A model generated the notes under the pieces. The model ran no database searches. It saw nothing but the letters and a program-made list of their open reading frames with translations, and was not told the origin of the DNA. A stretch of 64,000 bases of DNA, from NCBI GenBank assembly GCA_964537975.1, contig CAZIDP010000020.1, forward strand, positions 783 to 64,782. Reading direction: 5' to 3'. Positions 1 to 64,000 of this stretch are shown here, piece after piece. A program made the position numbers and the translations under genes. The first letter of the stretch is position 1; each line of letters opens with the position of its first letter. Source of the stretch: an uncultured Nitrospirales bacterium (GTDB lineage: Bacteria > Hydrogenedentota > Hydrogenedentia > Hydrogenedentales > SCBR16-9).

Positions 1-1
1 T

Positions 2-1315
2 TTCTGCATTCATTGGTGCAATCACGGCCTGGACTGGAAGAATCCCCTGGATTTTTCAGAAGCAGCGTTGCTTGAAATGATGGATTACCTGGTTGAAAAC
101 TATTTTACCTTACCCAACTATCTTCTTATCGATAACCGGCCTGTTTTCATGGTCTGGGAATCACGACCGGTGTTTGAAGCAAATGGTGGTGAGGAAGCTT
201 TTCGAGATAATGTATTGCCCAAGTTGAATCAGCGCTGCCATGATGCAGGATTAGGAGACCTTTTTCTGGTTCACGTTGACAACAGTCCATTGCGCATTGC
301 AGATATTGAAACCGGTGATGCGGTTACTGGTTACAGTTATGCGCATCTAACCACAGATACGCCTTTCGGTGTGCCGGGAAGCGCACCATATTCTGAAATG
401 GTCGAAGCACTGCCGACGCATTGGGACCACATTTTAGACACGACCAAATTGCCATTTATGGTGAGCACCCAGGCAGGTTGGGACAGTACTCCACGCGCCT
501 TGGCATTTGACAGAAGTCCAGGTACCAGATGGGTTCGTACAGACAACACAGTGGAATTGTTTGAGGAAACCTTACGTGAAGGCAAATCGCGTATCACCAC
601 AGATATGCCTTTTTTTCTAATCGAGGCCTGGAACGAATGGGGAGAAGGTTCATTCATAGAGCCCAGTGTCAGTCATGGTTTTGGACATTTGGAAGCCATA
701 AGACGCGTTTTTGCTCCTGACGCACCGCAATGGGATTGGGCGGTACCGTCTCAATCACAAATAGATTCATACAGCGTATTGCGTGGTGAAGAGCTGGTTG
801 CAGCAAGAGCGCGTGAGCTACAGCCAGACCCGGCGCCGCCAGTAATTGAGCAATTGGTCAACATAACGCGCAATCCGGAAACATTACCCGAGGTACCTGT
901 CGCTGCGTACAGTTTCAACGATGCTTCATTTTTGGAAAAGCTGACATTCAGTGGTGGTGTACAGATCGAAAGCAGCGATGGCGCTGTAGCACGCTTTAAA
1001 ATTACAGGCAATGATCCACACATGGTGCTGCGGGAAGACTGGGGGGCACCTGTACATGAGCGCATCGTTGCATTGCGTGTTCGCTATGACGGGCCAAGTG
1101 CGTTACATGCAGAATTTTTCTGGGCTGCTGATGACGATACGCTTCAATCTGAAAAATCACGGCGTTATCAATGGATGTCTGACGGTGAATTTCATATCTA
1201 TGTCTTCACCTTTGATGAAGGGGAAGAGACTGTGGGCCGGTTGACTACACTTCGGCTTGACCTGCCGGATGAGGTCGGAGGTATAGCAGAATTGGAGTGG
1301 TTACGCGTTTACTGA
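2..1315 (+). CDS. GH99-like / WbsX-family glycoside hydrolase with C-terminal beta-sandwich module (5'-truncated by window edge)
   Basis: Frame is open from base 2 (FCIHWCNHGLDW, matching FGIMWANHDW of the paralog at 31188). Contains YLLIDNRPVF, GWDSTPR and the family motif IEAWNEWGEGSFIEP. Confidence 0.8.
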   Translation, partial: FCIHWCNHGLDWKNPLDFSEAALLEMMDYLVENYFTLPNYLLIDNRPVFMVWESRPVFEANGGEEAFRDNVLPKLNQRCHDAGLGDLFLVHVDNSPLRIADIETGDAVTGYSYAHLTTDTPFGVPGSAPYSEMVEALPTHWDHILDTTKLPFMVSTQAGWDSTPRALAFDRSPGTRWVRTDNTVELFEETLREGKSRITTDMPFFLIEAWNEWGEGSFIEPSVSHGFGHLEAIRRVFAPDAPQWDWAVPSQSQIDSYSVLRGEELVAARARELQPDPAPPVIEQLVNITRNPETLPEVPVAAYSFNDASFLEKLTFSGGVQIESSDGAVARFKITGNDPHMVLREDWGAPVHERIVALRVRYDGPSALHAEFFWAADDDTLQSEKSRRYQWMSDGEFHIYVFTFDEGEETVGRLTTLRLDLPDEVGGIAELEWLRVY

Positions 1316-1377
1316 TACAGTTTGAAGCGTACCGTATTGAATTATAACGGTTGCGGCATGTGCAAATAGTCTACCTG

Positions 1378-1399
1378 GACACAGGGTGGTCCTTGTGTT
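1378..1399. terminator. Stem-loop between convergent genes, possible terminator
   Basis: gacacaggg-tggt-ccttgtgtt forms a 9-bp stem with G-U pairs; no strong U-tract. Confidence 0.35.
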
Positions 1400-1571
1400 C
1401 TAATCTCTATTGGAGTTCACCTGTTTTATAATACATCCTCGACGAATAAATGGTACACAAGGGTAATTCTCGAATAAATTTTCCAGACAATCAGAATTGA
1501 TTATTCAATATGATCGGTATCGGTAGAACTTTTGAAAGTTGTACACGCATATAATCGCGAACTATCTTCCT

Positions 1572-3344
1572 TCACTCGAATTTCATATAGGTCATCGTGA
1601 ATATTGCTTCGGTTACAGGCGCTTCAGAAAAATCGACCGTAAGGCGTTTGAGGACTTCCCGCTTGTGATTGTCCCGACTGGCTTCTTCAAGGTGTTCAAC
1701 GGCAAAGATGACCTCGGGAGATGAAATGAGCAAAGTGCCGTTCTTACCCTCGATTCTGGCTGTATTGCCGTCGGCTTCGATTTGTTGCCAGGTCACGAAG
1801 GCCGTTTGTACAGGTAAACCTTCGCCTTCAAACTCAAATGTATCCGACAAGGTGATGGTTTTGTCGTCAACAACAGCAATGATTCGCTCAAGTTTTGTCA
1901 ATTCGGGCACGGCATAGGCTTGTTCGAAACGGATGATGAATGCCCCTTCTTCGTTACGGGAGAGGGTGCCTTTGTATTGACTGCCCGGTGGCTGGAGTTG
2001 CCCGTTGATCACTGGAACACTGTGACCATAGGAATTGGCAAAGATGTTTTTGTAACGATTGGGCCCGAAGTAGTCACGTGAATATCGCCCAGCACCAGGA
2101 TCGCAGAGAAAGGTATCACCGTTTATCCGCACAATGAAACTGCCAATGTCGTTGTTGTTGTGTTGCTCGGCGTTGTGGCCTGCTTTCACAGCAATGGTAA
2201 TCAGGTGGTCATCATTCTGATGCACAAGTTTTCCAATTCCGGCATCGGGGAAAAAGGCATCGCTTAGTTGCAGTTCAGTTATATCCCCATCATAGGACCA
2301 GAGTATGTTTCGCAATGTAGTGACAAAGCGCCAAGACTCTACACTGCCTGCAAGTTGCGGTAGAAAGTTGGCATTCGTACGTTCAGCAAGGCGATTAACA
2401 ATGAAAGGTTCCAGTTGCGCGTTCTCCCGACTGTCGGCAAAGTTTGCAAATACTTCATGATCCAGCGCCATTACTTCCGGGAAGCGTGCGATGTGGGGAA
2501 TCTTCTCATGGGCAAGCAAATCGATGGCACCATCCGTTCGGCTGCGTAACATCTCGGCCAGTACGACATAATGAATCAGGCCGTAATTCCAATATCCGAT
2601 ACCTTCCAGGCTGGCGCCTTCCGGGGTGAATGCGTTGTCGATATAACGATAGAGTTGTTCCAACACCAGTGCCAGTGCTTGAGCCTTACGGTCGATATCA
2701 TTTTCCAGCAATAGAAATGTCTGTCCGATAGCTCCCGCGCAAACGCCGGTCCAGTTGCTGCTGCCATTGCCCCAGCCATATCCATCGGGGTTGGCAAGAT
2801 AGGGTGTGAATATCCTACCCTCTACCTCACTTCGAATTCGGTTACGGATTTCTTCCGGCAGCCGATCACCCAAAACCAAATCGACATGTGCCAGCTCGGC
2901 GGCAGTTTCTGATGCAAAAAGGTCGAGTTTTCCATGTCGCACTTCATGGGCAGGTAATGACCAGGTCGTTTCTTCACAAATATTCCAGACAAGATCATTT
3001 ACACGGTCAAGCGCCGCGTCATCGCCCCCTAACCAAACCGCTAGTGTTGCTCGGTTTAGTTCGGCGCGTTTCGCGAAATATGGTTCCTGATAGGGTTCGC
3101 GTGCGCCAGTAAGTTGAAAAATTCGGTAGTCAGTATAAGACGTCGTGGGAATGTCTGAAAGTCGGTTTCTGTACCAGGCCCTCAACGTTTCCCACTCCGA
3201 GGAATTTCTGAGCACTTCCAGGTCAGTGTGCCCCAATTCAGGTAGATACGGCCCGGAGGTTGATTCAAGAATTACTTTAATATCTTCTTCGGTGTGGGAA
3301 TTCAAGACCCCAAAACCGATAATCAGCGCTGTAGTGAACAACAT
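1572..3344 (-). CDS. Heparinase II/III-family polysaccharide lyase
   Basis: Motifs SNWTGVC, EGIGYWNYG, KAGHNAEQHNNNDIGSF and NSYGHSVPVING. Start placed at ATG 3344 (GGAGG upstream), followed by a hydrophobic signal-like N-terminus. Confidence 0.8.
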   Translation of the reverse strand: MLFTTALIIGFGVLNSHTEEDIKVILESTSGPYLPELGHTDLEVLRNSSEWETLRAWYRNRLSDIPTTSYTDYRIFQLTGAREPYQEPYFAKRAELNRATLAVWLGGDDAALDRVNDLVWNICEETTWSLPAHEVRHGKLDLFASETAAELAHVDLVLGDRLPEEIRNRIRSEVEGRIFTPYLANPDGYGWGNGSSNWTGVCAGAIGQTFLLLENDIDRKAQALALVLEQLYRYIDNAFTPEGASLEGIGYWNYGLIHYVVLAEMLRSRTDGAIDLLAHEKIPHIARFPEVMALDHEVFANFADSRENAQLEPFIVNRLAERTNANFLPQLAGSVESWRFVTTLRNILWSYDGDITELQLSDAFFPDAGIGKLVHQNDDHLITIAVKAGHNAEQHNNNDIGSFIVRINGDTFLCDPGAGRYSRDYFGPNRYKNIFANSYGHSVPVINGQLQPPGSQYKGTLSRNEEGAFIIRFEQAYAVPELTKLERIIAVVDDKTITLSDTFEFEGEGLPVQTAFVTWQQIEADGNTARIEGKNGTLLISSPEVIFAVEHLEEASRDNHKREVLKRLTVDFSEAPVTEAIFTMTYMKFE

Positions 3345-3519
3345 GATGAAATGCCCTCCCAGATAATATCTCACAGTAATCGGAATGCAAAAGGTTTATG
3401 CAAACCATCATAAGGGAAAGGGTTTCAAAATTCCAATCTGAATTGAAATTGCACAGGGCAGACACATACATCTGTGTTGAAATGTGAGCTGTAAGAGAAA
3501 GGGAAGAGATGGGAAGGAA

Positions 3520-4140
3520 TCAGGCCAACATGTTCAAACGGTTGCCGGGAAGGGTGAACGCTGCTTGCGATGCTGGCGTATCTGTTGAATTTTCGGGTTC
3601 AGCAGTAGGGGTTGGCGGTAGTGAACTTGGTACCGGTATTGTAGTATCGGTCGTGGGCGTAATAGAAACAGCAGCTGTGTTGTTATAATTATTTACATTG
3701 GGTGCCGGTTCCGGACGAAAGGCTTCAGGTGCAGGCACTGGTGACGACACCTCACGGGGAGTTTGTCCCTCAGTATTGGTGAGTTCAATTATTGCGGCAG
3801 TTTGTTCTCGTACTGCTTCTTCAGTTGCTTGCTGTTCTGCACGGCGTTCCAATGATGCTTCACGCAGTTCTTCTGGCGAAGGCACTACGCGTCTGGAAAG
3901 CTCTAAGTTTATGTCAATAGCCTGTAAGGCAGCACCGGATACATTTACACTGTTGTTGCCAAACCCCACATCCAGTTTGTCAATTCGATTGGTGTTGTTT
4001 TGGGTGTTTTCCTGGGAAGGGACTCCCCTTTCACTGCTCGCACGTCTCGGTGCTTCAGTTTGTGGTGACACACCTCGCATAGCAGGTGAAGCATTACGCA
4101 ATTGCGCTTGCATGTTATGGTTAATCGCCTGGATTTCCAT
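3520..4140 (-). CDS. Hypothetical low-complexity protein (Pro/Thr/Asn-rich, short charged helix)
   Basis: 206-aa ORF preceded by a near-consensus sigma70 promoter; no recognisable domain. Confidence 0.65.
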   Translation of the reverse strand: MEIQAINHNMQAQLRNASPAMRGVSPQTEAPRRASSERGVPSQENTQNNTNRIDKLDVGFGNNSVNVSGAALQAIDINLELSRRVVPSPEELREASLERRAEQQATEEAVREQTAAIIELTNTEGQTPREVSSPVPAPEAFRPEPAPNVNNYNNTAAVSITPTTDTTIPVPSSLPPTPTAEPENSTDTPASQAAFTLPGNRLNMLA

Positions 4141-4202
4141 ATCATTCCAACTTCGTTAAAAAATTCTATCAATAATTAATACTATTCTTTTTCGCTACCT
4201 AC

Positions 4203-4231
4203 ATTATCCCATGTTCTCTCATGGTTGTCAA
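4203..4231 (-). promoter_or_regulatory. Sigma70-type promoter for the 4140 ORF, with a palindrome in the spacer
   Basis: Minus strand reads TTGACA-17 nt-GATAAT; the spacer contains CCATG-N6-CATGG. Confidence 0.6.
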
Positions 4232-4296
4232 GCAAGAAAAACATTTTTCAGGATAAATTATGTGCAAAACAAGAAAGAGGTGGGTGGTCAAGAGGG

Positions 4297-4388
<92 letters not shown>

Positions 4389-4548
4389 GGTGAGCTGGAA
4401 ATCATAGCAAATTGCGGGTACTACTTCCAACCCTATTATTGGGTCCAGGGGGTCATAGCATTCTCAACAATATAATTTTGTTGATTCACGGAATCATTAC
4501 TATTAAAGAATAGAATCGAATGGTTTCATATCGAGTAATATGAAAAAT

Positions 4549-4579
4549 TCCCGCCAGCTATTTATATAAACTGACGGGA
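4549..4579 (-). terminator. Rho-independent terminator after the 4631 gene
   Basis: Minus strand tcccgtcag-N13-ctggcggga followed by atttttc. Confidence 0.55.
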
Positions 4580-4630
4580 TTACTCAAAATAATTCGCCAC
4601 AAATTGTTACATTCGAAAATACCGTGAATC

Positions 4631-5572
4631 CTATGCGGTTTGACGACGTAACAAAACAAATCCGGACATGGAAGCTGCGACTACCAATAATATCAAGCCG
4701 GGATATCCGGAAATTGGCAAAGCTTCGACTACCAGTAGCGTATGCGTTACAGTCACCGTGTCATAATCGTCTGTGACTGCAACCGCATATTGACCACTGT
4801 CCGCTTCAGTAAGCGAAATCAATTCCAGGAAACTGTTGGTTTCACCTGGCAACTGCACACCGTCTTTCCACCATTGAAAGCTGATATCGCCAACAGCAGC
4901 AGTGACATCGGTCCATAAAGTCGCATCGTTGCCTTGAACAATCAAACTGGGACCGGCGATATTCACGATTACAGGACATGGCTCCGGCGCGAAATCAGGA
5001 TCGTCAGTCAATGCTATCCATTCAATCTTGACCACCATATCTTTAAAATCGGGCCAGGCTCCTCCTTCTGCATGTGGCTGGCCGTCCGGGATGTCGAGGC
5101 GCAATGTGTTCATGGTCCATATTTCTTCATCCGGAAAAGTAGTCAGGTAATTCACACGGAGAATATGCTCGCCATTGCCTATACCTGAGAACACTGGACG
5201 AATGTGGCCTGTATTCGCTCTGAATGTATAAACACCAATGTTGAATGCCCGAGGAGCATTTTCTACGATCAGCTTCATGGCAAATTCAGGATTTGCTTCC
5301 AGGTTAAACGAATGACCTCCTGAAGCGATATATGGATCATATGATCCTGGCATTTCAGCGGACTGGGTTACCACCATGTAGGTACCTCCATCCCAGGCTA
5401 CCGGACTCTGGTTGGCCATGGCCCAACCTTGAAGGCCATCACAGAAATCCCACACCAGAGGTGTGGATTCTTGTGTATTACCGGGAAGCGCAATCCCAAG
5501 CAACAACAATGCAGTCAGTACAAAAAGGCTAGACTTCTTCATAGCATTTTGCACCCATAAAAAACTTACCAT
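4631..5572 (-). CDS. Exported protein: beta-sandwich (CBM-like) module, Ig-like domain and C-terminal membrane anchor
   Basis: AAGGAG 6 nt before ATG 5572; signal peptide; Ig signature (FQWWKDG...DSGQYAV); ends LPISGYPG, TM helix, RR. Confidence 0.75.
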   Translation of the reverse strand: MVSFLWVQNAMKKSSLFVLTALLLLGIALPGNTQESTPLVWDFCDGLQGWAMANQSPVAWDGGTYMVVTQSAEMPGSYDPYIASGGHSFNLEANPEFAMKLIVENAPRAFNIGVYTFRANTGHIRPVFSGIGNGEHILRVNYLTTFPDEEIWTMNTLRLDIPDGQPHAEGGAWPDFKDMVVKIEWIALTDDPDFAPEPCPVIVNIAGPSLIVQGNDATLWTDVTAAVGDISFQWWKDGVQLPGETNSFLELISLTEADSGQYAVAVTDDYDTVTVTHTLLVVEALPISGYPGLILLVVAASMSGFVLLRRQTA

Positions 5573-6299
5573 TTTGCTCTCCTTTCGATTTGATTCCATT
5601 ATACCAATGTTTACGATAATATAATATTACTTAAATAGTAATATATATAAACAAAAATAAAAAGTATGTTTTGCGTTTCATATGATATAAAGAATGTTAG
5701 CACAAAAAATGAACAAGATCAATATATTAATGTTTAAATGGATAACACAAATTAAAAGTTTTATATTAGTTAATACTAAATTTATCAATATTTATATAGT
5801 GCAAAATGGAAATTCTGGAAAAGGATAATGTTGATAGTAAAAAATGCATTTCCTGTTGGTGGAAATCTATAAAATCGTTGGGCATTTTTTTATGAAAGAT
5901 CAGAAAAAAAATTTTAGAAGAAATTTTGAAGCATTGAAGACATGGTGCAGTGGCACAAAGATAAAATTTATTGTCCACATCTGCGCTGGTTATATGGGAG
6001 GTTGTATAGCGCTATAAGTGCCTGTTGATTCCAGCTCAAGATAAAACTTAATTTATGGAAAAGCGAATGACGATCGCAAATTCGTGGTGGCATTATAGAA
6101 ATAACTAGCTCTTACTGTAACGAAATACATTTTGGAAGTGCGGACAGTTCTACTCAAGACAGGTGAGAAATCCCGCTGGCATCTCGCCAGGAGATGAAAC
6201 CGATAGGTTGAAAATCAGGCAAACTCTTGCGGATACCAGTTCAATCGGGTATGCTTATGCGGGGATACGGTAAACAACCGTTAGGACATTGTTATATAT

Positions 6300-7709
6300 A
6301 TGACACAGGAATCCAGACCCAATATCATAACCATAGTTGCGGATGATCTCGGCGTATGGGGACTCAGGTCTTATGGAAATCATGAGATTCGCACGCCCCA
6401 TCTGGATCAACTCGCCGCTTCCGGCATACGATTTGAAAATTTCTTTTGTACTTCACCGGTTTGTTCACCAGCCCGGGCATCACTTCTGACAGGGCGTATA
6501 CCTTCACAGCATGGGGTACATGACTGGATTCGCCGGGGCAACCAAAAAGAAGACCGCGTAGAATATCTGGCAGGTCTGACCGGATTCAGTGAATTGCTTG
6601 CTGATGCAGGATACCAATGTGCATTCAGTGGGAAGTGGCACCTTGGTGACAGTTCAAGACCACAGAAAGGGTATGCCCACTGGTACACCTATCAAACAGG
6701 TGGTGGGCCCTATTACAATGCGCCCATGTACCGGGATGGAGAAGCGATCCGGGAACCCGGTTATGTGACGGATCGCATCACAGATGAAGCACTGGTATTT
6801 CTGGAACACATGGTTTCTGGAGCGGCACCTTTTCATCTGGCTGTACACTATACCGCTCCGCACAGTCCCTGGGTGAACAACCATCCACCTGAACTGGTGG
6901 CAGCCTATGAGGACTGTCCATTCCATTCTTGTCCACAAGAAACGCCTCATCCCTGGGTGTTAAAAAATACGGTTCCTGAAGGGGTTTATGAAGCACCACA
7001 AGAACATCTCAAGGGGTACTTTGCATCAGTCACAGCGATGGATGCCAACATAGGCCGTATTATGTCCGCACTGGATCAACATGGAATATTGAACAACTCC
7101 TTCATCTTTTTTACCAGTGACAACGGATACAATTGTGGTCATCATGGTATCTGGGGCAAGGGGAATGGTACCTATCCATTGAATATGTATGATACCAGCG
7201 TCAAGGTGCCGACATTGTTGTCAATGCCTGGCAGAGAGGGTGCGGGTACGGTATGTAAGGCATTGTTGAGCCATTATGATTTAATGCCGACATTGATGGA
7301 TTTGGTTGGCGTAGCTTTGCCAGACGCAGAATCCCTACCCGGCAGTTCATTTTTACCGGTTCTTCGCGGAGAGCAACCCGAGGCACGGTCTGAAGTTGTT
7401 GTCTTTGATGAATATGGCCCCGTGCGTATGATTCGGAACCACGAATGGAAATATGTGCATCGATATCCCTATGGGCCGCACGAATTGTACGATCTTACCG
7501 AAGACCCGGACGAGCTGAATAATCTGGCAAAAGACAATTCATTTAATGAGGTTCGCGAAACATTGAAGGCACAACTGGACACGTGGTTTCTTCGTTATGC
7601 GGTTCCAGATCGGGATGGTATCCGTGAGCCGGTTTATGGCAAAGGGCAGCTCGGGTTATGTGGTACAGCAGCAAAGGGTAAAAATGTTTTTGCTGACGAC
7701 ATCCGCTGA
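6300..7709 (+). CDS. Cys-type (formylglycine) sulfatase, choline-sulfatase-like, cytoplasmic
   Basis: RPNIITIVADDLG, CSPARASLLTG (CxPxR), GKWHLG, FTSDNG, ELYDLTEDPDE; no signal peptide. Confidence 0.93.
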   Translation: MTQESRPNIITIVADDLGVWGLRSYGNHEIRTPHLDQLAASGIRFENFFCTSPVCSPARASLLTGRIPSQHGVHDWIRRGNQKEDRVEYLAGLTGFSELLADAGYQCAFSGKWHLGDSSRPQKGYAHWYTYQTGGGPYYNAPMYRDGEAIREPGYVTDRITDEALVFLEHMVSGAAPFHLAVHYTAPHSPWVNNHPPELVAAYEDCPFHSCPQETPHPWVLKNTVPEGVYEAPQEHLKGYFASVTAMDANIGRIMSALDQHGILNNSFIFFTSDNGYNCGHHGIWGKGNGTYPLNMYDTSVKVPTLLSMPGREGAGTVCKALLSHYDLMPTLMDLVGVALPDAESLPGSSFLPVLRGEQPEARSEVVVFDEYGPVRMIRNHEWKYVHRYPYGPHELYDLTEDPDELNNLAKDNSFNEVRETLKAQLDTWFLRYAVPDRDGIREPVYGKGQLGLCGTAAKGKNVFADDIR

Positions 7710-7741
7710 AACCTTGAATTATATTTGAGATTATATTCGGT

Positions 7742-8758
7742 TTAAGCGATGCGTTCAAAGCCTTCTGCAGTAATCTGTACGGTGATATCCGGTGGCGTTG
7801 GTAAATCAAGAAAGCGTGCCGGGTTTGAAGAAGCGAGCGCCCACGCGGCATCAAATTCCAAATCGGTATGCTGGAAGGCAAACAGAATTCCCCGGTCAAG
7901 CGTCAGCGCGGAACCAGCCAGGCCGGCGTGCCCTTGAAGTGTAACCCGCAATGAATGAGAGACATCGACCTGGGCAGCACCCAGGGTATATGCCCCTGGC
8001 CCCAGGTCGGCTGCGGCCATTGCATCGGTTATCAGTATGGAACGTTCCGGAGTTTTGGCACGTAAGAAATTTTTCAAGGCTGGAGCAGGTATGTGATGAC
8101 CGTCAGCAATAAAAGTCGCATGCAACGTATCATTGGCCAACTGTGTTTGAATGTAATTGTCGTGCCGCGGCAATACTTGATGTGACCCATTGCCCAGATG
8201 GGTGGACAAAGTGGCACCTGCCAGCACGGCTTCATCTATGTGCTGCTGACTGGCATTCGTATGTCCCAGGGCTACCTTGATACCGGCTTTTACCAACAAT
8301 TCGATGAGCTCGATTGCACCGGGAAGTTCCGGCGCCAGGGTAATTATTGCTATGCAGTCCTCTGCCAAATCCAATATGTTGTTTATAAGGTCTGGGCTGT
8401 GAATTGGAGTACGACAATGCATTAAGGGGTGTGCACCACGCGGACCATCTTCCGGAGAAATAAACGGGCCCTCGATGTGCAACGCGGGATAAAAATCAGC
8501 CAGTGCAGGTTCTTCTTCGATCAATCGTCTATATACCTGGATACGTCTAACTAAAGATTCTGATGCATCTGTGATAAATGTTGGCAGGGCGACGACTACC
8601 CCACGCTTTTCCATGAGACGACGTACTTTTTGCCAGGACTCCGGTGTCCACGTATCCGGGTCACCGTTGAAGTCAAGTCCGGCATACCCATTTACCTGTA
8701 AATCAACCAAGCCTGGCCCTGTGTAATTCACGGGTAGTGGTTTTTGAAATAGTGACAT
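7742..8758 (-). CDS. nagA: N-acetylglucosamine-6-phosphate deacetylase
   Basis: PGLVDLQVNGYAG, HIEGPFIS, TLAPE, GHT, THLGNG, IADGHH, LITDAM, LAGS. Confidence 0.85.
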   Translation of the reverse strand: MSLFQKPLPVNYTGPGLVDLQVNGYAGLDFNGDPDTWTPESWQKVRRLMEKRGVVVALPTFITDASESLVRRIQVYRRLIEEEPALADFYPALHIEGPFISPEDGPRGAHPLMHCRTPIHSPDLINNILDLAEDCIAIITLAPELPGAIELIELLVKAGIKVALGHTNASQQHIDEAVLAGATLSTHLGNGSHQVLPRHDNYIQTQLANDTLHATFIADGHHIPAPALKNFLRAKTPERSILITDAMAAADLGPGAYTLGAAQVDVSHSLRVTLQGHAGLAGSALTLDRGILFAFQHTDLEFDAAWALASSNPARFLDLPTPPDITVQITAEGFERIA

Positions 8759-9001
8759 ACCGATTCATTCCTTGTGAATCCAGATGTTTTAGATTGCTTT
8801 ACAAAATAGCATTTGGTGTTGAGAGTATTTCATACTGAAATCGGATAGTCAAGCACAGTTCAATACGAATAGGTTTGAGAGCTGATATTTATCGAAATGC
8901 GTTAAAATGTTGTTAATCTAACAAGTCAGCTCATTTACACTAAAACAAACAATTTATAATTTACAATGCTGATGTGATATGCTACCCTTAGAGAAAGAGG
9001 G

Positions 9002-11119
9002 ATGCGCTTTATGTTAAATTCACGAACCTTATTGACCTGTGTACTGCTCATTGCTGTATTGGGAATCGGCATAGGAACGGGATGCACCGCAGACCGTGTC
9101 GATGAAGCTTATTTTCGAGACGGAATTGCTTATGGCGTAACCGATGGGCCTTTTCGTGGCCGCTGGTGGAGTTATTATGAGCGAGGGGTCTCCTTCATGG
9201 CCGGCGAGTTTTATGAGGAGGCGATACAAGACTTTAAGGTGGCGCTTAATGGTTATTCTCGTGACTCTTGGCGTGCGCGAACGTACGGGCTACATTTCAC
9301 AGAGTATTTTCCCAATCGTGAGATGGGGATTGCGCTTTTGCAATTGGGCCAGTTGGACGATGCCATGGTATATCTTCTCAGGTCGATACACCAGGTAGAC
9401 ACCGAGCGTGCGTATTATTACCTCGACCACGTGAAACGCGAAAAAATAGCCCGCGGCGAATTGCCTGCGGATACCACACCGCAAATACGCACCGATACGG
9501 AAGGTCGTTTGCTTGTTGCTGAACGTGAATTTGACATTACCATTGAGGCAGAAGATGTTGTCGGTGTTTCCGGTGTAGAAATCAATGGACGACGTTTATA
9601 CCAACGGGGTAGTCAGGAGTCACTCCATTACCGGGAGTCTGTTTTGCTAGGTGCTGGGGCTCAATCTATCGAAGTGGCAGCCGTCAATCTTGCCGACAAC
9701 CGAAGCGTGGATAATATCAACGTGATCGTTGATCTGACCGGCCCCAATATCGGAATCCATTCGCCTGTCATGGCGGCTGTTATTCAAGACAGCAGCATGC
9801 TCCTGGAAGGGGTCGTCGTCGATCAACATGGCATAGATGAAATTCAGGTTGATGGACGTGTGGTTATGGCTGCTAATGGTGAAACACGGATTCCCTTCTC
9901 TGCATCAGTAAATCTTGTATCCGGTGAGAATGTGTTTGTGGTCAGCGCGACTGACAGAGCGGGAAACGAAACACGAAGTGCAATACGTGTTTACCAGGGC
10001 GCCCCAGACGAGCCAACAGCACAGCTCTGGCAACGATCACAAAAGCAGGAAGCGGGATTGAAACTTGCCGATGCTGGCACCGGTACTCTGGGTATGTTGC
10101 TGAGTGCCACACCAGAAGATGATAGTGCTGCTATTAATCTCAAGTCACCACGTTCGGACCGGCCTTACAGGCACAACCGCACCTTACGTGTATCCGGCGA
10201 GGTTATCTCTTCCGAGAGTATAGTAACGCTTGTTATTAATGACGAACCCTTTGCTGAATTAACCGGGGCGCCACGGGAAAGTTTCAACAAGCGTTTCCCA
10301 ATTGATGTAGAAATTGAAACAGAAATCGATGTTTCTATACGTGCTGAAGATGCGGCTGGAAACGTGATGTCACATGATGTGCGCGTCCCGGTACGCCCGG
10401 TTGACCTGGATACCCGAGAGTCCCGTATGCCCGTGGCTGTTCTGGCGTTTTCCGGGCATGGCATTGATACGGAGACAAGCGAGTATCTTCGGGTCAGTAC
10501 CGAGTCCAGGATTTTCCAACAAAACCGGTTCCGTGTGCTGGACCGTATCCAGTTGCAGGATGTACTTACTGAACAACAACTGGCATCTGCTTTGGCCAAT
10601 CCGGATGAAGCGATTGCAATTGGTAAATTGACGCCAGCACATATTTTTATTGTAACCGATGTGTTTTCACATGGCACTTCAGGTCTCGAATTGAAAACAC
10701 GGGTAATCAGCACAGAAACCAGTGACTTGATGGCAACGCTAGACGTATTCATAGAAGACCGTGAAGACAATGCGGCAATCCTGCAAGCCTGCGAAAACCT
10801 TGCGACTCAGCTTGCGACTTCGTTCCCGCGTATCTCTGGAGAAATTACTGGTGTGCGAAGCCGTGGTACAACACAGGATTTATTGGTTGATTTGACGCAA
10901 GAAGATGGTGTCAAAGAGGGTACGTATCTGTTAATTGTGTATGAAGAAGAACCCTGGATTGATGAAGATACCGGTGAAGAGCTGGCACCAGGTGAGTTTA
11001 TTGAAGTCGGACGAGCGCGAATCACGGGGGTGACTCCCAGCAATGTACGGGCGCAAACCGTGGAACAAGAGCAAGGAGGGACGACCATTGAAGCTGGTTT
11101 ACCGGCAATTACCATGTAA
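9002..11119 (+). CDS. Putative lipoprotein: TPR, tandem Ig-like domains and C-terminal CsgG/FlgT-like domain
   Basis: Hydrophobic N-terminus ending GTGC; TPR-like helices (YYERGVSF...EEAIQDF); Ig repeats (NVFVVSATDRAGNE); CsgG/FlgO-like FRVLDRIQLQDVLTEQQL...AIAIGKL. Confidence 0.7.
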   Translation: MRFMLNSRTLLTCVLLIAVLGIGIGTGCTADRVDEAYFRDGIAYGVTDGPFRGRWWSYYERGVSFMAGEFYEEAIQDFKVALNGYSRDSWRARTYGLHFTEYFPNREMGIALLQLGQLDDAMVYLLRSIHQVDTERAYYYLDHVKREKIARGELPADTTPQIRTDTEGRLLVAEREFDITIEAEDVVGVSGVEINGRRLYQRGSQESLHYRESVLLGAGAQSIEVAAVNLADNRSVDNINVIVDLTGPNIGIHSPVMAAVIQDSSMLLEGVVVDQHGIDEIQVDGRVVMAANGETRIPFSASVNLVSGENVFVVSATDRAGNETRSAIRVYQGAPDEPTAQLWQRSQKQEAGLKLADAGTGTLGMLLSATPEDDSAAINLKSPRSDRPYRHNRTLRVSGEVISSESIVTLVINDEPFAELTGAPRESFNKRFPIDVEIETEIDVSIRAEDAAGNVMSHDVRVPVRPVDLDTRESRMPVAVLAFSGHGIDTETSEYLRVSTESRIFQQNRFRVLDRIQLQDVLTEQQLASALANPDEAIAIGKLTPAHIFIVTDVFSHGTSGLELKTRVISTETSDLMATLDVFIEDREDNAAILQACENLATQLATSFPRISGEITGVRSRGTTQDLLVDLTQEDGVKEGTYLLIVYEEEPWIDEDTGEELAPGEFIEVGRARITGVTPSNVRAQTVEQEQGGTTIEAGLPAITM

Positions 11120-12515
11120 TGGGCTGCTTGCCCGGGCATTATCGCTCTTCTTGATGCTGTTCGCCACCACCCATGCTGTAGCGCAACTGGAGATCAATAC
11201 CTCACCCAATGTCGTTGGTAGCGGAGCCCGGGCATTGGGTATGGGCGGTGCCTTTATTGCCATAGCGGATGATGCGACCGCAGCATCGTGGAATCCTGGT
11301 GGTTTGACCCAATTGGAACGACCTGAGATTTCGTTGGTGCTAAGCCACAAATGGGTGGGGGAAGAATTTGAATCACGATACCATCCAGAGTTGGACCGAG
11401 CCCATCATGTCTCGTTTGAGGAGATTAACTACGCCAGCATTGTTTACCCCATTCCACGCACCATAGGGGGTCGGAATCTGGTAATCAGTCTGAACTATCA
11501 GCAAAAGTATGATTTCGATCGTGATCTCAACTTACGATACAGAGATATAACGGCTTTACCGTTTGGCAACATCGCAGCAATACGCAGCCGGTTGGAATAT
11601 CGTCAACGTGGTTCTCTGGCCAGTATTTCACCCGCGTTTGGTTTTGAGCTGACACAAAGACTTTCATTTGGGGCGGTCATGAACTTGTGGGACCAGTCGT
11701 TGTTGCCCGACAACGAATGGGAAGTACACCGAAATATTCGCAACACCGCGCTCATCAATGGACGCATGTTTCCAGGCTCGCTGGTCAGGCTCACCGTTGA
11801 AGAGCAGTTCAAAAACTTTCGCGGTACCAACTACAGCTTTGGCGCCTTTTATCGTGCAACAGAAAGACTTCATTTTGGCTTTGTTTACCATACGAAGTTG
11901 AATGCCGATGTTGATTACGAACGCATTGAACGAACACGCATTGGCAATTATGGGTACAAACGGCGCGAAAGACCAAAACAATACACTTTTCCCAGTGCAA
12001 TAGGTGCTGGTGTGGCATACCGATTCCCCAATGACAAATTAACTTTGTCGCTTGATATTACCCGTAGAGAGTGGGACCAATTCGTCATACACGATCCAAG
12101 GAACCGGAGTTTCAGTCGTCAACGTTTGTCTGGCGTTACGGGACTTCCTGTTTCTGCTTCCAATGTCAAGCCAACCTACACGGTACGCCTTGGTGGTGAA
12201 TATGTATTCGTCAATGAACGCAAACCGGTACAACATTACCTGCCAAGTTTTCGGGCGGGTCTGTTTTATGATCCAGAACCTTCTGGTGGACGAAAAGATC
12301 AATGGTACGGGCTGGACAGTGGCAACGGTCGACCAGACGATTATTATGGCGTATCTGTTGGTGCTGGCTTGTTAATAAAAAACAGGGTGAACCTGGATGC
12401 AGCATACACCTATCGTTGGGGGAGTGGCGTCCGAAATGATACCTTTGGCTTGCCTGGTACCGATGCGGATGTACGCCAGCATATGTTCTACTTGTCTACG
12501 GTAATTTATTTTTAA
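11088..12515 (+). CDS. Outer-membrane beta-barrel, FadL/OmpP1/TodX family
   Basis: GSGARALGMGGAFIAIADDATAASWNPGGL signature; terminal aromatic residue (VIYF); TTG start at 11088 with AAGGAGG 7 nt upstream, overlapping the previous gene. Confidence 0.85.
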   Translation: MKLVYRQLPCNGLLARALSLFLMLFATTHAVAQLEINTSPNVVGSGARALGMGGAFIAIADDATAASWNPGGLTQLERPEISLVLSHKWVGEEFESRYHPELDRAHHVSFEEINYASIVYPIPRTIGGRNLVISLNYQQKYDFDRDLNLRYRDITALPFGNIAAIRSRLEYRQRGSLASISPAFGFELTQRLSFGAVMNLWDQSLLPDNEWEVHRNIRNTALINGRMFPGSLVRLTVEEQFKNFRGTNYSFGAFYRATERLHFGFVYHTKLNADVDYERIERTRIGNYGYKRRERPKQYTFPSAIGAGVAYRFPNDKLTLSLDITRREWDQFVIHDPRNRSFSRQRLSGVTGLPVSASNVKPTYTVRLGGEYVFVNERKPVQHYLPSFRAGLFYDPEPSGGRKDQWYGLDSGNGRPDDYYGVSVGAGLLIKNRVNLDAAYTYRWGSGVRNDTFGLPGTDADVRQHMFYLSTVIYF

Positions 12516-12583
12516 GCTTAAATCACACACAACTGAAGTGATATGTCAGCATTGCTGATGTCGCCATCTACCGGATTTCGTGT

Positions 12584-13285
12584 TTATTTCTCTGTTTGTT
12601 CTTGTGTCAATTCCATTAAATTAAATGAATCGCAATTTTCCGCTTCCTTTAGCGACATTTCAGTCAGTAAATGCTTTTCATTCGTATTTATGCCGTGAAT
12701 GCGTTTGACTGAGACTTCAATAATCTTTTCGCGCAACGTCTTGCCTGTATCAAAGATGATGGATTTTAAATCCCAAGAGTCATCATCGTAGATACAATCT
12801 TTAACCCACCCAAGCGTCTGGTCTTCATGTACCACATTGTATTTTTTGATTTCGTCATATGTAAGTAAATCAGGCTCTTTTGGCGTGGAGCTCGTATCAG
12901 AATCGGTATCCTGAACCGGTATAACAACCGGAGCTGCGCCAGCTTGCGCTATACCTTGTGCAGACCAATATGGTATCCATTGATAATGTTTAAAAAGGTT
13001 TTCTTCAAATTTGCGTGTAAGTGTGCCCGCGTTTTTGAACTCAGGACTGGATTCAACATCGTTCAATGATCGGTGAATGGTTATTGTCTGTTTTTCTGGA
13101 TCAAATACATCCAGATTCTGTGTAGAAAATATAACTGTCTTTCCAGACAACCAATTTCCCGTATCAAGTATCAGATACCGAACATTCCAGGTAGCCTTGT
13201 CAATATAAACATCTGTGAGTTTGCCAACTTCATCGTCATTAAATTGAATAGTGAAATTCATTAGAACATTCAAACTTCTCAACAT
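12584..13285 (-). CDS. PRC-barrel domain protein (two barrels)
   Basis: VGKLTDVYIDKATWNVRYLILDTGNWL, HYQWIPYW and a second barrel LGWVKDCIYDDDSWDLKSII. Confidence 0.85.
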   Translation of the reverse strand: MLRSLNVLMNFTIQFNDDEVGKLTDVYIDKATWNVRYLILDTGNWLSGKTVIFSTQNLDVFDPEKQTITIHRSLNDVESSPEFKNAGTLTRKFEENLFKHYQWIPYWSAQGIAQAGAAPVVIPVQDTDSDTSSTPKEPDLLTYDEIKKYNVVHEDQTLGWVKDCIYDDDSWDLKSIIFDTGKTLREKIIEVSVKRIHGINTNEKHLLTEMSLKEAENCDSFNLMELTQEQTEK

Positions 13286-13441
13286 ATCAAGACTACCTCC
13301 TAATTCGGTTGGATTTATCTCACAACTTAATAAGTAAAGTGAATGTGAGCCAAGTATCTAGATATAATCATTTTATTGTTTCAGAATATTCCTGCGATGG
13401 TATAAATATTGATATTTTACGTGAATGAAATCGGAATCCGG

Positions 13442-15451
13442 TTAAATCCCTTCCTCAATTTGTCGCTTTTCCAACACACGTATTCGGTCACGGTATTCAG
13501 CAGCTTTTTCAAATTCCATTTTCAATGCAGCATCGTTCATTTTCTTTTTCAACTTACGTATCGAATCGGCCAAGTCCGCTGTCGCAACATACTGGTCTTT
13601 ATCCTCGGCAGCGATGGGAATGGTGATATAATCGCGCTCATAGATACTGTTGAGCATATCGGGAATTGCTTTTCGGATGGTGCGTGGTGTGATATTGTTT
13701 TTCTTGTTGTACTCAACCTGCTTTTTCCGTCGACGGTCCATTTCAGCGATGGCCCGCTTCATGGAGCCGGTCATGGTATCCGCGTACATGATGACGGTGC
13801 CATTAATATTTCGTGCTGCCCGGCCACAAGTCTGAATCAAGCTGGTTTCAGATCGTAGAAATCCTTCCTTGTCCGCATCCAATACCGCGACCAGCGATAC
13901 TTCAGGGATGTCCAAACCTTCTCTCAGCAGATTAATACCGACGAGTACATCGTATTCGCCCTGGCGGAGTTCCCGCACGAGTTCAATACGTTCAAGCGTT
14001 TCGACATCAGAATGCATGTAGCGTACACGAACCTGCAAATCACGGAAGTAGTCGGTCAAGTCTTCTGCCATACGTTTTGTCAACGTCGTAACCAGTACCC
14101 GTTCATTTCGTTTGGCACGTTCACGAACTTCATCCAGAAGATCATCGATTTGATTGCTTGCAGGTCGAACCAGAACCTGTGGGTCTATGAGTCCGGTTGG
14201 GCGAACCACTTGTTCGATTATCAATCCCTCACTATGGCGCAATTCATATTGTGATGGGGTAGCACTCACAAAGATGACCTGCTTCATACGCTTTTCAAAT
14301 TCTTCGAATGTCAGGGGTCTGTTGTCACGTGCACATGGCAATCGAAATCCATACTCAATTAATTTATCTTTTCGGGAACGATCTCCCTTAAACATTGCCC
14401 CTATCTGTGGAATCGACATGTGGCTTTCATCAATTACCAGCAGGAAGTCCTCTGGGAAATAGTCCAGCAAGGTATATGCTGGCTCACCCGGCATGCGACC
14501 ATCCAGATGCCGTGAATAGTTTTCGATTCCGCTGCAATAACCCAGCTCTCGCATCATCTCCATGTCAAAACGCGTACGCTGTTCCAGGCGTTGCGCAAAC
14601 AAGACCTGATTGTCCGCTTCCAAGGTTTGCAAGCGTTCTTCCAGCTCAATAGCAATCCCTTCTAACGCTTTCTCCATCACCTCACTGGTTGTCACATAAT
14701 GGCTACCAGGATAAATCGCTGTGCGGCGCAATTTTCGGTGTACTATACTGCGCAAGGGGTCTATTTCATAAAGACCTTCAATCTCATCACCAAAATATTC
14801 GACACGAACAGCCAAATCACCTTCATATGCCGGGAATATGTCAACGATGTCACCTCGCACCCGAAAGGTACCACGATGAAAATCCATGTCATTACGGGTG
14901 TATTGCATGGCGATTAAACCTTCAATCAGCCTGTCCCGTGAAAACTCTGCTCCTGGCTCCAGGTTTACCTTCATGCCACTATACGACTCGGGAGAACCGA
15001 TACCGTAAATACAAGAGACACTGGCCACGATGATGCAATCCCGGCGGGTCAATAGTGCCCGTGTTGCAGCGTGTCGCATCTTGTCAATTTCATCATTAAT
15101 AGAGGCATCTTTTTCTATATATGTATCAGTCGTGGGCACATAGGCTTCCGGTTGATAGTAGTCGTAGTAACTGACAAAATAACCCACTGCATTATCAGGA
15201 AACAACTCCTTGAATTCGCTGTAAAGCTGTGCTGCCAGAATCTTGTTGTGGGCCATAACAAGTGTGGGGCGGTTGACACGTTCAATCACATTGGCAATGG
15301 TGAAGGTCTTGCCGGAACCTGTCACGCCCAGCAATACTTGTGCTGGTAAATTTTCCTCCAACCCCTGAACAAGGGCTTCAATAGCCTCCGGTTGATCACC
15401 TGCCGGTTGAAAGGTCGATTGCAATTTGAATTTTTCACTGGCTACCAACAC
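13442..15451 (-). CDS. uvrB: Excinuclease ABC subunit B
   Basis: [47 protein letters not shown]-terminal UVR domain; GTG start. Confidence 0.99.
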
Positions 15452-15454
15452 GTA

Positions 15455-17584
15455 TCACCCCGCTGCTGCAAGCGATTGCTTTTTCATGTCCAATTGCGTG
15501 ACGAGTGAAACGCCGGTGACGGTACGCAAGGTACGCATGACCCGGTCTACAATGCTCCGATCACTTGCCGTAAAAACGAACTCAAAGTCTGCTTTACCAC
15601 TATCACTTTGGCCATATGTCGCACGAAGTATCTCAAGATTCATTGGGCGCAGGGCGTTGGTGATATCAGCGATGGCATTGGGTCTCATGCCTATCTGTAC
15701 CCGTATTGCGGTCTCGAAGGAACCTTCCCCTTCCCAGGATGCCTCAACGATACGATTCAGGTCACGGGGTGATTTGGCGAAAGCACGGCAATCAGCCCGA
15801 TGCACCGATATCGATTGACTTTTGGTAATATAGCCGATGATAGCGTGCCCTGGCATGGGATCGCAGCATTTGGCAAATTGGACTGCCATCCCCTTCTGAC
15901 CTTCGATCCGGATTAGTTTGTGCCGTGTCGCATCATCGACTTGCCGCACCGTTCGTACGGGTGTTGGCGCGGGAATCGAGCGTGGTGTCGTTGCCGTAAT
16001 AGAATCTTTGCCTCGGATATGATCGTGATGTGGCAGTATGGGTTCTAAAACACCAATCTCACGTAAACGTTGCCGGATGCTGGTACGCGCACGTCCGGTA
16101 ACAACAATGTCTACCCAATCTGCATGCGGAGTTTGATTTTTGGAGGTCAGTATTTCAACCATGTCCCCAGTTTGCAGATGATAGCGAAGCGGTACCATAC
16201 GGCCATTTACCCGGGCACCCATACAATGGTGTCCGATATCCGAGTGAACCAAATAGGCAAAGTCCAATGGTGTTGCACCCAGGGGTAGTTCTTTTACTTC
16301 TCCCTTGGGTGTAAAGGCATATATGTTGGATGCCTTAAAATCCTGGCGCATGTTTTCCATGAGCTCATCAGGGGCATTGGCGTCTTTTATCCATTCATAC
16401 ATTTGTCGCAGCCAGGACAATTGATCATCCAGCCGGCGGTCTTTGGCATGCTTGCCTTCTTTATACACCCAATGTGCCGCGATGCCTTCTCTGGCCGTTT
16501 TGTCCATTTCTTCGGATCGAATCTGAATCTCCATTGGACGACCATTGGCCCGCATGACGGTTGTGTGAATGGCCTGGTACATATTCAATTTCGGCATGGC
16601 AATATAGTCTTTTAGACGTCCAGGAATTGGCGTCCAGATACTATGTACCACCCCCAGCGCATTGTAACAACCACTTTCGATAGTAGTGATGATACGAATG
16701 GCTTGTATATCGAGAACCTCATTAAAATCTTTGCCTTGGCGTACCATCTTCTGATAAATGCTGTACAGGTGTTTGGGGCGTCCAATAACCCTTGCCGGGA
16801 CATCCGCTTCTCGAAGTCGCGTATCCAGATAACGAAGTGTTTCATTTAAATCCGATTCCCGTTCTTTTCGCTTCATGGCAACTTGAGCGGCTATTTCTTT
16901 GTATTCATCTGGCATCAGAACATGAAATGCATGGTCCTCCAGCTCCCATTTCCAGTTGGAAATACCCAGACGGTGTGCCAGGGGAGCGTATATTTCCAGG
17001 GTTTCTCTCGCTATACGTTCCCGTTTTTCTTTGGGGAGATATTCCAATGTTCGAATATTGTGAAGCCGGTCTGCCAGTTTGATCATGATGACACGCACGT
17101 CTTTGGCGGTCGCCACCAGCATCTTACGAATATTTTGCGCCTGCTTGATTTCGCGCATCATGTTCGGGGCGAGCGGCAACTTTTCTTCACCTGAATTCTT
17201 GCCATCCTTTGTGACCGTCAAATTGCTGATCTTTGTCACCCCTTCAACAAGGGTGGCTATTTCGTCATCAAAATTCGATTTCAATTCTTCAAAAGTAGTG
17301 GGTGTATCTTCTATCACGTCATGCAATAAACCAGCAGCACATGTAACAGGATCGAGACCCAACGCCGCCAGATTCTGCGCAACGGCAAGAGAATGGATGA
17401 TGTAAGGTTCTCCGGATAAACGTTCCTGGCCCTGATGTGCAGCTACCGCCTCCCGATATGCCTTTCGTACGATCTCCAGGTCGGCATTGGGAAAGTTTTT
17501 TTTGAGAATTTTGAGTAATTTCAAGAAGTTACTGCGCAAAATAAGGTTCCCGTACAAATTATGGTGAATAAAGTAATCTTGCAA
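15455..17584 (-). CDS. relA: Long bifunctional (p)ppGpp synthetase/hydrolase (RSH)
   Basis: HD domain LLHDVIEDT, KLADRLHN, synthetase GRPKHLYSIY with RLKD (RxKD) motif, TGS (TPLDFAY), AKCCDP, ACT domain. Confidence 0.96.
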   Translation of the reverse strand: MQDYFIHHNLYGNLILRSNFLKLLKILKKNFPNADLEIVRKAYREAVAAHQGQERLSGEPYIIHSLAVAQNLAALGLDPVTCAAGLLHDVIEDTPTTFEELKSNFDDEIATLVEGVTKISNLTVTKDGKNSGEEKLPLAPNMMREIKQAQNIRKMLVATAKDVRVIMIKLADRLHNIRTLEYLPKEKRERIARETLEIYAPLAHRLGISNWKWELEDHAFHVLMPDEYKEIAAQVAMKRKERESDLNETLRYLDTRLREADVPARVIGRPKHLYSIYQKMVRQGKDFNEVLDIQAIRIITTIESGCYNALGVVHSIWTPIPGRLKDYIAMPKLNMYQAIHTTVMRANGRPMEIQIRSEEMDKTAREGIAAHWVYKEGKHAKDRRLDDQLSWLRQMYEWIKDANAPDELMENMRQDFKASNIYAFTPKGEVKELPLGATPLDFAYLVHSDIGHHCMGARVNGRMVPLRYHLQTGDMVEILTSKNQTPHADWVDIVVTGRARTSIRQRLREIGVLEPILPHHDHIRGKDSITATTPRSIPAPTPVRTVRQVDDATRHKLIRIEGQKGMAVQFAKCCDPMPGHAIIGYITKSQSISVHRADCRAFAKSPRDLNRIVEASWEGEGSFETAIRVQIGMRPNAIADITNALRPMNLEILRATYGQSDSGKADFEFVFTASDRSIVDRVMRTLRTVTGVSLVTQLDMKKQSLAAAG

Positions 17585-17713
17585 TGTTGCATGTACTAAA
17601 ATTTCCAGATAACCCTGAATTTGATTTTATAAGATAACAATATCTATGTGTTGGGTATTTTACCATTGAATTAATAATTATGTCTTGTAATGGGCTTACA
17701 TCGAGACATGCAG

Positions 17714-19255
17714 TTAATATCTTTGAAGTAATTCTAACATCTTACGATCCAGTAAATGGCCATGAAATGCTTCATATTCAACATCCTGGCGATTACTGTC
17801 CAGGATGCCAAAACTACCTCGAAAATTCCATAGTGCCCAGCCTATACCCGCACGGGCATATGATTTCAGACAATCTTCCATCCAGTGCAGTGTCACATCG
17901 TGCGGGGTATGCTGAAAGGCACCCCATTCTCCCACCATAACACCCACACCACGCTCCCGCAGGTCTGCCCAGTGTTGGTAGTATGTGTTCCACAGCCAAT
18001 CGGCATTTTGCGTGATGGAGGTGGTGATCATTTTAGTATCTGGATCGATCACGATGGGCTGATTTGGCGCACCCCATTGCGGGTAAATGTCGATACTGTC
18101 ATATTCTATATGGCCGTCCCCTATCGCAATATGTTTTAACGTAAGCCAATCCCCTTCGACGTTGTCCAGTATCAACGTGTGCTTTCCAGGTGGAATGATA
18201 AATTCAACGGGCATGTCGTATATATTTTGATAACAATTGTATTCGGGGCGATACACCACCTCTTTCCAGGGGCCTTCACCTGGACCTGGGGTAAATACCT
18301 GACTGTCAATAACTTCGTCCTCTTTTATCAGGGCCAATCGGGCAGCCGTGGAAACGGTGCCAACCATAACAGTAAGGGTGACGGGATGGTCAAAGTCACA
18401 TTGTATGGTTAAAGGCGCATGTAATGCCGACTGCATGGGGCCATACAGGAATCCACCGCCTATGCCGGGTATAGGCCATCTTGGTACAGGCCAATTATCA
18501 GAACCGGTAATCCAACTTGCCCGGTAATGGGAAATGCTTGCCGGTTCATAGCCCCGTGTAGCCTGAGCGACTCCCAAGGGTATAGCCTCTTCAACGATAA
18601 ACTTGCCCCATTCAAGCCCATCTATGATGACCAGACGCTCCGGGTCTACTGCTCGTATGGCATCCAGAATCTTTGAAACCACCTGGGTATAGGTGTTCTC
18701 ATCGATGCCATGTGGCTCATTAAAGAGATTGAAACTCAGATGTGAGTTGGGAATATCCCTGTAACGCCGGGCAAAATGCTGCCAATGGAGTGCGCAAACA
18801 CGCTGTGCCTCTGCATCTTGCCAAAGGTTTGTAGTTTCTTTTGGTTCAGCAACGGTATGACCAGGCGCCCGATGAAAATTTAACGAGACATGGATATTGT
18901 ATTTTTCGCCATAGGATATAGCTTCATCTATTTTCAATAAGGCCGTGTCATCAATTTGCTCCCAGTCGTTATCAAGAATCCAGAAACGATAATCCATTGG
19001 AAGCCGCACAAAATTGAACCCCAATTCGGAAATTAACTGGAAATCTTTCTCCTGATAACCAATTTCATCTGTCCAATCTCTATGAAACAAGCCTAAAAGA
19101 TTAAATCCACGCCATTGCGGCAAGTGGTCAGGAGATGCTTCTGGTAGGATAGACGCTGTGGCGTTCTCTTGATTCTGTGTACCATTCAAAAAGCTACATA
19201 GAATTAGTAAGCAATTCATGAGCATATTGCTGTTCTCCTGATGTTTTGGGATCAA
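17714..19255 (-). CDS. Glycoside hydrolase family 5 (cellulase superfamily), exported
   Basis: WRGFNL, GFNFVRLPMDY, NLFNEP (acid/base), VGEWG (nucleophile), GWALWNFRG. Confidence 0.9.
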   Translation of the reverse strand: MIPKHQENSNMLMNCLLILCSFLNGTQNQENATASILPEASPDHLPQWRGFNLLGLFHRDWTDEIGYQEKDFQLISELGFNFVRLPMDYRFWILDNDWEQIDDTALLKIDEAISYGEKYNIHVSLNFHRAPGHTVAEPKETTNLWQDAEAQRVCALHWQHFARRYRDIPNSHLSFNLFNEPHGIDENTYTQVVSKILDAIRAVDPERLVIIDGLEWGKFIVEEAIPLGVAQATRGYEPASISHYRASWITGSDNWPVPRWPIPGIGGGFLYGPMQSALHAPLTIQCDFDHPVTLTVMVGTVSTAARLALIKEDEVIDSQVFTPGPGEGPWKEVVYRPEYNCYQNIYDMPVEFIIPPGKHTLILDNVEGDWLTLKHIAIGDGHIEYDSIDIYPQWGAPNQPIVIDPDTKMITTSITQNADWLWNTYYQHWADLRERGVGVMVGEWGAFQHTPHDVTLHWMEDCLKSYARAGIGWALWNFRGSFGILDSNRQDVEYEAFHGHLLDRKMLELLQRY

Positions 19256-19555
19256 TATTCACCAAAATAATGGCTATCGGATAAAATTTTATCCTTGATT
19301 TTCTGACAACAGTTCAGGGATTATATCAAAGGTTTCATAGCTACAATTAATTGATGATATGAAATTACCCTTTGCAACTTATTTTGAGTATACTGGGTTG
19401 ACTATTTTACTTTTTTATGTGAATACGTTATGCTGAATGCACCTCATAGCAATGTTATTTGGGGGGAATCACAAGATAGTGATCTGTTTTGGTTCTTATT
19501 TCAGTCAATACGTAACAATAATTGTCTCAGTTACAAGTTTACAGGAGATTTTGAT

Positions 19556-20803
19556 ATGTCTGAGAAAAGCAGGGGAAGTATGACACGCAGGCAATTTGCG
19601 CAAACAACAGCAGCCGCGGGATTTGCCATTATGGCCAGTCGTTCCGGTATTGCGCAAAACAATGTGGATACATTGAAGTTTGGTGTTATAGGAACAGGTG
19701 GCCGTGGGTTCGGTGCTGGTCTTAATATGTTGCAAGGAAACGACAACGTCAAGTTGATTGCTCTTGCCGATGCCTCGGAAGGCAATCTTCGCGGTAGTCG
19801 TGAGCGGTATGAAGCTATTGATGATCCAAATATTCGCCCGAAAATCGATATTACCGACGACAAGTGCTTTGTTGGGTTGGATGCATACAAAAAGCTACTG
19901 GAAACAGATGTCGACATCATTGTCCATGCAACACCACCTTATTGCCGCCCGGTACATATTGAAGCAGCGGTAGACGCGGGCAAGCATGTTTTCACCGAAA
20001 AGCCTGCCGCGGTTGATCCTGTAGGCATCCGCCAGTTTATGCGTGCGGCCAACAAGGCTGAAGAAAAAGGGTTGTCATTTGTCAGTGGTTTCCAGCGTCG
20101 GTACCAGACCTCTTATCGTGACACCGTTGCCAAGATAAAAGATGGTGAAATTGGCGAAATCATGGCTGCACGTGCGTATTGGAACGGATCACTGCCGTTT
20201 TCACGTGAGCGGAACGATGGAATGACCGATCTTGAGTATCGTCTGTACAACTGGTATAACTACTGCTGGCTTTGTGGCGATAATATTGTCGAACAGCATA
20301 TCCACAACCTGGATGTCATCAACTGGGTTATTGGTGCGCCACCTGTGGCCGTTATTGCATCCGGGGGACGTGCCTGGAAACCTCTTGAAGAGCGATATGG
20401 CGATACCTGGGACAGCTTCTCCTGCGATTTCGAATACGCCAATGGTGTTCATTTGATCAGTATGTCACGTCACTGGAATAACTCACACAATGCTGTGTTT
20501 GAAGAAGTCACTGGTGTCAATGGCAAGAGCAGTTGCCGTGATATGGCTGAAGATGACGTCGATCCCTACATCCAGGAGCACGTGCATCTGGTACGCAGCA
20601 TCCGGGGTGAAGAACCTTATCTGAACGATGGTATTAAAATGGCTGAAAGCACCATGACCGCAATAATGGGCCGAATGGCCGCTTATACCGGTCAACGTAT
20701 GACCTGGGATGAAGCCCTTAATTCAGATTTGAGCCTGGTACCAGCAGACTTGTCCTTTGACAAGGATTACCCAGTCGGCCCGATTCCTGTACCTGGAGCA
20801 TAA
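19556..20803 (+). CDS. Gfo/Idh/MocA-family oxidoreductase with Tat signal
   Basis: MTRRQFAQ twin-arginine motif, GVIGTGGRG, HVFTEKP, GFQRRY, EQHIHNLDV; AGGAG before ATG 19556. Confidence 0.92.
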   Translation: MSEKSRGSMTRRQFAQTTAAAGFAIMASRSGIAQNNVDTLKFGVIGTGGRGFGAGLNMLQGNDNVKLIALADASEGNLRGSRERYEAIDDPNIRPKIDITDDKCFVGLDAYKKLLETDVDIIVHATPPYCRPVHIEAAVDAGKHVFTEKPAAVDPVGIRQFMRAANKAEEKGLSFVSGFQRRYQTSYRDTVAKIKDGEIGEIMAARAYWNGSLPFSRERNDGMTDLEYRLYNWYNYCWLCGDNIVEQHIHNLDVINWVIGAPPVAVIASGGRAWKPLEERYGDTWDSFSCDFEYANGVHLISMSRHWNNSHNAVFEEVTGVNGKSSCRDMAEDDVDPYIQEHVHLVRSIRGEEPYLNDGIKMAESTMTAIMGRMAAYTGQRMTWDEALNSDLSLVPADLSFDKDYPVGPIPVPGA

Positions 20804-20856
20804 TCTGCCTTTGTAACTGAATCTGCTGATAATTTATGTAACGTATCATCTTGTAT

Positions 20857-20902
20857 GGACGCATCATCATAGAATATTTAATTCTGAGGTGCGTCCATTT
20901 TT
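20857..20902 (+). terminator. Terminator-like hairpin
   Basis: ggacgcatc...ggtgcgtcc long stem followed by attttt. Confidence 0.55.
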
Positions 20903-20949
20903 AATTGATAATTTTTGGTTACAGTATCGCCTGAATTGGTTAGGATTAT

Positions 20950-21807
20950 ATGCCTGAACTGCCTTTAACGCCGAATCATATGCTGGGTATTTGCCCAGAC
21001 AGACCATTTCGCATTTTGCAATTAACCGACTTCCATTCTGATGTCAGTGAAGTGTTAAATGAGCAGACGCGGGCTCTTGTACTGGGCTTGGTACAAAAGC
21101 ATCAACCGGATTTTCTGGCAGTAACCGGTGATATCTGGTGTGGTGATACGCATCCAGATGCAGCACCAATGTGGATGATGCGTGATTTGGCATTTTTGGG
21201 TTCATTGGGGGTTCCCTGGGCATTGATCTGGGGGAATCATGATTATGCCTGGAATATCAACGATGCCTGGCGAAGTATTATGAACACCCCAAACTACCAG
21301 GCACCGACAGCTTTTAGTAACAATCATTTTCGTATCACGCTGGTACCTGATGGTCATGATTGTCCTGTCTGGGATATATATTTTATACATTCAGGACTCC
21401 AATGGAATTTACCCGCAGATTTTGAGTGGTTGGAAGCAAAGGCAATGCAGTTGCGGGAAGCCCGGGGACAAATTCTTCCAAGCATTGTTTTCTTTCATAT
21501 CCCCTTGAAGTGTTACCAGGACGCGGTGGATAGCGGCAAGTACACCGGGATCGCATTGGAGCCTGTTCTGTGTTGGGGCGATGAAGCGGGCACAGGAGCG
21601 GATATCATCAAAAGCATAGGAGGTGTACGAGCCTGTTTTTGTGGACACAGTCACCGGTGCGACTTTCACTTCTTGGAGGGTGATGTTGTTTTTGCCTATG
21701 GGCGGGTAACCGGGTATGGCGGGTATGGTGAAGACATGCCCAGAGGGGGCAAACTGATTCAACTGAACCTTCAAGACAGTACGGTAACCTTCGAAACTGT
21801 GTTTTAG
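20950..21807 (+). CDS. Calcineurin-like metallophosphoesterase
   Basis: LQLTDFH, VTGD, GNHD, FFHIP, GHSH motifs. Confidence 0.9.
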   Translation: MPELPLTPNHMLGICPDRPFRILQLTDFHSDVSEVLNEQTRALVLGLVQKHQPDFLAVTGDIWCGDTHPDAAPMWMMRDLAFLGSLGVPWALIWGNHDYAWNINDAWRSIMNTPNYQAPTAFSNNHFRITLVPDGHDCPVWDIYFIHSGLQWNLPADFEWLEAKAMQLREARGQILPSIVFFHIPLKCYQDAVDSGKYTGIALEPVLCWGDEAGTGADIIKSIGGVRACFCGHSHRCDFHFLEGDVVFAYGRVTGYGGYGEDMPRGGKLIQLNLQDSTVTFETVF

Positions 21808-21850
21808 CGTAATAACGTATCAAGTTATGTAGAAGGAATGAAGAGCATAC

Positions 21851-22062
21851 AAAAAGAGAAGGACGTCCTTGAACATCCCTGTTCGACGTCCTCCTCAGAC
21901 CCAAGAATCCTGTAACAATGCACTGCCATCCACGAGTGAACACTGATATTCGCAATCTTCACCGGCATTGCTCAGGAAATGTGACCTCCGTGTCCATTTA
22001 AGCGGTTTGACCTCCGTGTCTTGCCGTCACTCTATCCTTATCGGCAATCTGGAAATGATTCT
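21851..22062 (-). ncRNA. Candidate CsrB/RsmZ-like GGA-rich small RNA or 3' UTR-derived RNA
   Basis: Ten GGA motifs in about 170 nt (21866-22037), several in hairpin loops: GAC-ACGGAG-GTC twice and GAACA-GGGA-TGTTC. Ends in a GGACGTC/GACGTCC stem followed by TTCTCTTTTT. Confidence 0.45.
21982..22020. repeat. 13-bp direct repeat tgacctccgtgtc (2 copies)
   Basis: Identical copies at 21982-21994 and 22008-22020. Confidence 0.9.
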
Positions 22063-22581
22063 TTAGCGTTGAAACCGTTCCCAGTGTATAACTTCCTTCA
22101 AAGTGCGTTTTTGTGGATTTGGGATGGTTTCTGGGTATCCCACCGATATCAAACTGACCAGCTTGTAATTTGCAGGTATTTCCACCAATTCACGAATTGG
22201 AGCGGTGTATGCTTTCTTGTCACCTGCGATCCAACATGCCCCCAGACCCAATGCACTTGCTGCCAGCAGTATGTTCTGGGTGGCAGCGCAACCGTCTTCA
22301 AGGTAGTAGGTTGAATCTTCACAAAACACGAGTATACAAACTGGAGCATCCTCAATATGCTTTCCATGATCGGTGGCCAAAGCAATGGTACGGCGCTTAT
22401 CCGGGTCCGTCACCACCACAAATTCCCACGGTTGTACATTGCGTGCGGAAGCTGCCAATCGACCACAATCAACCATTGTTTCGATGGCTTGTTTTGAAAC
22501 CCCCTTGTCCAGGTAAGAACGAACAGAACGACGTGTCCTCATAACTTCCAGTGCATCCATAATAAAATGTAATTCCCCCAT
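22063..22581 (-). CDS. Nitroreductase family protein
   Basis: TRRSVRSY, AASARNVQPWEF, QNILLAASALGLGACW, ISVGYP; start may be ATG 22560. Confidence 0.93.
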   Translation of the reverse strand: MGELHFIMDALEVMRTRRSVRSYLDKGVSKQAIETMVDCGRLAASARNVQPWEFVVVTDPDKRRTIALATDHGKHIEDAPVCILVFCEDSTYYLEDGCAATQNILLAASALGLGACWIAGDKKAYTAPIRELVEIPANYKLVSLISVGYPETIPNPQKRTLKEVIHWERFQR

Positions 22582-22614
22582 TGTTCAGCATGTTAAATTA
22601 TTAAGTACCATTAT

Positions 22615-24657
22615 TTATTGTATCGGAAACTGATCCTGTTGTATAGACCAGGTATCTTTTATCCATACCAGCATTTCATTCGCACCGCGATGTCCCCAGG
22701 CATAGTAGGGTATGGCTTGAAGCAGGACAGCGTGAGCCTGCGACCCATCTTCACTGCCAGCATCTTCCAGATCAACTGGTTCATACCCGTGAAAGATGAT
22801 TTTGGTGACACCCGCCCACATATCCGGTTTGATGGTGTGATGAAACTGCAACGAATGCGATATTTTATTCAATACACTACCTTCGTTATCGGCTCCTTCA
22901 ACGCAATATACCAAAGGGCCTCTTTCGATTGCGAAACGGTGCTGGTTGTCCACCACCTCCTCGTGTGCACGTACCAAACGTGGCTCAAACGGAAGTGACA
23001 GCAGTACTTCATCGCCATTTTCCCACTTTCGTTGAATGCGGGCATAGCCCTGTATAACCTGCGCGTCAACCGGTTCACCATTAATTTTTATCACGGGAAG
23101 TGGCATAGGTTCTGTTCCCAATGTATTCTGGTAGTGATACAGATCACTTGGAACTGGCTTGTCCAATGCCCAACCGGGTATCCGCAGGTGGAGTGTGAAT
23201 TCAACAGGCATTTCGGTTTGGATTTTCAAGCTTATATCACCATCCCACGGATAATGAGTAGTTTGCGCCACAATAACAGGTGTGCCGTCTATAGTTATAT
23301 CTGCTTGATTCGCACCGTACAAGTTTACAAATACATCCTGGTTTTTGACAGCATAGAAATACCCCGGCACTTGCGGAAGAAAGCGTACTACATTGACCGG
23401 GCAACATGAACAGTCAAACCAGGGCAGACGTTCTGCTGCGCCAAAATTAAAGGCCCATTCTCCGTCGGACTCCAGCGGATTTGGATAGAAATAACGGACA
23501 CCATTCATGTCTACACCAGAAAGAAAGCCGTTGTACAAGATGCGTTCGAGTATATCTATATATTTGGCATCTTGATGCAGCAAAAACATCTGCCAATTCC
23601 AGAAAACATTCCCTATGGCGGCACAGGTTTCGTTGTATGCTGTTTTGTTGGGCAATTCATAGGCATCACCGAATGCTTCCCCATGATGCCTGCTGCCGAT
23701 ACCCCCGGTAAGGTATATTTTTTTGCTTACGACATTATCCCAGATACGATCCATCGCATCTCTGTAAACCTCACTATCAGTAAAACGAGCCATACCGGCA
23801 ATGGAAGCGTAGTAATAAACAGCCCGAACCGCGTGGCCTACAGCCTCAGACTGCGCTGATATAGGTTGGTGGTCTTGAGAATAGGAACCATACAATTCGC
23901 GTTCTTGGGCAACTCCCCGGGCATCTATAAAGAATTGTGCCAATTCAAGATAACGCACATCCCCTGTAACTTCATACAGGCGAATCAGGCCAAGTTCAAT
24001 TTCCTGATGGCCTGGCGGATTCTGGCGTTTACCCGGACCAAACTCTTTCAGTATCAGTTCCGCGTTTTTGAGCGCAATGTCCAGAAAATTACGCTTTCCA
24101 GTAGCTTCGAAATGCGCCGCCGCGGCCTCATACATATGTCCAATATTATATAGTTCATGGCTGCTAACCAGATTCGACCAGCGTTCTTCACCACACATAT
24201 CCAGTAAACCTGATTGCATGATGGTGCGCGCTGTATAGAGGTAACCATCATCTTCCTGGGCTTGTGCGATTTTATAAATCAGGTCATCAAGGTACTGGTC
24301 TAATGCTTCGTCATGTTTTTCTGCCAGTATGTAAGCAGCGCCTTCCATGATCTTGAAAACATCAGAGTCATTAAAAGGAATACCTTCGAAATCGCCTTCT
24401 TCAAGACCACCAGCAATGGCAAAATTGCGGATTCTTCCCGTCTGCTCACACATTTTAAAGTTGTGCGGTAGTGTAATGTTTCGATTGATTTCCAGACGTG
24501 GCTTCCAGAAGGTATCCTGCAATTGCACATGGACTTGCGATACCACAGATGTTGAAGTATCTGCTGCGGCAGGGAACATATTATAAACAAGTAAACCCAA
24601 AAGCATAGTCATATTACATCTCCGAATTATGCAAAATAAATAATTAAGATCATACAA
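22615..24657 (-). CDS. Beta-L-arabinofuranosidase-like, GH127 (DUF1680)
   Basis: FNDSDVFKIMEG, HELYNIGH, GHQEIEL, GHAVRAVY, YNETCAAI, CSCCPVN, TTHYPWDG, ERGPLVYC. Confidence 0.92.
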   Translation of the reverse strand: MYDLNYLFCIIRRCNMTMLLGLLVYNMFPAAADTSTSVVSQVHVQLQDTFWKPRLEINRNITLPHNFKMCEQTGRIRNFAIAGGLEEGDFEGIPFNDSDVFKIMEGAAYILAEKHDEALDQYLDDLIYKIAQAQEDDGYLYTARTIMQSGLLDMCGEERWSNLVSSHELYNIGHMYEAAAAHFEATGKRNFLDIALKNAELILKEFGPGKRQNPPGHQEIELGLIRLYEVTGDVRYLELAQFFIDARGVAQERELYGSYSQDHQPISAQSEAVGHAVRAVYYYASIAGMARFTDSEVYRDAMDRIWDNVVSKKIYLTGGIGSRHHGEAFGDAYELPNKTAYNETCAAIGNVFWNWQMFLLHQDAKYIDILERILYNGFLSGVDMNGVRYFYPNPLESDGEWAFNFGAAERLPWFDCSCCPVNVVRFLPQVPGYFYAVKNQDVFVNLYGANQADITIDGTPVIVAQTTHYPWDGDISLKIQTEMPVEFTLHLRIPGWALDKPVPSDLYHYQNTLGTEPMPLPVIKINGEPVDAQVIQGYARIQRKWENGDEVLLSLPFEPRLVRAHEEVVDNQHRFAIERGPLVYCVEGADNEGSVLNKISHSLQFHHTIKPDMWAGVTKIIFHGYEPVDLEDAGSEDGSQAHAVLLQAIPYYAWGHRGANEMLVWIKDTWSIQQDQFPIQ

Positions 24658-24668
24658 AATTTCACGGG

Positions 24669-27161
24669 TTACATTTCTTTAGATAAGGCAATTCGCATTA
24701 CATCACCAAGTTCTTGCAAAGTATAGGGTTTTTGAATAAAACCACACAATCCTTTTCCAACGAAACGTTGTGAAACTTCTTGCTGGTTGTATCCACTGGA
24801 CATGACACAACGCACACCTGGATTTATACGTCGCATCTCACGATAAGCTTCTGCACCATCCATATGGGGCATGGTAAGGTCCAGGACGACACAATCGATA
24901 GCGTTCTGATGTTCTTTATAAAGTGATACAGCTTCCCGGCCATCTTCTGCGGTAATGACATTATATCCAATTCGCTCCAGCATTCGCTTGGCTAAATGTA
25001 GTATAACCTCTTCATCGTCTGCCAGCAGTACAGTTCCTGTTCCCAGATGCTGTTGTTTGGTCTTGTCGTTTTCGTTGGGAGCAGAAACCGAACCAGTGAA
25101 ATGGGCAGGAAACAGAATTTTAAATGTACTGCCTTGCCCTTCCTCAGAATATACTTTAAGCGCACCACGATGTCCACGAACGATACCCATAACAGCAGCC
25201 AAGCCCAACCCTCTACCAGTAAATTTGGTTGTGAAGAATGGGTCAAATATGTTAGATAGTGTTTCGGCATTCATGCCACACCCCGTATCGGCTACTTCCA
25301 GGAAGACAAATTTACCTTCAGGTAAGCCCTCATCCAGAAACACATCACTCAGATAACTTCGATCACACTCCATCACACCGGTACTGACAGAAATAACGCC
25401 ACTTTTATCAGCGATGGCATCTGACGCATTAATAACCAGGTTCATGACAACTTGTCGAATCTGGGTTACATCTCCTTCAATCACAGCGACGTCTCGAGTT
25501 AATTGTAAGCGCAACACGGCTTTTTTCGTAATACTGACTTGCAGCATCTGTGTCATGTCTTCTATGACATCATTTAAATTGATAGCGGAAATAACAAATT
25601 TACCTTTACCAGAATATGCCAGCATTTGTCGGCACAGATCGGCCGCACGACGCGATGCCTTTTCTATTTCACTGAGGTAGACCTGTGCAGGCGATACTGG
25701 CGACAAGTCACTTAACGCCAGGTCCGCATTCCCTAAAATAGCCAGCAATATATTATTAAAATCATGCGCAATACCTCCTGCCAATACACCCAGACTTTCC
25801 AGTTTTTGAACTTGCTGCATGTGTTGTTCCAAGCGGTGCCGTTCTTCATCTGCCCATTTGCGGTTGGTAATATCATGGACAATACTCAGGCATTGTTTAA
25901 CCCTACCGGATGGATGGCGCAGAAATACGATGTCACGACTATAAAACCAGGCACAAGCTTCTTCATCCTTTTTCATAATCCGATACTCAATGGAAAGCAC
26001 TTGTCTGTCTTGTGCCTTTAACAAGTGCAACCAATGTGTATGGATTCGTTCAATGTCTTCTGGATGTATAAAACGTTGAATTGCAGACTGCGTAAGGTCT
26101 GCGATATTCGTCAGATTCCATTTCTGTACTTCATCTGGAATTTTATTGATATAAATAACCTGCTTAACATCAAGATCATACACGGCAACATAATCAGGAG
26201 TAGTCTGTAAGACTGCATCGATAAAACGTTCCCGCTGCTGCATGTGTGTGGTTAATTTTTCACGTGCTTCCAATTCTTTTTGCAGAGCAGTCGTTTTAAC
26301 GTTAACCTGATGACGTAACGACATTGTCCACCCGATAAAAAGAATAACGATTAAAACAATCCCTCCCATAATCCATAGAAAATAGTTCCAGTAAGGCCAA
26401 ACTGTTTGCTGGCGATGAAACATTGTAAACCAGTTTTCACGAATTCGGTCGTAGGTACCACTTAATCTGATAGCATTTAAACCTTCATTAATGATATTTA
26501 ATGTTTCGACATCCTCTTTAGCTACCGATATGCAATAATCCAGCGGCATCAATGTGAATTCTAGTTCTCGCAAGTTGTCTATGTGATTGGTGCGAATCTC
26601 ATGCCAGGCAAGTATTCTAAGTGCCAGGACAGCATCATACTCTCCTTGGGATAACAGGCGAATGGCCATGCCTTGATTACCTACACGAATTATTTCACCT
26701 GCCAAGCGTGTCGTCTGCAGATATTCATCCATAACATCATGTTCTTGGACGATAATGCTTTTCCCACGTAAATCCTCAATGTTTTGGTCAGGCGAATCAA
26801 TTCTTACAAAAGCACTGTGGGTAGCAACGATGGTGGGTAAACTAAAATCAAACTCCTGTTCACGGTCAGCAGTGCGGAACATCCCCAAGATACCGTCAAT
26901 ATCTCCACTTCGCAAGGCATCTGGTACATCAGTCCAAGAGCGCAATTTTATCTCAAATTGTTGTCCAGTTTCGGCTTGAATAGCTTCAATCAAGTCAACG
27001 AGAAATCCTGCCGGACTCCCTGTGTCATCCAGGTAGGTATATGGAAAATAATGGGCATCACCGTGTAATAGAAGCACTCTTTGGTTTTCAGCTTGAGCGC
27101 ATACTGGTAATAAGAAACCAACTACACATAAAGACAAAAACAGCGCTCGAATCATGGGCAA
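24669..27161 (-). CDS. Hybrid sensor histidine kinase (periplasmic amino-acid-binding-type domain, TM, PAS, HisKA, HATPase, REC)
   Basis: SBP family-3-like N-terminus; AGGIAHDFNN H-box; NLVINASDA; DTGCGM; FDPFFTTK; GRGLGL; receiver LADDE...DLTMP...KP. Confidence 0.93.
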   Translation of the reverse strand: MPMIRALFLSLCVVGFLLPVCAQAENQRVLLLHGDAHYFPYTYLDDTGSPAGFLVDLIEAIQAETGQQFEIKLRSWTDVPDALRSGDIDGILGMFRTADREQEFDFSLPTIVATHSAFVRIDSPDQNIEDLRGKSIIVQEHDVMDEYLQTTRLAGEIIRVGNQGMAIRLLSQGEYDAVLALRILAWHEIRTNHIDNLRELEFTLMPLDYCISVAKEDVETLNIINEGLNAIRLSGTYDRIRENWFTMFHRQQTVWPYWNYFLWIMGGIVLIVILFIGWTMSLRHQVNVKTTALQKELEAREKLTTHMQQRERFIDAVLQTTPDYVAVYDLDVKQVIYINKIPDEVQKWNLTNIADLTQSAIQRFIHPEDIERIHTHWLHLLKAQDRQVLSIEYRIMKKDEEACAWFYSRDIVFLRHPSGRVKQCLSIVHDITNRKWADEERHRLEQHMQQVQKLESLGVLAGGIAHDFNNILLAILGNADLALSDLSPVSPAQVYLSEIEKASRRAADLCRQMLAYSGKGKFVISAINLNDVIEDMTQMLQVSITKKAVLRLQLTRDVAVIEGDVTQIRQVVMNLVINASDAIADKSGVISVSTGVMECDRSYLSDVFLDEGLPEGKFVFLEVADTGCGMNAETLSNIFDPFFTTKFTGRGLGLAAVMGIVRGHRGALKVYSEEGQGSTFKILFPAHFTGSVSAPNENDKTKQQHLGTGTVLLADDEEVILHLAKRMLERIGYNVITAEDGREAVSLYKEHQNAIDCVVLDLTMPHMDGAEAYREMRRINPGVRCVMSSGYNQQEVSQRFVGKGLCGFIQKPYTLQELGDVMRIALSKEM

Positions 27162-27298
27162 CCTCCTCCTGTTCTAAGCACTTCTACCTACTAAAGTAGG
27201 GTTATGGAAATGCGTTTGTCAAGCAGATGAGGAATTTATATGATATTGCCAAAATTATACTTGGTGCTAGTTAGCAAAATGAAGTAACAATTGGTTAT

Positions 27299-27985
27299 TC
27301 AACCTGGCGACATATCCAGCAATCCGGCATCTTTGAGGTGCCTGACATCACCCCAGGTATCGAGGCACCAACCAACAGGATCGTTTTCATGGCTGAAAAT
27401 ACTAATAGAAGTGTTACGAATCGCAAATGTGCGCGTGCATTCCATTTCAAGACCGATAACTTGCCGGAAAAAGAAATTCAACACGCCTCCATGTGTAACA
27501 ACGGCAATATTCTGACCAGCATGTTCGACAGACTTCGTGTTAAAAAAGTCCATGAAACGTTGGCGAAATGCTGCACGCGTTTCACCTTCGGGAACAGTGT
27601 AGTGTTCTTTGTCCCAATTTTCCGGTGCTTCCGGATATTGTGCTATGACTTCATTCCAGCTTAAACCTTCCGCAACACCAAAATGACGTTCACGCAAACG
27701 TGAATCGGTAATGACCTGCATTTTTGTACTCTTTGCCAAATACCTGGCGGTATCCCTGGCCCGCCCGAGATCGCTGGCATATAGATGATCGAACGCATTT
27801 TCAGAGAATCGGTCGGCCATAGCGCGGCACTGTGCATGACCGTGTTCAGACAATACACCATCTTGCTGCCCTTGAATACGCAGTTGGACATTGCTGACGG
27901 TTTCTCCATGGCGTATCAGGTAAAACCAAGTTTTTGTATGTTGTGCGTCACAATGTGTATTTGTCGGAGCTTTTACATCGTTCAT
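27299..27985 (-). CDS. Histidine phosphatase (phosphoglycerate mutase) family protein
   Basis: IRHGET, ASDLGRARDTA, LRERHFGVAEG, VTHGG. Confidence 0.9.
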   Translation of the reverse strand: MNDVKAPTNTHCDAQHTKTWFYLIRHGETVSNVQLRIQGQQDGVLSEHGHAQCRAMADRFSENAFDHLYASDLGRARDTARYLAKSTKMQVITDSRLRERHFGVAEGLSWNEVIAQYPEAPENWDKEHYTVPEGETRAAFRQRFMDFFNTKSVEHAGQNIAVVTHGGVLNFFFRQVIGLEMECTRTFAIRNTSISIFSHENDPVGWCLDTWGDVRHLKDAGLLDMSPG

Positions 27986-28185
27986 GAGAAATCACTTACT
28001 TTATAATGGGTTTATTTCGGTTGGATAACTACCAGAAATTGCATGCTGAAAATGATTACCTGAATCGAATAATTCAGGTAAACTTGCAACAACGAAATCT
28101 GAGAATTTTGGATACTGTTCAGCGTGTTCTAATTGCTATTTCAGATGCGAGAAGGTTTATCGGTGTATGATATAAAAAAACGTAC

Positions 28186-29367
28186 TCATGAACCAAACCA
28201 GCCACGGATATTCTCAAAGAATGGCTTTGGCTGTGTACGCACCAGCACCGATTGACCGGGGGTGAATTTGTCGGGTGGCAGATCACCGACCAGCACCGGT
28301 CGACCCCAGGGAGTAGCTGCTATATTCTGGATCAGTTGCAGCGGATATTCTTCCATACGAGGGCTGATGTTTAATATTCGCGCCAAGGTAATATCTTCCG
28401 GATTGGACCTGGTGAATATTTCTACTTGTTCTCCAACCTCAAGCTCCAGGGTCCTGTCTTCTCTGACAAAAGCAACAACCCGTGCCCCTTCAGGGTCCGC
28501 GATGTGGAGAATAGGTACACCAGCCAGCACAGTAGAACCTGGTCGATAATCAATCCGCGCCACACTGCCTTTTATAGGTGAGCGTAAAACAAGATATTGA
28601 AGCTTCTCGCTAATCTGATTTACCAGATTTTCCTGCATCTGAATACCCAACGCCAAGGACTCCAAAGCAGGAGAGAATCCAACCTCGGTTTCCCCTGTTT
28701 CGTATTCATCCAAACGTTTACGGATACTGTCTATACGCGTATTCGCCTCAAGCATAGCAGTCTCATGTTCACGAATCTGAGTCCGCAATGATTCTACTGT
28801 CAGCTGCGTTTGTTCAAGTGTATATGGGTCCAGTATGCCGTGATTTACCTGTTCTTTCTCCTGCTGCATTTGGATTTCCAGGCGAGTAAGGTCGACTTTG
28901 TCCCGCTCCTGTTGCACCACGCGGTCCAGATAAGCGAGACGCGCCCCTTCCAAATCCATCAGAAAGCGTCGACGCTCAGTTTCCTGGTCCAGTCCAAAGA
29001 TTCGTGCATCTGTACGTGCTGCTTCCAACTCTGCCCGCAACCGCTGCAAGGCGACCTCTGATGTCAGCAGTTCTGCCCGCACCAGGGTATCATCCATGAG
29101 AGCCAAAACTTGACCCTCTTCTACTTTCTCGAAGAGGTCGATACTCACACCGCGCACAATGCCATCATTCAATGGGGCAACGCCAACTTCGTACACATCA
29201 ACAATACCTTCGATTAGACCGACCTGTTCGTATTGTCGGCCCAGTAAAACAATAACTACCGCTGTGGTCAGCAGCCAGACGGTCAAGGGTAATGCCCGGA
29301 GTCGCCACAGACGAAAGCGCCGGCGGAACGGCATATGAATCACCTTGTCGTGTACTGACTCCCCCAT
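28186..29367 (-). CDS. HlyD/membrane-fusion (periplasmic adaptor) family protein
   Basis: N-terminal TM; biotinyl-lipoyl halves (VAPLNDGIV...EGQVLA and LRSPIKGSV...GSTVLAGVPIL) flanking a long coiled coil; beta-barrel. Confidence 0.85.
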   Translation of the reverse strand: MGESVHDKVIHMPFRRRFRLWRLRALPLTVWLLTTAVVIVLLGRQYEQVGLIEGIVDVYEVGVAPLNDGIVRGVSIDLFEKVEEGQVLALMDDTLVRAELLTSEVALQRLRAELEAARTDARIFGLDQETERRRFLMDLEGARLAYLDRVVQQERDKVDLTRLEIQMQQEKEQVNHGILDPYTLEQTQLTVESLRTQIREHETAMLEANTRIDSIRKRLDEYETGETEVGFSPALESLALGIQMQENLVNQISEKLQYLVLRSPIKGSVARIDYRPGSTVLAGVPILHIADPEGARVVAFVREDRTLELEVGEQVEIFTRSNPEDITLARILNISPRMEEYPLQLIQNIAATPWGRPVLVGDLPPDKFTPGQSVLVRTQPKPFFENIRGWFGS

Positions 29368-30074
29368 TAAACTTCAGCCTCCTCTTCTTGTAGTACAAAG
29401 GTGACATTGGAAACACCCACCAGACCACGTAACTCTTCGACCAACAACTCGGCCTGGCCTGGATCGCGCATTACCAGTCGATAGGCCACCTCACCTTCAC
29501 CTTCTTCATGAAATCTTTGCGAAACAAGTTGGGTACTGCGGCAATGTCGTCGTAATATGTCTTGCCAGGATTCCCGACGCAACTTTTTCATTTCCCAGTG
29601 AAACCGAACAAATCCATCGCCGGTTCGTCTGCTGCCAAATTGTGACCAGTGCAAATACAACACTAACGTGCAGAAAACCAGTGTACCGATGATTGCAATA
29701 GCGTAATTCCGCGTTCCGCAGGCCATGCTGTTTATGAGCGCAAAAAAGATGAATGCGGTATCTCTGGTATCCTTGAGGATGTTTCGAAAACGTATAACAC
29801 TCAAGGCACCAACCAGCCCGAAGGCAATGGCAATGTTGTTGCCAATGACCATGAGTCCAATAGCAAGGATTATGGTCAATAAAATGATAGATTGTACAAA
29901 AGAGCGCGAGTAAGAAAGTCCTTGATGGGTATAGATGTACACCCAGGCTGCGAGTTGACTCAATACAAATGCAAGAAGAAGACTCAGGAGAACTTCTTCA
30001 AAGGTGATGTGGTCCGGGCGCACCATACCAAATCGCAAACCGTCAAATGATACATTCATAAGGTCGATATCCAT
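29367..30074 (-). CDS. DUF4956 membrane protein
   Basis: GLSYSRSFVQS, AFGLVGALSVIRFRNILKDTRD signature; 4 TM helices plus an ACT-like C-terminus; TAATG stop/start overlap with the next gene. Confidence 0.88.
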   Translation of the reverse strand: MDIDLMNVSFDGLRFGMVRPDHITFEEVLLSLLLAFVLSQLAAWVYIYTHQGLSYSRSFVQSIILLTIILAIGLMVIGNNIAIAFGLVGALSVIRFRNILKDTRDTAFIFFALINSMACGTRNYAIAIIGTLVFCTLVLYLHWSQFGSRRTGDGFVRFHWEMKKLRRESWQDILRRHCRSTQLVSQRFHEEGEGEVAYRLVMRDPGQAELLVEELRGLVGVSNVTFVLQEEEAEV

Positions 30075-30844
30075 TTCGGACTACGCAAATCAATCCCCTC
30101 ATTTTTTAGCATTCTAACACACTCCACGTATTTGGCGCAGGAAGAACGGTTTAATTCAAAACGTTGAATCAAACGTCGCACCCATTGAGGTAACGCATTG
30201 TTGAACTTGATTTCAAACATGACATCAAAGGCATCGACATCTTTATATCGTCTAGGGTTATAATTCCAGATATCTTCTGAATAAGCTGCAACGGGATAAG
30301 TAGAAAGACAACGGTCCAAAGAAATGCGTACTGGTTCTTCCAAGGCACTCATATAGGCTTCACGCATATAGCGAACCATACAGCGCGGAATTGCACCTAT
30401 CGATTCCTGATATGTTCGGAAATTATACAATTTTTGCAATTCACCGGGGGCATTACTCAGTAAAGCTGCTTCACAATACCCTTCTCTGCACAGTATGCGA
30501 GGCAAGTATGATCTTTTAATACCTACCCGTTCTTTCTTTATGACCTTATCAATGCGGCGTTTTAGTTCCAGGAAAACAGGTACATCGGGCCCTTCGCCAT
30601 AACTACGCACCCGTAACTTGAATCGGTTCTTCTCGCCAAATTCCGAGCTTTCAGACAAAATTAAATCCGGGCTATCGAGATAGAGACTCAATATGGGATA
30701 GGAACACCCTGTTCGGACATGGGGATCAGAGGAAACATAGGGCATCATGGTTGTTACCAAAGCCTGTGCTTCCAATTCATGAAGATAGTATTTGGCCTCA
30801 ATGCGTTGAAAAACTTCTCCACGATTTGCGGCACCAAAAAGCAT
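30056..30844 (-). CDS. VTC-domain (polyphosphate polymerase-like, CYTH/TTM fold) protein
   Basis: RIEAKYY (ExK), SLYLDSPDL, RFKLRVRSYG, FLELKRR, YMREAY, RISLDR, FEIKF, SCAKY. Confidence 0.88.
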   Translation of the reverse strand: MLFGAANRGEVFQRIEAKYYLHELEAQALVTTMMPYVSSDPHVRTGCSYPILSLYLDSPDLILSESSEFGEKNRFKLRVRSYGEGPDVPVFLELKRRIDKVIKKERVGIKRSYLPRILCREGYCEAALLSNAPGELQKLYNFRTYQESIGAIPRCMVRYMREAYMSALEEPVRISLDRCLSTYPVAAYSEDIWNYNPRRYKDVDAFDVMFEIKFNNALPQWVRRLIQRFELNRSSCAKYVECVRMLKNEGIDLRSPKWISTL

Positions 30845-30905
30845 GGGCTACTGCTCCCTCAAGTTCTGGCATGGGAATAAAAACAGGGGTTTCGAACGAA
30901 AATCC

Positions 30906-30960
30906 TAACATTATAATAACAAAAAATCCAAACTGTTAAAATCTTAACCTAATTATAACG
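30906..30960 (-). promoter_or_regulatory. Two pairs of 11-bp-period direct repeats (PhoB/OmpR-like boxes) upstream of the VTC operon
   Basis: Minus strand CGTTA-N6-GGTTA (30960-30945) and TGTTA-N6-TGTTA (30921-30906); the AT-rich context lowers significance. Confidence 0.35.
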
Positions 30961-31187
30961 TAAACAGATATTATTTGTTTGATTATTTAATACAAATTTC
31001 AATTATTCTGGAGAACAATATCATCATTTACACGCAAAATTACTTTTTTCTTAAATCTGATATCGGGTATGCTTATGTTGTATGAAAATTAAAGATTAAT
31101 GGGGGAATTGAAGATTCTATTCTACAGCTTCAAATCACTCAATACTAATATTAATGTTATTATTACACCTACCCAGGAGAATATATT

Positions 31188-32321
31188 GTGAAAGACAATA
31201 TAACCATTGCGACCTACTATTTTCCCAACTACCACCCCGACCTGCGAAATGCCAAACAGCACGGCACAGGATGGACAGAATGGGAACTGGTCAAACGAGC
31301 AGAACCACGATATCCGGGACACAACCAACCACGTGTGCCAACTTGGGGGTATACTGATGAATCTGACCCAAAAATTATGGAGATGAAAATCAATACTGCC
31401 GCGGATCACGGCATTGATGTCTTTATTTACGACTGGTATTGGTACAACGACGGCCCTTTCCTGGAACGTGGTTTGGAAGAAGGATTTATGAAAGCACCCA
31501 ATTCCGAGCGCATGCAATTCGGTATTATGTGGGCGAATCATGACTGGATAAATATACATCCAGCAAAACTATATACGACACCACAAGTTTTGTACCCGGG
31601 CTCCATCACGCCAGAAACTTTCGATGTGATGACTGATCACATCATCAATCACTATTTTTCACACCCCAGTTATTGGAAAATTGCAGGTTGCCCCTATTTT
31701 TCGGTGTATGAACTGTTTCGCATGGTAGAAGGGTTTGGTGGGCTTGAAAAGACCAGAGTCGCTTTGGAAATTTTCAGAGAGAAGACCAAGGCGGCTGGCT
31801 TCCCTGATCTTCATTTGAATGGTGTCACTTGGGGTATACAATTGTTACCGGGTGAGCAGGCCGTTTCCAATCCGGCAGAATTGGTGTCCTATCTCAATTT
31901 TCAAAGTGTAACCTCTTATGTGTGGATACACCAGATAGCATTAGACCAATTTCCAGAAACACCCTATAACGAAGTCATGGAAAAAGCCCGTGAAGTCTGG
32001 CAAAAAGGATGTACCGAGTTTCCAGTACCCTATCATCCCAATGTCACCGTAGGCTGGGATGCCTCTCCCCGAACCGTACAATCGGATGAGTATCTTAATG
32101 CTGGATATCCCTTTATGCCATCTCTCGGGAACAATACCCCCGAGAACTTTAAAAAGGCACTTGACTCCGTTCGATCCTTTATTCTGGATCGTCCGGAAGA
32201 AGAACGTATTTTCAGCATCAATGCCTGGAATGAATGGACCGAAGGAAGCTATCTTGAACCAGATACCGTGAATGGATATGCCTATCTGGAGGCTATTCGC
32301 GATACTTTCACAAGAAAATAG
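31188..32321 (+). CDS. GH99-like / WbsX-family glycoside hydrolase
   Basis: YYFPNYH, WTEWELVK, PTWGYTDE, YDWYWY, IMWANHDW, GWDASPR, INAWNEWTEGSYLEPD. Confidence 0.88.
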   Translation: MKDNITIATYYFPNYHPDLRNAKQHGTGWTEWELVKRAEPRYPGHNQPRVPTWGYTDESDPKIMEMKINTAADHGIDVFIYDWYWYNDGPFLERGLEEGFMKAPNSERMQFGIMWANHDWINIHPAKLYTTPQVLYPGSITPETFDVMTDHIINHYFSHPSYWKIAGCPYFSVYELFRMVEGFGGLEKTRVALEIFREKTKAAGFPDLHLNGVTWGIQLLPGEQAVSNPAELVSYLNFQSVTSYVWIHQIALDQFPETPYNEVMEKAREVWQKGCTEFPVPYHPNVTVGWDASPRTVQSDEYLNAGYPFMPSLGNNTPENFKKALDSVRSFILDRPEEERIFSINAWNEWTEGSYLEPDTVNGYAYLEAIRDTFTRK

Positions 32322-32383
32322 TAGAACTGATTTTCACTTAAAGGTGATTTCGGTTTTATTAAAAAAAGGAAGGAGTTGCACGA

Positions 32384-34012
32384 ATGATTCTGGGCATTTC
32401 AGGGTGTTTGATATACTTCATGAGTGCCATGAGTGCTTCTGCGCCATTACAATGTGTGCAATATTGCATTCTGGAATTTGAGCTGGAAGCTGACACGGTT
32501 ATTGAATCACCACTCGACGTAGAACTAACAGGGATGTTTTCTGCTACTGGAGACATCACGGTACAAATTGCCGGATTCTGGGACGGGGGTAGAAGCTGGA
32601 AATTACGTTTTAAACCGTTGGTGGCTGGCGAATGGCATTATACAATCCAGGCTTCACATCCATCCTTGCATGAAAAATCGGGAACCATCCAGGTTGCACA
32701 GGCCCAGGGTAGCTCTCTACTGGAAAAGCATGGAGGTATCCTCCAGGTATCTGAAAATAGAAGACACCTCACCTATAGTGATGGTACTCCCTTCTTTTGG
32801 CTGGGTGATACCTGGTGGTTTGCTCCCAGTGAGTATGTGCCTTTGGAAGGCTCAACCCATCCGGACATTGAGTCTGCATTCAAGCACATGACCGCACGCA
32901 GGAAAGCACAGGGCTATTCCATCATACACATGGCATTTCTCGGCCCAAACAGCCACGGCGTGAACAGCTTTCAGGGAGGAGAGATTGATCCGAAATATTG
33001 GCAGATCATCGATCAGTATATGGATTATACCAATGCGGAAGGACTGATACCGGTGGTGGGGTTGGCGTTTCACTCCGGACTGGATTGGCTGAACCTCGAA
33101 CAATGGAAGCAAATTTGGCGTTATTTCATTGCCCGATATGGCGCCCATGATGTCTCCTGGCTGGTTTGTGGTGAGTACAATCAACACAATGTACCAGAAC
33201 GCGTTGAAAAGGCAATGGCATTGGGTGCATTCATCAAAAAAACAGACCCCTATCAGCGGGCAATGACTATACATCCCTGGTGGTATCGTGGTGAAGAACG
33301 GCAGGCTTGGGATGCGCCCTGGTACGATTTTGTCATGTTGCAAGGCGCGCATGAGGCTGATGTTCCAGCGGCAAACCTGTATTGGGATGTCTGGTTCGGT
33401 AAAGACACTGGTGAGAAGCATCCGATACCTGTTCTTGAAGGAGAAGCACGGTATGAGGGTATTCGAAATATTAACGAGAACGATGTCCGGGCAACTGCCT
33501 ACAGGGCAATTCAGGCTGGGTCCTTCGGCTTTACCTATGGCAGCCATGGTTTATGGTATCCGACGCAAGATGAAAATGACGAAACATTTAAGGAGTGGGG
33601 TGATCCCATACCTTGGTGGGAAGCACTCGAACGTCCCGGTGGAGCGCAAATGAAACACTTGCGTTCTTATTATGAGATGTTGCCCTGGTGGAATCTGGAG
33701 CCTTTGCCGAATGGGATTCAAACAGTAAATGAGCAAACGACATTCACCGAAAACCAGCGCGTATTGGTAAAGGCGCATGTGCCTGAAGTTTATTCAATAT
33801 ATTTCCCGGCCCATCACGACACCGGTATTGAATTGTACTTAGCGGAGATACCGAGCGAAAGCTCTTATCAAGGACATTGGTATAATCCGCGAACAGGTGA
33901 GAAAACATCCTTGCCGGAAACACTAAGTACACACAACAACACATTATCGTTGCCAGCACCTCCTGACACCCAGGATTGGTTGCTGGCATTATTTATCGAA
34001 GTTAAAAAATGA
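32384..34012 (+). CDS. DUF5060/DUF4038 (apiosidase-like) protein with C-terminal collagen-binding-like domain
   Basis: GFWDGGRSWKLRF, DGTPFFWLGDTWW, YFIARYGA, TIHP, EGEARYEG, GFTYGSHG, WYNPRTGE, DWLL. Confidence 0.8.
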   Translation: MILGISGCLIYFMSAMSASAPLQCVQYCILEFELEADTVIESPLDVELTGMFSATGDITVQIAGFWDGGRSWKLRFKPLVAGEWHYTIQASHPSLHEKSGTIQVAQAQGSSLLEKHGGILQVSENRRHLTYSDGTPFFWLGDTWWFAPSEYVPLEGSTHPDIESAFKHMTARRKAQGYSIIHMAFLGPNSHGVNSFQGGEIDPKYWQIIDQYMDYTNAEGLIPVVGLAFHSGLDWLNLEQWKQIWRYFIARYGAHDVSWLVCGEYNQHNVPERVEKAMALGAFIKKTDPYQRAMTIHPWWYRGEERQAWDAPWYDFVMLQGAHEADVPAANLYWDVWFGKDTGEKHPIPVLEGEARYEGIRNINENDVRATAYRAIQAGSFGFTYGSHGLWYPTQDENDETFKEWGDPIPWWEALERPGGAQMKHLRSYYEMLPWWNLEPLPNGIQTVNEQTTFTENQRVLVKAHVPEVYSIYFPAHHDTGIELYLAEIPSESSYQGHWYNPRTGEKTSLPETLSTHNNTLSLPAPPDTQDWLLALFIEVKK

Positions 34013-34076
34013 CATAGCCGCTGCAATCTATTTCCACTGATTATTTTGCGTGCGTTTAACAGGGAAGAACAAGAAC

Positions 34077-37000
34077 ATGAATTTACATCTGTGTAAAAAA
34101 ATATTAAAAACCTGGTTGTGTTGTTGTTGCTTGATATTCCTGGCAGGCTGTAACAATGAAATGGTCCAAAATGATATTGCATCATCACTTGCTCATGACT
34201 ACTCACATGACCGTGAAAATATCGACGCTATGCGCTGGTTTACCGCCTATGACTTTGCGGACCGCATTCAGGACGCTGATCGCATCAATGCACGGCACGC
34301 AGTCGCGCAAACAAACTCTGCGAACAATACACCTCGCAGTGCCATTTTCCAACACCCCGACCTGCCAGATGAGCCGATTTCAACACTTCAGTTTCAACAG
34401 ATTGAATTACCTGTTCCGGAACATGGTGAACACCTGTTGTTTCATGGCTATATCGCAATCAGTGATCACATTAACCTGGCTGAAATGCAACCATTTGACG
34501 GTTGCCGATTCATTATCACCTTAAATGAGGAAATCATTTTCGATGAGGTGCATACAGATCAAGTCTGGCGTGAGTGGTATTTTGAACTGGATGACTACGC
34601 TGGACAAGCCATTGACATCCGTTTTGCTGTTGACCCCCGAGAGAACAATGTAGCGGATTGGGCATTATGGGGTAGACCGCGTATATTGATTGAAGGAAGG
34701 GAGGCCTCAATGCGTTCTGGGCCGCAAATCGAGCTGTTAAAAACAGATAATCTGATGACCACTCCCATGCAAGAACGGGTTCTGGAACAACACCTGATGC
34801 CGTATGGCAGCCTGACCGTAGCGTTGATGGATCGTCATCTGGACATGCCTGCCTTGTTGCGTGATTCAGCAGATGCGGCAGGCCCAGCACCGGTTCCCCT
34901 GCCACCACGGCTGGTTGTTGGAGAAGGCCCCTCACCTCAAAATCACACGCTTATTCGTGTATTGAATCACCACCATATCGCCGAGTATCAATTTCTGGCT
35001 TACTCACCAGAGGTGCGTGGTGGTGTTCAGGTACATGCAATTTCATTACCAAATAGAGTGCAGGGAATATTAGCAGCACCACTTCTGGATGCTGACACCC
35101 GGGAAATACGCATCTTTGATACCAAGGGTATCCCAATTCGCCATTTTACACCAGAAGATATGGTGTTGCCTCCGTATGAAATCGTGGTGGGTCAATTCCT
35201 GGATGATGTATCTGAAGACATCATTGTGCTGGCCTCCCGGCATGTGCCACCAAATGCAGTCCATACGCAACTTCACTTTTACACCTCAGAGGGTGTGTTG
35301 CTCAAGACTGAAGCGGTAAACATTCCCGAACCAACACCTACATCCACACAGTTGCGCCTTGGAAAAAGCTCAGGTGAAGTAAATGATACCTACCAAGTAC
35401 AATTTCTATCGGACCTCCCATCCGTTCCAAGTCTGGAGGACCCGTATTATGTTGGAGAACGCTGGCATGACAACGCTTTCGATAAAGTTTCTCCTTGGGT
35501 AACCAAAGAAGACGAGGCTCGTTCCCTGGTGACAGTCTGGAGCTCGGCACCATCTGGTAATGATTCCATACTGGATTTGGGGGCACGTGAAAATCGTTTT
35601 TATTATCAGTACCATCATTGGGAGCAGCATCCGGAAGAGATTCCTGAAGATGGTGAACACATCAAGTATTCCTTGTTTGCACATATCCGTACGGATATTT
35701 CGTCGCCGGGCTGGAGTACCGCAGGATTGGAACGTGATGTGGATGAAAGCACGACCTGGGTTAATGATGATTTCCTGGCTGCTGCCAGGGAGCGCGTTGG
35801 CCGATACCACGCAGACCCGCCAACGTTCTGGGAACTGTGTTTTACCCATCGGCAAGGCTACGGCGGGTTTGATCCCTGGGCTGCATATGTAGACCCTGAA
35901 ACCGGTATGCACCGATATAGCATGTTGACCAGGAATAACAATCCGGCAACTTACCATGAATTTGATTTCTCCCATTTTCATGCAAGTACCTACGCTTTTG
36001 AAATTCCAGAACTGGAAAATCTTTATATATTGCCACTTCGTGCGTATTTAAGGGAGCTGGCGAATGTTTTTAAAGAAAACCCCGAGCACATCGTCGTGGT
36101 GGAACCCAATCATGAGCATGAAATTGCCGTGGACGCGGAAGGTACCAACGGCGACTACAATCCAAGAATGATCAGCGGATTTTTTGATTACCTTCGGCAC
36201 CAATATGGTCTAGAAGCAGATCAATTAGCAGAAAGACTGGGATATACATCGGGTGATTTTTTTGACGCACCTCGAAACTGGGAGCGTGGTGATTGGGATG
36301 CATACAATGAACAGAACCTGTTTTACAATGAATGGATAGCCTATCAGCGGTATGTTGTCAATCGTCGTCTGGCACAGACATTTCGTGAGGCACTATTGGC
36401 AGGCTTCCCGCCTGAGTTGATCAAGTCACACCAGATTCCTGACACCTATGCGATAGGGAATCTGGATGCATTCAGCACGGTCATCTCGCGATATACACCG
36501 ATTGACTATGCCAAAAATGTCGGCGTTGGATATGGATTCACCCGTTATTCTGTCTGGTATGAAGACCGCCACAACGTCATGCAGGGTGCACATTCCTCAG
36601 GATTTGATCAGGTTGTGCTGGGTGAATACCAGGCCCTACATCCCGATAATGATGTAGCCTACAACCAGTTACGGTATATTTTTGATCATGGTGGATACGC
36701 TGTACATTGCATGACCTGGCCAGAGAGTTATGACAATGGATTCAATGCGTCTATGGAACATGCACTTCGGCGTTTGGTGGTGGAGGACCCCAGAAATCCC
36801 AATCAGACCGGTGGTGTTGGCCAAATCAAGCCTTTTATATCTGATACAGACCGTTACAACATCGCCCAGATAGGAACCGGACATCATCACACGGGATTGT
36901 TGAAGAGCTTAAATGCTGACGGCACCTGGGAAGGTTCTGTATACGTGGTTCCGTTTCATGCCCACGTTGCCATCTCAACCATTGCAATGCATGAAACCGA

Positions 37001-37379
37001 TCCGAATGCTTATATGAGTGACGTACTGCCAACACTGGATTCTGGCTGCCAACTGGATATTCAGTTTATTGCCGGTGCTGGAGCAGGCGCTTCAGCCTTT
37101 CTGGAAATCCTGCGGGAAGGCGTTGTCCTGCCAGGATTAAGTATGGTAATCCCCTTACCGGTGGAGCAACAACATCATCGCGTGTATTTTCGTACACAAG
37201 TCCCAGTCGATGACATTACGGTTCGATTGCGTTTTGATGGTGACCAGATTGATTTTGATGACACCAGTTTTGAAGTATATTTACAGGAGGAGCAGACTGT
37301 AAAACTGGCACTGAATCGACTGGAAGGCATTCGTCATCAGGGAGGTGTTACCTTTGATATCTTGCCGGAAACAGAATAA
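34077..37379 (+). CDS. Large putative lipoprotein with a probable clan-A-like glycoside hydrolase domain
   Basis: Lipobox LAGC; beta-sandwich (DWALWGRPRI); FG-GAP/VCBS-like FLAYSPEVRGGVQV; TIM-barrel-like region with EPNHEHE and LGEY. Confidence 0.7.
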   Translation: MNLHLCKKILKTWLCCCCLIFLAGCNNEMVQNDIASSLAHDYSHDRENIDAMRWFTAYDFADRIQDADRINARHAVAQTNSANNTPRSAIFQHPDLPDEPISTLQFQQIELPVPEHGEHLLFHGYIAISDHINLAEMQPFDGCRFIITLNEEIIFDEVHTDQVWREWYFELDDYAGQAIDIRFAVDPRENNVADWALWGRPRILIEGREASMRSGPQIELLKTDNLMTTPMQERVLEQHLMPYGSLTVALMDRHLDMPALLRDSADAAGPAPVPLPPRLVVGEGPSPQNHTLIRVLNHHHIAEYQFLAYSPEVRGGVQVHAISLPNRVQGILAAPLLDADTREIRIFDTKGIPIRHFTPEDMVLPPYEIVVGQFLDDVSEDIIVLASRHVPPNAVHTQLHFYTSEGVLLKTEAVNIPEPTPTSTQLRLGKSSGEVNDTYQVQFLSDLPSVPSLEDPYYVGERWHDNAFDKVSPWVTKEDEARSLVTVWSSAPSGNDSILDLGARENRFYYQYHHWEQHPEEIPEDGEHIKYSLFAHIRTDISSPGWSTAGLERDVDESTTWVNDDFLAAARERVGRYHADPPTFWELCFTHRQGYGGFDPWAAYVDPETGMHRYSMLTRNNNPATYHEFDFSHFHASTYAFEIPELENLYILPLRAYLRELANVFKENPEHIVVVEPNHEHEIAVDAEGTNGDYNPRMISGFFDYLRHQYGLEADQLAERLGYTSGDFFDAPRNWERGDWDAYNEQNLFYNEWIAYQRYVVNRRLAQTFREALLAGFPPELIKSHQIPDTYAIGNLDAFSTVISRYTPIDYAKNVGVGYGFTRYSVWYEDRHNVMQGAHSSGFDQVVLGEYQALHPDNDVAYNQLRYIFDHGGYAVHCMTWPESYDNGFNASMEHALRRLVVEDPRNPNQTGGVGQIKPFISDTDRYNIAQIGTGHHHTGLLKSLNADGTWEGSVYVVPFHAHVAISTIAMHETDPNAYMSDVLPTLDSGCQLDIQFIAGAGAGASAFLEILREGVVLPGLSMVIPLPVEQQHHRVYFRTQVPVDDITVRLRFDGDQIDFDDTSFEVYLQEEQTVKLALNRLEGIRHQGGVTFDILPETE

Positions 37380-37635
37380 AACAATTTAAATTAATCATGA
37401 GTCCAGCAACTGGAAATAAGTTGGATTGTATTTGCCGTTAAATACATCAATGGATAAGAAGTCATTTTAAGCTGTTTGAGTTTGTCAAAAACGAATTATT
37501 GCAATTTTTATCCATTCTCCATATAAATTACTTAAACTTTGTATGGATTATCGTGTATCATTAATACAAGAGGAATTCCGGCATGTACATTAACCTACAA
37601 CCACGGATATATCTGAATATCCCCTGAAAAAGGCA

Positions 37636-40557
37636 ATGGAAAACGAATTAACATCGAATCCGCTCAGTCTGGCATTTGTCGAGTCACTCTACGAAAGTTA
37701 TCTTCAAAACCCCGGTAATGTTGATGAAGCATGGCAGAAGTATTTTGCGTCACAACTCCTGGACAGTCCCCCAACAAGGGAAGAAGCCTCCAGTGCATTT
37801 CGATTGGGGCCATCGTTCAAGCCCAGACCGCTCTTTGGTACTGGTGGCAATGGGTATCATGTAAATGGCAATGGAACCACGTTAGCCATGGAACCCGGTG
37901 CAGAAGCAGCATCACTACAACACAAAGTAGATCTGCTGATACGCAATTACCGGGTACGGGGACATCGGCGTGCCAGAATTGATCCGCTTGGACGTAAAAA
38001 GCTGGTGATGCGCGAATTGACTCCCGAGTATTATGGTCTTACCGACGCCCACATGGACTTGCCTTTTGCTACTGAATTTCTTGCTGGAGGTGGCACACCT
38101 GCATTGAAAGAAATAATACATAGCGCGCAACAAACGTATTGCCGCTATATCGGCTGTCAATTCATGCATATCGACAGCATAGCTGTGCGTGAATGGTTGC
38201 AGAGCCGTATGGAGCGATCTGAGAACAGACTCAAGCTTACACGCAAAGAGCAAATTCGGATACTCACTCGTCTGACCGATGCCGTCATGCTGGAAGAATT
38301 TATACAGAAAAAATTTGTCGGTGCCAAGAGTTTTTCACTGGAAGGAGCCGAGACTTTAATTCCCCTGCTGGACTTCGCCATAGAACGTGCCGGAGAGCAT
38401 GGCGTCGAAGAAGTGATTATTGGTATGCCGCATCGTGGTCGTCTTAATGTCTTGGCCAATATAATGGGCAAGAACCCACGCGACATCTTCCAGGAATTTC
38501 AAGACAATGTGCCAGAATTGAATGTGGGAAGAGGTGATGTTAAGTATCACTTGGGTTATCATTCCAATTGGATTACGGAAACAGGCAAAAAAGTACATCT
38601 GGCCTTAACATTCAATCCGAGTCATCTGGAGTATGTAAACAGTGTGGCGCTGGGACGTATGCGCGCTAAAAATGACCGTGATGAGGATCCCCGTGGTGAC
38701 AAGGGACTGGTATTGCTCATTCATGGTGATGCAGCATTTGCCGGGGAAGGTATCGTTCAAGAGACGCTTAATTTGAGTCAGTTGGAAGCTTACAGTACCG
38801 GTGGTACCATCCATGTGATTGTAAACAATCAAATTGGATTTACGACAACGCCCAATCAAGCCCGTTCAACCACCTATGCTTCTGACGTTGCCCGTATGTT
38901 GCAAAGCCCCATTTTCCATGTTAACGGGGAAGACCCCGAGTCAGTTGCGCAAGTTGTTGGTCTGGCAATCGCGTTTCGCACAGAATATCGTCGTGATGTC
39001 GTCATAGATATGTACTGCTTTCGCCGCCGTGGCCACAATGAAGGCGATGAACCCAACTTTACCCAGCCCCTGATGTACCAGAAAATTGGAGAACGTGAAT
39101 CGGTACGCGAGACCTACCTGCGTCGTCTGTTGCGTTTGGGCGGTATCATGGAACAAGAGGCGGAACTGATCGAGGAAAAGCGCAGAAAGCACCTGGACGA
39201 TGAATTGAGTGCAGCCCGCAGCCAATCGCGACGTATAGAGTATAAGATAGATTCTGTGCCAAAAAGTAAGATGGCAGGTCCGGTAGAAGATGCGGAACGT
39301 CCACAGAATGTACTCCGTGGAATGTGGAGCTTGTATATAGGTGGACCAGAAATTTATGCGCCGGAGGTGGAGACCAAGGTAAGTTTAAAACGAATAAAGG
39401 CCTTGTTAAGCAAACTTACTCAGCTTCCTGAAGGGTATAAAGTACATCCAAAGCTACAGCGTGTTCTGGAGCAACGTCAAGCAATGGCGGAAGGTGAACG
39501 TCCATTGGACTGGGCAGCAGGCGAAGCACTTGCGCTTGCCTCACTTGCGACAGAAGGAGTCCGAATACGTCTTACTGGACAAGATTCCGAACGTGGAACC
39601 TTCAGCCATCGGCATTCTGTTCTGCATGATCAGGAAACAGGTGAGTTGTTCCGGCCATTTCAAAAATTGGATCCGGAACAGGCCCCGGTGGAAATACATA
39701 ACAGCCCCTTGTCCGAAGCAAGTGTACTGGGATTTGAATATGGTTACAGTGTTGGTTGTCCCGATGGCCTTATCCTGTGGGAAGCCCAGTTTGGCGACTT
39801 TGTAAATGTAGCCCAAGTCATTATCGATCAATTTATCTCTACAGCAGAAGACAAATGGCGCCGTTTAAGCGGGCTGACGATGTTACTGCCCCACGGACTT
39901 GAAGGAACAGGACCTGAGCATGCCAGTGCGAGGTTGGAACGATTCCTCCAATTGGCGGCTGAAGACAATATTCAAATTGCCTATCCGACAACGCCCGCAC
40001 AGATTTTTCATCTGCTCCGGCGGCAGGTATTACGGCCCTGGAGGAAACCGCTGGTGGTGATGTCACCCAAAAGCATGCTGCGCAATACTCGCGCCGTATC
40101 AGACCTGGAAGAGCTGTCAGAAGGCAAATTTCACCGAATAATTCCTGACAATGAAATTGATCCGGAATCAACCAAACGGATTATTCTTTGTACCGGAAAA
40201 ATTTATTATGATTTAATCCAGCGTCGTGAAGAGCTTGAACGGACCGATGTGGCTATCATACGGATTGAACAACTTTACCCGCTCGAAAATAAGTTGGTAA
40301 GTAGCGTATTGGCATCTTACACTGACGGGACACCGGTTTTTTGGGTACAAGAAGAACCCGAAAATATGGGCTCCTGGCGTTATATGTTGTCTAAATTCAG
40401 AGACCACATCGATCATCGATTGCCATTCTCGGGTATATACCGACCACCATCAGCCAGTCCTGCTACCGGATCGGCATCCAGCCATCGTCTGGAACATATC
40501 CAACTCATGGCAGAAGCATTTGGTCTGGCAGTGAGTGTACGCCGTCCTGTAGCCTGA
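37636..40557 (+). CDS. sucA: 2-oxoglutarate dehydrogenase E1
   Basis: YRVRGH, KSFSLEGAE, GMPHRGRLNVL, GDVKYHLG, HGDAAFAGEG, NSPLSE, WEAQFGDF, HASAR. Confidence 0.99.
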   Translation: MENELTSNPLSLAFVESLYESYLQNPGNVDEAWQKYFASQLLDSPPTREEASSAFRLGPSFKPRPLFGTGGNGYHVNGNGTTLAMEPGAEAASLQHKVDLLIRNYRVRGHRRARIDPLGRKKLVMRELTPEYYGLTDAHMDLPFATEFLAGGGTPALKEIIHSAQQTYCRYIGCQFMHIDSIAVREWLQSRMERSENRLKLTRKEQIRILTRLTDAVMLEEFIQKKFVGAKSFSLEGAETLIPLLDFAIERAGEHGVEEVIIGMPHRGRLNVLANIMGKNPRDIFQEFQDNVPELNVGRGDVKYHLGYHSNWITETGKKVHLALTFNPSHLEYVNSVALGRMRAKNDRDEDPRGDKGLVLLIHGDAAFAGEGIVQETLNLSQLEAYSTGGTIHVIVNNQIGFTTTPNQARSTTYASDVARMLQSPIFHVNGEDPESVAQVVGLAIAFRTEYRRDVVIDMYCFRRRGHNEGDEPNFTQPLMYQKIGERESVRETYLRRLLRLGGIMEQEAELIEEKRRKHLDDELSAARSQSRRIEYKIDSVPKSKMAGPVEDAERPQNVLRGMWSLYIGGPEIYAPEVETKVSLKRIKALLSKLTQLPEGYKVHPKLQRVLEQRQAMAEGERPLDWAAGEALALASLATEGVRIRLTGQDSERGTFSHRHSVLHDQETGELFRPFQKLDPEQAPVEIHNSPLSEASVLGFEYGYSVGCPDGLILWEAQFGDFVNVAQVIIDQFISTAEDKWRRLSGLTMLLPHGLEGTGPEHASARLERFLQLAAEDNIQIAYPTTPAQIFHLLRRQVLRPWRKPLVVMSPKSMLRNTRAVSDLEELSEGKFHRIIPDNEIDPESTKRIILCTGKIYYDLIQRREELERTDVAIIRIEQLYPLENKLVSSVLASYTDGTPVFWVQEEPENMGSWRYMLSKFRDHIDHRLPFSGIYRPPSASPATGSASSHRLEHIQLMAEAFGLAVSVRRPVA

Positions 40558-40697
40558 TCCAATATTATGATATGGTATTACGCGTTGATTTGGGAATCCT
40601 TGTTCTTATAGATAATTTCTGTCAGAATTAATATATAGTGCGTGTTTATTGTGTGCCTGCTACCTCTACCCTTGCATTAAAAGGAGCTGAAAAAACC

Positions 40698-41954
40698 ATG
40701 GCCTTTGACTTAAAGGTGCCGTCTGTCGGTGAATCAATAACTGAAGTACAAATTGGGAAATGGTTGGTAAAGAAAGGCGACTTTGTGCGCCGGGATGAGC
40801 CGGTGGTTGAGATCGAATCAGAAAAAGCGACCATGGAAGTGCCAGCACCAGTTACGGGAATTCTATCAGCGATTTTAAAAGAAACTGGTGACACTGCCAC
40901 CATTGATGAAGTTATTGGCCATATGGAGGAAAAGGATGCACCTGCATCCAGTGACAGTTCAGGTAAAGGTAAAGCGGAAAAAATCGAGCAAAAGGAAACT
41001 TCCAAACCTGCACGTGCCCTGGATGCCGACACAGACTTGGAGCCAGAAGTCTCACAAGAAACCCGTCCCACAACTCGGGTAATGCCCGCGGCCCAGCGCG
41101 CGTTGGCAGATAAGGGGTTAGAGGCCCGGGATGTAGAAGCCACCGGTCCGGGAGGCAGGTTATTAAAAGAGGATGTGATGCGTCATGGCAGCAGCATGGT
41201 ATCTGCTCAAATGCCTGAACCAGAAGAGCTGGATGCCAAGACATTGGCTGGTTACCGTGAAGAAGAAGTGGTACCAATGAGTCCCATGCGTCGAACGATA
41301 GCCAATCATCTGGTGTCTGCACAACAAAATGCGGCATTACTCACAACATTCAACGAAGTGGATATGTCCGGTTCAATGGCACTTCGTAAACAGCTTCAAG
41401 ATGATTTTGTAAAAAAATATGGCATCAAGCTGGGTTTCATGTCATTTTTTATCAAAGCAAGTGTTGAAGCATTGAAGCTTGTACCCGAGCTGAATGCAGA
41501 AATACGAGACAATAGTATTGCGTATCGAAATTATTATGATATCGGGTTTGCTGTAGGAACGGAGAAAGGACTGGTAGTTCCAGTGCTGCGAAACGCAGAG
41601 GCCATGAGTTACGCCGAAATTGAATTGGCAATATCCGAGTTCGCCCAAAAAGCCCGGCAGAATAAAATTAGCATGGAAGACCTTAAAGGTGGTACCTTTA
41701 CTATCAGCAATGGCGGAGTATATGGTTCATTACTGTCTACACCGATCGTAAATACACCACAGAGTGGCATATTGGGGATGCATGCCATACAGGATCGCCC
41801 TGTAGCTGTGGATGGGCAGGTTGTTATACGTCCAATGATGTATATTGCATTGACGTATGATCACCGCATTGTCGATGGAAAAGGCGCAGTCACCTTCCTT
41901 AAGCGAATCAAGGATTGTGTCGAGAACCCCATGCGGATACTTCTGGAAGTTTAG
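40698..41954 (+). CDS. sucB: 2-oxoglutarate dehydrogenase E2 (dihydrolipoyllysine succinyltransferase)
   Basis: Lipoyl domain ([10 protein letters not shown]), E3-binding domain ([11 protein letters not shown]), catalytic TYDHRIVDG; AAGGAG before ATG 40698. Confidence 0.98.
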
Positions 41955-42030
41955 CGGCTTTCACAACGCTCCCCTGATATTTTTATTCACTATAACAATT
42001 GATTTTTTACTTGAAAGAGGAAATGTGTCG

Positions 42031-43410
42031 ATGAACGAGCATGATCTGGTTGTCATAGGCGCCGGTCCGGGTGGCTATGTGGCAGCCATACGGGCGGCCC
42101 AATTGGGGTTGAACACGGCAATAGTTGAAAAAGTACCGGAACTTGGGGGTACCTGTCTCCGTGTAGGGTGTATTCCCAGCAAGGCACTTCTGGACAGCAG
42201 CGAAAAATATGCTGCAATCAAACATGACTACGCCAAAATAGGTATTAAAGCAAGTGCAGAGCTTGATTTGCCCACCATGCTCAAGAACAAAGATAACATT
42301 GTTAAAAGTCTTACTGGTGGTATCGGTCAACTCATGAAGAAAAACAAGATCACGCGTTATGAGGGTCATGGACGTCTTGATGGAGCTGGAAAAGTTGTCG
42401 TTGAAGGTAAAGATCCGGTTGAGATCAAGGCAAAGCATATCATCCTTGCGACTGGCAGTTATCCCACCACATTTCCAGGTATGGAATTTGATGGCGACCG
42501 CATAGGTTCCAGCACCGAAGCCCTCAGTTATCCGGAGGTACCAAAGCATCTGGTAATTATTGGAGCAGGTGTTATTGGTCTGGAGCTCGGTTCTGTCTGG
42601 TCTCGATTGGGTGCGAAGGTTACCGTCTTGGAATACATGGACCATATCCTGCCTGGTATGGACCGTGAGTTGACCGACGAAGCGTTAAAGATTCTTAAAA
42701 AACAGGGGTTGGTATTTCATCTGGGTACCCGGGTCAAAAGCGCCAAAGCCAATGGAAAAGAATGCGTAGTTGAAGCGGAAGGTATGGAACCGATTAAATG
42801 CGATCGGGTTCTTGTTTCTGTTGGTCGAAAACCATACACTGAGAATCTGGGACTTGATACTGTCGGTATTAAAACAGATAAAGTAGGTCGTATCGAAGTT
42901 AATTCACATTTTAAAACAGCCGCGGAAGGTGTTTATGCCATTGGTGATGTAATTGTTGGCCCGATGTTGGCCCACAAGGCAGAAGATGAGGGAATGGCCT
43001 GCGTTGAGCGGATTGTGACCGGGTATGGACATGTAAATTACAACGCTATCCCCGGAATTGTCTACACCGATCCAGAAATTGCGACTGTAGGAAAAACAGA
43101 AGAACAATTGCAGGAAGAAGGCACCCCGTACCGTAAAGGCAACTTCCCATACATAGCCAATGGACGCGCTAAGGCTATTGGCGCTACGGAAGGTTGGGTA
43201 AAGATTCTTGCCCATGAAAAGACCGATCGCATACTTGGCGCGCATATGATTGGGAAACATGCTGGTGATTTAATTGCGGAAATCGCCGTAGGTATCGAGT
43301 TCGGCGCCAGTAGCGAAGACATTGCACGCTCCTGCCATGCGCATCCCACCCTGGCAGAAGTCGTAAAAGAAGCAGCACTAGCAGTCGACAAACGCATGAT
43401 ACATTTTTAG
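42031..43410 (+). CDS. lpdA: Dihydrolipoyl dehydrogenase E3
   Basis: GAGPGGY, GGTCLRVGCIPSK, GAGVIGLE, HAHPTLAE. Confidence 0.98.
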   Translation: MNEHDLVVIGAGPGGYVAAIRAAQLGLNTAIVEKVPELGGTCLRVGCIPSKALLDSSEKYAAIKHDYAKIGIKASAELDLPTMLKNKDNIVKSLTGGIGQLMKKNKITRYEGHGRLDGAGKVVVEGKDPVEIKAKHIILATGSYPTTFPGMEFDGDRIGSSTEALSYPEVPKHLVIIGAGVIGLELGSVWSRLGAKVTVLEYMDHILPGMDRELTDEALKILKKQGLVFHLGTRVKSAKANGKECVVEAEGMEPIKCDRVLVSVGRKPYTENLGLDTVGIKTDKVGRIEVNSHFKTAAEGVYAIGDVIVGPMLAHKAEDEGMACVERIVTGYGHVNYNAIPGIVYTDPEIATVGKTEEQLQEEGTPYRKGNFPYIANGRAKAIGATEGWVKILAHEKTDRILGAHMIGKHAGDLIAEIAVGIEFGASSEDIARSCHAHPTLAEVVKEAALAVDKRMIHF

Positions 43411-43509
43411 CATATAAAAGCATTGCAGAATGATTGCAATGCCGGGTATCAATATTGAAGATGTTACCCAGACAATCCATTAATCAATTACTACTTGTAC
43501 TTGAATAAT

Positions 43510-43561
43510 CAGGGCGGAATCACCGGGCGATATAAACGCTTTGTGAAAACCGCCCTGTTTT
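43510..43561 (+). terminator. Long hairpin with T-tract after the suc operon
   Basis: cagggcgg...ccgccctg with inner tcac/gtga and gcg/cgc pairs, followed by tttt. Confidence 0.6.
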
Positions 43562-43632
43562 ACTATGGAATAAAAAAAAATTCCAATGCCCAAGAACGAT
43601 AACCAGATGACATCACCGAAGGAGTTATAATC

Positions 43633-44070
43633 ATGCCAACTCGCTCGGAACGTATCCGGGAAGCCTTTAACAATTTGCGGGCAGAATCGATGGAGATACT
43701 CGATAGTTTTTATAGCCCCGAAGTTGTATTTCAGGACCCGCTGGGACGCATTGAAGGATTGTCGGCATTAAAGCAATACTATGCACACATGTACGAGAAT
43801 GTTCTCAGCATTCGTTTTGACGCTACAGATGAGCTTGTTCAGGGAGATAAGCATGTACTTATCTGGAGTATGTACCTGCGTGCGCGGAGCTTGAACAAGG
43901 GCAACGAAGTGGTACTGGATGGTAATTCTGTACTTCACTTTGATGCCGACGATCTTGTGCGTTTTCACCGCGATTATTTTGACATGGGTGCATTTATTTA
44001 TGTTCATATTCCGATAGTCGGGTATGTAATTCGCAAGATTAATGCCCGTCTGGAATTACCAAAAATTTGA
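43633..44070 (+). CDS. SnoaL-like / NTF2 family protein
   Basis: FYSPEVVFQDPLGRIEG...FHRDYFDMG; GGAG RBS. Confidence 0.88.
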   Translation: MPTRSERIREAFNNLRAESMEILDSFYSPEVVFQDPLGRIEGLSALKQYYAHMYENVLSIRFDATDELVQGDKHVLIWSMYLRARSLNKGNEVVLDGNSVLHFDADDLVRFHRDYFDMGAFIYVHIPIVGYVIRKINARLELPKI

Positions 44071-44122
44071 CTGTCTAAAACGTTATAAGGTACCCTATTC
44101 CATTGTAAGAATTGATTTTTAT

Positions 44123-44198
44123 TGCCGGATAGTCTAATTGGTAGGGCACCTGATTCTGGTTCAGGCTTGTCTAGGTTCGAGTCCTAGTCCGGCAACCA
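44123..44198 (+). tRNA. tRNA-Gln(CTG)
   Basis: TGCCGGA/TCCGGCA acceptor stem, CCTGA-TTCTGGT-TCAGG anticodon arm, GGTTCGAGTCC, CCA. Confidence 0.97.
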
Positions 44199-44230
44199 GA
44201 TTTTTTCTAAACCAAGCCAACCGCACATGC

Positions 44231-44306
44231 GGCCCGTTCATCTAGGGGTCTAGGATGCAGGATTCTCAGTCCTGTCACAGGGGTTCGAATCCCCTACGGG
44301 CTACCA
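44231..44306 (+). tRNA. tRNA-Glu(CTC)
   Basis: GGCCCGT/ACGGGCT acceptor stem, CAGGA-TTCTCAG-TCCTG anticodon arm, GGTTCGAATCC, CCA. Confidence 0.97.
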
Positions 44307-44512
44307 GGTTGGATTTTTTTATCTGACGCAATGGAGTATTGTGTGCGTTTTGTTCATACAGAAAAGCATACTACCCATGCTATTCTCTTCTAGAAGCAGA
44401 CGATTATGCTCAGGTAAAAAGTATTAAAAAATATTTAAGCGTATCGAACAACTGAATGTGTCTTGACTTGGTATGTAACAACGGTTTTCATAAAACCGGA
44501 TAAGGATTTATA

Positions 44513-44653
44513 ATGGATAAAGGTTTACGTGAAGTTATGGAAGTAGCAAATGAATGGTTTCAAGTAGTTTTTTCTGCGGGTAGTATTTTAATTGGTGCCG
44601 TTGTTGACACTGTGTTGTTACCAATTCGTTTGTTGCTGGCTTTGCTGTCTTAA
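44513..44653 (+). CDS. Small hydrophobic protein (46 aa), absent from the ORF track
   Basis: AAGGA RBS; MDKGLREVMEVANEWFQVVFSAGSILIGAVVDTVLLPIRLLLALLS. Confidence 0.5.
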   Translation: MDKGLREVMEVANEWFQVVFSAGSILIGAVVDTVLLPIRLLLALLS

Positions 44654-44711
44654 ATCCTTTGTGTTGATGCAGCACTGTAAGCTTTTTCTCATCCAGAGTT
44701 TCGCTATTCGA

Positions 44712-46436
44712 TTATTGCATTGATCTGAAATTGTTGCGCCAGGCTTCATTCATATCTTCCAATAAATCTCTTGATTCATTGTAGATAACCGGAGCGACAT
44801 CCGGCCCACCTGAATTAATTTCTCCATACTGCTTTTTTTCATATACCCAGGGTTTCTTGGTATCCCACTGACTTTTCGGGATTATGTATCCTATTTCATC
44901 ATTGGCAAGACCCAGCACCATCGCCATACTGGCTTCCGCGTTCATATATGTTCTTAATGGGGGAACTTCGACAGGGTCTATCGGAAAATCGCGGCCTTCC
45001 AGTGCTACAATACCGCCTTCAACAATTTCCGGGTATATTTCCCCCGGAATGGTCAGCATTAATACATCACCAATGCGAATGACATTGATTTCAGTTTTTG
45101 CCTTGCCACCAGAGTAATACCCTTCATGAATTAAACCAAGCTTGATAGCCCAGCGGAAATAACCTTGAAGCGGTGCCCTGATGGTTCTGGCCGCTACGGC
45201 GATCAATGGGTTTTCATTTTTTCGAACATCGGCACTTCGCAATGCGCTATTGGCCACAATGGCCAGATTGTATCCCAGGGATTCCGCTTTTTCAAAAGTT
45301 GCATCTTTGAACATACGTTCCCCATCTCTGTGTGGTACTTCCATCCCCAGTGGCGTCATTAAGCCACCTAGCTGCCCCTGGAAATACAGGCACATACCAC
45401 CAAAGCCAGAAATGCCATACGGTGCTGGCACGCCCTCTTCTAGACCTTTTCGCAGCCAATGTGAGAAATCCGACGTTATATGTTGATTTTTTCCATCCAG
45501 CACTTCGGGATGATTGCCCCAATTTACAAACGTAGCAATCGTCTCTTTTTGCAAATTTGGGATAGTTTCGATATCTTCACCACCTTCAGTGCCAGGACGC
45601 ACAAAGTGCATAAGATACATATGATCATCCATCACAACCGGATTACGGCTGTCACGAACAAACCCCTCGGGTTCAATTCGAACCTGTGTGTAGTACATTT
45701 CAGCCGGCTCCAATGCCAGTACCGCTTCTTCGACTGCTTCGATGGTACTTGTGCGTACCCACTCCAAATAACGCGAATCAAACCCAAAAAACGGTACCCG
45801 GCCACTCCAGAGTTTCATGGTATCTGGCGCAGAATGGGTATGTGTGGTACTGAAAGCAATATGGTCAATGCCCAGATCGGGATTTACCCCTTTGCGGACA
45901 TAGATAAAATCGTTGTGGTAGATTCCCACACTGTCGATGGTCACGAGGACGAGCGTTACACCATTATTGCGTAAGGCAATGGCACGGACCCACAGGGGAT
46001 CGTTTACACCTGTTGCAGACCGGTTATTGCTAAACCCGGCAAGCCAAATACGGTCAAAAATTTCTGCATCATCCGGGGGATCGGTACTCAATGAGTCTGC
46101 CGGTGCTGGTAAAATTTCGCCATTTATGCGTAAGCGAGGTGTGATATCACGCTTGGCAACGCCAACATGAAGGTTGTCTGTATCTAACGTAGTACTTAAC
46201 GCGGTTATGTCTGGAATCATTACATCCAGTTCATACCCATGGTAGGGACCACGTGTGCGGCTGAACATCCAGATACTGCCCAATAACACAACAATTACAG
46301 TAAAAAGCAGGAATCTATTTTTACGTGCGCGAGACCGACGTCTGTACAAATCACAAAACCTCCATGGAACAAGGTGTATACCGTTAGCTGGAGCGGCCAG
46401 CATAGACTGCGAATCAATATGACGCAAATATAGCAC
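44712..46436 (-). CDS. Neutral/alkaline ceramidase-like membrane-anchored hydrolase
   Basis: GVAKRDITP, GVNDPLWVRAIAL, STTHTHSAPD, NWGNHPE, IPGEIYPE, GLANDEIGYI; start uncertain. Confidence 0.75.
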   Translation of the reverse strand: MLYLRHIDSQSMLAAPANGIHLVPWRFCDLYRRRSRARKNRFLLFTVIVVLLGSIWMFSRTRGPYHGYELDVMIPDITALSTTLDTDNLHVGVAKRDITPRLRINGEILPAPADSLSTDPPDDAEIFDRIWLAGFSNNRSATGVNDPLWVRAIALRNNGVTLVLVTIDSVGIYHNDFIYVRKGVNPDLGIDHIAFSTTHTHSAPDTMKLWSGRVPFFGFDSRYLEWVRTSTIEAVEEAVLALEPAEMYYTQVRIEPEGFVRDSRNPVVMDDHMYLMHFVRPGTEGGEDIETIPNLQKETIATFVNWGNHPEVLDGKNQHITSDFSHWLRKGLEEGVPAPYGISGFGGMCLYFQGQLGGLMTPLGMEVPHRDGERMFKDATFEKAESLGYNLAIVANSALRSADVRKNENPLIAVAARTIRAPLQGYFRWAIKLGLIHEGYYSGGKAKTEINVIRIGDVLMLTIPGEIYPEIVEGGIVALEGRDFPIDPVEVPPLRTYMNAEASMAMVLGLANDEIGYIIPKSQWDTKKPWVYEKKQYGEINSGGPDVAPVIYNESRDLLEDMNEAWRNNFRSMQ

Positions 46437-46690
46437 GTTCAGATTGGGCAGTCCAACTGCAATTTAATAATCGGGCAGAGAATTAATCAAGCAGAACAGA
46501 CAAGTACAAGCCAAAGCAAAAGACTTAATATGAAAACAATAATTTTACATACAAAAAACTTGAATCGGTCGAAAACATATGTTATATTAAGTTAACAACG
46601 CTTAGTTGCTAATGATTACAAACATTATTAAGTTGCCAATAAAGTAAAATTAAAATTTTATTGGATAATTGCATATGGAAAGAGAAAATA

Positions 46691-47620
46691 ATGAAGAATC
46701 GATTGAGAATTAAAGGATTTACCCTCATAGAGTTGTTGGTTGTCATAGCCATAATTGGGATACTGGCGGCCATTTTATTACCCGCTCTTGCAAGAGCACG
46801 TGAAGCAGCTCGCCGTGCGTCTTGTGCCAACAATTTGAAGCAACTTGGTGTGGTCATGAAAATGTATTCGGGTGAATCACGTGGTGGCTTGCTTCCACCA
46901 CGAATGATATATGGCTGCCCCAATCCGCAAACCGGAGCAGTCAGTTTAAGCGATACCATGATATTCAATGGCAATTCCGTTATGCCGGATTATCTGGCTG
47001 ACGCAAATATCGTATGGTGCCCTTCCTGGGTTGTACAGTCTACCCCACTTGAAAGGTATGACGAGGCATATGGTAACAACAATGGCATAATCGAGCCTTG
47101 TGAGCTGCGCAAAGAACCTTATAACTACATGGGCTGGCTGGTTTTACACGATGCCAACTTATTGGGCTTTGAACTTCTGGGAGTAGAGGGCACGGATGTT
47201 GGTGGCAGGCATTCAACCGATGAATACCGGGGTACCCCCCTCGGAGATTTAGCCACGATGAACGTGCAGTCATGGGGTAGACAAAGTGATGAGAATTTCA
47301 CCGTGGTACGTCAGGAGCATTTTGGGACACAAGCAGGCGGGGGCAATACCCTGTACCGTTTACGAGAGGGCATTGAACGCTTTCTTATTACTGATATCAA
47401 CAATCCTGGCAGCAGTGCGCAATCACAAAGTGAAATTCCTGTGATGTGGGACCATGTAACCACATTGTCGAAAGATTTTAATCACCTGCCTGGTGGCGCA
47501 AATGTGTTGTACCTGGATGGCCACGTCACATTCCACCATTATCCCGGAAACAAATTTCCGGTTACGGAAGACAGTGCCCGAACTTTCGGTCGGTACAACC
47601 GCCCCTTTAACCTTTTTTAG
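46691..47620 (+). CDS. DUF1559 / prepilin-type N-terminal cleavage-methylation protein with H-X9/10-DG tail
   Basis: KG|[42 protein letters not shown]; WCPS; [15 protein letters not shown]. Confidence 0.92.
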
Positions 47621-47803
47621 AACTTATGTAATTTTCGAATTTTGATGTTATAAACATCAATGGCTTGTTTGGAACATTCTAGGAGAATCTATCAAATAAA
47701 AGTGTGTGGGCCTGAACTATTACCCTGCTCATTTTAATCTTTGCTTGTATAGTTGAACCTGTATATTTAATTGTTCAAATCACGACTTATAAATAACTCA
47801 GAT

Positions 47804-47837
47804 CGATCCCCTATAGTTATCGCAATATAGGGGGTCG
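47804..47837. terminator. 12-bp hairpin between convergent genes
   Basis: cgatcccctata-N10-tatagggggtcg. Confidence 0.6.
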
Positions 47838-48039
47838 TTGTTTATTATGAAACCGGCGTAACAAAACGATTATCAACTGGAAGATTCCGTTTGATTTCTA
47901 ATAACTATTCAGGTCTGTTAAATTTGTATCAATGCTCTTTACCTGCAAGCGTATAGCCACTTCAGCCCAATCAGCCAATAATCAACCAAACTGGCCAACA
48001 TGGTTCTTGAGTAGGAATTCTCCGAGAAACTGCTTTTGT

Positions 48040-49323
48040 TTATATGCCCCATACCGGTACCGTATAGGCAGCAGAAGGCATGATGTAATATGTTGGATTA
48101 TGGTTTCCAATGCGCTCAAAAAAGATTTGGCATGCCTGCAATGCTGTGTCAAGCGAGTCTGCTTTAACGCCACCTAGCAATTTAACCTGATCGCAATTCA
48201 TCTCTGTAATAAACCAGGCTTGAGGTGCTCTTTGCAAGGTAGAGAGTGCCGTTTGTCCGTTGATTTCTGCTTGAGTTCGCAATTGTTTCATGATTGCTTC
48301 AGCACTACCCAGATGCACCCATTTTTCAAAACCATGCCCACCATACCCTTCTGGGGCTGGTGCCAGAAATAGAATACGGCCATTAAGCTTGATAACTTGA
48401 GATGCATTAAAGAGCGCTTTGTGACTTTGAATATAATTTCGCGCATTACCCGCGGAAGCAATTACAAAATCTGCTTTTTTACTAAGCGGAACACCATAAC
48501 ACTGCTGTGCAAAATCCGCGGCATGACGATGGGCGGTTTCCAAGTCTCCAACAAACAGCTCTGAGATATCACCAGAACGATTCAAAACGGTGTTTATAAT
48601 GAAACTGCATGGAGCAAACCGTGCAGCTTCCATCATATCCAGAGCGACAGGATTCGCATCCATATCACCGATCTTTACCAGCGGGTCGATTCTGTCTATG
48701 ACAGGGTCCAGATTCAGTGCGTGATTGTGTGCTATGGTTGACAGACCGGCAAGTCCTGGCACCAGTGATTTACGCCCGCCACCAAAGCCGCCAAAATAGT
48801 GGTAAACTACCGTTCCTGTTGTAATAATCTGATCTGCTTCAAAGAGAAAGCGGTTAAGATAAACTGGCGTACCGCGTGATGTTTCGCCACAATATTGCAA
48901 CCGGTTGGTATCTTCCGGATTGTGTGTTATTGTCTGTTCTTTAAAGCGTGAATAGACGGCCTCTCCCAGTATATGTTGTTCTTCTGTCGGTGTAGGACCC
49001 CGGTGTGAGCCGGTTGAATAGATGAAACGGATATTCGCGTCAGGAATTCCTTTACTATTCAATGCCACTATCAATGTGGGCAATACTTTTTCAATACCGG
49101 TTGTGCGAAAGGAGTCGGACACCACGATTAAGACACGATCAGATGATTTAAACTTTTCCAAGGCATGACCTGGCATCCCAAATGGACTCGCCATTCCTTC
49201 ACGTAATGCCTGGGAAATGTTTTCAACAGGTGGTGCATTTGAAACATCGGGTACACCAAGACAAGTTGCCCAATCTATCGAAAATGTTACTATTTTTTCA
49301 CCATATTTAATAGTGTGTTTAAT
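48040..49323 (-). CDS. LarA-family nickel-pincer racemase/epimerase homolog
   Basis: VSDSFR, STGSHRG, GETSRGTPV, HYFGGFGGGRKSLVPG. Frame continues upstream of ATG 49194 to a non-canonical start (ATT 49323) behind AAAGGAG. Confidence 0.85.
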   Translation of the reverse strand: MKHTIKYGEKIVTFSIDWATCLGVPDVSNAPPVENISQALREGMASPFGMPGHALEKFKSSDRVLIVVSDSFRTTGIEKVLPTLIVALNSKGIPDANIRFIYSTGSHRGPTPTEEQHILGEAVYSRFKEQTITHNPEDTNRLQYCGETSRGTPVYLNRFLFEADQIITTGTVVYHYFGGFGGGRKSLVPGLAGLSTIAHNHALNLDPVIDRIDPLVKIGDMDANPVALDMMEAARFAPCSFIINTVLNRSGDISELFVGDLETAHRHAADFAQQCYGVPLSKKADFVIASAGNARNYIQSHKALFNASQVIKLNGRILFLAPAPEGYGGHGFEKWVHLGSAEAIMKQLRTQAEINGQTALSTLQRAPQAWFITEMNCDQVKLLGGVKADSLDTALQACQIFFERIGNHNPTYYIMPSAAYTVPVWGI

Positions 49324-49620
49324 GATGATGACTCCTTTGTAGAATCCATATACTTTAGAAAAAAAAGTTTCCCCAGGAAATTATACCAAACAGATGCGCG
49401 ACAGTAAGTAACTCCAGGAATTCACCGCTGCCTTGGATATCTTTCCAGGCATCATTCGCCACAAGCCTTATCACTCTTGAATTCCGATGAAATGTTCTCC
49501 ATCACAGTGAGGGACTTCTCACTAAATATTGCCCGGTGATATTCAGTAATCAGCCAATCGCCTGGTGCTTTGGTATCCTGGTCGATATCAAGATTTTATC
49601 GAATGTAGTGTGTAAACGTT

Positions 49621-50562
49621 TTATCCGCCGAAGGCACGATCATACCGGCCCATGATACGGGGACCATCCAGTGTGACAACCCAGGGGGAGTCCTGGGGAT
49701 ATTTTTCATAGGTTACATGGCCATCCATGTATAAGACATTGATGCCGTAAAGATGTGAGGAACCGGTAACTTGCGGGGTCAGATGGTCCCACATTACCGG
49801 TATCGCACTTTGGGTGATGGCACTTGCGGCTGGATTGTTAATATCCGAGATCAGAAAACGCTCGACCCCTTCCCGCAGGCGGTACATGGTGTTTCCACCA
49901 CCCAATTGGGTACCTTGAAACTGGGGTGAAAAAGCGAAATCCCTGTCGGATGCAGCACCAAAAGTATTGATGTTTGCAATGGCCAGCTCCAGGAAGGGTG
50001 TGTTCAGCCAGTCGGCATCATCGAAGCGACCACCAGGTCCACTGCCTTCTGTGCCCGCTTTGTCGCCCAACACATTACGTGCATCCATAATCAACCAGCC
50101 GGTATAGTTGAAGGGCGCCTTCAACAGTTCTTCAGGTTCAATAATGCCGTTGCTGTTTCCCGAAGCGATACCCGCTCTTCGGACCCCTTCATCATACCGT
50201 GACAATGGTGTCGCGCCGCCACTGCCCCAGGAAGGACACCAGACCACGTTCAGGTCTGACAGATAGTCGGGGAATACCGACGGCCCATTGAAAATCATGG
50301 TATCGGACAGGCCGCCATAGATATTGTAGATCATGCGTGGTGGAAATAGTTGACGCGAAGATTCGCCCGCATACATTTTGAAAGCGATGCTCATCTGCCG
50401 GAGGTTGTTCTGACAACTGGCACGATTCGCCGCTTCACGTGCTCGACTCAGGGCTGGTAGTAGAATAGCTGCCAGTATGCCAATGATGGCAATAACCACC
50501 AACAACTCTATGAGCGTGAATCCGGCTCGTTGCCAGATTTTTATTTTAGTTCTGAAATACAT
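49621..50562 (-). CDS. DUF1559 / prepilin-type protein with H-X9-DG motif (paralog of 46691)
   Basis: AG|FTLIELLVV...SCQNNLRQ; WCPS; [14 protein letters not shown]; shares YRLREG(V/I)ERFLI(S/T)DINNP with the 46691 copy. Confidence 0.92.
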
Positions 50563-50600
50563 CCCGTATCTCCCAGTCAGCAATTGACATCAAATGCAGT

Positions 50601-51311
50601 TTATTTGCGGATTTCCAACCACCAACCCACATCAGGCTCTTCAATGAGGCGATAATTCTGTATACCAGCTTCCTCCGCCAGATCAAGCAACCCCTCTTTC
50701 GGGCCGTCCCATCCTGCTGGTCTCTCACGATCTCCGGTATCCCAACTCAGTCGCCAGGCGACCAATCGATCCCGTTCTTCTTTGTCCAGCAAACGGCCAA
50801 ACCCGCCGTGACCTATGAAGGCAACACCACCTGGCTTCAACACGCGGTAGGTTTCCCGCAGCGCCTGCACCTTGTCTGGTATGAAGGGAATTGTGCCGCG
50901 GCTGAAAATAAAATCCGCGAAATTGTCTTTAAACGGAAGGTCTTGCCAATCACCCTCTACTGGAATCACCCGGCCAGTCAAACCCGCCTCATCCACCATA
51001 ACCCCCAGCAGTCGCATGGCCCAGGAGTCGATATCAACGGCGTATCCAATAATGTCGGTTTTACTGGCCAACTCAATCAGGAAAGGGCTGCAACTGCTTC
51101 CGATATCCAGCGCGACGCCTGAGGACAGATTATAATCTTCAATCACCTGCCGGGCCATGGGTTCCCAGACCGCAGCGAAATTACCCGTGGTATGTCGTTC
51201 ATGCCCAGGCACTTTTTCCTTGAGCATGGATACATAATTGTCCTGTTCGGACACTGATGTATCTGATACAAGCAGTATACAAATTGTACACAACTTTGTG
51301 ATGTGTTTCAT
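50601..51311 (-). CDS. Class I SAM-dependent methyltransferase with a signal-peptide-like N-terminus
   Basis: ALDIGSS, AVDID, EGDWQDLPFKDNFAD, YRVLKPGGVAFI; AAAGGA before ATG 51311. Confidence 0.85.
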   Translation of the reverse strand: MKHITKLCTICILLVSDTSVSEQDNYVSMLKEKVPGHERHTTGNFAAVWEPMARQVIEDYNLSSGVALDIGSSCSPFLIELASKTDIIGYAVDIDSWAMRLLGVMVDEAGLTGRVIPVEGDWQDLPFKDNFADFIFSRGTIPFIPDKVQALRETYRVLKPGGVAFIGHGGFGRLLDKEERDRLVAWRLSWDTGDRERPAGWDGPKEGLLDLAEEAGIQNYRLIEEPDVGWWLEIRK

Positions 51312-51345
51312 TGATGAATATCCTTTCTGAAACATGTGAACTGCC

Positions 51346-52152
51346 TCACGGCTGGGCTGGCAGTTCGTAATGGTGTTTTATCAAAACTTCTTGTGCCGCA
51401 CGCATCCGCAAGAATGCAATAAACTCCTCAGCCGCATGCACATCAGGTGTCCTGACAGATCGCGCAATACCTACGCCGACCACGTTGCTTTTGTCTTCAG
51501 GAATCGAAAGCCATTCGCTTCTGTCAGTCATTCGTGCGAGTGATTCCCATACAAGTGCTACATCGATGCGACCGGTACGTATGGCGTTGGCCAGTTCCGG
51601 CGCTGTTGCATCTTGAACTACGATGTTGTGTTGTATGTCTTCGAGTTCCATATCATAATTTTTCAGAACACCGACTGTAACACGCCCCAGAGCCGACATC
51701 AAATCGGGCATTCCAACACGTACACCCGATTGCGTCAAATCTTTGATCGATAAAACAATGTGCGGCATTCCGCTGCGCAGCATAAGAACGGGTTTGGTTT
51801 GTGCTATTACATGGATATCATCAACCCGTCCGGCATTTCGAGCTTGATCCAAAAACGAAATATCAACAGCCAGAAACAGGTCTGCTATATCCGGATCTTC
51901 TATAAATGTATCCAGTAATGTGTTGGAAGCGGCATACTCCGAGAGTATTCGAATATCTGAGCGGCGCTGAAATGTACCGATGATTTCTTCCAGGACAGGA
52001 CGCAGTGCGACATCACAGTACAGGGTAAGCACACGCGCTTCCTGAGAAGACTCTGTTCTAACTTTCCCATGATTTACAGACCATAATACCAGAGTCAGAA
52101 GGAGGAGCAGGATTATGACGATGAAATATTTACTTTTCAGGATGCAATTCAT
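51346..52152 (-). CDS. ModA-like (molybdate/tungstate-type) substrate-binding protein, membrane-anchored
   Basis: N-terminal TM, YAASNTL, ADLFLAVD, GVRVGMPD..SALG, DVALVWES, AEEFIAFL. Confidence 0.8.
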   Translation of the reverse strand: MNCILKSKYFIVIILLLLLTLVLWSVNHGKVRTESSQEARVLTLYCDVALRPVLEEIIGTFQRRSDIRILSEYAASNTLLDTFIEDPDIADLFLAVDISFLDQARNAGRVDDIHVIAQTKPVLMLRSGMPHIVLSIKDLTQSGVRVGMPDLMSALGRVTVGVLKNYDMELEDIQHNIVVQDATAPELANAIRTGRIDVALVWESLARMTDRSEWLSIPEDKSNVVGVGIARSVRTPDVHAAEEFIAFLRMRAAQEVLIKHHYELPAQP

Positions 52153-52231
52153 CCAGACTCCCAGGGGTGTCATTGGTTAAAATTTTGGCAATTTATTTGC
52201 ATAGTATTAATACTACACTAAAGTATTACAT

Positions 52232-53227
52232 TTACAAAGAATCAGCCGTTTCGGCGCTGTCGAGGAATCCCCCCAGGCCACCGGGGGCTGTGGTCACCTC
52301 AACGGTCAAAGGCTTAATTCGGCCCGCCCAGTCTGTTGTTGTCAATAAGTCGGTCCCCGGATTAAGTGACTTGACTGTGCAGGAGCATGGCCCGGTGAGA
52401 AACTCGGCCGTTTTTCGAACCATATAGGGGTTAATCCCTTTGCCTATAAGTGGCTCCATGATCAGTCCGCGGCCAAAAATCGGAAATACCATCGGCTCAC
52501 CCGTATAATCATGCAAATCAATTTCACTGGACATCAGCATGGCGATCAGCATTTTTTCTGCGAGGTCTTCACGCGATAATCGAAGCAATTCAAACTGTAT
52601 GGGAGATATAGTAATATCATCCACACCCCATTTTTCGATATCCGGTATGACCAAAGTCTGTTGAAGGCGGCCTAACTCACGCTCCAGCAGGATTGCTGCT
52701 TCAGTGTCCTGACGCGTATTGCCGCTTTCCAACAACACCCATACCACCGAAACTCGATTGATAAGCTGCTCACAGATTTTCTGCCGCAGGGGTGAGTCCA
52801 CCAATGCGTCAAAGTTTTCCTGGTTTAACGCACCCGACCAAATCGGCACGCGACGATTTGAAGAGACGGAAGGGTAGTATACGACCATCCACGGGAAAGA
52901 GTCTGGAACTTCGCCCTGAAGGGCAGAATGGGCTAAAAGGCGTTCATTCGAATCTGCCTGCACACGGCGCAGCCGCAAGTTCACCGGCATGCTGCCTTTA
53001 TCTCCTTGTGATATGGCCTGGATTTGTTGTAAGAGTGCTTCTTGCTCTTCGGTGAATTCTCCATTGTCGAAGACATAAACCTCGTATGGGTCTTGTTCCC
53101 ACCACTCCAGTGAATACTGGTAAACAGGAATCGGACAACTCCAAAGCGGGAATGAAACAAGGCATACGAATATCCATATGCACACGGGTAACTTTTTTTT
53201 CGCTGCTATTTTAATAGGTAATTTCAT
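52232..53227 (-). CDS. Conserved hypothetical exported protein (CPIPVYQYSLEWW...GPCSC family)
   Basis: Signal peptide, CPIPVYQYSLEWW, FPIFGRG, GPCSCTVKSLNPGTDLL; resembles a PVC-group hypothetical family (from recall, unverified). Confidence 0.8.
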   Translation of the reverse strand: MKLPIKIAAKKKLPVCIWIFVCLVSFPLWSCPIPVYQYSLEWWEQDPYEVYVFDNGEFTEEQEALLQQIQAISQGDKGSMPVNLRLRRVQADSNERLLAHSALQGEVPDSFPWMVVYYPSVSSNRRVPIWSGALNQENFDALVDSPLRQKICEQLINRVSVVWVLLESGNTRQDTEAAILLERELGRLQQTLVIPDIEKWGVDDITISPIQFELLRLSREDLAEKMLIAMLMSSEIDLHDYTGEPMVFPIFGRGLIMEPLIGKGINPYMVRKTAEFLTGPCSCTVKSLNPGTDLLTTTDWAGRIKPLTVEVTTAPGGLGGFLDSAETADSL

Positions 53228-53289
53228 ACTGATTGCCTTTGTCTCTGGAGAAAATCTAACCTTGCTGCAATCCTGAATTCAGGTCAGCT

Positions 53290-53958
53290 TCAAGATTGCA
53301 ACATACCCGCTTTAATATTGTACACATCGTCAAAGCCTTCGGTCCGTAACCCATGGGTTGCCATGACCACCGCACCACCCTTACGCACATACTCCCACAG
53401 ACAATCCAAAATAATGTGCTCGTTATCAATATCGAGATTCCCGGTAGGCTCATCGGCCAACAACAACGCGGGATTCGCGATTAGCGCCCGGGCCAGGGCC
53501 ACCCGCTGGCGTTCGCCTGTACTTAGCTCAGAAGGATAATGCGCCAATCGTTCACCCAAACAGAATTGCTCTAGTAAAGCTTTCGCCCGTGAATCCAAAT
53601 CCGGAATGGCCAGCGCTATTCCCGGCATTTTTACGTTGTCGAGCACGGTGAGGTAGGGCACCAGGTAGAACTGCTGAAAAACAAAGCCGATGTTTTTTCC
53701 ACGAAAACCAGTTCGCTTGTCCGCGGACATCGAATACATATCCTGCCCCTTGACAACGACATTTCCGGTGTCCGGACGCAGCAATCCACCTGCTGTCAGC
53801 AAGAGCGTTGTTTTACCACTGCCACTGGGCCCCCGAATTATTTTAAAGGTCTCTTTCTCAACACGTATCGAAACATCATCAATGGCAACGATATGACTTC
53901 CGTTCCGTTGATAGTGTTTGGACACCTGCTCTATTTTCAAAGTCTCATCTTGGGTCAC
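53290..53958 (-). CDS. ABC transporter ATP-binding protein (LolD/MacB type)
   Basis: GPSGSGKT, FVFQQFYL, LSTGERQRVALARAL, LADEPTGNLD, ATH; GTG start behind GGAGG. Confidence 0.93.
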   Translation of the reverse strand: MTQDETLKIEQVSKHYQRNGSHIVAIDDVSIRVEKETFKIIRGPSGSGKTTLLLTAGGLLRPDTGNVVVKGQDMYSMSADKRTGFRGKNIGFVFQQFYLVPYLTVLDNVKMPGIALAIPDLDSRAKALLEQFCLGERLAHYPSELSTGERQRVALARALIANPALLLADEPTGNLDIDNEHIILDCLWEYVRKGGAVVMATHGLRTEGFDDVYNIKAGMLQS

Positions 53959-54007
53959 GGTCTGCCTCCAAACCAGCATAGTTCTACTATAAAAAGAAAC
54001 GGAAACT

Positions 54008-55309
54008 TCATTCTTCCCGTAAAATTACTGCCGGGTCCAACTGCGCTGCTTTTCTGGCAGGAATCCAACCGGCAACAACTGCCAGCAAGGGTGTTCCCAG
54101 GATTACCAGCAGCAACATCACGGGGTGGATGAGCTGAACAAACTCTGTGCTCCATAGAGCAATACCCTCCCAGGATGCGCCAGCCAGTAATCCGGGGATG
54201 CTCCCCAGAACGGCGCCCAGGCCACCCATCAGCGCCGCTTTGATTAAAAAAATGCTCATGATGGTGCTTTCCCGCACCCCCACCGTTCTCATGATGGCTA
54301 TCTCGCCTCTTCGTTCTTTCACATTGCTGGATATCAGGAAAAATATCCAGATGGCAGCTCCGGTGAGTACAACCGGGATGAGAAACCGAACCAGTTGTTG
54401 CCGTTGCACACCCAAATGGGCACGGTATGCAATTTCAGAATCGATGGCTGTTTCACGCATTTCTGCGGCTCTGGCCCGGGCTTCAAATCGCGCACGCAAG
54501 ATGGTGCCAAACTCCATGACCTGTATATCCGGCAGGATTTGCTGCACCTCAGATTCCACCATTCCGAACGCTTCGAAATTACAGACACATTCCAATGCCA
54601 GGATGCCGTTGATCTTGCCTTCGAGACCAAACCATTGCTGTACCTTTTCCAGATCACACCATAGCGTGATATCGTCGTCATTGCCTCTGCGACTATGAAC
54701 GCGATGTACCGTGAATTCTTCCCCTTGAAATGTTATTTGATCACCAGCATTGATACCGGTGATACGGGCAATGTCGTAGCCGGCTTCGATGGTGCCCTGT
54801 GGAAGCGTTTCACGAATCGGATTGCGGTACCTGCCTTCATCATCAAGAAACTGGGGTTTTTCGAAATTGGGAACCTGGCCCATGATGCCGCACAAGATGA
54901 TTTCCTGTTCCTTCTCTTCCCAGGTAGTACGTTTTTGTAAAACGGGAAACAGGTGATTCAAATTTTTAATGCCCCCGGTTGACAACGCGAACACATACTC
55001 CAGAGGCATATACGTATTGGGACTCCCGTCAATTCGCAGCGAGTCTATGGATTGGTCTTCATGCAATATCAACACGTTGTAGCCCATGTCTCGCATCATC
55101 AGACGGTAGTCATCTTCCAGTTTGGCCATATCTGCACGGGTTTCGTGTTCTTTTTGGTTGATTATCTGTTCTGTCTTGATCTCGTGGGCGGCTAATAAGG
55201 TAACTGCCCCCATGACAAGTCCCAGGGCAACCGATATACAGAGCAATCCGATTGCGAAATGGGTTTTGTTATAAAATATCTCGCGCCAGATAATATTCCA
55301 TTTACTCAT
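54008..55309 (-). CDS. ABC transporter permease (FtsX/MacB/LolC-E type)
   Basis: One TM, large periplasmic domain, three TM; NVKERRGEIAIMRTVG; PARKAAQLDPAVILREE. Confidence 0.92.
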   Translation of the reverse strand: MSKWNIIWREIFYNKTHFAIGLLCISVALGLVMGAVTLLAAHEIKTEQIINQKEHETRADMAKLEDDYRLMMRDMGYNVLILHEDQSIDSLRIDGSPNTYMPLEYVFALSTGGIKNLNHLFPVLQKRTTWEEKEQEIILCGIMGQVPNFEKPQFLDDEGRYRNPIRETLPQGTIEAGYDIARITGINAGDQITFQGEEFTVHRVHSRRGNDDDITLWCDLEKVQQWFGLEGKINGILALECVCNFEAFGMVESEVQQILPDIQVMEFGTILRARFEARARAAEMRETAIDSEIAYRAHLGVQRQQLVRFLIPVVLTGAAIWIFFLISSNVKERRGEIAIMRTVGVRESTIMSIFLIKAALMGGLGAVLGSIPGLLAGASWEGIALWSTEFVQLIHPVMLLLVILGTPLLAVVAGWIPARKAAQLDPAVILREE

Positions 55310-55373
55310 AGGTTCATGTCCCGCAGTTGCAGTGTAAATTTGTTTGTAAAAAATATGTTGCCCTTAACGGAAA

Positions 55374-58300
55374 TTAATCCACAGCGGCGGCAATCTCGAC
55401 AACATTCGTAAAAAGCTCAATGCCATTGATAAAGGGGTCGCGTTCCGCCTCTTCAGATTTCAGGAACTCAATGGTCATAGTCATATCACTTAGCACGGTA
55501 AATTCTTCATATGTGCCACGCAGATGTCCCCCGGTTTTTTCCATTATGTCATAGTTGCTTACGATTTCTTCTCCATTAACCAATACATCAAAAACACGCT
55601 CTCCGACTTCTACATCTTCTTCCAGCTCGGCAAAATGAAACCGTAGTGTATAGGTGGTATCCAGCAGATCATACAGCGTGATGCTGTTGTCTTCTTCTGT
55701 CATTTCTTTGCCGGAAGCAGCAACCCAGTCAATGCTGTCAGCAATGGTATCGGCGTTTTTCTGAATGGCGGATGGATGTCTGCGCATCGTTCCTTCTTCA
55801 TCGAACCATACCCGGCCCGAATCATGGTCTACGCGGCGGCCTGGGGCGCCCAGGTTAATGCCATAGCCTTCCGGGTTTGGAGGTGAAGCATCATAGCGGG
55901 TCCAATTTTCAATGTTAGTATCGCCAGGCATATGAATCATAGCCAGAGAGGTCTGGTTCTGATAACTGCAGGTACATGATCGGGTGTAATCCAGTGCATT
56001 GACCAGGCCTTCTGCCGCGATCATGTTGGCGGTACAACCGGAGCGAAATCCACTGAATGTACCGGTGCCGGTGTCATGTTCCAGATCAAAATAACCTGCG
56101 TAACCCGTGCGATACAGCAGCAAATATTTACTCGCGTTTAATGTATTGCAACCATACGTCCTGCTGTAAGACCAGCCACTACTTTCACCTGTCAGTGGTT
56201 GCACACGCAACCAGTCTTCACCGGTCAACAGGGAACGGGCTGTCCCGGGGCGACCGGGGATCAGCATGTCCCCAATGATTGCAGCAGGCACTGTAAAGCT
56301 GCCACTGCGTTCCCACAACATATCGCCCGTACTGCCACGCCGTGCCAGCATCTCCCGCGGTTCATCTTCAATCGTCCGGCGCAGGTCCTGGCTCCCGCTT
56401 TCGATTAAAATGTCATGCGCTTTGCTGTACAACAGAAATGTCCCGAAAACATTGGCATCGTTTTCCCACAGGACATCACCGGTACCCAGTTCCAGCGCAA
56501 ATATCCGGGAAACATCCTCCGGTACCTCTCCCCTGCGTGCCAGATGTTCAATGGCATTTTCTGATAAACCATCGATCAAAAACAGGGTATTTCCCGAACT
56601 GATTATGGCATTGTGCCGGAAACCGACCTTCGCTTCCCGCGTCCACAAGACATCACCACTGTAACGGTTCATTACCACAACAATGCCACTCGATGTTCCA
56701 CTGTAACTTTCTAACCAACCGAGTTCCTGGTCTTCAAAGATGTGTGGTTCCGTGGTTGATATGAGGAAATCTCCCGAAACGCTGATATGACCCCAATCGG
56801 GCGCTTCATCGCCGTATAACGCTTGCACTGAGCGCCCAGGCAGGGCGAACTGGTTGATTACTTCTCCCGTAGCCGCGTTCAGCCGGTGAATTTTGCTGTC
56901 ATAACGTAAATACACACTGTCTGGAAGCGTTACGAAAGGGCTGCCGATGTAGGTTGCACCCGGTATGTTGGTCATGTAGACCTGTTCCCCATCAGTCCAA
57001 CGTTCTTCCAGTTCCATATTGGTGAATGGGTGGCCAATCCCGGGATACGGCATGTCCCACAGTTGCCGCCCAGTATAAACACAGCGCGCAGCGATGTTCT
57101 CAACACCCAGATATACCTGCCGTCCCCCGGCAATCTGAGGTCGTGGCCCTCCCGCATGCCGCGGTAAAATATTGTGGTTGTTGGGGCCGCCAAACCACAG
57201 CAAGCCCAGCGGTAAGCGCGCCAATTGTTCTTCAGAAACAAGTGTATTGGCCGAGTCATGGAGCTGATGGGTCCATTGCCCTGCACCTGTCAAAGGACCA
57301 CCGCGTTGCGCGAATACAGCATGATCGATAGCTTCCACATGTACTTTATCGACATTGGCCGCCCGCGCGGCTTCGGTCACGGCTTCTACTGAATCAGAAG
57401 GCACACTAAAATATGCCACGCCACCATAGGGCCGCAGTAAGTTTAGTATGCTGGCCCAGTTTGCATTGTCGTGTAAAATACCTGCCTGTGTTGCGTCTTC
57501 ACTTGCCACCAGGCTGAACAAATAGGGCTGTACCGAAAAGGTCGCAGGATTGTCCTCAATAACCGCGACACGCTTTCCATATGAACCAGTCGATACCAGT
57601 TCATCGCGTAATGTACGTGCTACCAGTTCGTCATTTTCAACAACAACAATATGCAGGTCACTCCGTATCATTAACTCTTTGAGGAGGTCACCTGAGCCAT
57701 GCCCCAATAACAGCGCGTAGCCCTCCGTCTCTCCAAGCTCATCCAGCAAGGTCTGTGCGGTCTGAGCCCAGGCGGCAGTGCGTAACATCAAGCGTGCGGG
57801 CCGGTATGCGTGGCGTATTGGCGTTGTTTCCTCTGGGCCAAAGCAATATAAAGTGCCCTGCGTTGTCGTGACAAATAGACGCCCATGGGCGGCAATCAGG
57901 TTAAATAAATCACCATCCAATTGCTCCGCAATTAATTCATAGCATTGCGTCAGCACATCATTTTCGTTCAGCCCCATTCCATCGGCATGAACCGCATAGC
58001 CCCCGGCAGGCTTGGCCCTGAATGCTGCTTCTTTCACTTTTCCTGTATGCCGGTCTAAAAATGCGGGCGGGGTCCTGCCACCCGCCACCACCAGGGTATC
58101 TTCATTGGCCGCCAGATACCCCTGTGGAGCCAGCCCACCATATCCATAGGCGCCACCATGCGGGAGTTCGACGTAGTCCGAGCTGGTCGTGTCATTTACC
58201 CAGACCACCTCACCAGTCACCGCATTCAACGCGTAAATGAATATGCCATGCATAGGCCAGAAGCCTGCGGCGAAGTAAATGGTATCGTCCCATATTACCG

Positions 58301-59036
58301 GGCCGCCTCGTGCTGCCCAGAAATTGATGATTCGTTCATTACCAAGCAGCCGATGATCATTGGGGCCTCCTTGGAACTTCCATGCCAGCGTACCATCTTC
58401 CGCGTGAACACAATATAGATGGCCATCATCCGAGGTAAAATATACATAATCTTTCCAGGCGACCGGGGCGAGCCGAACTGGCGCATTGGCATAAAATCGC
58501 CATATCTCAGCGCCATCGGAAATAGCATAGGCAGTAACACTATCGGTTGCATTAGACGGCACAAAAATGCGATTGCCCTTGACCACAGGCGAATACGAGA
58601 GGTCAAAATCCAGTTTGTTACGATGGTCCCACTGATGCGGCCAGGCACGCTTAGGCTCTGGCAATTCACGTACCCATTGCAGATGCAGGTCAGAGGCAAA
58701 TCGCAATGGTGTGGCTGCGCTTCTGCCCGCGTCATATTGCCACATGGGCCAATCTAAAAAGCCCGCCTTTTCCAACGCGGTATATGCTTCCTCTCCCCCG
58801 ATACTACCCAGCTCCCGGGCGACCGCTTCCCGCACAATCCGGTTTTCATGATTGAGCAAAGACGTTGTAAGATCAACAAAGACTTCCTGTACCTGTATCG
58901 CAGCATTTGTTTGCCCTCCTGGGTCTTCTCCAAGCGCATTCAACTGTAAAACAATGCTGAAAACCAACAACACCGCACCAGCACTTACCAATCCAGAACC
59001 AAATAATGACGAGAAAGACCGATTCCAAAAACGCAT
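55374..59036 (-). CDS. Exported multidomain protein: HEAT repeat, PQQ-type beta-propeller, methyltransferase-like domain, second propeller, malectin-like domain
   Basis: Signal peptide; IVREAVARELG; DWPMWQYDAGRS; WRFYANAPVRLAP; ALLLGHGSGDL...LRPYGG; C-terminal LRFHFAELE...GERVFDV. Confidence 0.85.
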   Translation of the reverse strand: MRFWNRSFSSLFGSGLVSAGAVLLVFSIVLQLNALGEDPGGQTNAAIQVQEVFVDLTTSLLNHENRIVREAVARELGSIGGEEAYTALEKAGFLDWPMWQYDAGRSAATPLRFASDLHLQWVRELPEPKRAWPHQWDHRNKLDFDLSYSPVVKGNRIFVPSNATDSVTAYAISDGAEIWRFYANAPVRLAPVAWKDYVYFTSDDGHLYCVHAEDGTLAWKFQGGPNDHRLLGNERIINFWAARGGPVIWDDTIYFAAGFWPMHGIFIYALNAVTGEVVWVNDTTSSDYVELPHGGAYGYGGLAPQGYLAANEDTLVVAGGRTPPAFLDRHTGKVKEAAFRAKPAGGYAVHADGMGLNENDVLTQCYELIAEQLDGDLFNLIAAHGRLFVTTTQGTLYCFGPEETTPIRHAYRPARLMLRTAAWAQTAQTLLDELGETEGYALLLGHGSGDLLKELMIRSDLHIVVVENDELVARTLRDELVSTGSYGKRVAVIEDNPATFSVQPYLFSLVASEDATQAGILHDNANWASILNLLRPYGGVAYFSVPSDSVEAVTEAARAANVDKVHVEAIDHAVFAQRGGPLTGAGQWTHQLHDSANTLVSEEQLARLPLGLLWFGGPNNHNILPRHAGGPRPQIAGGRQVYLGVENIAARCVYTGRQLWDMPYPGIGHPFTNMELEERWTDGEQVYMTNIPGATYIGSPFVTLPDSVYLRYDSKIHRLNAATGEVINQFALPGRSVQALYGDEAPDWGHISVSGDFLISTTEPHIFEDQELGWLESYSGTSSGIVVVMNRYSGDVLWTREAKVGFRHNAIISSGNTLFLIDGLSENAIEHLARRGEVPEDVSRIFALELGTGDVLWENDANVFGTFLLYSKAHDILIESGSQDLRRTIEDEPREMLARRGSTGDMLWERSGSFTVPAAIIGDMLIPGRPGTARSLLTGEDWLRVQPLTGESSGWSYSRTYGCNTLNASKYLLLYRTGYAGYFDLEHDTGTGTFSGFRSGCTANMIAAEGLVNALDYTRSCTCSYQNQTSLAMIHMPGDTNIENWTRYDASPPNPEGYGINLGAPGRRVDHDSGRVWFDEEGTMRRHPSAIQKNADTIADSIDWVAASGKEMTEEDNSITLYDLLDTTYTLRFHFAELEEDVEVGERVFDVLVNGEEIVSNYDIMEKTGGHLRGTYEEFTVLSDMTMTIEFLKSEEAERDPFINGIELFTNVVEIAAAVD

Positions 59037-59048
59037 ATATAAATATCC

Positions 59049-62000
59049 TTATTCAAATTTTTTAGCAACTGCAATATCACCGCTATTGGCAATAAGTTCA
59101 ATGCCGCTGATTATGGGATAAAGCTCCGCGTTGGAAGCCTTGCGTAATGCAACGGTCATGGTCGTTCCGCTATCCACATAAAATTCTTTTACAACAGGCA
59201 AGAATGCACTGCCCGTTTCTGCATAAATATCAAAATCCTGATAAACCACTTCATCATTAACAACAATGTCGAATACGCGTTGTCCAGAAGTAACGCTGGT
59301 GTCATGCTCTGCAAAATGCAATCGTACTGTGTAATTTGTGGTGAGCAGATCGTACAGCGTCAGGGAGTCCTGGTCGACCTCCGTTATTTCGATTGCTGAC
59401 GCAGCAACCCAGTCAATGCTTCCTTCACTTTCCAGGATGGCAGAAGCATGACGCCGGTGATTGCCTGGTAAATCGTGCCAAATCCGCCCGGAGGTGTGAT
59501 CTATGCGGCGACCCGGAGCACCAAAATTAATCCCATACCCCAAGGGGTCTGGTAGCGCGCCATCATATAAAGCCCAGGATTCAATACCGGGCATGTCGGG
59601 CATGTGAATCAGGGCCAGTGAAGTCTGGTGCTGATAACTGCACGTACAGGTCCTGGTGTAGTCAGGCGCATTCAATACCCCATCAGCCACCACCATATTA
59701 TTGGTGCATCCTGAGCGAAATCCACCAAAGAACCCGGTACCCGTGTCATGTTCGAGATCAAAATAGGCAGCGGCACCGGAACGGAAAGTGATGAGGTGCT
59801 CACTCAAGTTGTGACTGTTGCAACCATACCGACGATTGTATGCCCAGCTTGCACTTTCTCCCGTGAGTTCTTGCGTGCGCATTTTCCGCTCACCGCTCAG
59901 TAGATTGAGCGCATACCCAATTCCAGACCTGGCCGCGGGTGCCATGTAGATTTCATCCTTACGTATGGCCAATGGTCCCCAATACGAAGTAAGCGCGGGA
60001 TTCTCCCACAACGGCTCACCTGTATTCCCATTAAATGCCGAGATGCGGTCTCCTGGCTCATCCTGTAACATACGCAAACCACCGGGCCGGCCACCTTGAA
60101 TCAGGATGTCATATTCGGATGAATACCCCAGCCAGGTACCAAAAACACCCGTCGGATTTGTCCATAGTGTGTCACCGGTTAGCAGGTCCAGTGCCAGCAG
60201 CAGGGCATTTCCAGGTTCTTCACCGCGCCGCTGCAGGTGTTCCAGAACACTATCAGAGAGTCGATCAATCAGGTATAGACAATTGGCACCAGACACGATC
60301 GCATTGTGACGGAAGCCAGTTTGCGCTTCACGTATCCACAATACTTCGCCACTATGCCGGTCCAGAGCAATCAATCGGCGACTGGAGGTGCCTTCCCAAC
60401 CCCGGCCTTTGATGTCGGCCATCGTTTCAAAAACAGTAGTATAGTTACCTTCGCCTTCGAAGACCTGCGGCTCGACGGTGGTTATGATTACATCACCCTG
60501 AATGCTGAGATGTCCCCAGTCCGGCTTACCTTCCAACTCAGGCGCGACCGGAAGCTGAAATTCCGCCATAACCTCACCGGTTTCCGTTGACAGCCGGTAG
60601 ATACGAGTCATATACCGCACATATATTCCATCTGGTAAGGAGACAAATGGGCTTCCCAATTGATTGGCACCAATACCATCCGCATTGTGCATGAATACTT
60701 CCTGGCCACTCTCAAACTGCTCCTCCAGTTCCAGGTCCGTAAAAGGATGCCCCAGCCCGGGGAAGGTCTGCTGCCACATTTCACGCCCGGTATAAACGCA
60801 GCGGGCACTGACGGTGTCGTTGCCAGGCAGAATGACCTTGCCTGCAATGACCTGTGGAATGGGGCCGTGGCCATGACGCGGTAGAATATCGCTGTTGCAC
60901 GGTCCACCAAACCAGAGAATACCCAGAGGTGTTTTGGTTCGGTTATCCGGTGAAAAATTGGTATTGGAAGCATCGGCATACTGGTGTGTCCAGTGCCCGG
61001 CACCCGTAAGCGGGCCCTCCCGTTGCGCAAATATATACTCGTGACGTAGTTCAACGCGTACCCGGTCTACATCGGCAGCCCTGGCCGCATCCGCAAGCTG
61101 CGTGAGTTTGTCATCATCAGCACCCAGATAAGCGATGCCCCCATAGGGCCGCAGTCGCTCCAGAATATAGGCCAGTGCAGATGCTTCGGCGCTGATGCCA
61201 GCGGCAGTACTGTCTTCACTCACAAGCAGGCTGAACAGATAGGGCTGTACCTTGAAAGCGGCTGGCTCGTCTTCAATGACAGCTACACGCCAACCATACA
61301 CACCCGCATCCGCAAGCTCATCACGCAAGGCGCGTACCCTGGTTGCGTCCGGTTCCACAACCACAATGTGGAGTTCGCTGCGCAAGAGCAATTCTATGAG
61401 CAGATCGCCTGAACCTGCCCCGAGCATCAATGCGTACCCTTCAATTTCGCCCAGTTCATCCACCAGGCTTTGCGCGGTTTCTGCCCATTGGGCAGTCCTG
61501 GGTGACAGCCGGGTTGGAGACAAATCATGTCGTACAGGTGTGTCGCTGTCAGGCGCAAAACAATACAGACGCCCCGAAGTGGTGGTGACATACAAACGAT
61601 CATGGGCAACCAGCGCTTCGAAGACCTCCCCGTCGATTTGATGCTTCTGCTTTTCTACCTGTTGCGACAACATCGTGTTTTCTGCCCGGCCTATGCCGTC
61701 GATATTTACGGCATATCCTCCCTGGGGCTTGGCCCGTAACGACATTTCCAGGACTTCTCCGGTATGCCGGTCCAGGGTGGCCGGAGGTGTTCTGCCGCCC
61801 GCAACGATCAACACTTCATCTGAAGCCGCTATATATCCTTGCGGAGCGATACTGCCGACGCCTGTTGCGCCATCGTGTGGCAGTTGCACATAGGCTGAGC
61901 TTGTGGTGTCATTGACCCACACGACATCCCCGGTTTCCGCATTCAGGGCATAGATAAAAACACCATGCATCGGCCATATGCCGGCAGCAAAATAGACGGT

Positions 62001-63524
62001 GCCGTCTTTGATTACCGGGCCGCCACGGGCCGACCAGAAACTGATGATCCGTTCATTGCCCAGCAGGCGATGATCGGACGGTCCACCACGGAACTTCCAG
62101 TTCAAACTGCCTGACGCGGCGTCAACGCAATACAAATGGCCATCATCCGAAATAAAGTAGACCTTGTCTTCCCAGGCGACAGGCGCAAGACGCACCGGGC
62201 CATCTGTGTAAAAGCGCCACAATTCTTGGCCATCCGCTGTATGGTAGGCGGTGACACTGTCCGTCACATTGGAGGGTACGTAAATCTGATCGCCGAGTAC
62301 AACAGGTGAATAAGAAATATCGAAATCCAGTTTGCCCCGGTGGTCCCACTGATGCCGCCAGGCCCTTTGGGGCTCGGGCAAGGTACGTACCCAGGCCAGA
62401 CCCAAATCATCGGACAAAACAACGGGAGTCTTTCCACTGCGAGCTGCGTCATATTGCCACATCGGCCAGTCCTCATAGGCAATGTATAGCGATGCCAGGG
62501 AGGAGGAATAGGTCATCCCCGAAGCAACGTCTGTGGCGATAACCTGGTACGCGCCTGCGTGCGCGTCGGTGACTTCAGGTAGGGTGTAGACATTTTCAGT
62601 GCTTGCGCTGTACCCCGGAATTTCTTCGCCATTAAAATACCAGGTGTAGGTAAGGTTTCGTTGCGTGTTCCAGAGTTCTACGGGACCTACGGTGACCGGC
62701 CTTCCTTTGGGAGCAGGTATATCTGTCAGGTCCGTCAGGAAAGACAAGGGCACCCACCGGGCACCCACGATGACACCATCATGCTGGCCCGCAGCCAAAT
62801 CTTTGATAAGGTTATCGTCACTATTATCGAAATCCCAATAGGCGGCAAGACCGGGCGTATCCACATCCAGCTTTTCGTTCATATCTTCCAGCGCTTCCGA
62901 TTGGGTTCGAGCAATGCGCCAGAACCGCATCTCGGCAATGTCACCGTTAAACGGGAAGTGATCGGGATGCGAAGACAGGTGAAGTGGGCCCGAGGGATTG
63001 GTTTCTCCCGGAGCAGGTGTCACAGTTGCTTCATGCCAGGCGTCCTGTTGCTTGTCATACACCCGCAAGGTTTGCGTGTTCGCGTCACGGTCCAGCACTG
63101 CCTGTACAAACACCCAACGCCCTTTGATGTCGGCGATGTGTGCGTCTGAATGCGTATCTGTGCGCTGACCATCACTGGCAATCACAAAATTCCAGCCAGC
63201 TCCTACATTCTGGCCAACATATATTCTGTCACCACCCCGCCATTCCAGGGGAAGATTCCAGGCGGTAGCGTCCGGGCTTGTCCTGGCCCAGAACTCGATT
63301 GAGAAGCTGTCAGAACCCGGGATACAGGCGACAGGCTCGGCTACTTCTACATAATCATTGCTGCCATCGAATTGTAACGCATGCGGTTGTGCGTGCGTAG
63401 TACCACTGGGTAGAATTCCGCACATCGACAATATCAACCATGTAATCTTGAAAACCAGAGAACCTGGAAAGAAACACTTGGGCATTCGAAGATTACATAC
63501 ATGCAGGCACGGCAACTTATTCAT
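59049..63524 (-). CDS. Exported multidomain paralog: LamG/ConA, Ig, PQQ-type propeller, methyltransferase-like domain, propeller, malectin-like domain
   Basis: ALQFDGSNDYV...FNGDIAEMRFW...YWDFD (LamG); YTWYFNG...AGAYQV (Ig); DWPMWQYDAARS; ALMLGAGSGDL; VRLHFAEH...GQRVFDI. Confidence 0.87.
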   Translation of the reverse strand: MNKLPCLHVCNLRMPKCFFPGSLVFKITWLILSMCGILPSGTTHAQPHALQFDGSNDYVEVAEPVACIPGSDSFSIEFWARTSPDATAWNLPLEWRGGDRIYVGQNVGAGWNFVIASDGQRTDTHSDAHIADIKGRWVFVQAVLDRDANTQTLRVYDKQQDAWHEATVTPAPGETNPSGPLHLSSHPDHFPFNGDIAEMRFWRIARTQSEALEDMNEKLDVDTPGLAAYWDFDNSDDNLIKDLAAGQHDGVIVGARWVPLSFLTDLTDIPAPKGRPVTVGPVELWNTQRNLTYTWYFNGEEIPGYSASTENVYTLPEVTDAHAGAYQVIATDVASGMTYSSSLASLYIAYEDWPMWQYDAARSGKTPVVLSDDLGLAWVRTLPEPQRAWRHQWDHRGKLDFDISYSPVVLGDQIYVPSNVTDSVTAYHTADGQELWRFYTDGPVRLAPVAWEDKVYFISDDGHLYCVDAASGSLNWKFRGGPSDHRLLGNERIISFWSARGGPVIKDGTVYFAAGIWPMHGVFIYALNAETGDVVWVNDTTSSAYVQLPHDGATGVGSIAPQGYIAASDEVLIVAGGRTPPATLDRHTGEVLEMSLRAKPQGGYAVNIDGIGRAENTMLSQQVEKQKHQIDGEVFEALVAHDRLYVTTTSGRLYCFAPDSDTPVRHDLSPTRLSPRTAQWAETAQSLVDELGEIEGYALMLGAGSGDLLIELLLRSELHIVVVEPDATRVRALRDELADAGVYGWRVAVIEDEPAAFKVQPYLFSLLVSEDSTAAGISAEASALAYILERLRPYGGIAYLGADDDKLTQLADAARAADVDRVRVELRHEYIFAQREGPLTGAGHWTHQYADASNTNFSPDNRTKTPLGILWFGGPCNSDILPRHGHGPIPQVIAGKVILPGNDTVSARCVYTGREMWQQTFPGLGHPFTDLELEEQFESGQEVFMHNADGIGANQLGSPFVSLPDGIYVRYMTRIYRLSTETGEVMAEFQLPVAPELEGKPDWGHLSIQGDVIITTVEPQVFEGEGNYTTVFETMADIKGRGWEGTSSRRLIALDRHSGEVLWIREAQTGFRHNAIVSGANCLYLIDRLSDSVLEHLQRRGEEPGNALLLALDLLTGDTLWTNPTGVFGTWLGYSSEYDILIQGGRPGGLRMLQDEPGDRISAFNGNTGEPLWENPALTSYWGPLAIRKDEIYMAPAARSGIGYALNLLSGERKMRTQELTGESASWAYNRRYGCNSHNLSEHLITFRSGAAAYFDLEHDTGTGFFGGFRSGCTNNMVVADGVLNAPDYTRTCTCSYQHQTSLALIHMPDMPGIESWALYDGALPDPLGYGINFGAPGRRIDHTSGRIWHDLPGNHRRHASAILESEGSIDWVAASAIEITEVDQDSLTLYDLLTTNYTVRLHFAEHDTSVTSGQRVFDIVVNDEVVYQDFDIYAETGSAFLPVVKEFYVDSGTTMTVALRKASNAELYPIISGIELIANSGDIAVAKKFE

Positions 63525-63893
63525 GTCAGTGTCCCCCTGACTGTTCGCAAAACATTATTGTCCGCACTGAATACAAGGTTCACTATAGAGCTTTATGCAT
63601 TTCCAGTCAAGTTGCGTGGAATCAGTTATATGATAATTGTTTATGATTTTTTCTTTATATTAATGCCAATTTAATATCAATCACGTCTATGCGTCTAAGG
63701 TTATAGCAGAAACATATCAGTAACATGCTAAAAGGCGCTGCATAAGTCCTTATAAAATGACCTATAGATTATGAACGCATCTTTATTTGACTTAATATTA
63801 TGCAACATGTTTTACTGTATTTCATGTATTAGTTTTGCGACTCATTTTGTTATGATTGAAAATCTATTTATGAATAGTTATGCGGAGAGTAAC

Positions 63894-64000
63894 ATGATTG
63901 ATGTACGAAAACATGTTTGTATCATGTTGACTATAACTTGTGTATTTTTAATGATGCACTACGCACAGTGTCAGGATGCAACCTTCCCTGATGTGCGTGA
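63894..64000 (+). CDS. N-terminus of a probable exported protein (runs off the window)
   Basis: GGAG RBS; MIDVRKHVCIMLTITCVFLMMHYAQCQDATFPDVR with no stop before the window end. Confidence 0.55.
   Translation, partial: MIDVRKHVCIMLTITCVFLMMHYAQCQDATFPDVR

Follow-up and report, generated by a model that had tools for sequence, protein, structure and literature searches.

A candidate CsrA decoy RNA of Hydrogenedentota with a flagellar-type promoter and hairpins resembling flagellin ribosome-binding sites

INTRODUCTION

In the textbook view, CsrA is antagonized in the Gammaproteobacteria by sponge RNAs whose synthesis depends on GacA/UvrY, and decoys of this kind have been described mainly there. 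These RNAs, CsrB/CsrC and RsmX/RsmY/RsmZ, are stand-alone, terminator-ended sRNAs that display A-N-GGA-N hexaloops closed by a C-G pair and carry 5 to 22 sites. Reports place CsrA itself in most phyla and in about 30% of genomes, and an ancestral CsrA-FliW pair has been proposed for flagellated bacteria. At B. subtilis hag and C. jejuni flaA, CsrA represses through a two-site leader, and a leader-only transcript of C. jejuni flaA titrates CsrA. FliW-type CsrA systems are said to lack sRNA antagonists.

Another set of sRNAs belongs to the late flagellar regulon. These are the sigma-28 sRNAs MotR, FliX, FlgO, and UhpU of E. coli and their counterparts in Campylobacter, which are mostly UTR derived and either Hfq dependent or engaged in antisense base pairing. 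We know of none that has a CsrA-type hairpin pair or any sequence relation to the RNA described here.

The locus that we analyzed lies in a 64-kb stretch of DNA, the whole of which we call the window. A preliminary description had proposed that a spacer in the window encodes a CsrB/RsmZ-like RNA that sequesters CsrA and is possibly derived from a 3' UTR, in a lineage for which no sponge RNA was known. The statement about the lineage holds, in that no such RNA is present in Rfam or in the literature searched; our literature search found no description of an RNA of this type and no paper joining Hydrogenedentota with CsrA. As described below, the RNA belongs to a conserved family of a different kind from the one proposed.

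RESULTS

A pair of identical hairpins in a spacer between convergent genes

The element is encoded on the minus strand of a spacer that separates a nitroreductase-family gene from a convergent metallophosphoesterase gene (Table 1), and it therefore has no downstream gene to lead into. We considered a riboswitch or leader and rejected it on two counts, namely, the convergent orientation of the next gene and the terminator that closes the element. We found no terminator between the nitroreductase stop codon and the sRNA, so that read-through would also make the sRNA the 3' UTR of that gene. There are no flagellar genes in the 64-kb window.

The spacer had been singled out for its richness in GGA triplets, and the minus strand of 21851-22062 does contain exactly 10 of them, where 3.1 would be expected from the composition of the window and 4.6 from the local composition. 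The mean for 212-nt windows is 3.3 (standard deviation, 2.0), which places this region about 3 standard deviations higher, and the count is also unusual by a mononucleotide shuffle (P = 0.005). The 64-kb window holds seven clusters with at least 10 GGA triplets on its two strands, however, so that the count alone is not unique, and the folding energy of the whole spacer is unremarkable in comparison with shuffled sequences (z = -1.3). By themselves, the GGA counts make a weak case. What mattered was a pair of identical 12-mers, GACACGGAGGTC, at 22009-22020 and 21983-21994; no third copy was found in the 64 kb even when one mismatch was allowed (0.2 expected). They form the cores of the two identical GAC-ACGGAG-GTC hairpins that the preliminary description had reported.

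Table 1. Features of the sRNA locus and its surroundings (window coordinates)
Feature	Position	Strand	Basis or remark
Metallophosphoesterase gene, 285 aa	20950..21807	+	PF00149; convergent, downstream of sRNA
Spacer between convergent genes	21808-22062		sRNA element on - strand
Intrinsic terminator, 12-bp outer stem GAGGAGGACGUC/GACGUCCUUCUC	21851..21896	-	Predicted folds
Variable long-stem domain, UCCUGAGCAAUGC...GCAUUGUUACAGGA	21908..21977	-	MFE and ensemble folds
Hairpin 2, AUG-GAC-[ACGGAG]-GUC-A-CAU	21979..21997	-	12-mer core 21983-21994
Hairpin 1, CGG-C-AA-GAC-[ACGGAG]-GUC-AAA-CCG	22003..22026	-	Sequence, family model
Putative sigma-28 type -10 element, GCCGATAA	22038..22045	-	12 nt after -35
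Putative sigma-28 (FliA) type -35 element, TAAAGAAT	22058..22065	-	Sequence read and family alignment
Nitroreductase-family gene, 172 aa	22063..22581	-	PF00881/PF14512; upstream of sRNA, same strand
GGA triplets	22037, 22015, 21995, 21989, 21931, 21910, 21894, 21891, 21878, 21868	-	

Hairpin 1 consists of an outer stem of 3 to 4 bp, a 2x2 internal loop, a 3-bp GAC/GUC stem, and an A-N-GGA-N hexaloop. Hairpin 2 follows 26 nt after it, and both hairpins of the window read A-CACGGAGG-U. The region beyond them is predicted to fold into a long stem, the apical part of which, CACU-CGUGGAUGGC-AGUG (21921-21938), is predicted to expose a GGA; the CACT/AGTG stem around a GGA in the preliminary description is this structure. 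The terminator encloses a 5-bp hairpin, GAACA-[GGGA]-UGUUC (21871-21884, ACAGGGAUGU), which carries ACAGGGATGT in its loop, and its outer stem is followed by a UUUUU run at 21851-21855. Here, too, the earlier reading was accurate, both for the GAACA-GGGA-TGTTC motif with its ACAGGGATGT and for the terminator-like stem with its T-run. Its TTGCCG/CGGCAA stem is a different matter, since the TTGCCG arm is part of the promoter -10 element (22045-22038) and would be present in the RNA only upon read-through from the nitroreductase gene.

We next list which of the GGA triplets could be accessible to a protein. One (22037) falls within the -10/start region of the promoter, which leaves nine in the RNA of the window. 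Five others (21995, 21910, 21894, 21891, and 21868) are buried in stems in the predicted ensemble, where no fewer than two bases per triplet have a probability of being unpaired close to 0; in 21868 only the first G is exposed. Four candidate exposed sites remain. Three are predicted to be clearly unpaired, namely, those in the loop of hairpin 2 (probability unpaired, 0.97 to 1.0), in the apical loop at 21931, and in the inner terminator loop at 21878. For the GGA in the loop of hairpin 1, the ensemble predicts partial pairing, so that 3 to 4 of the nine are predicted to be exposed. The notion of ten binding sites thus gives way to one triplet in the promoter, five in stems, and about four exposed, two of which are conserved in the family described below. 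Across that family, the number of GGA triplets per RNA ranges from 2 to 9 with a median of 4, and the conserved ones are two.

The sRNA is preceded by a putative sigma-28 promoter

Upstream of hairpin 1, the window reads TAAAGAAT-n12-GCCGATAA, which fits the published consensus for sigma-28/FliA, TAAAGTTT-n11-GCCGATAA (PMC2859248). The first three bases of the -35 element are the TAA stop codon of the nitroreductase gene (22065-22063). The pattern TAAA-N14-17-GCCGATA occurs only this once in the 64-kb window (0.11 expected). Across the family, the promoter consensus is CTAAAGTTT-n11/12-GCCGATA(A/T), and the blocks CTAAAG(T) and GCCGATA, separated by n11 or n12, are the most conserved ones besides the hairpins; CCGAT of the -10 element is unvarying in 31 of 31 aligned members. 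In Hydrogenedentota flagellin operons on two contigs, a site of the same type, GCTAAAGTT-n11-GCCGATAA, precedes the first flagellin gene by about 560 nt.

From the consensus sigma-28 site, which is present also at the flagellin operons of the phylum, we infer that the sRNA is transcribed from a promoter of its own, and this promoter is likely to be recognized by sigma-28. Transcription would start 7 to 8 nt past the -10 element, around 22030. Read-through from the nitroreductase gene into the sRNA is possible but not required, and the origin of the RNA as a 3' UTR, which had been suggested previously, is not supported, given this consensus promoter, common to all members of the family and to flagellin operons. 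A tblastn search of the window and the fetched DNA found no fliA.

The sRNA belongs to a family that is absent from Rfam

A search through a single genome of each GTDB species for pairs of the 12-mer situated 5 to 35 nt apart gave 87 matches, where we estimate that about 0.1 would be expected. They fell into three classes: coding repeats, tandem REP-like arrays (in Planctomycetota, Verrucomicrobiota, Acidobacteriota, and Chloroflexota), and 14 loci that resemble the window. These 14 loci have the whole architecture of the window in common, in the order CTAAAGT, about 12 nt, GCCGATA, about 18 nt, hairpin 1, about 13 nt, and hairpin 2; a stem domain comes next, about 90 nt long, and then a GC hairpin with a T-run. 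Ten are named as Hydrogenedentota. The other four, titled Nitrospiraceae, Nitrospirales, Bathyarchaeia, and metagenome chromosome, have near-identical neighborhoods. Further members came from a metagenome scan in which only GCCGATA and the first hairpin were fixed; a coding sequence from the human gut, unrelated to the sRNA, filled about half of that scan.

Searching the fetched loci with a covariance model for the 85-nt 5' module gave 48 matches of at least 57 bits, 39 of them distinct, with a clear gap in the scores below. A version of the model that was built without the window (R2) matched 21979-22065 on the minus strand over its full length (1-85) with a score of 63.4 bits and an E value of 3.7e-17; the next best match in the 64 kb scored 11 bits. 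Because the window had no part in its training, this match makes the element a member of a conserved family outside Rfam, one that is found in flagellated members of the candidate phylum Hydrogenedentota. This membership, together with the named neighbors of its nitroreductase, points to Hydrogenedentota as the probable source of the window. We consider it very probable that the minus strand of 21851-22065 is an independent noncoding RNA gene, with a product of about 180 nt.

Rfam searches at the gathering score gave no sRNA match in the window, and no match in 21700-22200 at E values up to 10. The 14 family loci had no match at the gathering score, two members searched individually gave weak terminator look-alikes only, and the searches of the window and of members otherwise returned only tRNAs. 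6S RNA, the signal recognition particle RNA, RNase P, and tmRNA, which had come to mind from the size of the RNA and the GCCGAUA motif, were rejected because GCCGATA is the -10 element, the ends of the RNA are unpaired, and Rfam was negative. No ORF behind the Shine-Dalgarno (SD)-like loops is conserved across the family, for which reason a small protein (a 47-aa ORF at 21825-21968) was also rejected, and on annotated contigs no gene is called in the sRNA intervals.

Ten loci, L067 among them, contain two or three sRNA copies in tandem, every one behind its own promoter, and at one further locus a single minus-strand RNA has four hairpins. A recurrent position in other genomes is between an FMN reductase gene or rmlD on one side and truA on the other, and the neighbors in the window are unrelated to these genes. 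The spacer of the window is 100% identical in four other metagenome contigs, which represent one population and are thus uninformative about conservation. In the nearest syntenic relative, whose nitroreductase is 78% identical, only 29 nt separate the two stop codons and the element is absent; in the next relative the gene order is not syntenic. A BLASTN search with the spacer against the window and the fetched loci found no paralogue. That relatives should conserve the GGA loops, the point on which the preliminary description had staked its proposal, is therefore borne out strongly at the level of the family but not at the closest syntenic locus.

The hairpins vary only at two loop positions

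In all 39 distinct members, both cores read GAC-A-N-GGA-N-GUC with variation at the two N positions only, although for hairpin 1 this invariance is in part imposed by the search patterns. Hexaloop position 2 may be C, A, U, or G, and position 6 may be G, U, C, or A. The same N-only rule applies to hairpin 2 in the metagenome set and to the second and third tandem copies, none of which was fixed by the search patterns; the variants of hairpin 2 in the family are solely ACGGAG, ACGGAU, ACGGAC, AUGGAU, AUGGAC, AUGGAG, ACGGAA, and AAGGAG. The outer-stem pairs of hairpin 1 are retained with a few compensatory changes. Spacing between the hairpins is 21 to 30 nt in the family, a distance that would suit dual-site binding by one CsrA dimer.

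The optimal site for RsmE/CsrA, derived from the RsmE-RNA structure, is A/U-CANGGANG-U/A (cited in PMC6849547). The hairpins match this optimum, with the GGA in a hexaloop and two sites within the reach of one dimer, and the A of the loop and the closing C-G pair are invariant, like the RsmE-RNA contacts.

The remainder of the RNA is less uniform. In most members, the long stem ends in an AAUCCCA or AUUCCCA apical loop, a hairpin that in the window is replaced by the GGA-containing apex. An equivalent long stem is present in the individual folds of 36 members, but the middle domain aligns poorly between subfamilies, and RNAalifold applied to full-length sequences recovered only the 5' hairpins and the terminator. 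Every full-length member of the family ends in a GC-rich hairpin and a T-run. The consensus fold of 15 members has 22 predicted pairs, 9 with compensatory changes on both sides. The terminator helix accounts for 13 of the 22 and has such changes in 7 of the 13; for the 5' hairpins covariation support is weak, because they scarcely vary.

One tandem copy, the second at L067, has kept the promoter, the AAUCCCA loop, and the terminator and has no GGA hairpins. Together with the conservation of the AAUCCCA loop, this copy suggests that the family may serve a second purpose, or that its primary activity may be a different one.

The hairpins resemble the ribosome-binding sites of flagellin genes

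Hydrogenedentota MAGs contain clusters of three to four flagellin genes together with flaG. At five Hydrogenedentota loci, the SD box is CACGGAGG, CAAGGAGG, or CAUGGAGG in 13 of 15 flagellin genes, and these boxes, CA(C/A/U)GGAGG, are the three commonest versions of hairpin 1 of the sRNA. Most of the flagellin genes also have a short hairpin with the loop A(N)GGA(U) or AGGGAU about 10 to 20 nt upstream of the SD box, an arrangement that corresponds to the two-site leaders of hag and flaA. With the same box, GGA hairpins, and the same kind of promoter, the sRNA looks like a stand-alone mimic of a flagellin leader. On other contigs, the SD sequences of fliS, a flgN-like gene, and a CsrA-family gene lie in hairpins with the same 12-mer; the CsrA-family gene is on a phage-like contig (L110).

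Apart from L110, tblastn searches found neither csrA nor fliW in the window or in the approximately 1.5 Mb of fetched loci, and no csrA, fliW, or fliA was found within 10 kb of the five Hydrogenedentota flagellin clusters (Pfam-annotated 20-kb neighborhoods). Given that CsrA is reported to be widespread and that an ancestral CsrA-FliW pair has been proposed for flagellated bacteria, we consider it likely that csrA is present in these genomes.

DISCUSSION

A proposed role in flagellin expression

On the basis of its promoter, its hairpins, and their likeness to flagellin leaders, we judge that the sRNA probably binds a CsrA-family protein. That its net role is titration falls slightly short of an even balance of probability. 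The overall reading, in which the sRNA is a flagellin-leader mimic under sigma-28 control that acts as a CsrA decoy and relieves flagellin repression as the late genes fire, stands, in our estimation, at that even balance. The sRNA would be made from the late flagellar (sigma-28) promoter, and transcription would end at the intrinsic terminator. Its 5' part would offer the sequence A-C-A-N-G-G-A-N-G-U in two hexaloop hairpins 23 to 26 nt apart, a sequence that would serve both as an optimal CsrA/RsmE site and as the SD box of the flagellin genes of the phylum. A single CsrA dimer could bridge the two loops, and the sRNA would compete for CsrA with the flagellin leaders, which present an upstream GGA hairpin and the same box at the SD position. 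Once the late promoter is active, titration of CsrA would in turn free flagellin translation from repression. Capacity would be set by gene dosage (one to three tandem copies) and, for the window copy, by its two extra exposed GGA loops; with only two conserved sites, each RNA would take up about one CsrA dimer, far below the capacity of CsrB. What survives of the CsrA-sequestering sRNA first envisaged is a conserved small RNA with CsrA-type hairpins, in which half of the GGA sites are buried.

The sRNA resembles the CsrB/CsrC and RsmX/RsmY/RsmZ RNAs in being a stand-alone, terminator-ended RNA with A-N-GGA-N hexaloops closed by C-G, in having multiple paralogous genes per genome, and in its presumed competition with mRNA leaders. 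It differs from them in sharing no homology (Rfam is negative), in having 2 conserved sites instead of 5 to 22, and in its sigma-28 flagellar promoter, where theirs depend on GacA/UvrY; moreover, the flagellin leaders of Hydrogenedentota are two-site leaders like that of hag, as is typical of FliW-type systems. With the leaders of hag and flaA and with the engineered flaA_mini leader, the sRNA has in common a sigma-28/sigma-D promoter and two GGA sites, one of which corresponds to an SD box, but it lacks a coding sequence, and both of its sites lie in near-identical GAC/GUC hairpins. Having its own terminator and separate loci, it would amount to a natural version of the leader alone, dedicated to the decoy function.

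Alternative explanations

It is unlikely, in our view, that the RNA is instead a sigma-28-dependent riboregulator that acts by base pairing, antisense to flagellar or other mRNAs, with CsrA at most a helper; base-pairing sRNAs under sigma-28 control do occur in E. coli and Campylobacter. Such an RNA could act, in most members, through its AAUCCCA loop, whose sequence complements the GGGAU loops in flagellin leaders, or through pairing of its GGAGG loops with CCUCC-containing sequences. The conservation of the AAUCCCA/AUUCCCA loop in most members, the AGGGAU sequence of the upstream (BS1) loops in flagellin leaders, and the second copy at L067, which lacks the GGA hairpins, would all fit this explanation. 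However, the window copy has no AUCCC loop and yet has both GGA hairpins in perfect form, and these hairpins are the most conserved part of the RNA in the family, with the N-only changes that a protein contact map predicts, whereas a duplex would accept compensated changes or G-U pairs. A partner other than CsrA is distinctly unlikely, be it an FlbT-like or other flagellar RNA-binding regulator or the 30S subunit, for which the loops would mimic an SD sequence and pair with the anti-SD. Such a partner would accord with the failure to find csrA in the window or the fetched Hydrogenedentota loci, with the perfect SD core GGAGGU in the loops, which is complementary to the anti-SD, and with the identity of the loops to flagellin SD boxes. 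Against it, hairpin 2 often has GGAUG, GGACG, or GGAAG, which weakens SD pairing while still satisfying CANGGANG; the loop A and closing C-G pair do not vary, in line with the RsmE-RNA contacts; and the literature places CsrA in most phyla and proposes an ancestral CsrA-FliW pair for flagellated bacteria.

The remaining alternatives deny the RNA a role or assign it to a known family. A duplicated flagellin promoter and leader without its coding part, transcribed but functionless, would explain why a sigma-28 promoter, a GGA hairpin, and an SD-box hairpin are found together, all being parts of a flagellin leader. We regard a relic of this sort as improbable, since the RNA is conserved in many divergent MAGs with its own terminator, a recurring position, and frequent tandem duplication, and since strictly constrained hairpins between diverging flanks already speak for purifying selection. 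Highly improbable is a 3' UTR of the nitroreductase gene with a terminator and a chance richness in GGA, a reading to which the lack of an intervening terminator, the folding z score of -1.3, the seven equally GGA-dense windows in the 64 kb, and the missing element in the nearest relative would lend themselves. The match of a model from other genomes at an E value of 3.7e-17 and the presence of the same RNA beside unrelated genes in other genomes oppose it, and, barring a contamination artifact, we take this family evidence to have refuted it already. Least credible of all is true homology to the gammaproteobacterial CsrB/CsrC/RsmX/Y/Z RNAs, the membership that the preliminary description had favored because of GGA hexaloop hairpins and a terminator. 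The window and two members gave no Rfam match up to an E value of 10 beyond terminator look-alikes, and the promoter type and the architecture differ. No GacA/UvrY box (TGTAAG-N6-CTTACA, three mismatches allowed) lies upstream of the element (22066-22300); the nearest similar sequence, with three mismatches, is inside the RNA at 21911-21928, and the window has 15 such matches in total against 22 expected.

Significance

If the sigma-28-controlled decoy is the correct reading, a CsrA-binding decoy RNA, as a kind of molecule, is already known, and what is new is the family, its control by the flagellar sigma factor, and the phylum. The analysis provides a covariance model for an RNA family missing from Rfam and offers an initial look at how late flagellar genes are controlled in Hydrogenedentota. 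We tentatively propose, at somewhat less than even probability, that flagellated Hydrogenedentota have a sigma-28-driven RNA antagonist of CsrA, a mimic of the flagellin leader that is often present in two to three tandem copies, which may have arisen in an ancestral flagellar CsrA circuit, with FliW or instead of it, and the AAUCCCA loop of which would, in most members, additionally kiss the GGGAU loop of the leader. The engineered leader-only flaA transcript, which titrates CsrA, would then have a natural counterpart in the sRNA. Titration of CsrA by RNA would no longer count as an invention of the Gammaproteobacteria that is bound to GacA/UvrY, and a conserved, sigma-28-wired sRNA that copies the flagellin ribosome-binding box would blur the two-way division of CsrA systems.

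Variation within the sRNA family and its flagellin counterparts

Most members of the Hydrogenedentota sRNA family carry an AAUCCCA or AUUCCCA apical loop (examples are in the table), which is complementary to the GGGAU loops in the hairpins of the flagellin leaders; the window copy of the sRNA has neither version of this loop. The two flagellin operon leaders (L214 and L217) are rich in GGA motifs, and each is preceded by a consensus sigma-28 promoter. L067 has a tandem set of three sRNA genes, of which the middle one lacks GGA hairpins but still possesses its sigma-28 promoter, AAUCCCA hairpin, and terminator.

Coordinates of the features described in this section
Feature	Locus	Positions (strand)	Remarks
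Flagellin operon 5' UTRs	L214; L217	9420-10000; 6500-7050	Hydrogenedentota; ~560 nt each
sRNAs with apical loop	L014; L053; L066	6038-6249; 761-979; 1941-2146
Three sRNA genes	L067	6817-7470 (+)	Middle gene, 7049-7220
GH127 gene, closest relative	L006	3154-3936	ORFs of 151 and 103 aa
Second ACAGGGATGT match	window	32528-32537 (+)	Within long ORF
ORFs with prepilin-type N-terminal motif at start	window	46661-47620 (+); 49621-50583 (-)
Tandem 12-mer arrays	L054	2393-2821 (-)	Also L033, L013, L051, L063, L093, L015, L030, L072, L024, L025
GGA-rich stretch	L010	370-575 (+)	Leptospira sp. MAG JAWXAQ010000023.1
CsrA-family protein gene	L110	235-442 (-)	54 aa; Pfam E = 2e-12; metagenome contig Ga0075472_10016362

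Relatives and other features of the window

Three of the contigs (L022, L028, and L067), labelled Nitrospiraceae, Nitrospirales, and Bathyarchaeia, have the sRNA and its adjoining genes as they are found in named Hydrogenedentota contigs, and these labels are probably binning errors. The GH127 (beta-L-arabinofuranosidase-like) gene, whose product is 665 aa long in the lineage of the window, is represented in the closest relative by two short ORFs and may there be broken or misassembled. Two window ORFs have a prepilin-type start, which is typical of the large DUF1559-like families in PVC-type and related phyla; they are consistent with the inferred Hydrogenedentota lineage without proving it. 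The CsrA SELEX-like core ACAGGGATGT has two exact matches in the window, against 0.33 expected, and the second of them is probably due to chance.

The GGA hairpin outside the family

Tandem arrays bearing the 12-mer (the GGA-hexaloop hairpin core) occur in Planctomycetota, Verrucomicrobiota, Acidobacteriota, and Chloroflexota; the unit is 38 nt long, and an array can have as many as 12 of them. Two folds are available to each unit, one being the GGA-loop hairpin and the other a longer palindrome in which GGAGG pairs with CCUCC. These arrays are REP-like. The Leptospira stretch has ~14 GGA motifs in ~200 nt (two GACACGGAGGTC among them) and a GC hairpin and T7 at its end; ahead of it is a shorter unit whose terminator is similar. 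This stretch looks like a candidate spirochaete small RNA, rich in GGA and CsrB-like.

The hairpin also occurs as a Shine-Dalgarno (SD) sequence. On a phage-like contig with capsid-like and primase-like ORFs, the SD of a CsrA-family gene lies inside the same GACACGGAGGTC hairpin. At L183, L167, L096/L099/L105, and L175/L192/L194, a GCCGATA −10-like box is followed by the 12-mer hairpin serving as the SD, and the genes behind it are fliS (Pfam 4e-26), a flgN-like gene, and those for two uncharacterised small proteins (128 and 81 aa). This arrangement suggests that the 12-mer hairpin is a common form of SD for late flagellar genes across several lineages.

Follow-up and report, generated by a model that had tools for sequence, protein, structure and literature searches.

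A conserved VTC, DUF4956 and periplasmic adaptor operon as a possible polyphosphate export module of double-membraned bacteria

Introduction

To our knowledge, the transport of long polyanions across membranes is understood for the yeast vacuole only. The yeast VTC complex (3g3q, 7ytj and 8i6v) comprises a catalytic TTM domain, a Vtc1/2/3/4 channel and SPX, and its proposed logic is that docking of the tunnel enzyme to its membrane partner couples polyphosphate synthesis to translocation into the vacuole lumen. Reviews still assign polyphosphate polymerisation to VTC in eukaryotes and to PPK in prokaryotes (PMC12526157, PMC10657179). Gram-positive bacteria nevertheless possess clusters of cotH, polyphosphate-polymerase and DUF4956 genes, which include accessory genes of Pel loci (Streptococcus, Clostridium and Bifidobacterium), NELoc-2 of C. 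perfringens and a cluster on a Planococcus plasmid. The VTC gene precedes the DUF4956 gene in these clusters, the genes overlap or are closely spaced, CotH is frequently adjacent and a periplasmic adaptor is lacking, in the published clusters as well. In S. intermedius, deletion of the DUF4956 or CotH homologue alters an extracellular-matrix phenotype, deletion of VTC gives no clear phenotype, and the authors frame these genes as phosphate metabolism (PMC12345266).

The classical tripartite systems EmrAB-TolC, MacAB-TolC and HlyBD-TolC contain an MFS, ABC or RND transporter in addition to the adaptor. In proteins of the MgtC/SapB/YhiD family, a TM region of several helices precedes an ACT-like domain in the cytoplasm. 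MgtC itself is a regulator, which in Salmonella modulates phosphate, Mg2+ or energy homeostasis; we know of no MgtC-family protein that conducts a polymer, and the MgtC gene is not known to accompany genes for a TTM enzyme or adaptor. For alginate, the Alg8-Alg44-AlgE system joins polymerisation at the cytoplasmic face to an outer-membrane channel and to an inner-membrane partner whose MFP-like domain is periplasmic. Its concept is like the one proposed below, although its components are unrelated, its polymer is a polysaccharide and its synthase is an integral-membrane glycosyltransferase.

Here we analyse a trio of overlapping minus-strand genes in a 64-kb window (the whole stretch of DNA that was analysed, 64,000 nucleotides). 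The TTM domain of its VTC protein is homologous to that of the yeast complex, key tunnel residues are common to both and the logic of synthesis-coupled translocation may be shared by analogy; however, the protein has no fused TM domain, the Vtc1-type 3-TM (DUF202) domain has no detectable sequence or fold similarity in DUF4956, and the proposed target would be the periplasm or exterior, reached via the adaptor. The trio shares the gene order of the Gram-positive clusters, but the window lacks CotH and, together with most diderm relatives, has an EmrA-type adaptor. The EmrA/MacA architecture is the best sequence and fold match of this adaptor, yet the operon has DUF4956 and a soluble TTM enzyme where the classical systems have their transporter. 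The domain order of DUF4956 is that of the MgtC family, whereas its RFR/KDTRD loop is specific to DUF4956. No paper describing an adaptor-containing trio was found in a literature search.

Gene organization of the locus

Open reading frame translation and Pfam matches, all of which exceed the gathering cut-offs for the three trio proteins, bore out the gene identities and coordinates given in an earlier note on this DNA. The features are:

30056..30844, minus strand: stand-alone VTC/TTM protein, 262 aa (Pfam VTC, PF09359)
29367..30074, minus strand: DUF4956, MgtC-like inner-membrane protein, 235 aa (Pfam PF16316)
28186..29367, minus strand: periplasmic adaptor (membrane fusion protein) of the EmrA/MacA/HlyD type, 393 aa (Pfam HlyD_3 / HlyD_D23)
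30910..30939, minus strand: sigma-70-like promoter candidate, TTAACA, 18 nt, TATAAT (11/12 consensus matches)
28056..28081, minus strand: hairpin with an 11-bp stem, possible operon end, about 105 nt downstream of the adaptor stop codon

The DUF4956 and adaptor genes meet in the window sequence at TAATG, a 1-nt overlap, as the earlier note had described, but the 19-nt overlap that it gave for the VTC and DUF4956 genes holds for the longest DUF4956 ORF only. Thirty of 37 DUF4956 homologues begin at window residue 6, which corresponds to the ATG at 30059, and this codon, 15 nt further in, is probably the true start. With that start, the overlap with the VTC stop codon would be the 4-nt ATGA instead; the two genes overlap under both start choices.

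The promoter candidate precedes the VTC start by about 66 nt and lies in an AT-rich divergent intergenic region, where promoter-like sites were not above shuffled controls, and it is a consensus match only. The hairpin is weak, with just three G-C pairs and a poor T-tail, and lies in a 200-nt gap between the adaptor gene and a downstream His_Phos_1 gene (27985-27299). The latter gene and a hybrid histidine kinase gene were considered as operon members and rejected, given that they are conserved in no relative and that the gap and hairpin intervene. WbsX-like and glycoside-hydrolase neighbours were likewise rejected as functional partners, as they are not conserved among the relatives.

The VTC protein

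The match of the VTC protein to PF09359 (E 2.6e-27) scores 96 bits, compared with a cut-off of 23. The protein consists of the VTC domain only, has no signal peptide, TM segment or SPX domain, and is predicted from its sequence to be cytoplasmic. A profile of 28 homologues, searched against the PDB, matched yeast Vtc4 at E 7.5e-19, Vtc2 at 8.6e-8 and Vtc3 at 6.7e-7, and is nearer to the catalytic Vtc4 than to the inactive Vtc2/3. Residues R14, E16, K18, K76, R78, R80, E93, K95, K104, R106, R161, R173, D177, E211, K213 and K238 are invariant in all 28 homologues. By alignment to 3g3q, K18, R78, R80, K95, E211 and K238 are equivalent to K200, R264, R266, K281, E426 and K458 of Vtc4, respectively, and every mappable tunnel residue of Vtc4 is kept in the window protein. 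The Vtc4 numbers follow Hothorn 2009, with a count along the alignment as a check.

At E16 the bacterial VTC proteins keep one Glu of the ExExK motif that is canonical for TTM enzymes, whereas the Vtc4 residue at this position is Thr. TTM enzymes also include triphosphatases, cyclases and other phosphohydrolases, and a polymerase and a hydrolase cannot be told apart from sequence alone for the bacterial VTC proteins, on none of which biochemical data were found in the searchable literature. A 394-aa homologue (P0058) was considered as a natural VTC-DUF4956 fusion and rejected, since it carries just an unannotated N-extension.

The DUF4956 protein

The DUF4956 protein matches PF16316 with an E value of 1.5e-13 and 51.3 bits (gathering score 30.6). 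About 1,500 of 5,002 scored candidates matched DUF4956 at E ≤ 0.001, and the homologues, at 58-78% identity, are in many cases named YhiD by JGI. Its AF2 model (pLDDT 85) contains helices at residues 25-49, 56-77, 81-95, 103-120 and 124-143, followed at 148-234 by a C-terminal b-a-b-b-a-b domain that is ACT/ferredoxin-like; the protein is thus predicted to have four to five TM helices and a cytoplasmic ACT-like domain. The RFR motif, with a basic loop at R95-D105, is invariant across DUF4956 proteins of diderms and monoderms, the Bacillota homologues included.

The similarity to MgtC (PF02308) is weak for the window protein (E 0.13 and 13.1 bits, below the gathering score of 31.4), while a homologue (P0107) reaches E 7.5e-6 and 26.7 bits. 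Foldseek matched the C-terminal domain to ACT/NikR domains and to the MgtC C-domains 7qa5 and 2lqj, with a TM-score of 0.64, normalised to target length, and 20% identity for 7qa5. The tie between DUF4956 and MgtC is one of remote homology or likeness and not of family membership.

The split Vtc4-like synthase that the earlier note envisaged fared unevenly: its enzymatic half agrees with the conserved tunnel residues, but homology of DUF4956 to the membrane domain of Vtc4 or Vtc1 did not hold. The PDB library included the yeast VTC entries, yet the sole match of the DUF4956 profile at E ≤ 10 was a protein of de novo design, and Foldseek matched the C-terminal domain alone and returned no match to VTC TM segments. 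Homology to the Vtc1/Vtc4 channel was rejected on these two results. As DUF4956 is MgtC-like and has no detectable similarity to the VTC channel, the likeness to a split Vtc4 would be a functional analogy at most.

The periplasmic adaptor

The adaptor matches HlyD_3 (E 1.8e-9) and HlyD_D23 (E 6.9e-8). Its parts are a cytoplasmic N-tail that is basic, a single TM anchor, a lipoyl domain, an alpha-hairpin with arms of about 80 residues each (about 120 Å) and a beta-barrel; a membrane-proximal domain is lacking. Its closest PDB profile match is EmrA (4tko, E 4.5e-17), with HlyD/LipC-type T1SS adaptors also among the matches, and its AF2 model (pLDDT 79) retrieved EmrA (1.5e-19), EmrAB-TolC (8zal) and MacA by Foldseek. 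Its scores are nonetheless below all NCBIfam cut-offs, namely 62.8 versus 94.9 for RND_mfp, 48.3 versus 390.8 for EmrA and 43.5 versus 208.7 for type_I_hlyD, and it is likewise under the cut-offs of the DevB and MacA models. Among 53 adaptors from trio loci, I10, P13, R22 and P27 of the N-tail are at least 83% conserved; such conservation of the cytoplasmic tail of an adaptor is unusual.

When the adaptor itself was used for a reverse search, four of the five strong matches with upstream sequence were found directly after VTC-DUF4956. Its closest relative outside the VTC loci is part of an MFS-adaptor-OEP operon, and the MFS gene of that operon suggests that DUF4956 takes the position of the inner-membrane transporter.

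Distribution and gene neighbourhood

The genome scan was run with a 14-sequence VTC alignment, the 28-sequence alignment having no stretch conserved enough, and the survey comprises the best 80 of 473 matching GTDB loci, mostly on MAG contigs with truncated flanks. Among these best 80, the collinear VTC-DUF4956-adaptor trio was found in 46 of the 65 informative loci of diderm lineages, in at least five phyla, with hosts in Hydrogenedentota, Planctomycetota, Verrucomicrobiota, Balneolales and others. Thus the adaptor, on whose conservation beside the pair the earlier note had staked its reading, is a regular third member. Gene order and overlapping junctions are kept in relatives at 33-55% VTC identity and with unrelated flanks. 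An arrangement that is met in one gene order and amid unrelated flanks at 46 of 65 loci of several phyla is far beyond chance. By contrast, the adaptor is missing in five of five monoderm (Bacillota and Actinomycetota) VTC-DUF4956 loci (Planococcus, Paenibacillus, Acetoanaerobium, Enterococcus and Nonomuraea); its presence in diderms and absence from monoderms is the pattern expected if its job is to cross the periplasm. VTC genes without DUF4956 or adaptor account for 14 of the 65 informative loci (best 80 of 473), and in the two of these loci with Pfam-identified flanks (L083 and L068) the neighbours are TerC/PQQ or HAD genes.

The survey also bears on the possibility that the adaptor is part of some other, unrelated efflux pump and follows VTC-DUF4956 by chance, for which it could be said that the window holds no classical transporter or TolC gene to show the adaptor's partner. 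This explanation is effectively refuted by the neighbourhood survey and is highly improbable: distant relatives with other flanks show the same order and overlaps, the trio is found at 46 of 65 loci (best 80 of 473), the genes are joined by a 1-nt TAATG overlap, and the reverse search led back to VTC-DUF4956 in four of five cases.

Among the genes identified in the operon of the window and at the trio loci, none encodes an ABC, RND or MFS transporter. Pfam-confirmed genes for TolC-like OEPs occur near eight of the 46 trios (best 80 of 473 loci), for example in L087 and in L008, where the order is VTC-DUF4956-adaptor-CotH-OEP, and they agree with the earlier suggestion that the adaptor bridges towards outer-membrane channels. 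An OEP-adaptor2-OEP cassette lies directly upstream of the trio in six loci, with no classical transporter among the HMM-detected or Pfam-checked genes between cassette and trio. The 64-kb window contains no TolC-like gene; TolC genes are often unlinked.

CotH is absent from the 64-kb window, according to Pfam on all ORFs of at least 250 aa and to a CotH HMM built from Pfam-delimited CotH domains (owing to the strong divergence and multi-domain make-up of CotH proteins, a one-seed HMM gave only two matches). The earlier note had remarked on this absence beside a pair that it described as usually accompanied by CotH, and the absence proved local to the window, as CotH kinase genes adjoin 14 of the 46 trios (best 80 of 473 loci). 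Their products are secreted or lipoproteins and bear their own Sec or lipoprotein signals, such as the lipobox of the CotH in L008. We infer that secreted CotH kinases need a phosphoryl donor outside the cell, where none is obvious.

Glycosyltransferases, beta-helix or carbohydrate-binding proteins and Pel loci are neighbours of the module in various lineages, but most trio loci among the best 80 of 473 have no conserved glycan gene. One locus (L091) has the order VTC-DUF4956-beta-helix-Porin_O_P, in which Porin_O_P is the phosphate-selective porin family; a search for further phosphate-porin neighbours of this kind found none, so the phosphate porin remains a single hint.

Proposed function and alternative explanations

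The conservation of the trio across many double-membraned phyla suggests, without proving it, a machine for the synthesis of a phosphate polymer and for its passage out through the envelope. We propose, with a probability of roughly 0.45, that the operon is a dedicated envelope-spanning module for synthesis-coupled polyphosphate export. Its putatively cytoplasmic Vtc4-like enzyme keeps the residues that bind ATP/Mn2+ and the growing polyphosphate chain in yeast Vtc4, and appears from the gene overlap to be translationally coupled to DUF4956, for whose RFR/basic loop and ACT-like domain a cytoplasmic location is predicted. DUF4956 appears in turn to be coupled to the EmrA-type adaptor, which is predicted to be anchored in the inner membrane and to have a hairpin long enough for a TolC-like outer-membrane channel. 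The VTC enzyme would polymerise phosphate from NTP at the membrane and feed the chain to a DUF4956 oligomer, which would stand in for an MFS, ABC or RND transporter; the adaptor and an unlinked TolC-type channel would then take the polyanion through the periplasm and on to the cell surface or medium. There, the exported product may serve surface or matrix chemistry, in many relatives with the neighbouring secreted CotH-type kinases.

The trio could instead be a regulatory or homeostatic device and no exporter, which we regard as unlikely. VTC would then hydrolyse triphosphate or short polyphosphate or make a small phospho-signal, the ACT-like domain of DUF4956 would sense that signal and modulate phosphate, Mg2+ or energy homeostasis, and the adaptor would merely tether or stabilise the complex in the envelope. 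Such a role would suit the MgtC-like TM region and C-domain of DUF4956, the small ligands that ACT-like domains usually bind, the part of the hydrolase-type ExExK motif kept at E16 and the discussion of the S. intermedius genes as phosphate metabolism (PMC12345266). It would, however, leave unexplained a diderm-specific EmrA-type adaptor (46/65 among the best 80 of 473 loci versus 0/5) and the adjacent TolC-like OEPs and secreted CotH, and it sits poorly with the invariance of all chain-binding residues of Vtc4, the K458 equivalent included.

Export or modification of a different cargo is improbable to a similar degree. The trio would then move or build a glycan or matrix polymer that is phosphorylated, supply extracellular CotH kinases with a nucleotide or phosphoryl donor, or secrete a protein in a T1SS-like manner with VTC as NTPase motor. 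The glycan-related and Pel neighbours in various lineages, the T1SS adaptors among the PDB matches and the presumed need of CotH for an extracellular donor would all fit. Yet a conserved glycan gene is lacking at most trio loci, CotH neighbours have Sec or lipoprotein signals of their own and so need no T1SS, and, among enzymes, the VTC protein is most closely related to a polyphosphate polymerase. Returning to polyphosphate export, a bolder and rather doubtful version is that the trio represents a new class of secretion machine, in which a polymer synthase, the Vtc4-like TTM enzyme on an MgtC-like DUF4956 channel, would replace an ABC, RND or MFS transporter as the inner-membrane engine, and an EmrA-derived adaptor and TolC would extrude inorganic polyphosphate to the cell surface as a matrix polyanion and/or as phosphoryl donor for secreted CotH kinases.

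Implications

The operon offers a simple and genetically tractable test system for synthesis-coupled translocation of polyphosphate and gives a first functional handle on DUF4956 and the enigmatic MgtC fold. It may also supply polyphosphate outside the cell and provide secreted CotH kinases with phosphoryl groups. Even if the VTC enzyme were merely a triphosphatase, the module would still be a puzzle, in that an adaptor of the tripartite-pump type is used there with no classical transporter. If it is a new secretion machine, the MgtC-like fold would gain a transport function and 'eukaryote-type' polyphosphate synthesis would be widespread in bacteria.

Organization of the gene cluster

The VTC protein, the DUF4956 protein and the membrane-fusion adaptor are encoded on the minus strand, and the Pfam matches of all three exceed the respective gathering scores.

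Features of the trio and its surroundings in the window
30939-30910, minus: sigma-70-like site, good consensus match (TTAACA, 18 nt, TATAAT)
30844-30056, minus: VTC protein gene, 262 aa (PF09359, E 2.6e-27)
30074-29367, minus: DUF4956 gene, 235 aa (PF16316, E 1.5e-13)
29367-28186, minus: adaptor gene, 393 aa (HlyD_3 / HlyD_D23, E 1.8e-9 / 6.9e-8)
28081-28056, minus: weak hairpin between the adaptor gene and the next gene
27299-27985, minus: His_Phos_1 histidine phosphatase gene
24669-27161, minus: hybrid histidine kinase gene (periplasmic SBP_bac_3 domain)

These ORFs and domains bear out the earlier note, which had described three genes with overlapping junctions. Its TAATG junction stands, with one base shared between the stop codon of DUF4956 and the start codon of the adaptor, but its 19-nt overlap of the VTC and DUF4956 genes is true of the longest DUF4956 ORF only: in 30 of 37 homologues DUF4956 starts at the position of Met6 in the window, whose ATG at 30059 forms an ATGA overlap with the stop codon of VTC. 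The phosphatase and kinase genes lie downstream on the same strand, and neither is kept beside the trio in relatives, the closest of which are Candidatus Hydrogenedentota MAGs (55% VTC identity, among the best 80 of 473 loci). The surrounding genes are mostly those of glycoside hydrolases, sulfatases and DUF1559/N_methyl proteins and housekeeping genes. Elsewhere in the window, a tandem pair of very large proteins (1,220 and 1,491 aa; 55374-63524, minus strand) has PQQ/BamB-like beta-propellers together with malectin domains at the C-terminus and is adjoined by an FtsX-like permease (54008-55309), and a 1,109-aa ORF without a Pfam match (34050-37379, plus strand) lies directly 3' of WbsX-like and apiosidase-like genes.

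Distribution of the trio

The VTC-DUF4956-adaptor order is the same in Pfam-annotated contigs of VTC homologues with 35-55% identity, where junction overlaps are 1-8 nt and the flanks are wholly different. A scan of one genome per GTDB species gave 473 matching loci, of which the best 80 were retrieved and all searched with purpose-built HMMs; 65 were informative in that 2.2 kb or more of sequence followed VTC. The trio was collinear in 46 of these 65, so that conservation of the adaptor beside VTC-DUF4956, a check that the earlier note had named, speaks for its proposal; four had DUF4956 without the adaptor, one the adaptor without DUF4956, and 14 neither. Pfam identified the neighbors in two of the last kind, L083 and L068, as HAD, TerC or PQQ-propeller genes. 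L083 (8955-12337) and L034 (Pedosphaera / Verrucomicrobiota MAGs) represent a second setting of bacterial VTC genes; L083 lacks DUF4956 and the adaptor and has VTC between genes for a PQQ_2 beta-propeller protein and a membrane protein of the TerC family, and in L068 a HAD hydrolase follows VTC. Trios were found in MAGs labelled Hydrogenedentota, Planctomycetota, Verrucomicrobiota, Balneolales, Fibrobacteraceae and Anaerolineales, the last of which labels may be a binning effect.

The earlier remark that no CotH gene is adjacent holds throughout the 64-kb window, anywhere in which Pfam and HMM searches found neither a CotH nor a TolC-like gene; elsewhere, CotH, often giant and with LTD domains, adjoins 14 of the 46 trios, and a Pfam-confirmed gene for a TolC-like outer-membrane protein (OEP) is close to eight. 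Directly upstream of VTC-DUF4956-adaptor(-CotH) in six loci (L051 4210-9361; also L023, L029, L033, L045 and L066) lies a cassette of OEP (minus), a short second adaptor (305 aa) and OEP (plus), giving two adaptors and two TolC-like proteins per locus, and no classical transporter was found among the HMM- or Pfam-identified genes of these stretches. In one diderm locus (L091 7088-11353), VTC-DUF4956 is followed by a Beta_helix protein and then by Porin_O_P of the phosphate-selective porin family (E 4.2e-5; 23.4 bits, cut-off 20.9), a hint at passage of some phosphate species through the outer membrane; no second such neighborhood was found among the loci examined. Two loci have unusual ORFs: in L010 (10744-12002; OW818685.1, a complete chromosome), where a giant CotH comes after the adaptor, VTC and the adaptor are separated by two tandem DUF4956 ORFs, perhaps through duplication or the splitting of one gene, and in L070 (2587-3528) VTC is divided between two adjacent ORFs, which may reflect a frameshift, pseudogene or assembly error.

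All five VTC-DUF4956 loci examined from cultured monoderms (Planococcus, Paenibacillus, Acetoanaerobium, Enterococcus and Nonomuraea) are without the adaptor and carry instead CotH, a Cthe_2159 beta-helix protein, a PLD enzyme or a two-component system. On a Planococcus maritimus plasmid (L110; NZ_CP059541.1, 5389-12069), the series is VTC, DUF4956, CotH, a hypothetical protein of ~690 aa, a HEAT-repeat protein and a glycosyltransferase; the series listed for C. perfringens NELoc-2 is the same, which suggests that the module has a mobile form in Gram-positive bacteria. The VTC-DUF4956-CotH association is already known at annotation level, both within NELoc-2 (PMC2879425), whose 'tubulin/FtsZ' gene is probably the DUF4956 gene, and in Pel loci of Gram-positive bacteria, where the genes are accessory (bioRxiv 10.1101/768473). 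In S. intermedius, deletions of DUF4956 (MgtC+ACT) and CotH altered Pel levels and aggregation, and VTC deletion had no clear phenotype (PMC12345266). The literature searched yielded neither enzymology of bacterial VTC proteins nor a description of an adaptor-containing version, and recent reviews present VTC as the polymerase of eukaryotes (PMC12526157, PMC10657179).

Properties of the three proteins

The VTC protein is a stand-alone tunnel domain and has neither an SPX domain nor a TM segment or signal peptide. A 28-homologue profile matched yeast Vtc4 with E 7.5e-19, and Vtc2 and Vtc3, which are catalytically inactive, with only 8.6e-8 and 6.7e-7. Invariant in the 28-homologue alignment are R14, E16, K18, D57, K76, R78, R80, E93, K95, K104, R106, R161, R173, D177, E211, K213 and K238, among which K18, R78, R80, K95, E211 and K238 align to K200, R264, R266, K281, E426 and K458 of Vtc4 (PDB entry 3g3q; numbering confirmed by count along the aligned sequence). 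These six Vtc4 residues were reportedly found by Hothorn et al. in 2009 to be essential for polyphosphate synthesis. Since invariant residues fall on them, the catalytic-tunnel machinery is intact; sequence alone does not tell a polymerase from a mere hydrolase, and where Vtc4 has Thr, the bacterial protein retains in E16 part of the hydrolase-type ExExK motif.

DUF4956 is the best conserved of the trio proteins (58-78% identity among the best 120 of 1,492 matches), and many homologues bear the JGI label 'YhiD'. Pfam finds MgtC in one homologue; E is 7.5e-6 for homologue P0107 and a weak 0.13 for the window protein. After helices at 25-49, 56-77, 81-95, 103-120 and 124-143, the AlphaFold model (pLDDT 85) has a C-terminal b-a-b-b-a-b domain (148-234), the only part that Foldseek matched, to ACT/NikR domains and the MgtC C-domains 7qa5 and 2lqj. 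A sequence profile gave no meaningful match in the PDB, yeast VTC complexes included. This makes DUF4956 an MgtC-like protein without detectable similarity to the Vtc1/Vtc4 channel, so that the 'split Vtc4' of the earlier note holds as an analogy only. Where the third helix ends, R95-F-R97 does not vary, Bacillota homologues included, and diderm homologues all share the K101-D-T-R104-D that comes next; the positive-inside rule would place this basic loop and the ACT-like domain in the cytoplasm.

The adaptor evolves fast, as a word-based search with it gave only nine matches. Its profile matches EmrA (4tko, E 4.5e-17), MacA, LipC and HlyD-type adaptors, and it falls under the cut-off of each curated NCBIfam adaptor subfamily. 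The model (pLDDT 79) shows a single TM helix and a basic N-tail, as well as a lipoyl domain that is split, a beta-barrel and a hairpin whose arms are each ~80 residues long, but no membrane-proximal domain; EmrA and the EmrAB-TolC complex rank first in Foldseek. Among 53 trio-linked adaptors, the cytoplasmic N-tail (residues 10-27 of the protein encoded at 28186-29367, with I10, P13, R22 and P27) is among the best-conserved parts and more conserved than the hairpin, whose R134 is 96% conserved; this conservation points to a specific contact of the tail on the cytoplasmic or membrane side. Of seven strong matches in an adaptor-side metagenome search, four lay directly after VTC-DUF4956 and two were truncated by the end of their contig; the seventh, L095, belongs to an MFS transporter-adaptor-OEP operon (2319-6666) resembling an EmrAB-TolC pump. 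The L095 adaptor (31% identity) is the nearest relative not beside VTC-DUF4956, and its operon suggests that VTC-linked adaptors descend from EmrA-type pump adaptors.

Proposed function

The trio is a new version of a known, functionally uncharacterized gene module. Its operonic coupling is tight, and the trio is conserved across phyla; coincidental adjacency of the three genes is effectively excluded. The adaptor is present in the diderm and absent in the monoderm lineages sampled, and its lineage elsewhere serves an MFS pump. We propose that the VTC enzyme may polymerise phosphate, that DUF4956 would form the inner-membrane conduit, that the adaptor with TolC would deliver the product outside the cell and that CotH kinases may use the exported product. 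To such synthesis-coupled polyphosphate export we assign a probability of about 0.45, and the earlier interpretation to this effect is, as a whole, partly supported.

A non-export, MgtC-like regulatory role of the trio seems unlikely to us, and a different cargo about equally so. What makes the trio of note is that bacterial VTC-type polyphosphate synthesis and the export of polyanions can be tested on it directly.

Follow-up and report, generated by a model that had tools for sequence, protein, structure and literature searches.

Type VII ABC systems are described as acting through adjacent periplasmic partners, as in FtsEX-EnvC, LolCDE-LolA and YbbAP-TesA, and we know of none that carries metal or sulfur. 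In System I cytochrome c maturation (CcmABC-E, CcmG/H), release is driven by an ABC ATPase, thioredoxin-like helpers take part and the client is marked by a short cysteine motif. ABC-assisted assembly of a propeller centre is exemplified by NosDFYL and its client NosZ (PMC7558416). Copper is bound through CxCC by the thioredoxin-like periplasmic protein CopG, and the copper protein Cox11 has two conserved cysteines (PMC7558416). Tetrathionate hydrolase is cysteine-independent, has no conserved cysteine and occurs only in acidophiles (PMC10859504). Here we describe a window of 64,000 nucleotides in which a first-pass annotation had noticed CxC motifs in four products of one cluster. Judged from sequence, these motifs point to one cysteine-based envelope system that was previously undescribed.

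Organization of the locus

The motifs lie in a tight same-strand gene run:

59049..63524, minus strand: prop2, 1491 aa, first gene of the run
55374..59036, minus strand: prop1, 1220 aa, prop2 paralogue without the LamG/Ig head
54008..55309, minus strand: permease, 433 aa, FtsX/MacB/LolC class (type VII ABC), four TM segments
53290..53979, minus strand: ABC ATPase, 229 aa, LolD/FtsE/MacB subfamily
52232..53227, minus strand: HYP, 331 aa, secreted protein with predicted tandem thioredoxin folds
51346..52173, minus strand: ModA-like SBP_bac_11 protein, 275 aa, membrane-anchored
50601..51335, minus strand: class-I methyltransferase, 244 aa, weak UbiE/ArsM-like matches

Upstream of prop2 are 470 nt of AT-rich non-coding DNA. 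The methyltransferase gene is found 3' of the cluster only in a few related loci, and its membership of the cluster is uncertain. The ModA-like protein, HYP and the two propellers each have a signal or anchor segment at the N-terminus.

Translation of the minus strand returned all four motifs where they had been reported: GPCSC (52379-52387) corresponds to C281/C283 of HYP, LECVC (54581-54589) to C241/C243 of the permease, RSCTC (55968-55976) to C1021/C1023 of prop1 and RTCTC (59640-59648) to C1293/C1295 of prop2. The GCN and SGCT cysteines said to be common to the propellers are those of YGCN and SGCT, C963 and C1001 in prop1 and C1235 and C1273 in prop2. The two propeller proteins had been judged not to be independent copies and are indeed paralogues (57% identity over 1151 aa); the CxC occurrences therefore count as three independent ones, and they fall, as had been claimed, in three unrelated folds (a type VII ABC periplasmic domain, tandem thioredoxin folds and a beta-propeller). 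Residue shuffling puts the probability of a CxC at 0.085 in HYP, 0.042 in the permease and 0.043 in prop1 (product ~1.5e-4), and the motif occurs in 3 of 34 other window ORFs of at least 150 aa. Arg or Lys adjoins the motif cysteines. Two further conserved cysteines had escaped the first-pass annotation, C31 of HYP and C53 of the ModA-like protein.

An ABC machine with a CxC-bearing permease

By their sequences, permease and ATPase are a type VII (MacB/LolC/FtsX-class) ABC machine. The permease matches Pfam FtsX above cut-off (E 2e-15), has four hydrophobic segments and, in residues 300-432, matches the PDB sequences of MacB, LolC/E, LolF and YtrF. Among NCBIfam models the ATPase scores best with LolD (188 bits) and FtsE (169 bits), in each case under the equivalog cut-off; it has intact Walker A, signature and Walker B motifs, and no conserved cysteine was found among its homologues. 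The CxC of the permease lies in a loop between TM1 (residues 15-44) and TM2 (305-331) that, by analogy with MacB/LolC/FtsX topology, is probably periplasmic:

54398..55177, minus strand: permease periplasmic domain, residues 45-304, with invariant AL[EQ]C[VIL]C; C241 at 54587-54589, C243 at 54581-54583

This 260-aa loop matches MacB_PCD faintly (E 0.05, 14 bits against a 27-bit cut-off), and a PDB sequence search with it gave no match. Positions 241 and 243 are occupied by Cys in every syntenic homologue (65/65) and every database homologue (120/120), whereas the remaining cysteines C24, C140 and C218 vary. Because the flanks of the CxC follow an alternating hydrophobic pattern and its middle residue is beta-branched, two thiols on one strand face would be favoured over a strained intramotif disulfide. 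This CxC-bearing permease subfamily was previously undescribed.

A secreted three-cysteine protein

The conserved cysteines of HYP are C31 (53135-53137), C281 (52385-52387) and C283 (52379-52381), all on the minus strand, and the triad is kept in 77/79 syntenic ORFs and in 137/143 representatives at the 50% level, at 27-46% identity. C31 is the predicted mature N-terminus, the first residue past a site whose -3/-1 residues match the AxA of signal peptidase I; only 12/135 sequences have a strict lipobox and, in the model, C31 lies within the folded domain. These two features, together with a lolCE score of 62 bits for the permease against a 362-bit cut-off, led us to reject a LolCDE lipoprotein extractor. 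The AF2 model (pLDDT 88, falling to 68 in the CxC block after the last helix) suggests tandem thioredoxin folds, and its Foldseek matches include PDI, ERp57, QSOX and calsequestrin at probability up to 0.99 (0.97-0.99 for the first three, the best), with TM-scores of only 0.2-0.25. Neither CxxC nor CxxS occurs at the canonical thioredoxin sites, which read DNGEF in domain 1 and a conserved ESGN in domain 2. HYP has no Pfam family at E 0.01, and none for individual members at E 0.1; a CopG/Cox11/Sco copper chaperone was likewise rejected, HYP having no match to DUF411, CtaG_Cox11 or SCO1-SenC. No conserved His/Met shell of Cu(I)-site type was seen in HYP or in the permease domain. The family comprises ~3,600 clusters at 50% identity (2,455 at E <1e-30). 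At locus L004, two tandem HYP paralogues are devoid of the CxC and the permease keeps its own.

Propellers with four invariant cysteines

The domains of prop1 are as follows:

57837..58754, minus strand: BamB/PQQ_2-like propeller, residues 95-400, with invariant C209 at 58410-58412
57342..57779, minus strand: Rossmann, class-I methyltransferase-like domain, residues ~420-565, directly before the four-Cys propeller
55872..57329, minus strand: four-Cys propeller, residues 570-1055, opening at a conserved W-T-H motif and closing with the four cysteines
56148-56150, 56034-56036, 55974-55976 and 55968-55970, minus strand: codons of C963, C1001, C1021 and C1023
55407..55829, minus strand: malectin-type carbohydrate-binding domain, residues ~1070-1210

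In prop2 the order is signal peptide, LamG, Ig-like, BamB-like propeller, methyltransferase-like insert, four-Cys propeller (C1235, C1273, C1293, C1295) and malectin. The four prop1 cysteines are Cys in 30/30, 57/57 and 75/75 homologues, and their invariance extends over more than 160 sequences, down to ~24% identity, in two permuted architectures and in both anaerobic and aerobic lineages. A second propeller class, circularly permuted, repeats their C-x37-C-x19-CxC spacing; hhalign aligns this class with prop1 at probability 99.9 (E 8e-37) with the Cys columns in register, and BLAST ties it to prop1 through the BamB-like part only. The cysteines sit in loops of lower pLDDT than their surroundings. 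For the inserted domain there is no significant Pfam-level methyltransferase match in the window protein; its class B relatives match Methyltransf_25 (31.3 bits against a cut-off of 27), and the glycine loop (GxGxG, SAM) is retained by class A members, those of class B having a degenerate one.

Pfam PQQ_2/BamB repeats occur in the propellers. Two candidate identities were discarded: a PQQ-dependent dehydrogenase (PQQ_enz_alc_DH 24-42 bits against a cut-off of 480, Pfam PQQ below cut-off in prop1) and BamB proper, a lipoprotein of ~390 aa (assembly_YfgL 44-50 bits against 285; the propellers are multidomain proteins of 1220 and 1491 aa). The structure nearest to the propeller model is tetrathionate hydrolase (Foldseek E 4e-13, TM 0.53-0.59 on target, rmsd 6-7 A, 14% identity). 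The four-Cys propeller domain was previously undescribed.

A conserved cassette and its proposed clients

HYP adjoins the permease in 75 of 80 loci from at least nine phyla, including Planctomycetota, Verrucomicrobiota, Hydrogenedentota, Bacteroidota and Armatimonadota, so that HYP, permease and ATPase form a fixed cassette. A propeller lies beside it in ~50/80 loci and, seen from the propeller side, the cassette is present in 35/80 loci and in 14/25 of those of at least 15 kb. Often there are several propellers per cassette, a pattern of one service system with many clients. The first-pass annotation had named non-conservation of the motif cysteines as the observation that would speak against it; we found them near-invariant in all three families. 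Its proposal that the motifs reflect a shared function and not coincidence is borne out by this invariance, by the drift of the other cysteines and by the synteny of the families across phyla.

The ModA-like protein has Cys at position 53 (52015-52017, minus strand) in 30/31 homologues, within its N-terminal anion-binding motif, where the canonical Ser is replaced by Ala (C-D-V-A-L versus A-A-A-S-L). A ModA molybdate-binding protein proper was rejected on the TIGR01256 score (42 bits against 62.5) and the absence of the AAS-motif Ser. In Planctomycetaceae, the genes next in line after the cassette encode a double SBP_bac_11 protein, a ModB/Mo_ABC_porter-like permease, a WtpC-like ATPase and MoaD-like and MoeB-like proteins, an importer extension whose gene order is similar at locus L081 and whose matches, except for the double binding protein, are below curated cut-offs. 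This extension is found in ~10-16/80 loci, the window having the single ModA-like gene only, and a search for a Moco riboswitch found none. The extended synteny (Cys-bearing ModA-like protein, ModB/WtpC-like importer, MoaD/MoeB) points to a sulfur or thio-oxyanion cargo at least as much as to metal.

Function of the cysteines

The motif chemistry could be a soft-metal hand-off or a thiol/disulfide relay. We tentatively favour an ATP-driven thiolate hand-off serving the four-Cys site of the propellers, a reading that we regard as quite possible though short of probable. Its parts would be the type VII ABC machine of permease and ATPase, HYP as a secreted tandem-thioredoxin-fold carrier, and one or more secreted clients in which a methyltransferase-fold domain precedes a beta-propeller with the C-x37-C-x19-C-x-C module. 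Cytoplasmic ATP hydrolysis would set the permease periplasmic domains in motion, and their strand-like AL[EQ]C[VIL]C segment would offer a free thiol pair, two pairs per dimer. On physical contact, a thiophilic cargo, perhaps a soft metal ion, sulfane sulfur or a thio-oxyanion, would move by ligand exchange from the permease to the three-Cys site of HYP (N-terminal Cys plus CxC). HYP would then pass it on to the propeller, whose four-Cys site would need it as a cofactor or as part of the active site. We count in favour of this hand-off the confinement of invariance to the motif cysteines, the spacing shared with the permuted propeller class, the synteny, the strand-like setting of the permease CxC, the intact ATPase motifs and the precedents of type VII partner proteins, CopG and NosDFYL. 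To these we add the odd number of conserved cysteines in HYP, together with the lack of CxxC at both its thioredoxin sites and the place of C31 in the folded domain, and the conserved Cys in the ligand-binding motif of a fifth product, the ModA-like protein. We count against it that two disulfides would be the simplest state for four clustered invariant cysteines of a secreted protein, that no type VII ABC system is known to move metal or sulfur, that more than half of the propeller loci have no cassette nearby, that no Cu(I)-type His/Met shell is seen in HYP or the permease domain, that the CxC is lost in the L004 paralogues, and that the thioredoxin-like fold of HYP also suits a redox role.

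A doubtful but serious alternative is that the cysteines form structural disulfides only, two of them stapling three propeller loops as in the CXC cysteines of chemokines and one within HYP, with the permease CxC joining protomers or acting as a local staple, so that CxC would recur without a common chemistry. The even number of clustered invariant cysteines in the Sec-exported propellers, their position in loops and the aerobic life of many hosts, such as Gimesia, agree with this. However, invariance of such a breadth would be unusual for mere staples, HYP keeps three cysteines and the permease just the two of a CxC whose central residue is bulky, a covalent lock on periplasmic domains that move in a mechanotransducing ABC system would be odd, and the strict synteny of three families is left unexplained.

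We consider unlikely a dedicated thiol-disulfide relay in which HYP, as a PDI-like factor with a flexible CxC (compare CGC of Erv2 and CPC of Mia40), would oxidise, isomerise or reduce the propeller cysteines and be recycled by the permease CxC. In its favour, the nearest folds of HYP are PDI/ERp57 b-b', QSOX and archaeal protein disulfide oxidoreductases, its CxC falls in a segment of lower confidence past the last helix, and aryl-sulfate sulfotransferase, a periplasmic propeller enzyme, has dedicated oxidoreductases, DsbL/DsbI. Yet those fold matches have low TM-scores, HYP has no canonical CxxC, the permease has no conserved membrane-embedded Cys and no quinone, flavin or haem module for electrons, and disulfide exchange needs no ATPase.

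Very unlikely, finally, is an acquisition route by which propellers would release or capture sulfur or thio-molybdate/tungstate species that pass through Cys thiols to the Cys-bearing ModA-like protein and ModB/WtpC-like import for MoaD/MoeB-dependent chemistry: the tetrathionate hydrolase likeness, the Arg/Lys flanking the cysteines and the genes following the cassette in Planctomycetaceae and L081 suggest it, but FtsX-type ABCs are not importers, tetrathionate hydrolase operates without cysteine (PMC10859504), the importer extension is infrequent, weakly matched and reduced in the window to the ModA-like gene, and no Moco riboswitch was found.

Under the hand-off reading, with cysteines carrying metal or sulfur, cofactor trafficking would gain its first type VII ABC system and a new enzyme class would be defined; were they disulfides only, the cassette would still be a new ABC-partner-client system. 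HYP is a large protein family without Pfam model or solved relative and, with the CxC permease and the four-Cys propeller, forms a conserved envelope module in groups important for how polysaccharides are turned over in oceans, sediments and sludge. The hypothesis lends itself to direct testing in Gimesia or Planctopirus, of which cultivable strains exist.

Comparison with known systems

With FtsEX-EnvC, LolCDE-LolA, MacAB-TolC and YbbAP-TesA the cassette shares a four-TM FtsX-type permease, whose large TM1-TM2 loop is probably a periplasmic domain as in those systems, a LolD/FtsE-like ATPase and a partner encoded alongside. It differs in the invariant CxC of the permease periplasmic domain, in a partner that is thioredoxin-fold and not LolA, EnvC, MacA or a lipase, and in having no membrane-fusion protein gene. 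HYP resembles CopG and Cox11 as an extracytoplasmic protein with closely spaced cysteines, used in those proteins for copper binding and transfer, CopG also having a thioredoxin-like scaffold; unlike them it combines two thioredoxin-like domains with an N-terminal Cys and lacks an adjacent Met pair, and there is no sequence relationship. PDI, ERp57 b-b' and QSOX are the best Foldseek matches of its model, but its conserved cysteines are at the mature N-terminus and past the last helix instead of in CxxC. The propeller model has its best structural match in tetrathionate hydrolase (Af-Tth, PDB 6L8A), and the propellers are extracytoplasmic like that enzyme, other PQQ-less eight-bladed propellers and BamB. 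Tetrathionate hydrolase has a catalytic Asp325 and no conserved cysteine, whereas the prop1 family, at ~14% identity, has four or five invariant cysteines and combines two propellers, a methyltransferase-fold insert, the four-Cys module and carbohydrate-binding add-ons.

System I likewise joins an ABC ATPase, a thioredoxin-like helper and a client with a short Cys motif; the cluster has no Ccm homologues or haem-handling protein, and its client no CxxCH. NosDFYL is alike in logic, an ABC ATPase/permease and a small periplasmic carrier beside a beta-propeller enzyme needing periplasmic assembly (PMC7558416), but belongs to another ABC class, and NosD, NosY and NosL homologues are absent from the cluster; NosZ has His ligands and Tat export, the propellers here a Cys-based site and Sec-type export. 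A bolder proposal, which we think unlikely, extends this NosDFYL/Ccm logic to a type VII ABC system working with an N-terminal-Cys tandem-thioredoxin carrier. Powered by ATP, the two would insert a cofactor, metal or metal-sulfur centre in the periplasm, possibly via sulfur, Mo or W thio-species, and would thereby mature Cys-ligated enzymes of the "methyltransferase-fold plus propeller" type, a large class that had gone unrecognised in polysaccharide-degrading phyla.

A conserved envelope module with hallmark cysteines

Our analyses establish a conserved envelope module that has cysteines as its hallmark and is so far undescribed; in literature searches, we found no account of its core cassette, HYP (a secreted tandem thioredoxin-fold protein) encoded together with an FtsX-type permease and an ABC ATPase. 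In the window, the module lies in a tight minus-strand gene run (48040–63524), with intergenic gaps of 10–64 nt from prop2 through the pseudopilin gene.

Genes of the run (window coordinates)
59049–63524, minus strand: prop2, secreted propeller protein, 1491 aa
55374–59036, minus strand: prop1, paralogous propeller protein, 1220 aa
54008–55309, minus strand: FtsX-type permease, 433 aa
53290–53979, minus strand: ABC ATPase
52232–53227, minus strand: HYP, 331 aa, without Pfam or NCBIfam family
51346–52173, minus strand: ModA-like SBP_bac_11 protein
50601–51335, minus strand: class-I methyltransferase
49621–50583, minus strand: DUF1559 pseudopilin-like (prepilin-type) protein
48040–49194, minus strand: LarA-like gene (nickel-pincer racemase)

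The first-pass annotation had pointed to CxC motifs in four products, HYP (52379–52387), the permease (54581–54589), prop1 (55968–55976) and prop2 (59640–59648), and all are found there, as are the GCN and SGCT cysteines common to both propellers. It had also cautioned that the propeller copies are not independent, and they share 57% identity, which leaves three independent occurrences. Residue shuffles give a per-protein CxC probability of 0.04–0.09, with a product over the three families of ~1.5e-4, and only 3 of the 34 other long ORFs of the window carry the motif. By chance statistics alone, this recurrence is suggestive, not decisive.

Synteny and genomic surroundings

The 80 genome loci collected via HYP come from Hydrogenedentota, several orders of Planctomycetota, Verrucomicrobiota, Lentisphaeria, Bacteroidota, Armatimonadota, WS1, Sumerlaeota and Latescibacterota. 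The permease adjoins HYP in 75 of them and the ATPase then follows, contig extent permitting; a propeller gene is adjacent in ~50 and a ModA-like gene present in ~30. Starting from the propellers, HYP and/or the permease occur in 35 of 80 metagenomic loci (14 of the 25 that are at least 15 kb long), and one close propeller homologue occurs on its own. In several loci, two to four propeller genes accompany one cassette; the pattern is one of a single cassette with several clients. The nearest relatives are Hydrogenedentota MAGs, and the locus is present in sludge metagenomes, public runs containing it being sludge-metagenome DNA only.

A 470-nt AT-rich non-coding stretch lies 5' of prop2, with a promoter-like site (10/12 match) ~58 nt upstream of the gene; promoter and terminator scans overall performed no better than on shuffled sequences. 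Scanned against Rfam for Moco or other riboswitches, the window and three extended loci gave tRNAs only. The LarA-like gene aligns with its model only from position ~50 on and is preceded by 426 nt without ORF (49195–49620); it may have an N-terminal truncation or an unrecognised start. It is flanked by two DUF1559 prepilin-type genes (46661–47620, plus strand; 49621–50583, minus strand), a family that adjoins the cassette in 11 related loci. Elsewhere in the window are a 2-oxoglutarate dehydrogenase operon (E1, E2, E3; 37636–43410, plus strand), an adjacent pair of tRNA genes (44123–44303) and one more (4301–4388), and a 1109-aa ORF without Pfam family (34050–37379, plus strand) with a CCCC run inside its N-terminal hydrophobic segment. 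A GH127 beta-L-arabinofuranosidase (22615–24657, minus strand) contains 'CSCC' at residues 416–419, which presumably corresponds to the Zn-Cys3 and Cys-nucleophile site of HypBA1 and provides a same-genome precedent for Cys-based carbohydrate-active enzymes.

Conserved cysteines of the cassette

Among the matches listed of 230 database hits to HYP, C281 and C283 (its CxC) are cysteine in 115 of 120 and C31 in 118 of 118, the other three cysteines being variable. A profile search against 1.84 billion representatives retrieved 3,640 clusters (2,455 with E <1e-30), and the triad is complete in 137 of 143 additional top representatives with 27–46% identity to the query. No match to HYP was found among PDB sequences, with either the single sequence or a 120-sequence profile, nor in Pfam and NCBIfam, also when searched member by member. 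The model built from 120 sequences (pLDDT 88.4, pTM 0.84) has two thioredoxin-like domains, for which the best Foldseek neighbours in the PDB are ERp57 b-b', PDI-like proteins, QSOX1 and calsequestrin (E ~1e-4, probability up to 0.99, TM only 0.2–0.25). The CxC comes after the last helix; its block has pLDDT 68, and the motif belongs to the family's best-conserved segment (TGPCSCxVKxxNPGxDLL..DW). C31 is most likely the free N-terminus of mature HYP (motif C-x-[VI]-P-V), as it is preceded by an A-x-A type site (Ala at −1 in 115 of 135 sequences; Ala, Val or Leu at −3 in 109 of 135), rarely by a strict lipobox (12 of 135), and opens a confidently modelled strand. HYP as a lipoprotein or Lol substrate is ruled out on the two latter grounds. 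Mean-field DCA on 198 sequences, addressing the proximity of C31 and the CxC, gave a signal dominated by gap artefacts. One related locus (L004, 3869–6044) has two tandem HYP paralogues in which one or both cysteines of the CxC are gone (PTDHT, STCT) and C31 is kept; the adjacent permease retains its CxC.

The permease cysteines C241 and C243, in the motif AL[EQ]C[VIL]C within the TM1–TM2 loop (residues 45–304), are cysteine in all 65 syntenic homologues (31–70% identity) and all 120 database hits; C24, C140 and C218 vary. Sequence similarity to MacB, LolC/E, LolF and YtrF is confined to the membrane part, the periplasmic domain giving no more than a faint MacB_PCD signal. The ATPase is LolD/FtsE-like with intact motifs. 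We take the permease (A)LECVC to resemble the ArsR box 'ELCVCDL', and the downstream class-I methyltransferase has weak ArsM-like matches; since the latter gene occurs in very few related loci, an arsenic link was set aside.

Propellers and neighbouring proteins

The four-cysteine site of prop1 (C963, C1001, C1021 and C1023) is cysteine in 30/30 syntenic homologues (24–67% identity), 57/57 database homologues and 75/75 metagenomic homologues, with the cassette nearby or not; C209 never varies either, unlike C365 and C652. Motif cysteines are thus near-invariant in HYP and invariant in permease and propeller homologues, so that the lack of conservation that the first-pass annotation had considered as an objection clearly does not apply. 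In the model of residues 95–1220 (pLDDT 90.1, pTM 0.90), the four cysteines lie in loops whose 10-residue blocks (pLDDT 71 and 77) score below their surroundings. The best structural neighbour is the tetrathionate hydrolase of Acidithiobacillus ferrooxidans (E 4e-13, TM 0.53–0.59 on target), a match that we read as fold likeness only because this enzyme is cysteine-independent (PMC10859504). BamB and PQQ alcohol dehydrogenases come next; family-model scores led us to reject the propellers as PQQ dehydrogenases or as BamB. Among propeller relatives, the added carbohydrate-binding domains are diverse (LamG, discoidin, GH2 sugar-binding and Ig).

Beside some cassettes are encoded proteins of 1000–1100 aa that BLAST links to prop1 via the BamB-like part only. 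They have the cysteine spacing of prop1 (C, 38 residues, C, 19 residues, CxC), and hhalign matches prop1 570–1055 to their residues 196–627 with the cysteine columns aligned (probability 99.9, E 8e-37). Relative to the window (BamB-like propeller, methyltransferase-like insert, four-Cys propeller, malectin), their domain order is circularly permuted: signal peptide, methyltransferase fold, four-Cys propeller, BamB-like propeller. The conserved unit of these Sec-exported proteins is therefore a methyltransferase-fold domain with the four-Cys propeller directly after it. This class-I fold always stands directly before the four-Cys propeller (window 57342–57779; L071 2418–5687; L029 3984–7256), and a SAM source outside the cytoplasm is not evident.

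The ModA-like protein is a fifth cluster product with a conserved extracytoplasmic cysteine. C53 (52015–52017), cysteine in 30 of 31 syntenic homologues, lies within the N-terminal anion-binding motif, three residues ahead of the canonical Ser position, here Ala. In Planctomycetaceae, the genes after the cassette encode a double SBP_bac_11 protein (117 bits with the modA model, above cut-off), a permease of ModB/Mo_ABC_porter type, a WtpC-like ATPase, a MoaD/ThiS-like protein of 92 aa with a GG end and a MoeB-like enzyme; one Brocadiaceae MAG has a similar arrangement. The loci concerned, from both groups, are L035 (9998–17929), L016, L026, L067, L044 and L081. With such neighbours in view, we also considered the module as an oxyanion or sulfur acquisition route, which appears very improbable.

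A putative thiolate hand-off

The first-pass annotation proposed that the CxC motifs reflect a shared extracytoplasmic chemistry, either soft-metal hand-off or a thiol/disulfide relay. A shared function of the CxC-bearing products is likely; either chemistry remains a proposal. The reading that we tentatively favour is an ATP-driven thiolate hand-off that would begin at the permease CxC, from which the HYP triad would receive the cargo and in turn pass it to the four-Cys site of the propellers. Several features argue for free, functional thiols: invariance is confined to motif residues, HYP has an odd number of conserved cysteines, and the solitary CxC of the permease, with its bulky central residue, lies on a strand-like part of a domain that moves. 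Purely structural disulfides, an explanation most plausible for the propellers, are doubtful for the module. A dedicated thiol-disulfide relay is unlikely; the HYP fold supports it, but neither the HYP motifs (the canonical active-site positions lack cysteine and read DNGEF in domain 1 and ESGN, which is conserved, in domain 2) nor the ABC partner does. For the cargo of the putative hand-off, a sulfur or thio-oxyanion species is one candidate, to which the absence of conserved His/Met, the Arg/Lys nearby, the tetrathionate-hydrolase-like fold, the Cys-bearing oxyanion-binding protein and the Mo/W-type importer with MoaD/MoeB point; the other is a soft metal, to which the CxC and Cys-triad precedents point.

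The module is a type VII ABC system in which the partner and client families are new. Type VII ABC systems are described as acting on periplasmic partners, a mode that the hand-off reading follows. In its logic, the proposed transfer would have analogues in NosDFYL-NosZ and in CopG or Cox11 (PMC7558416).
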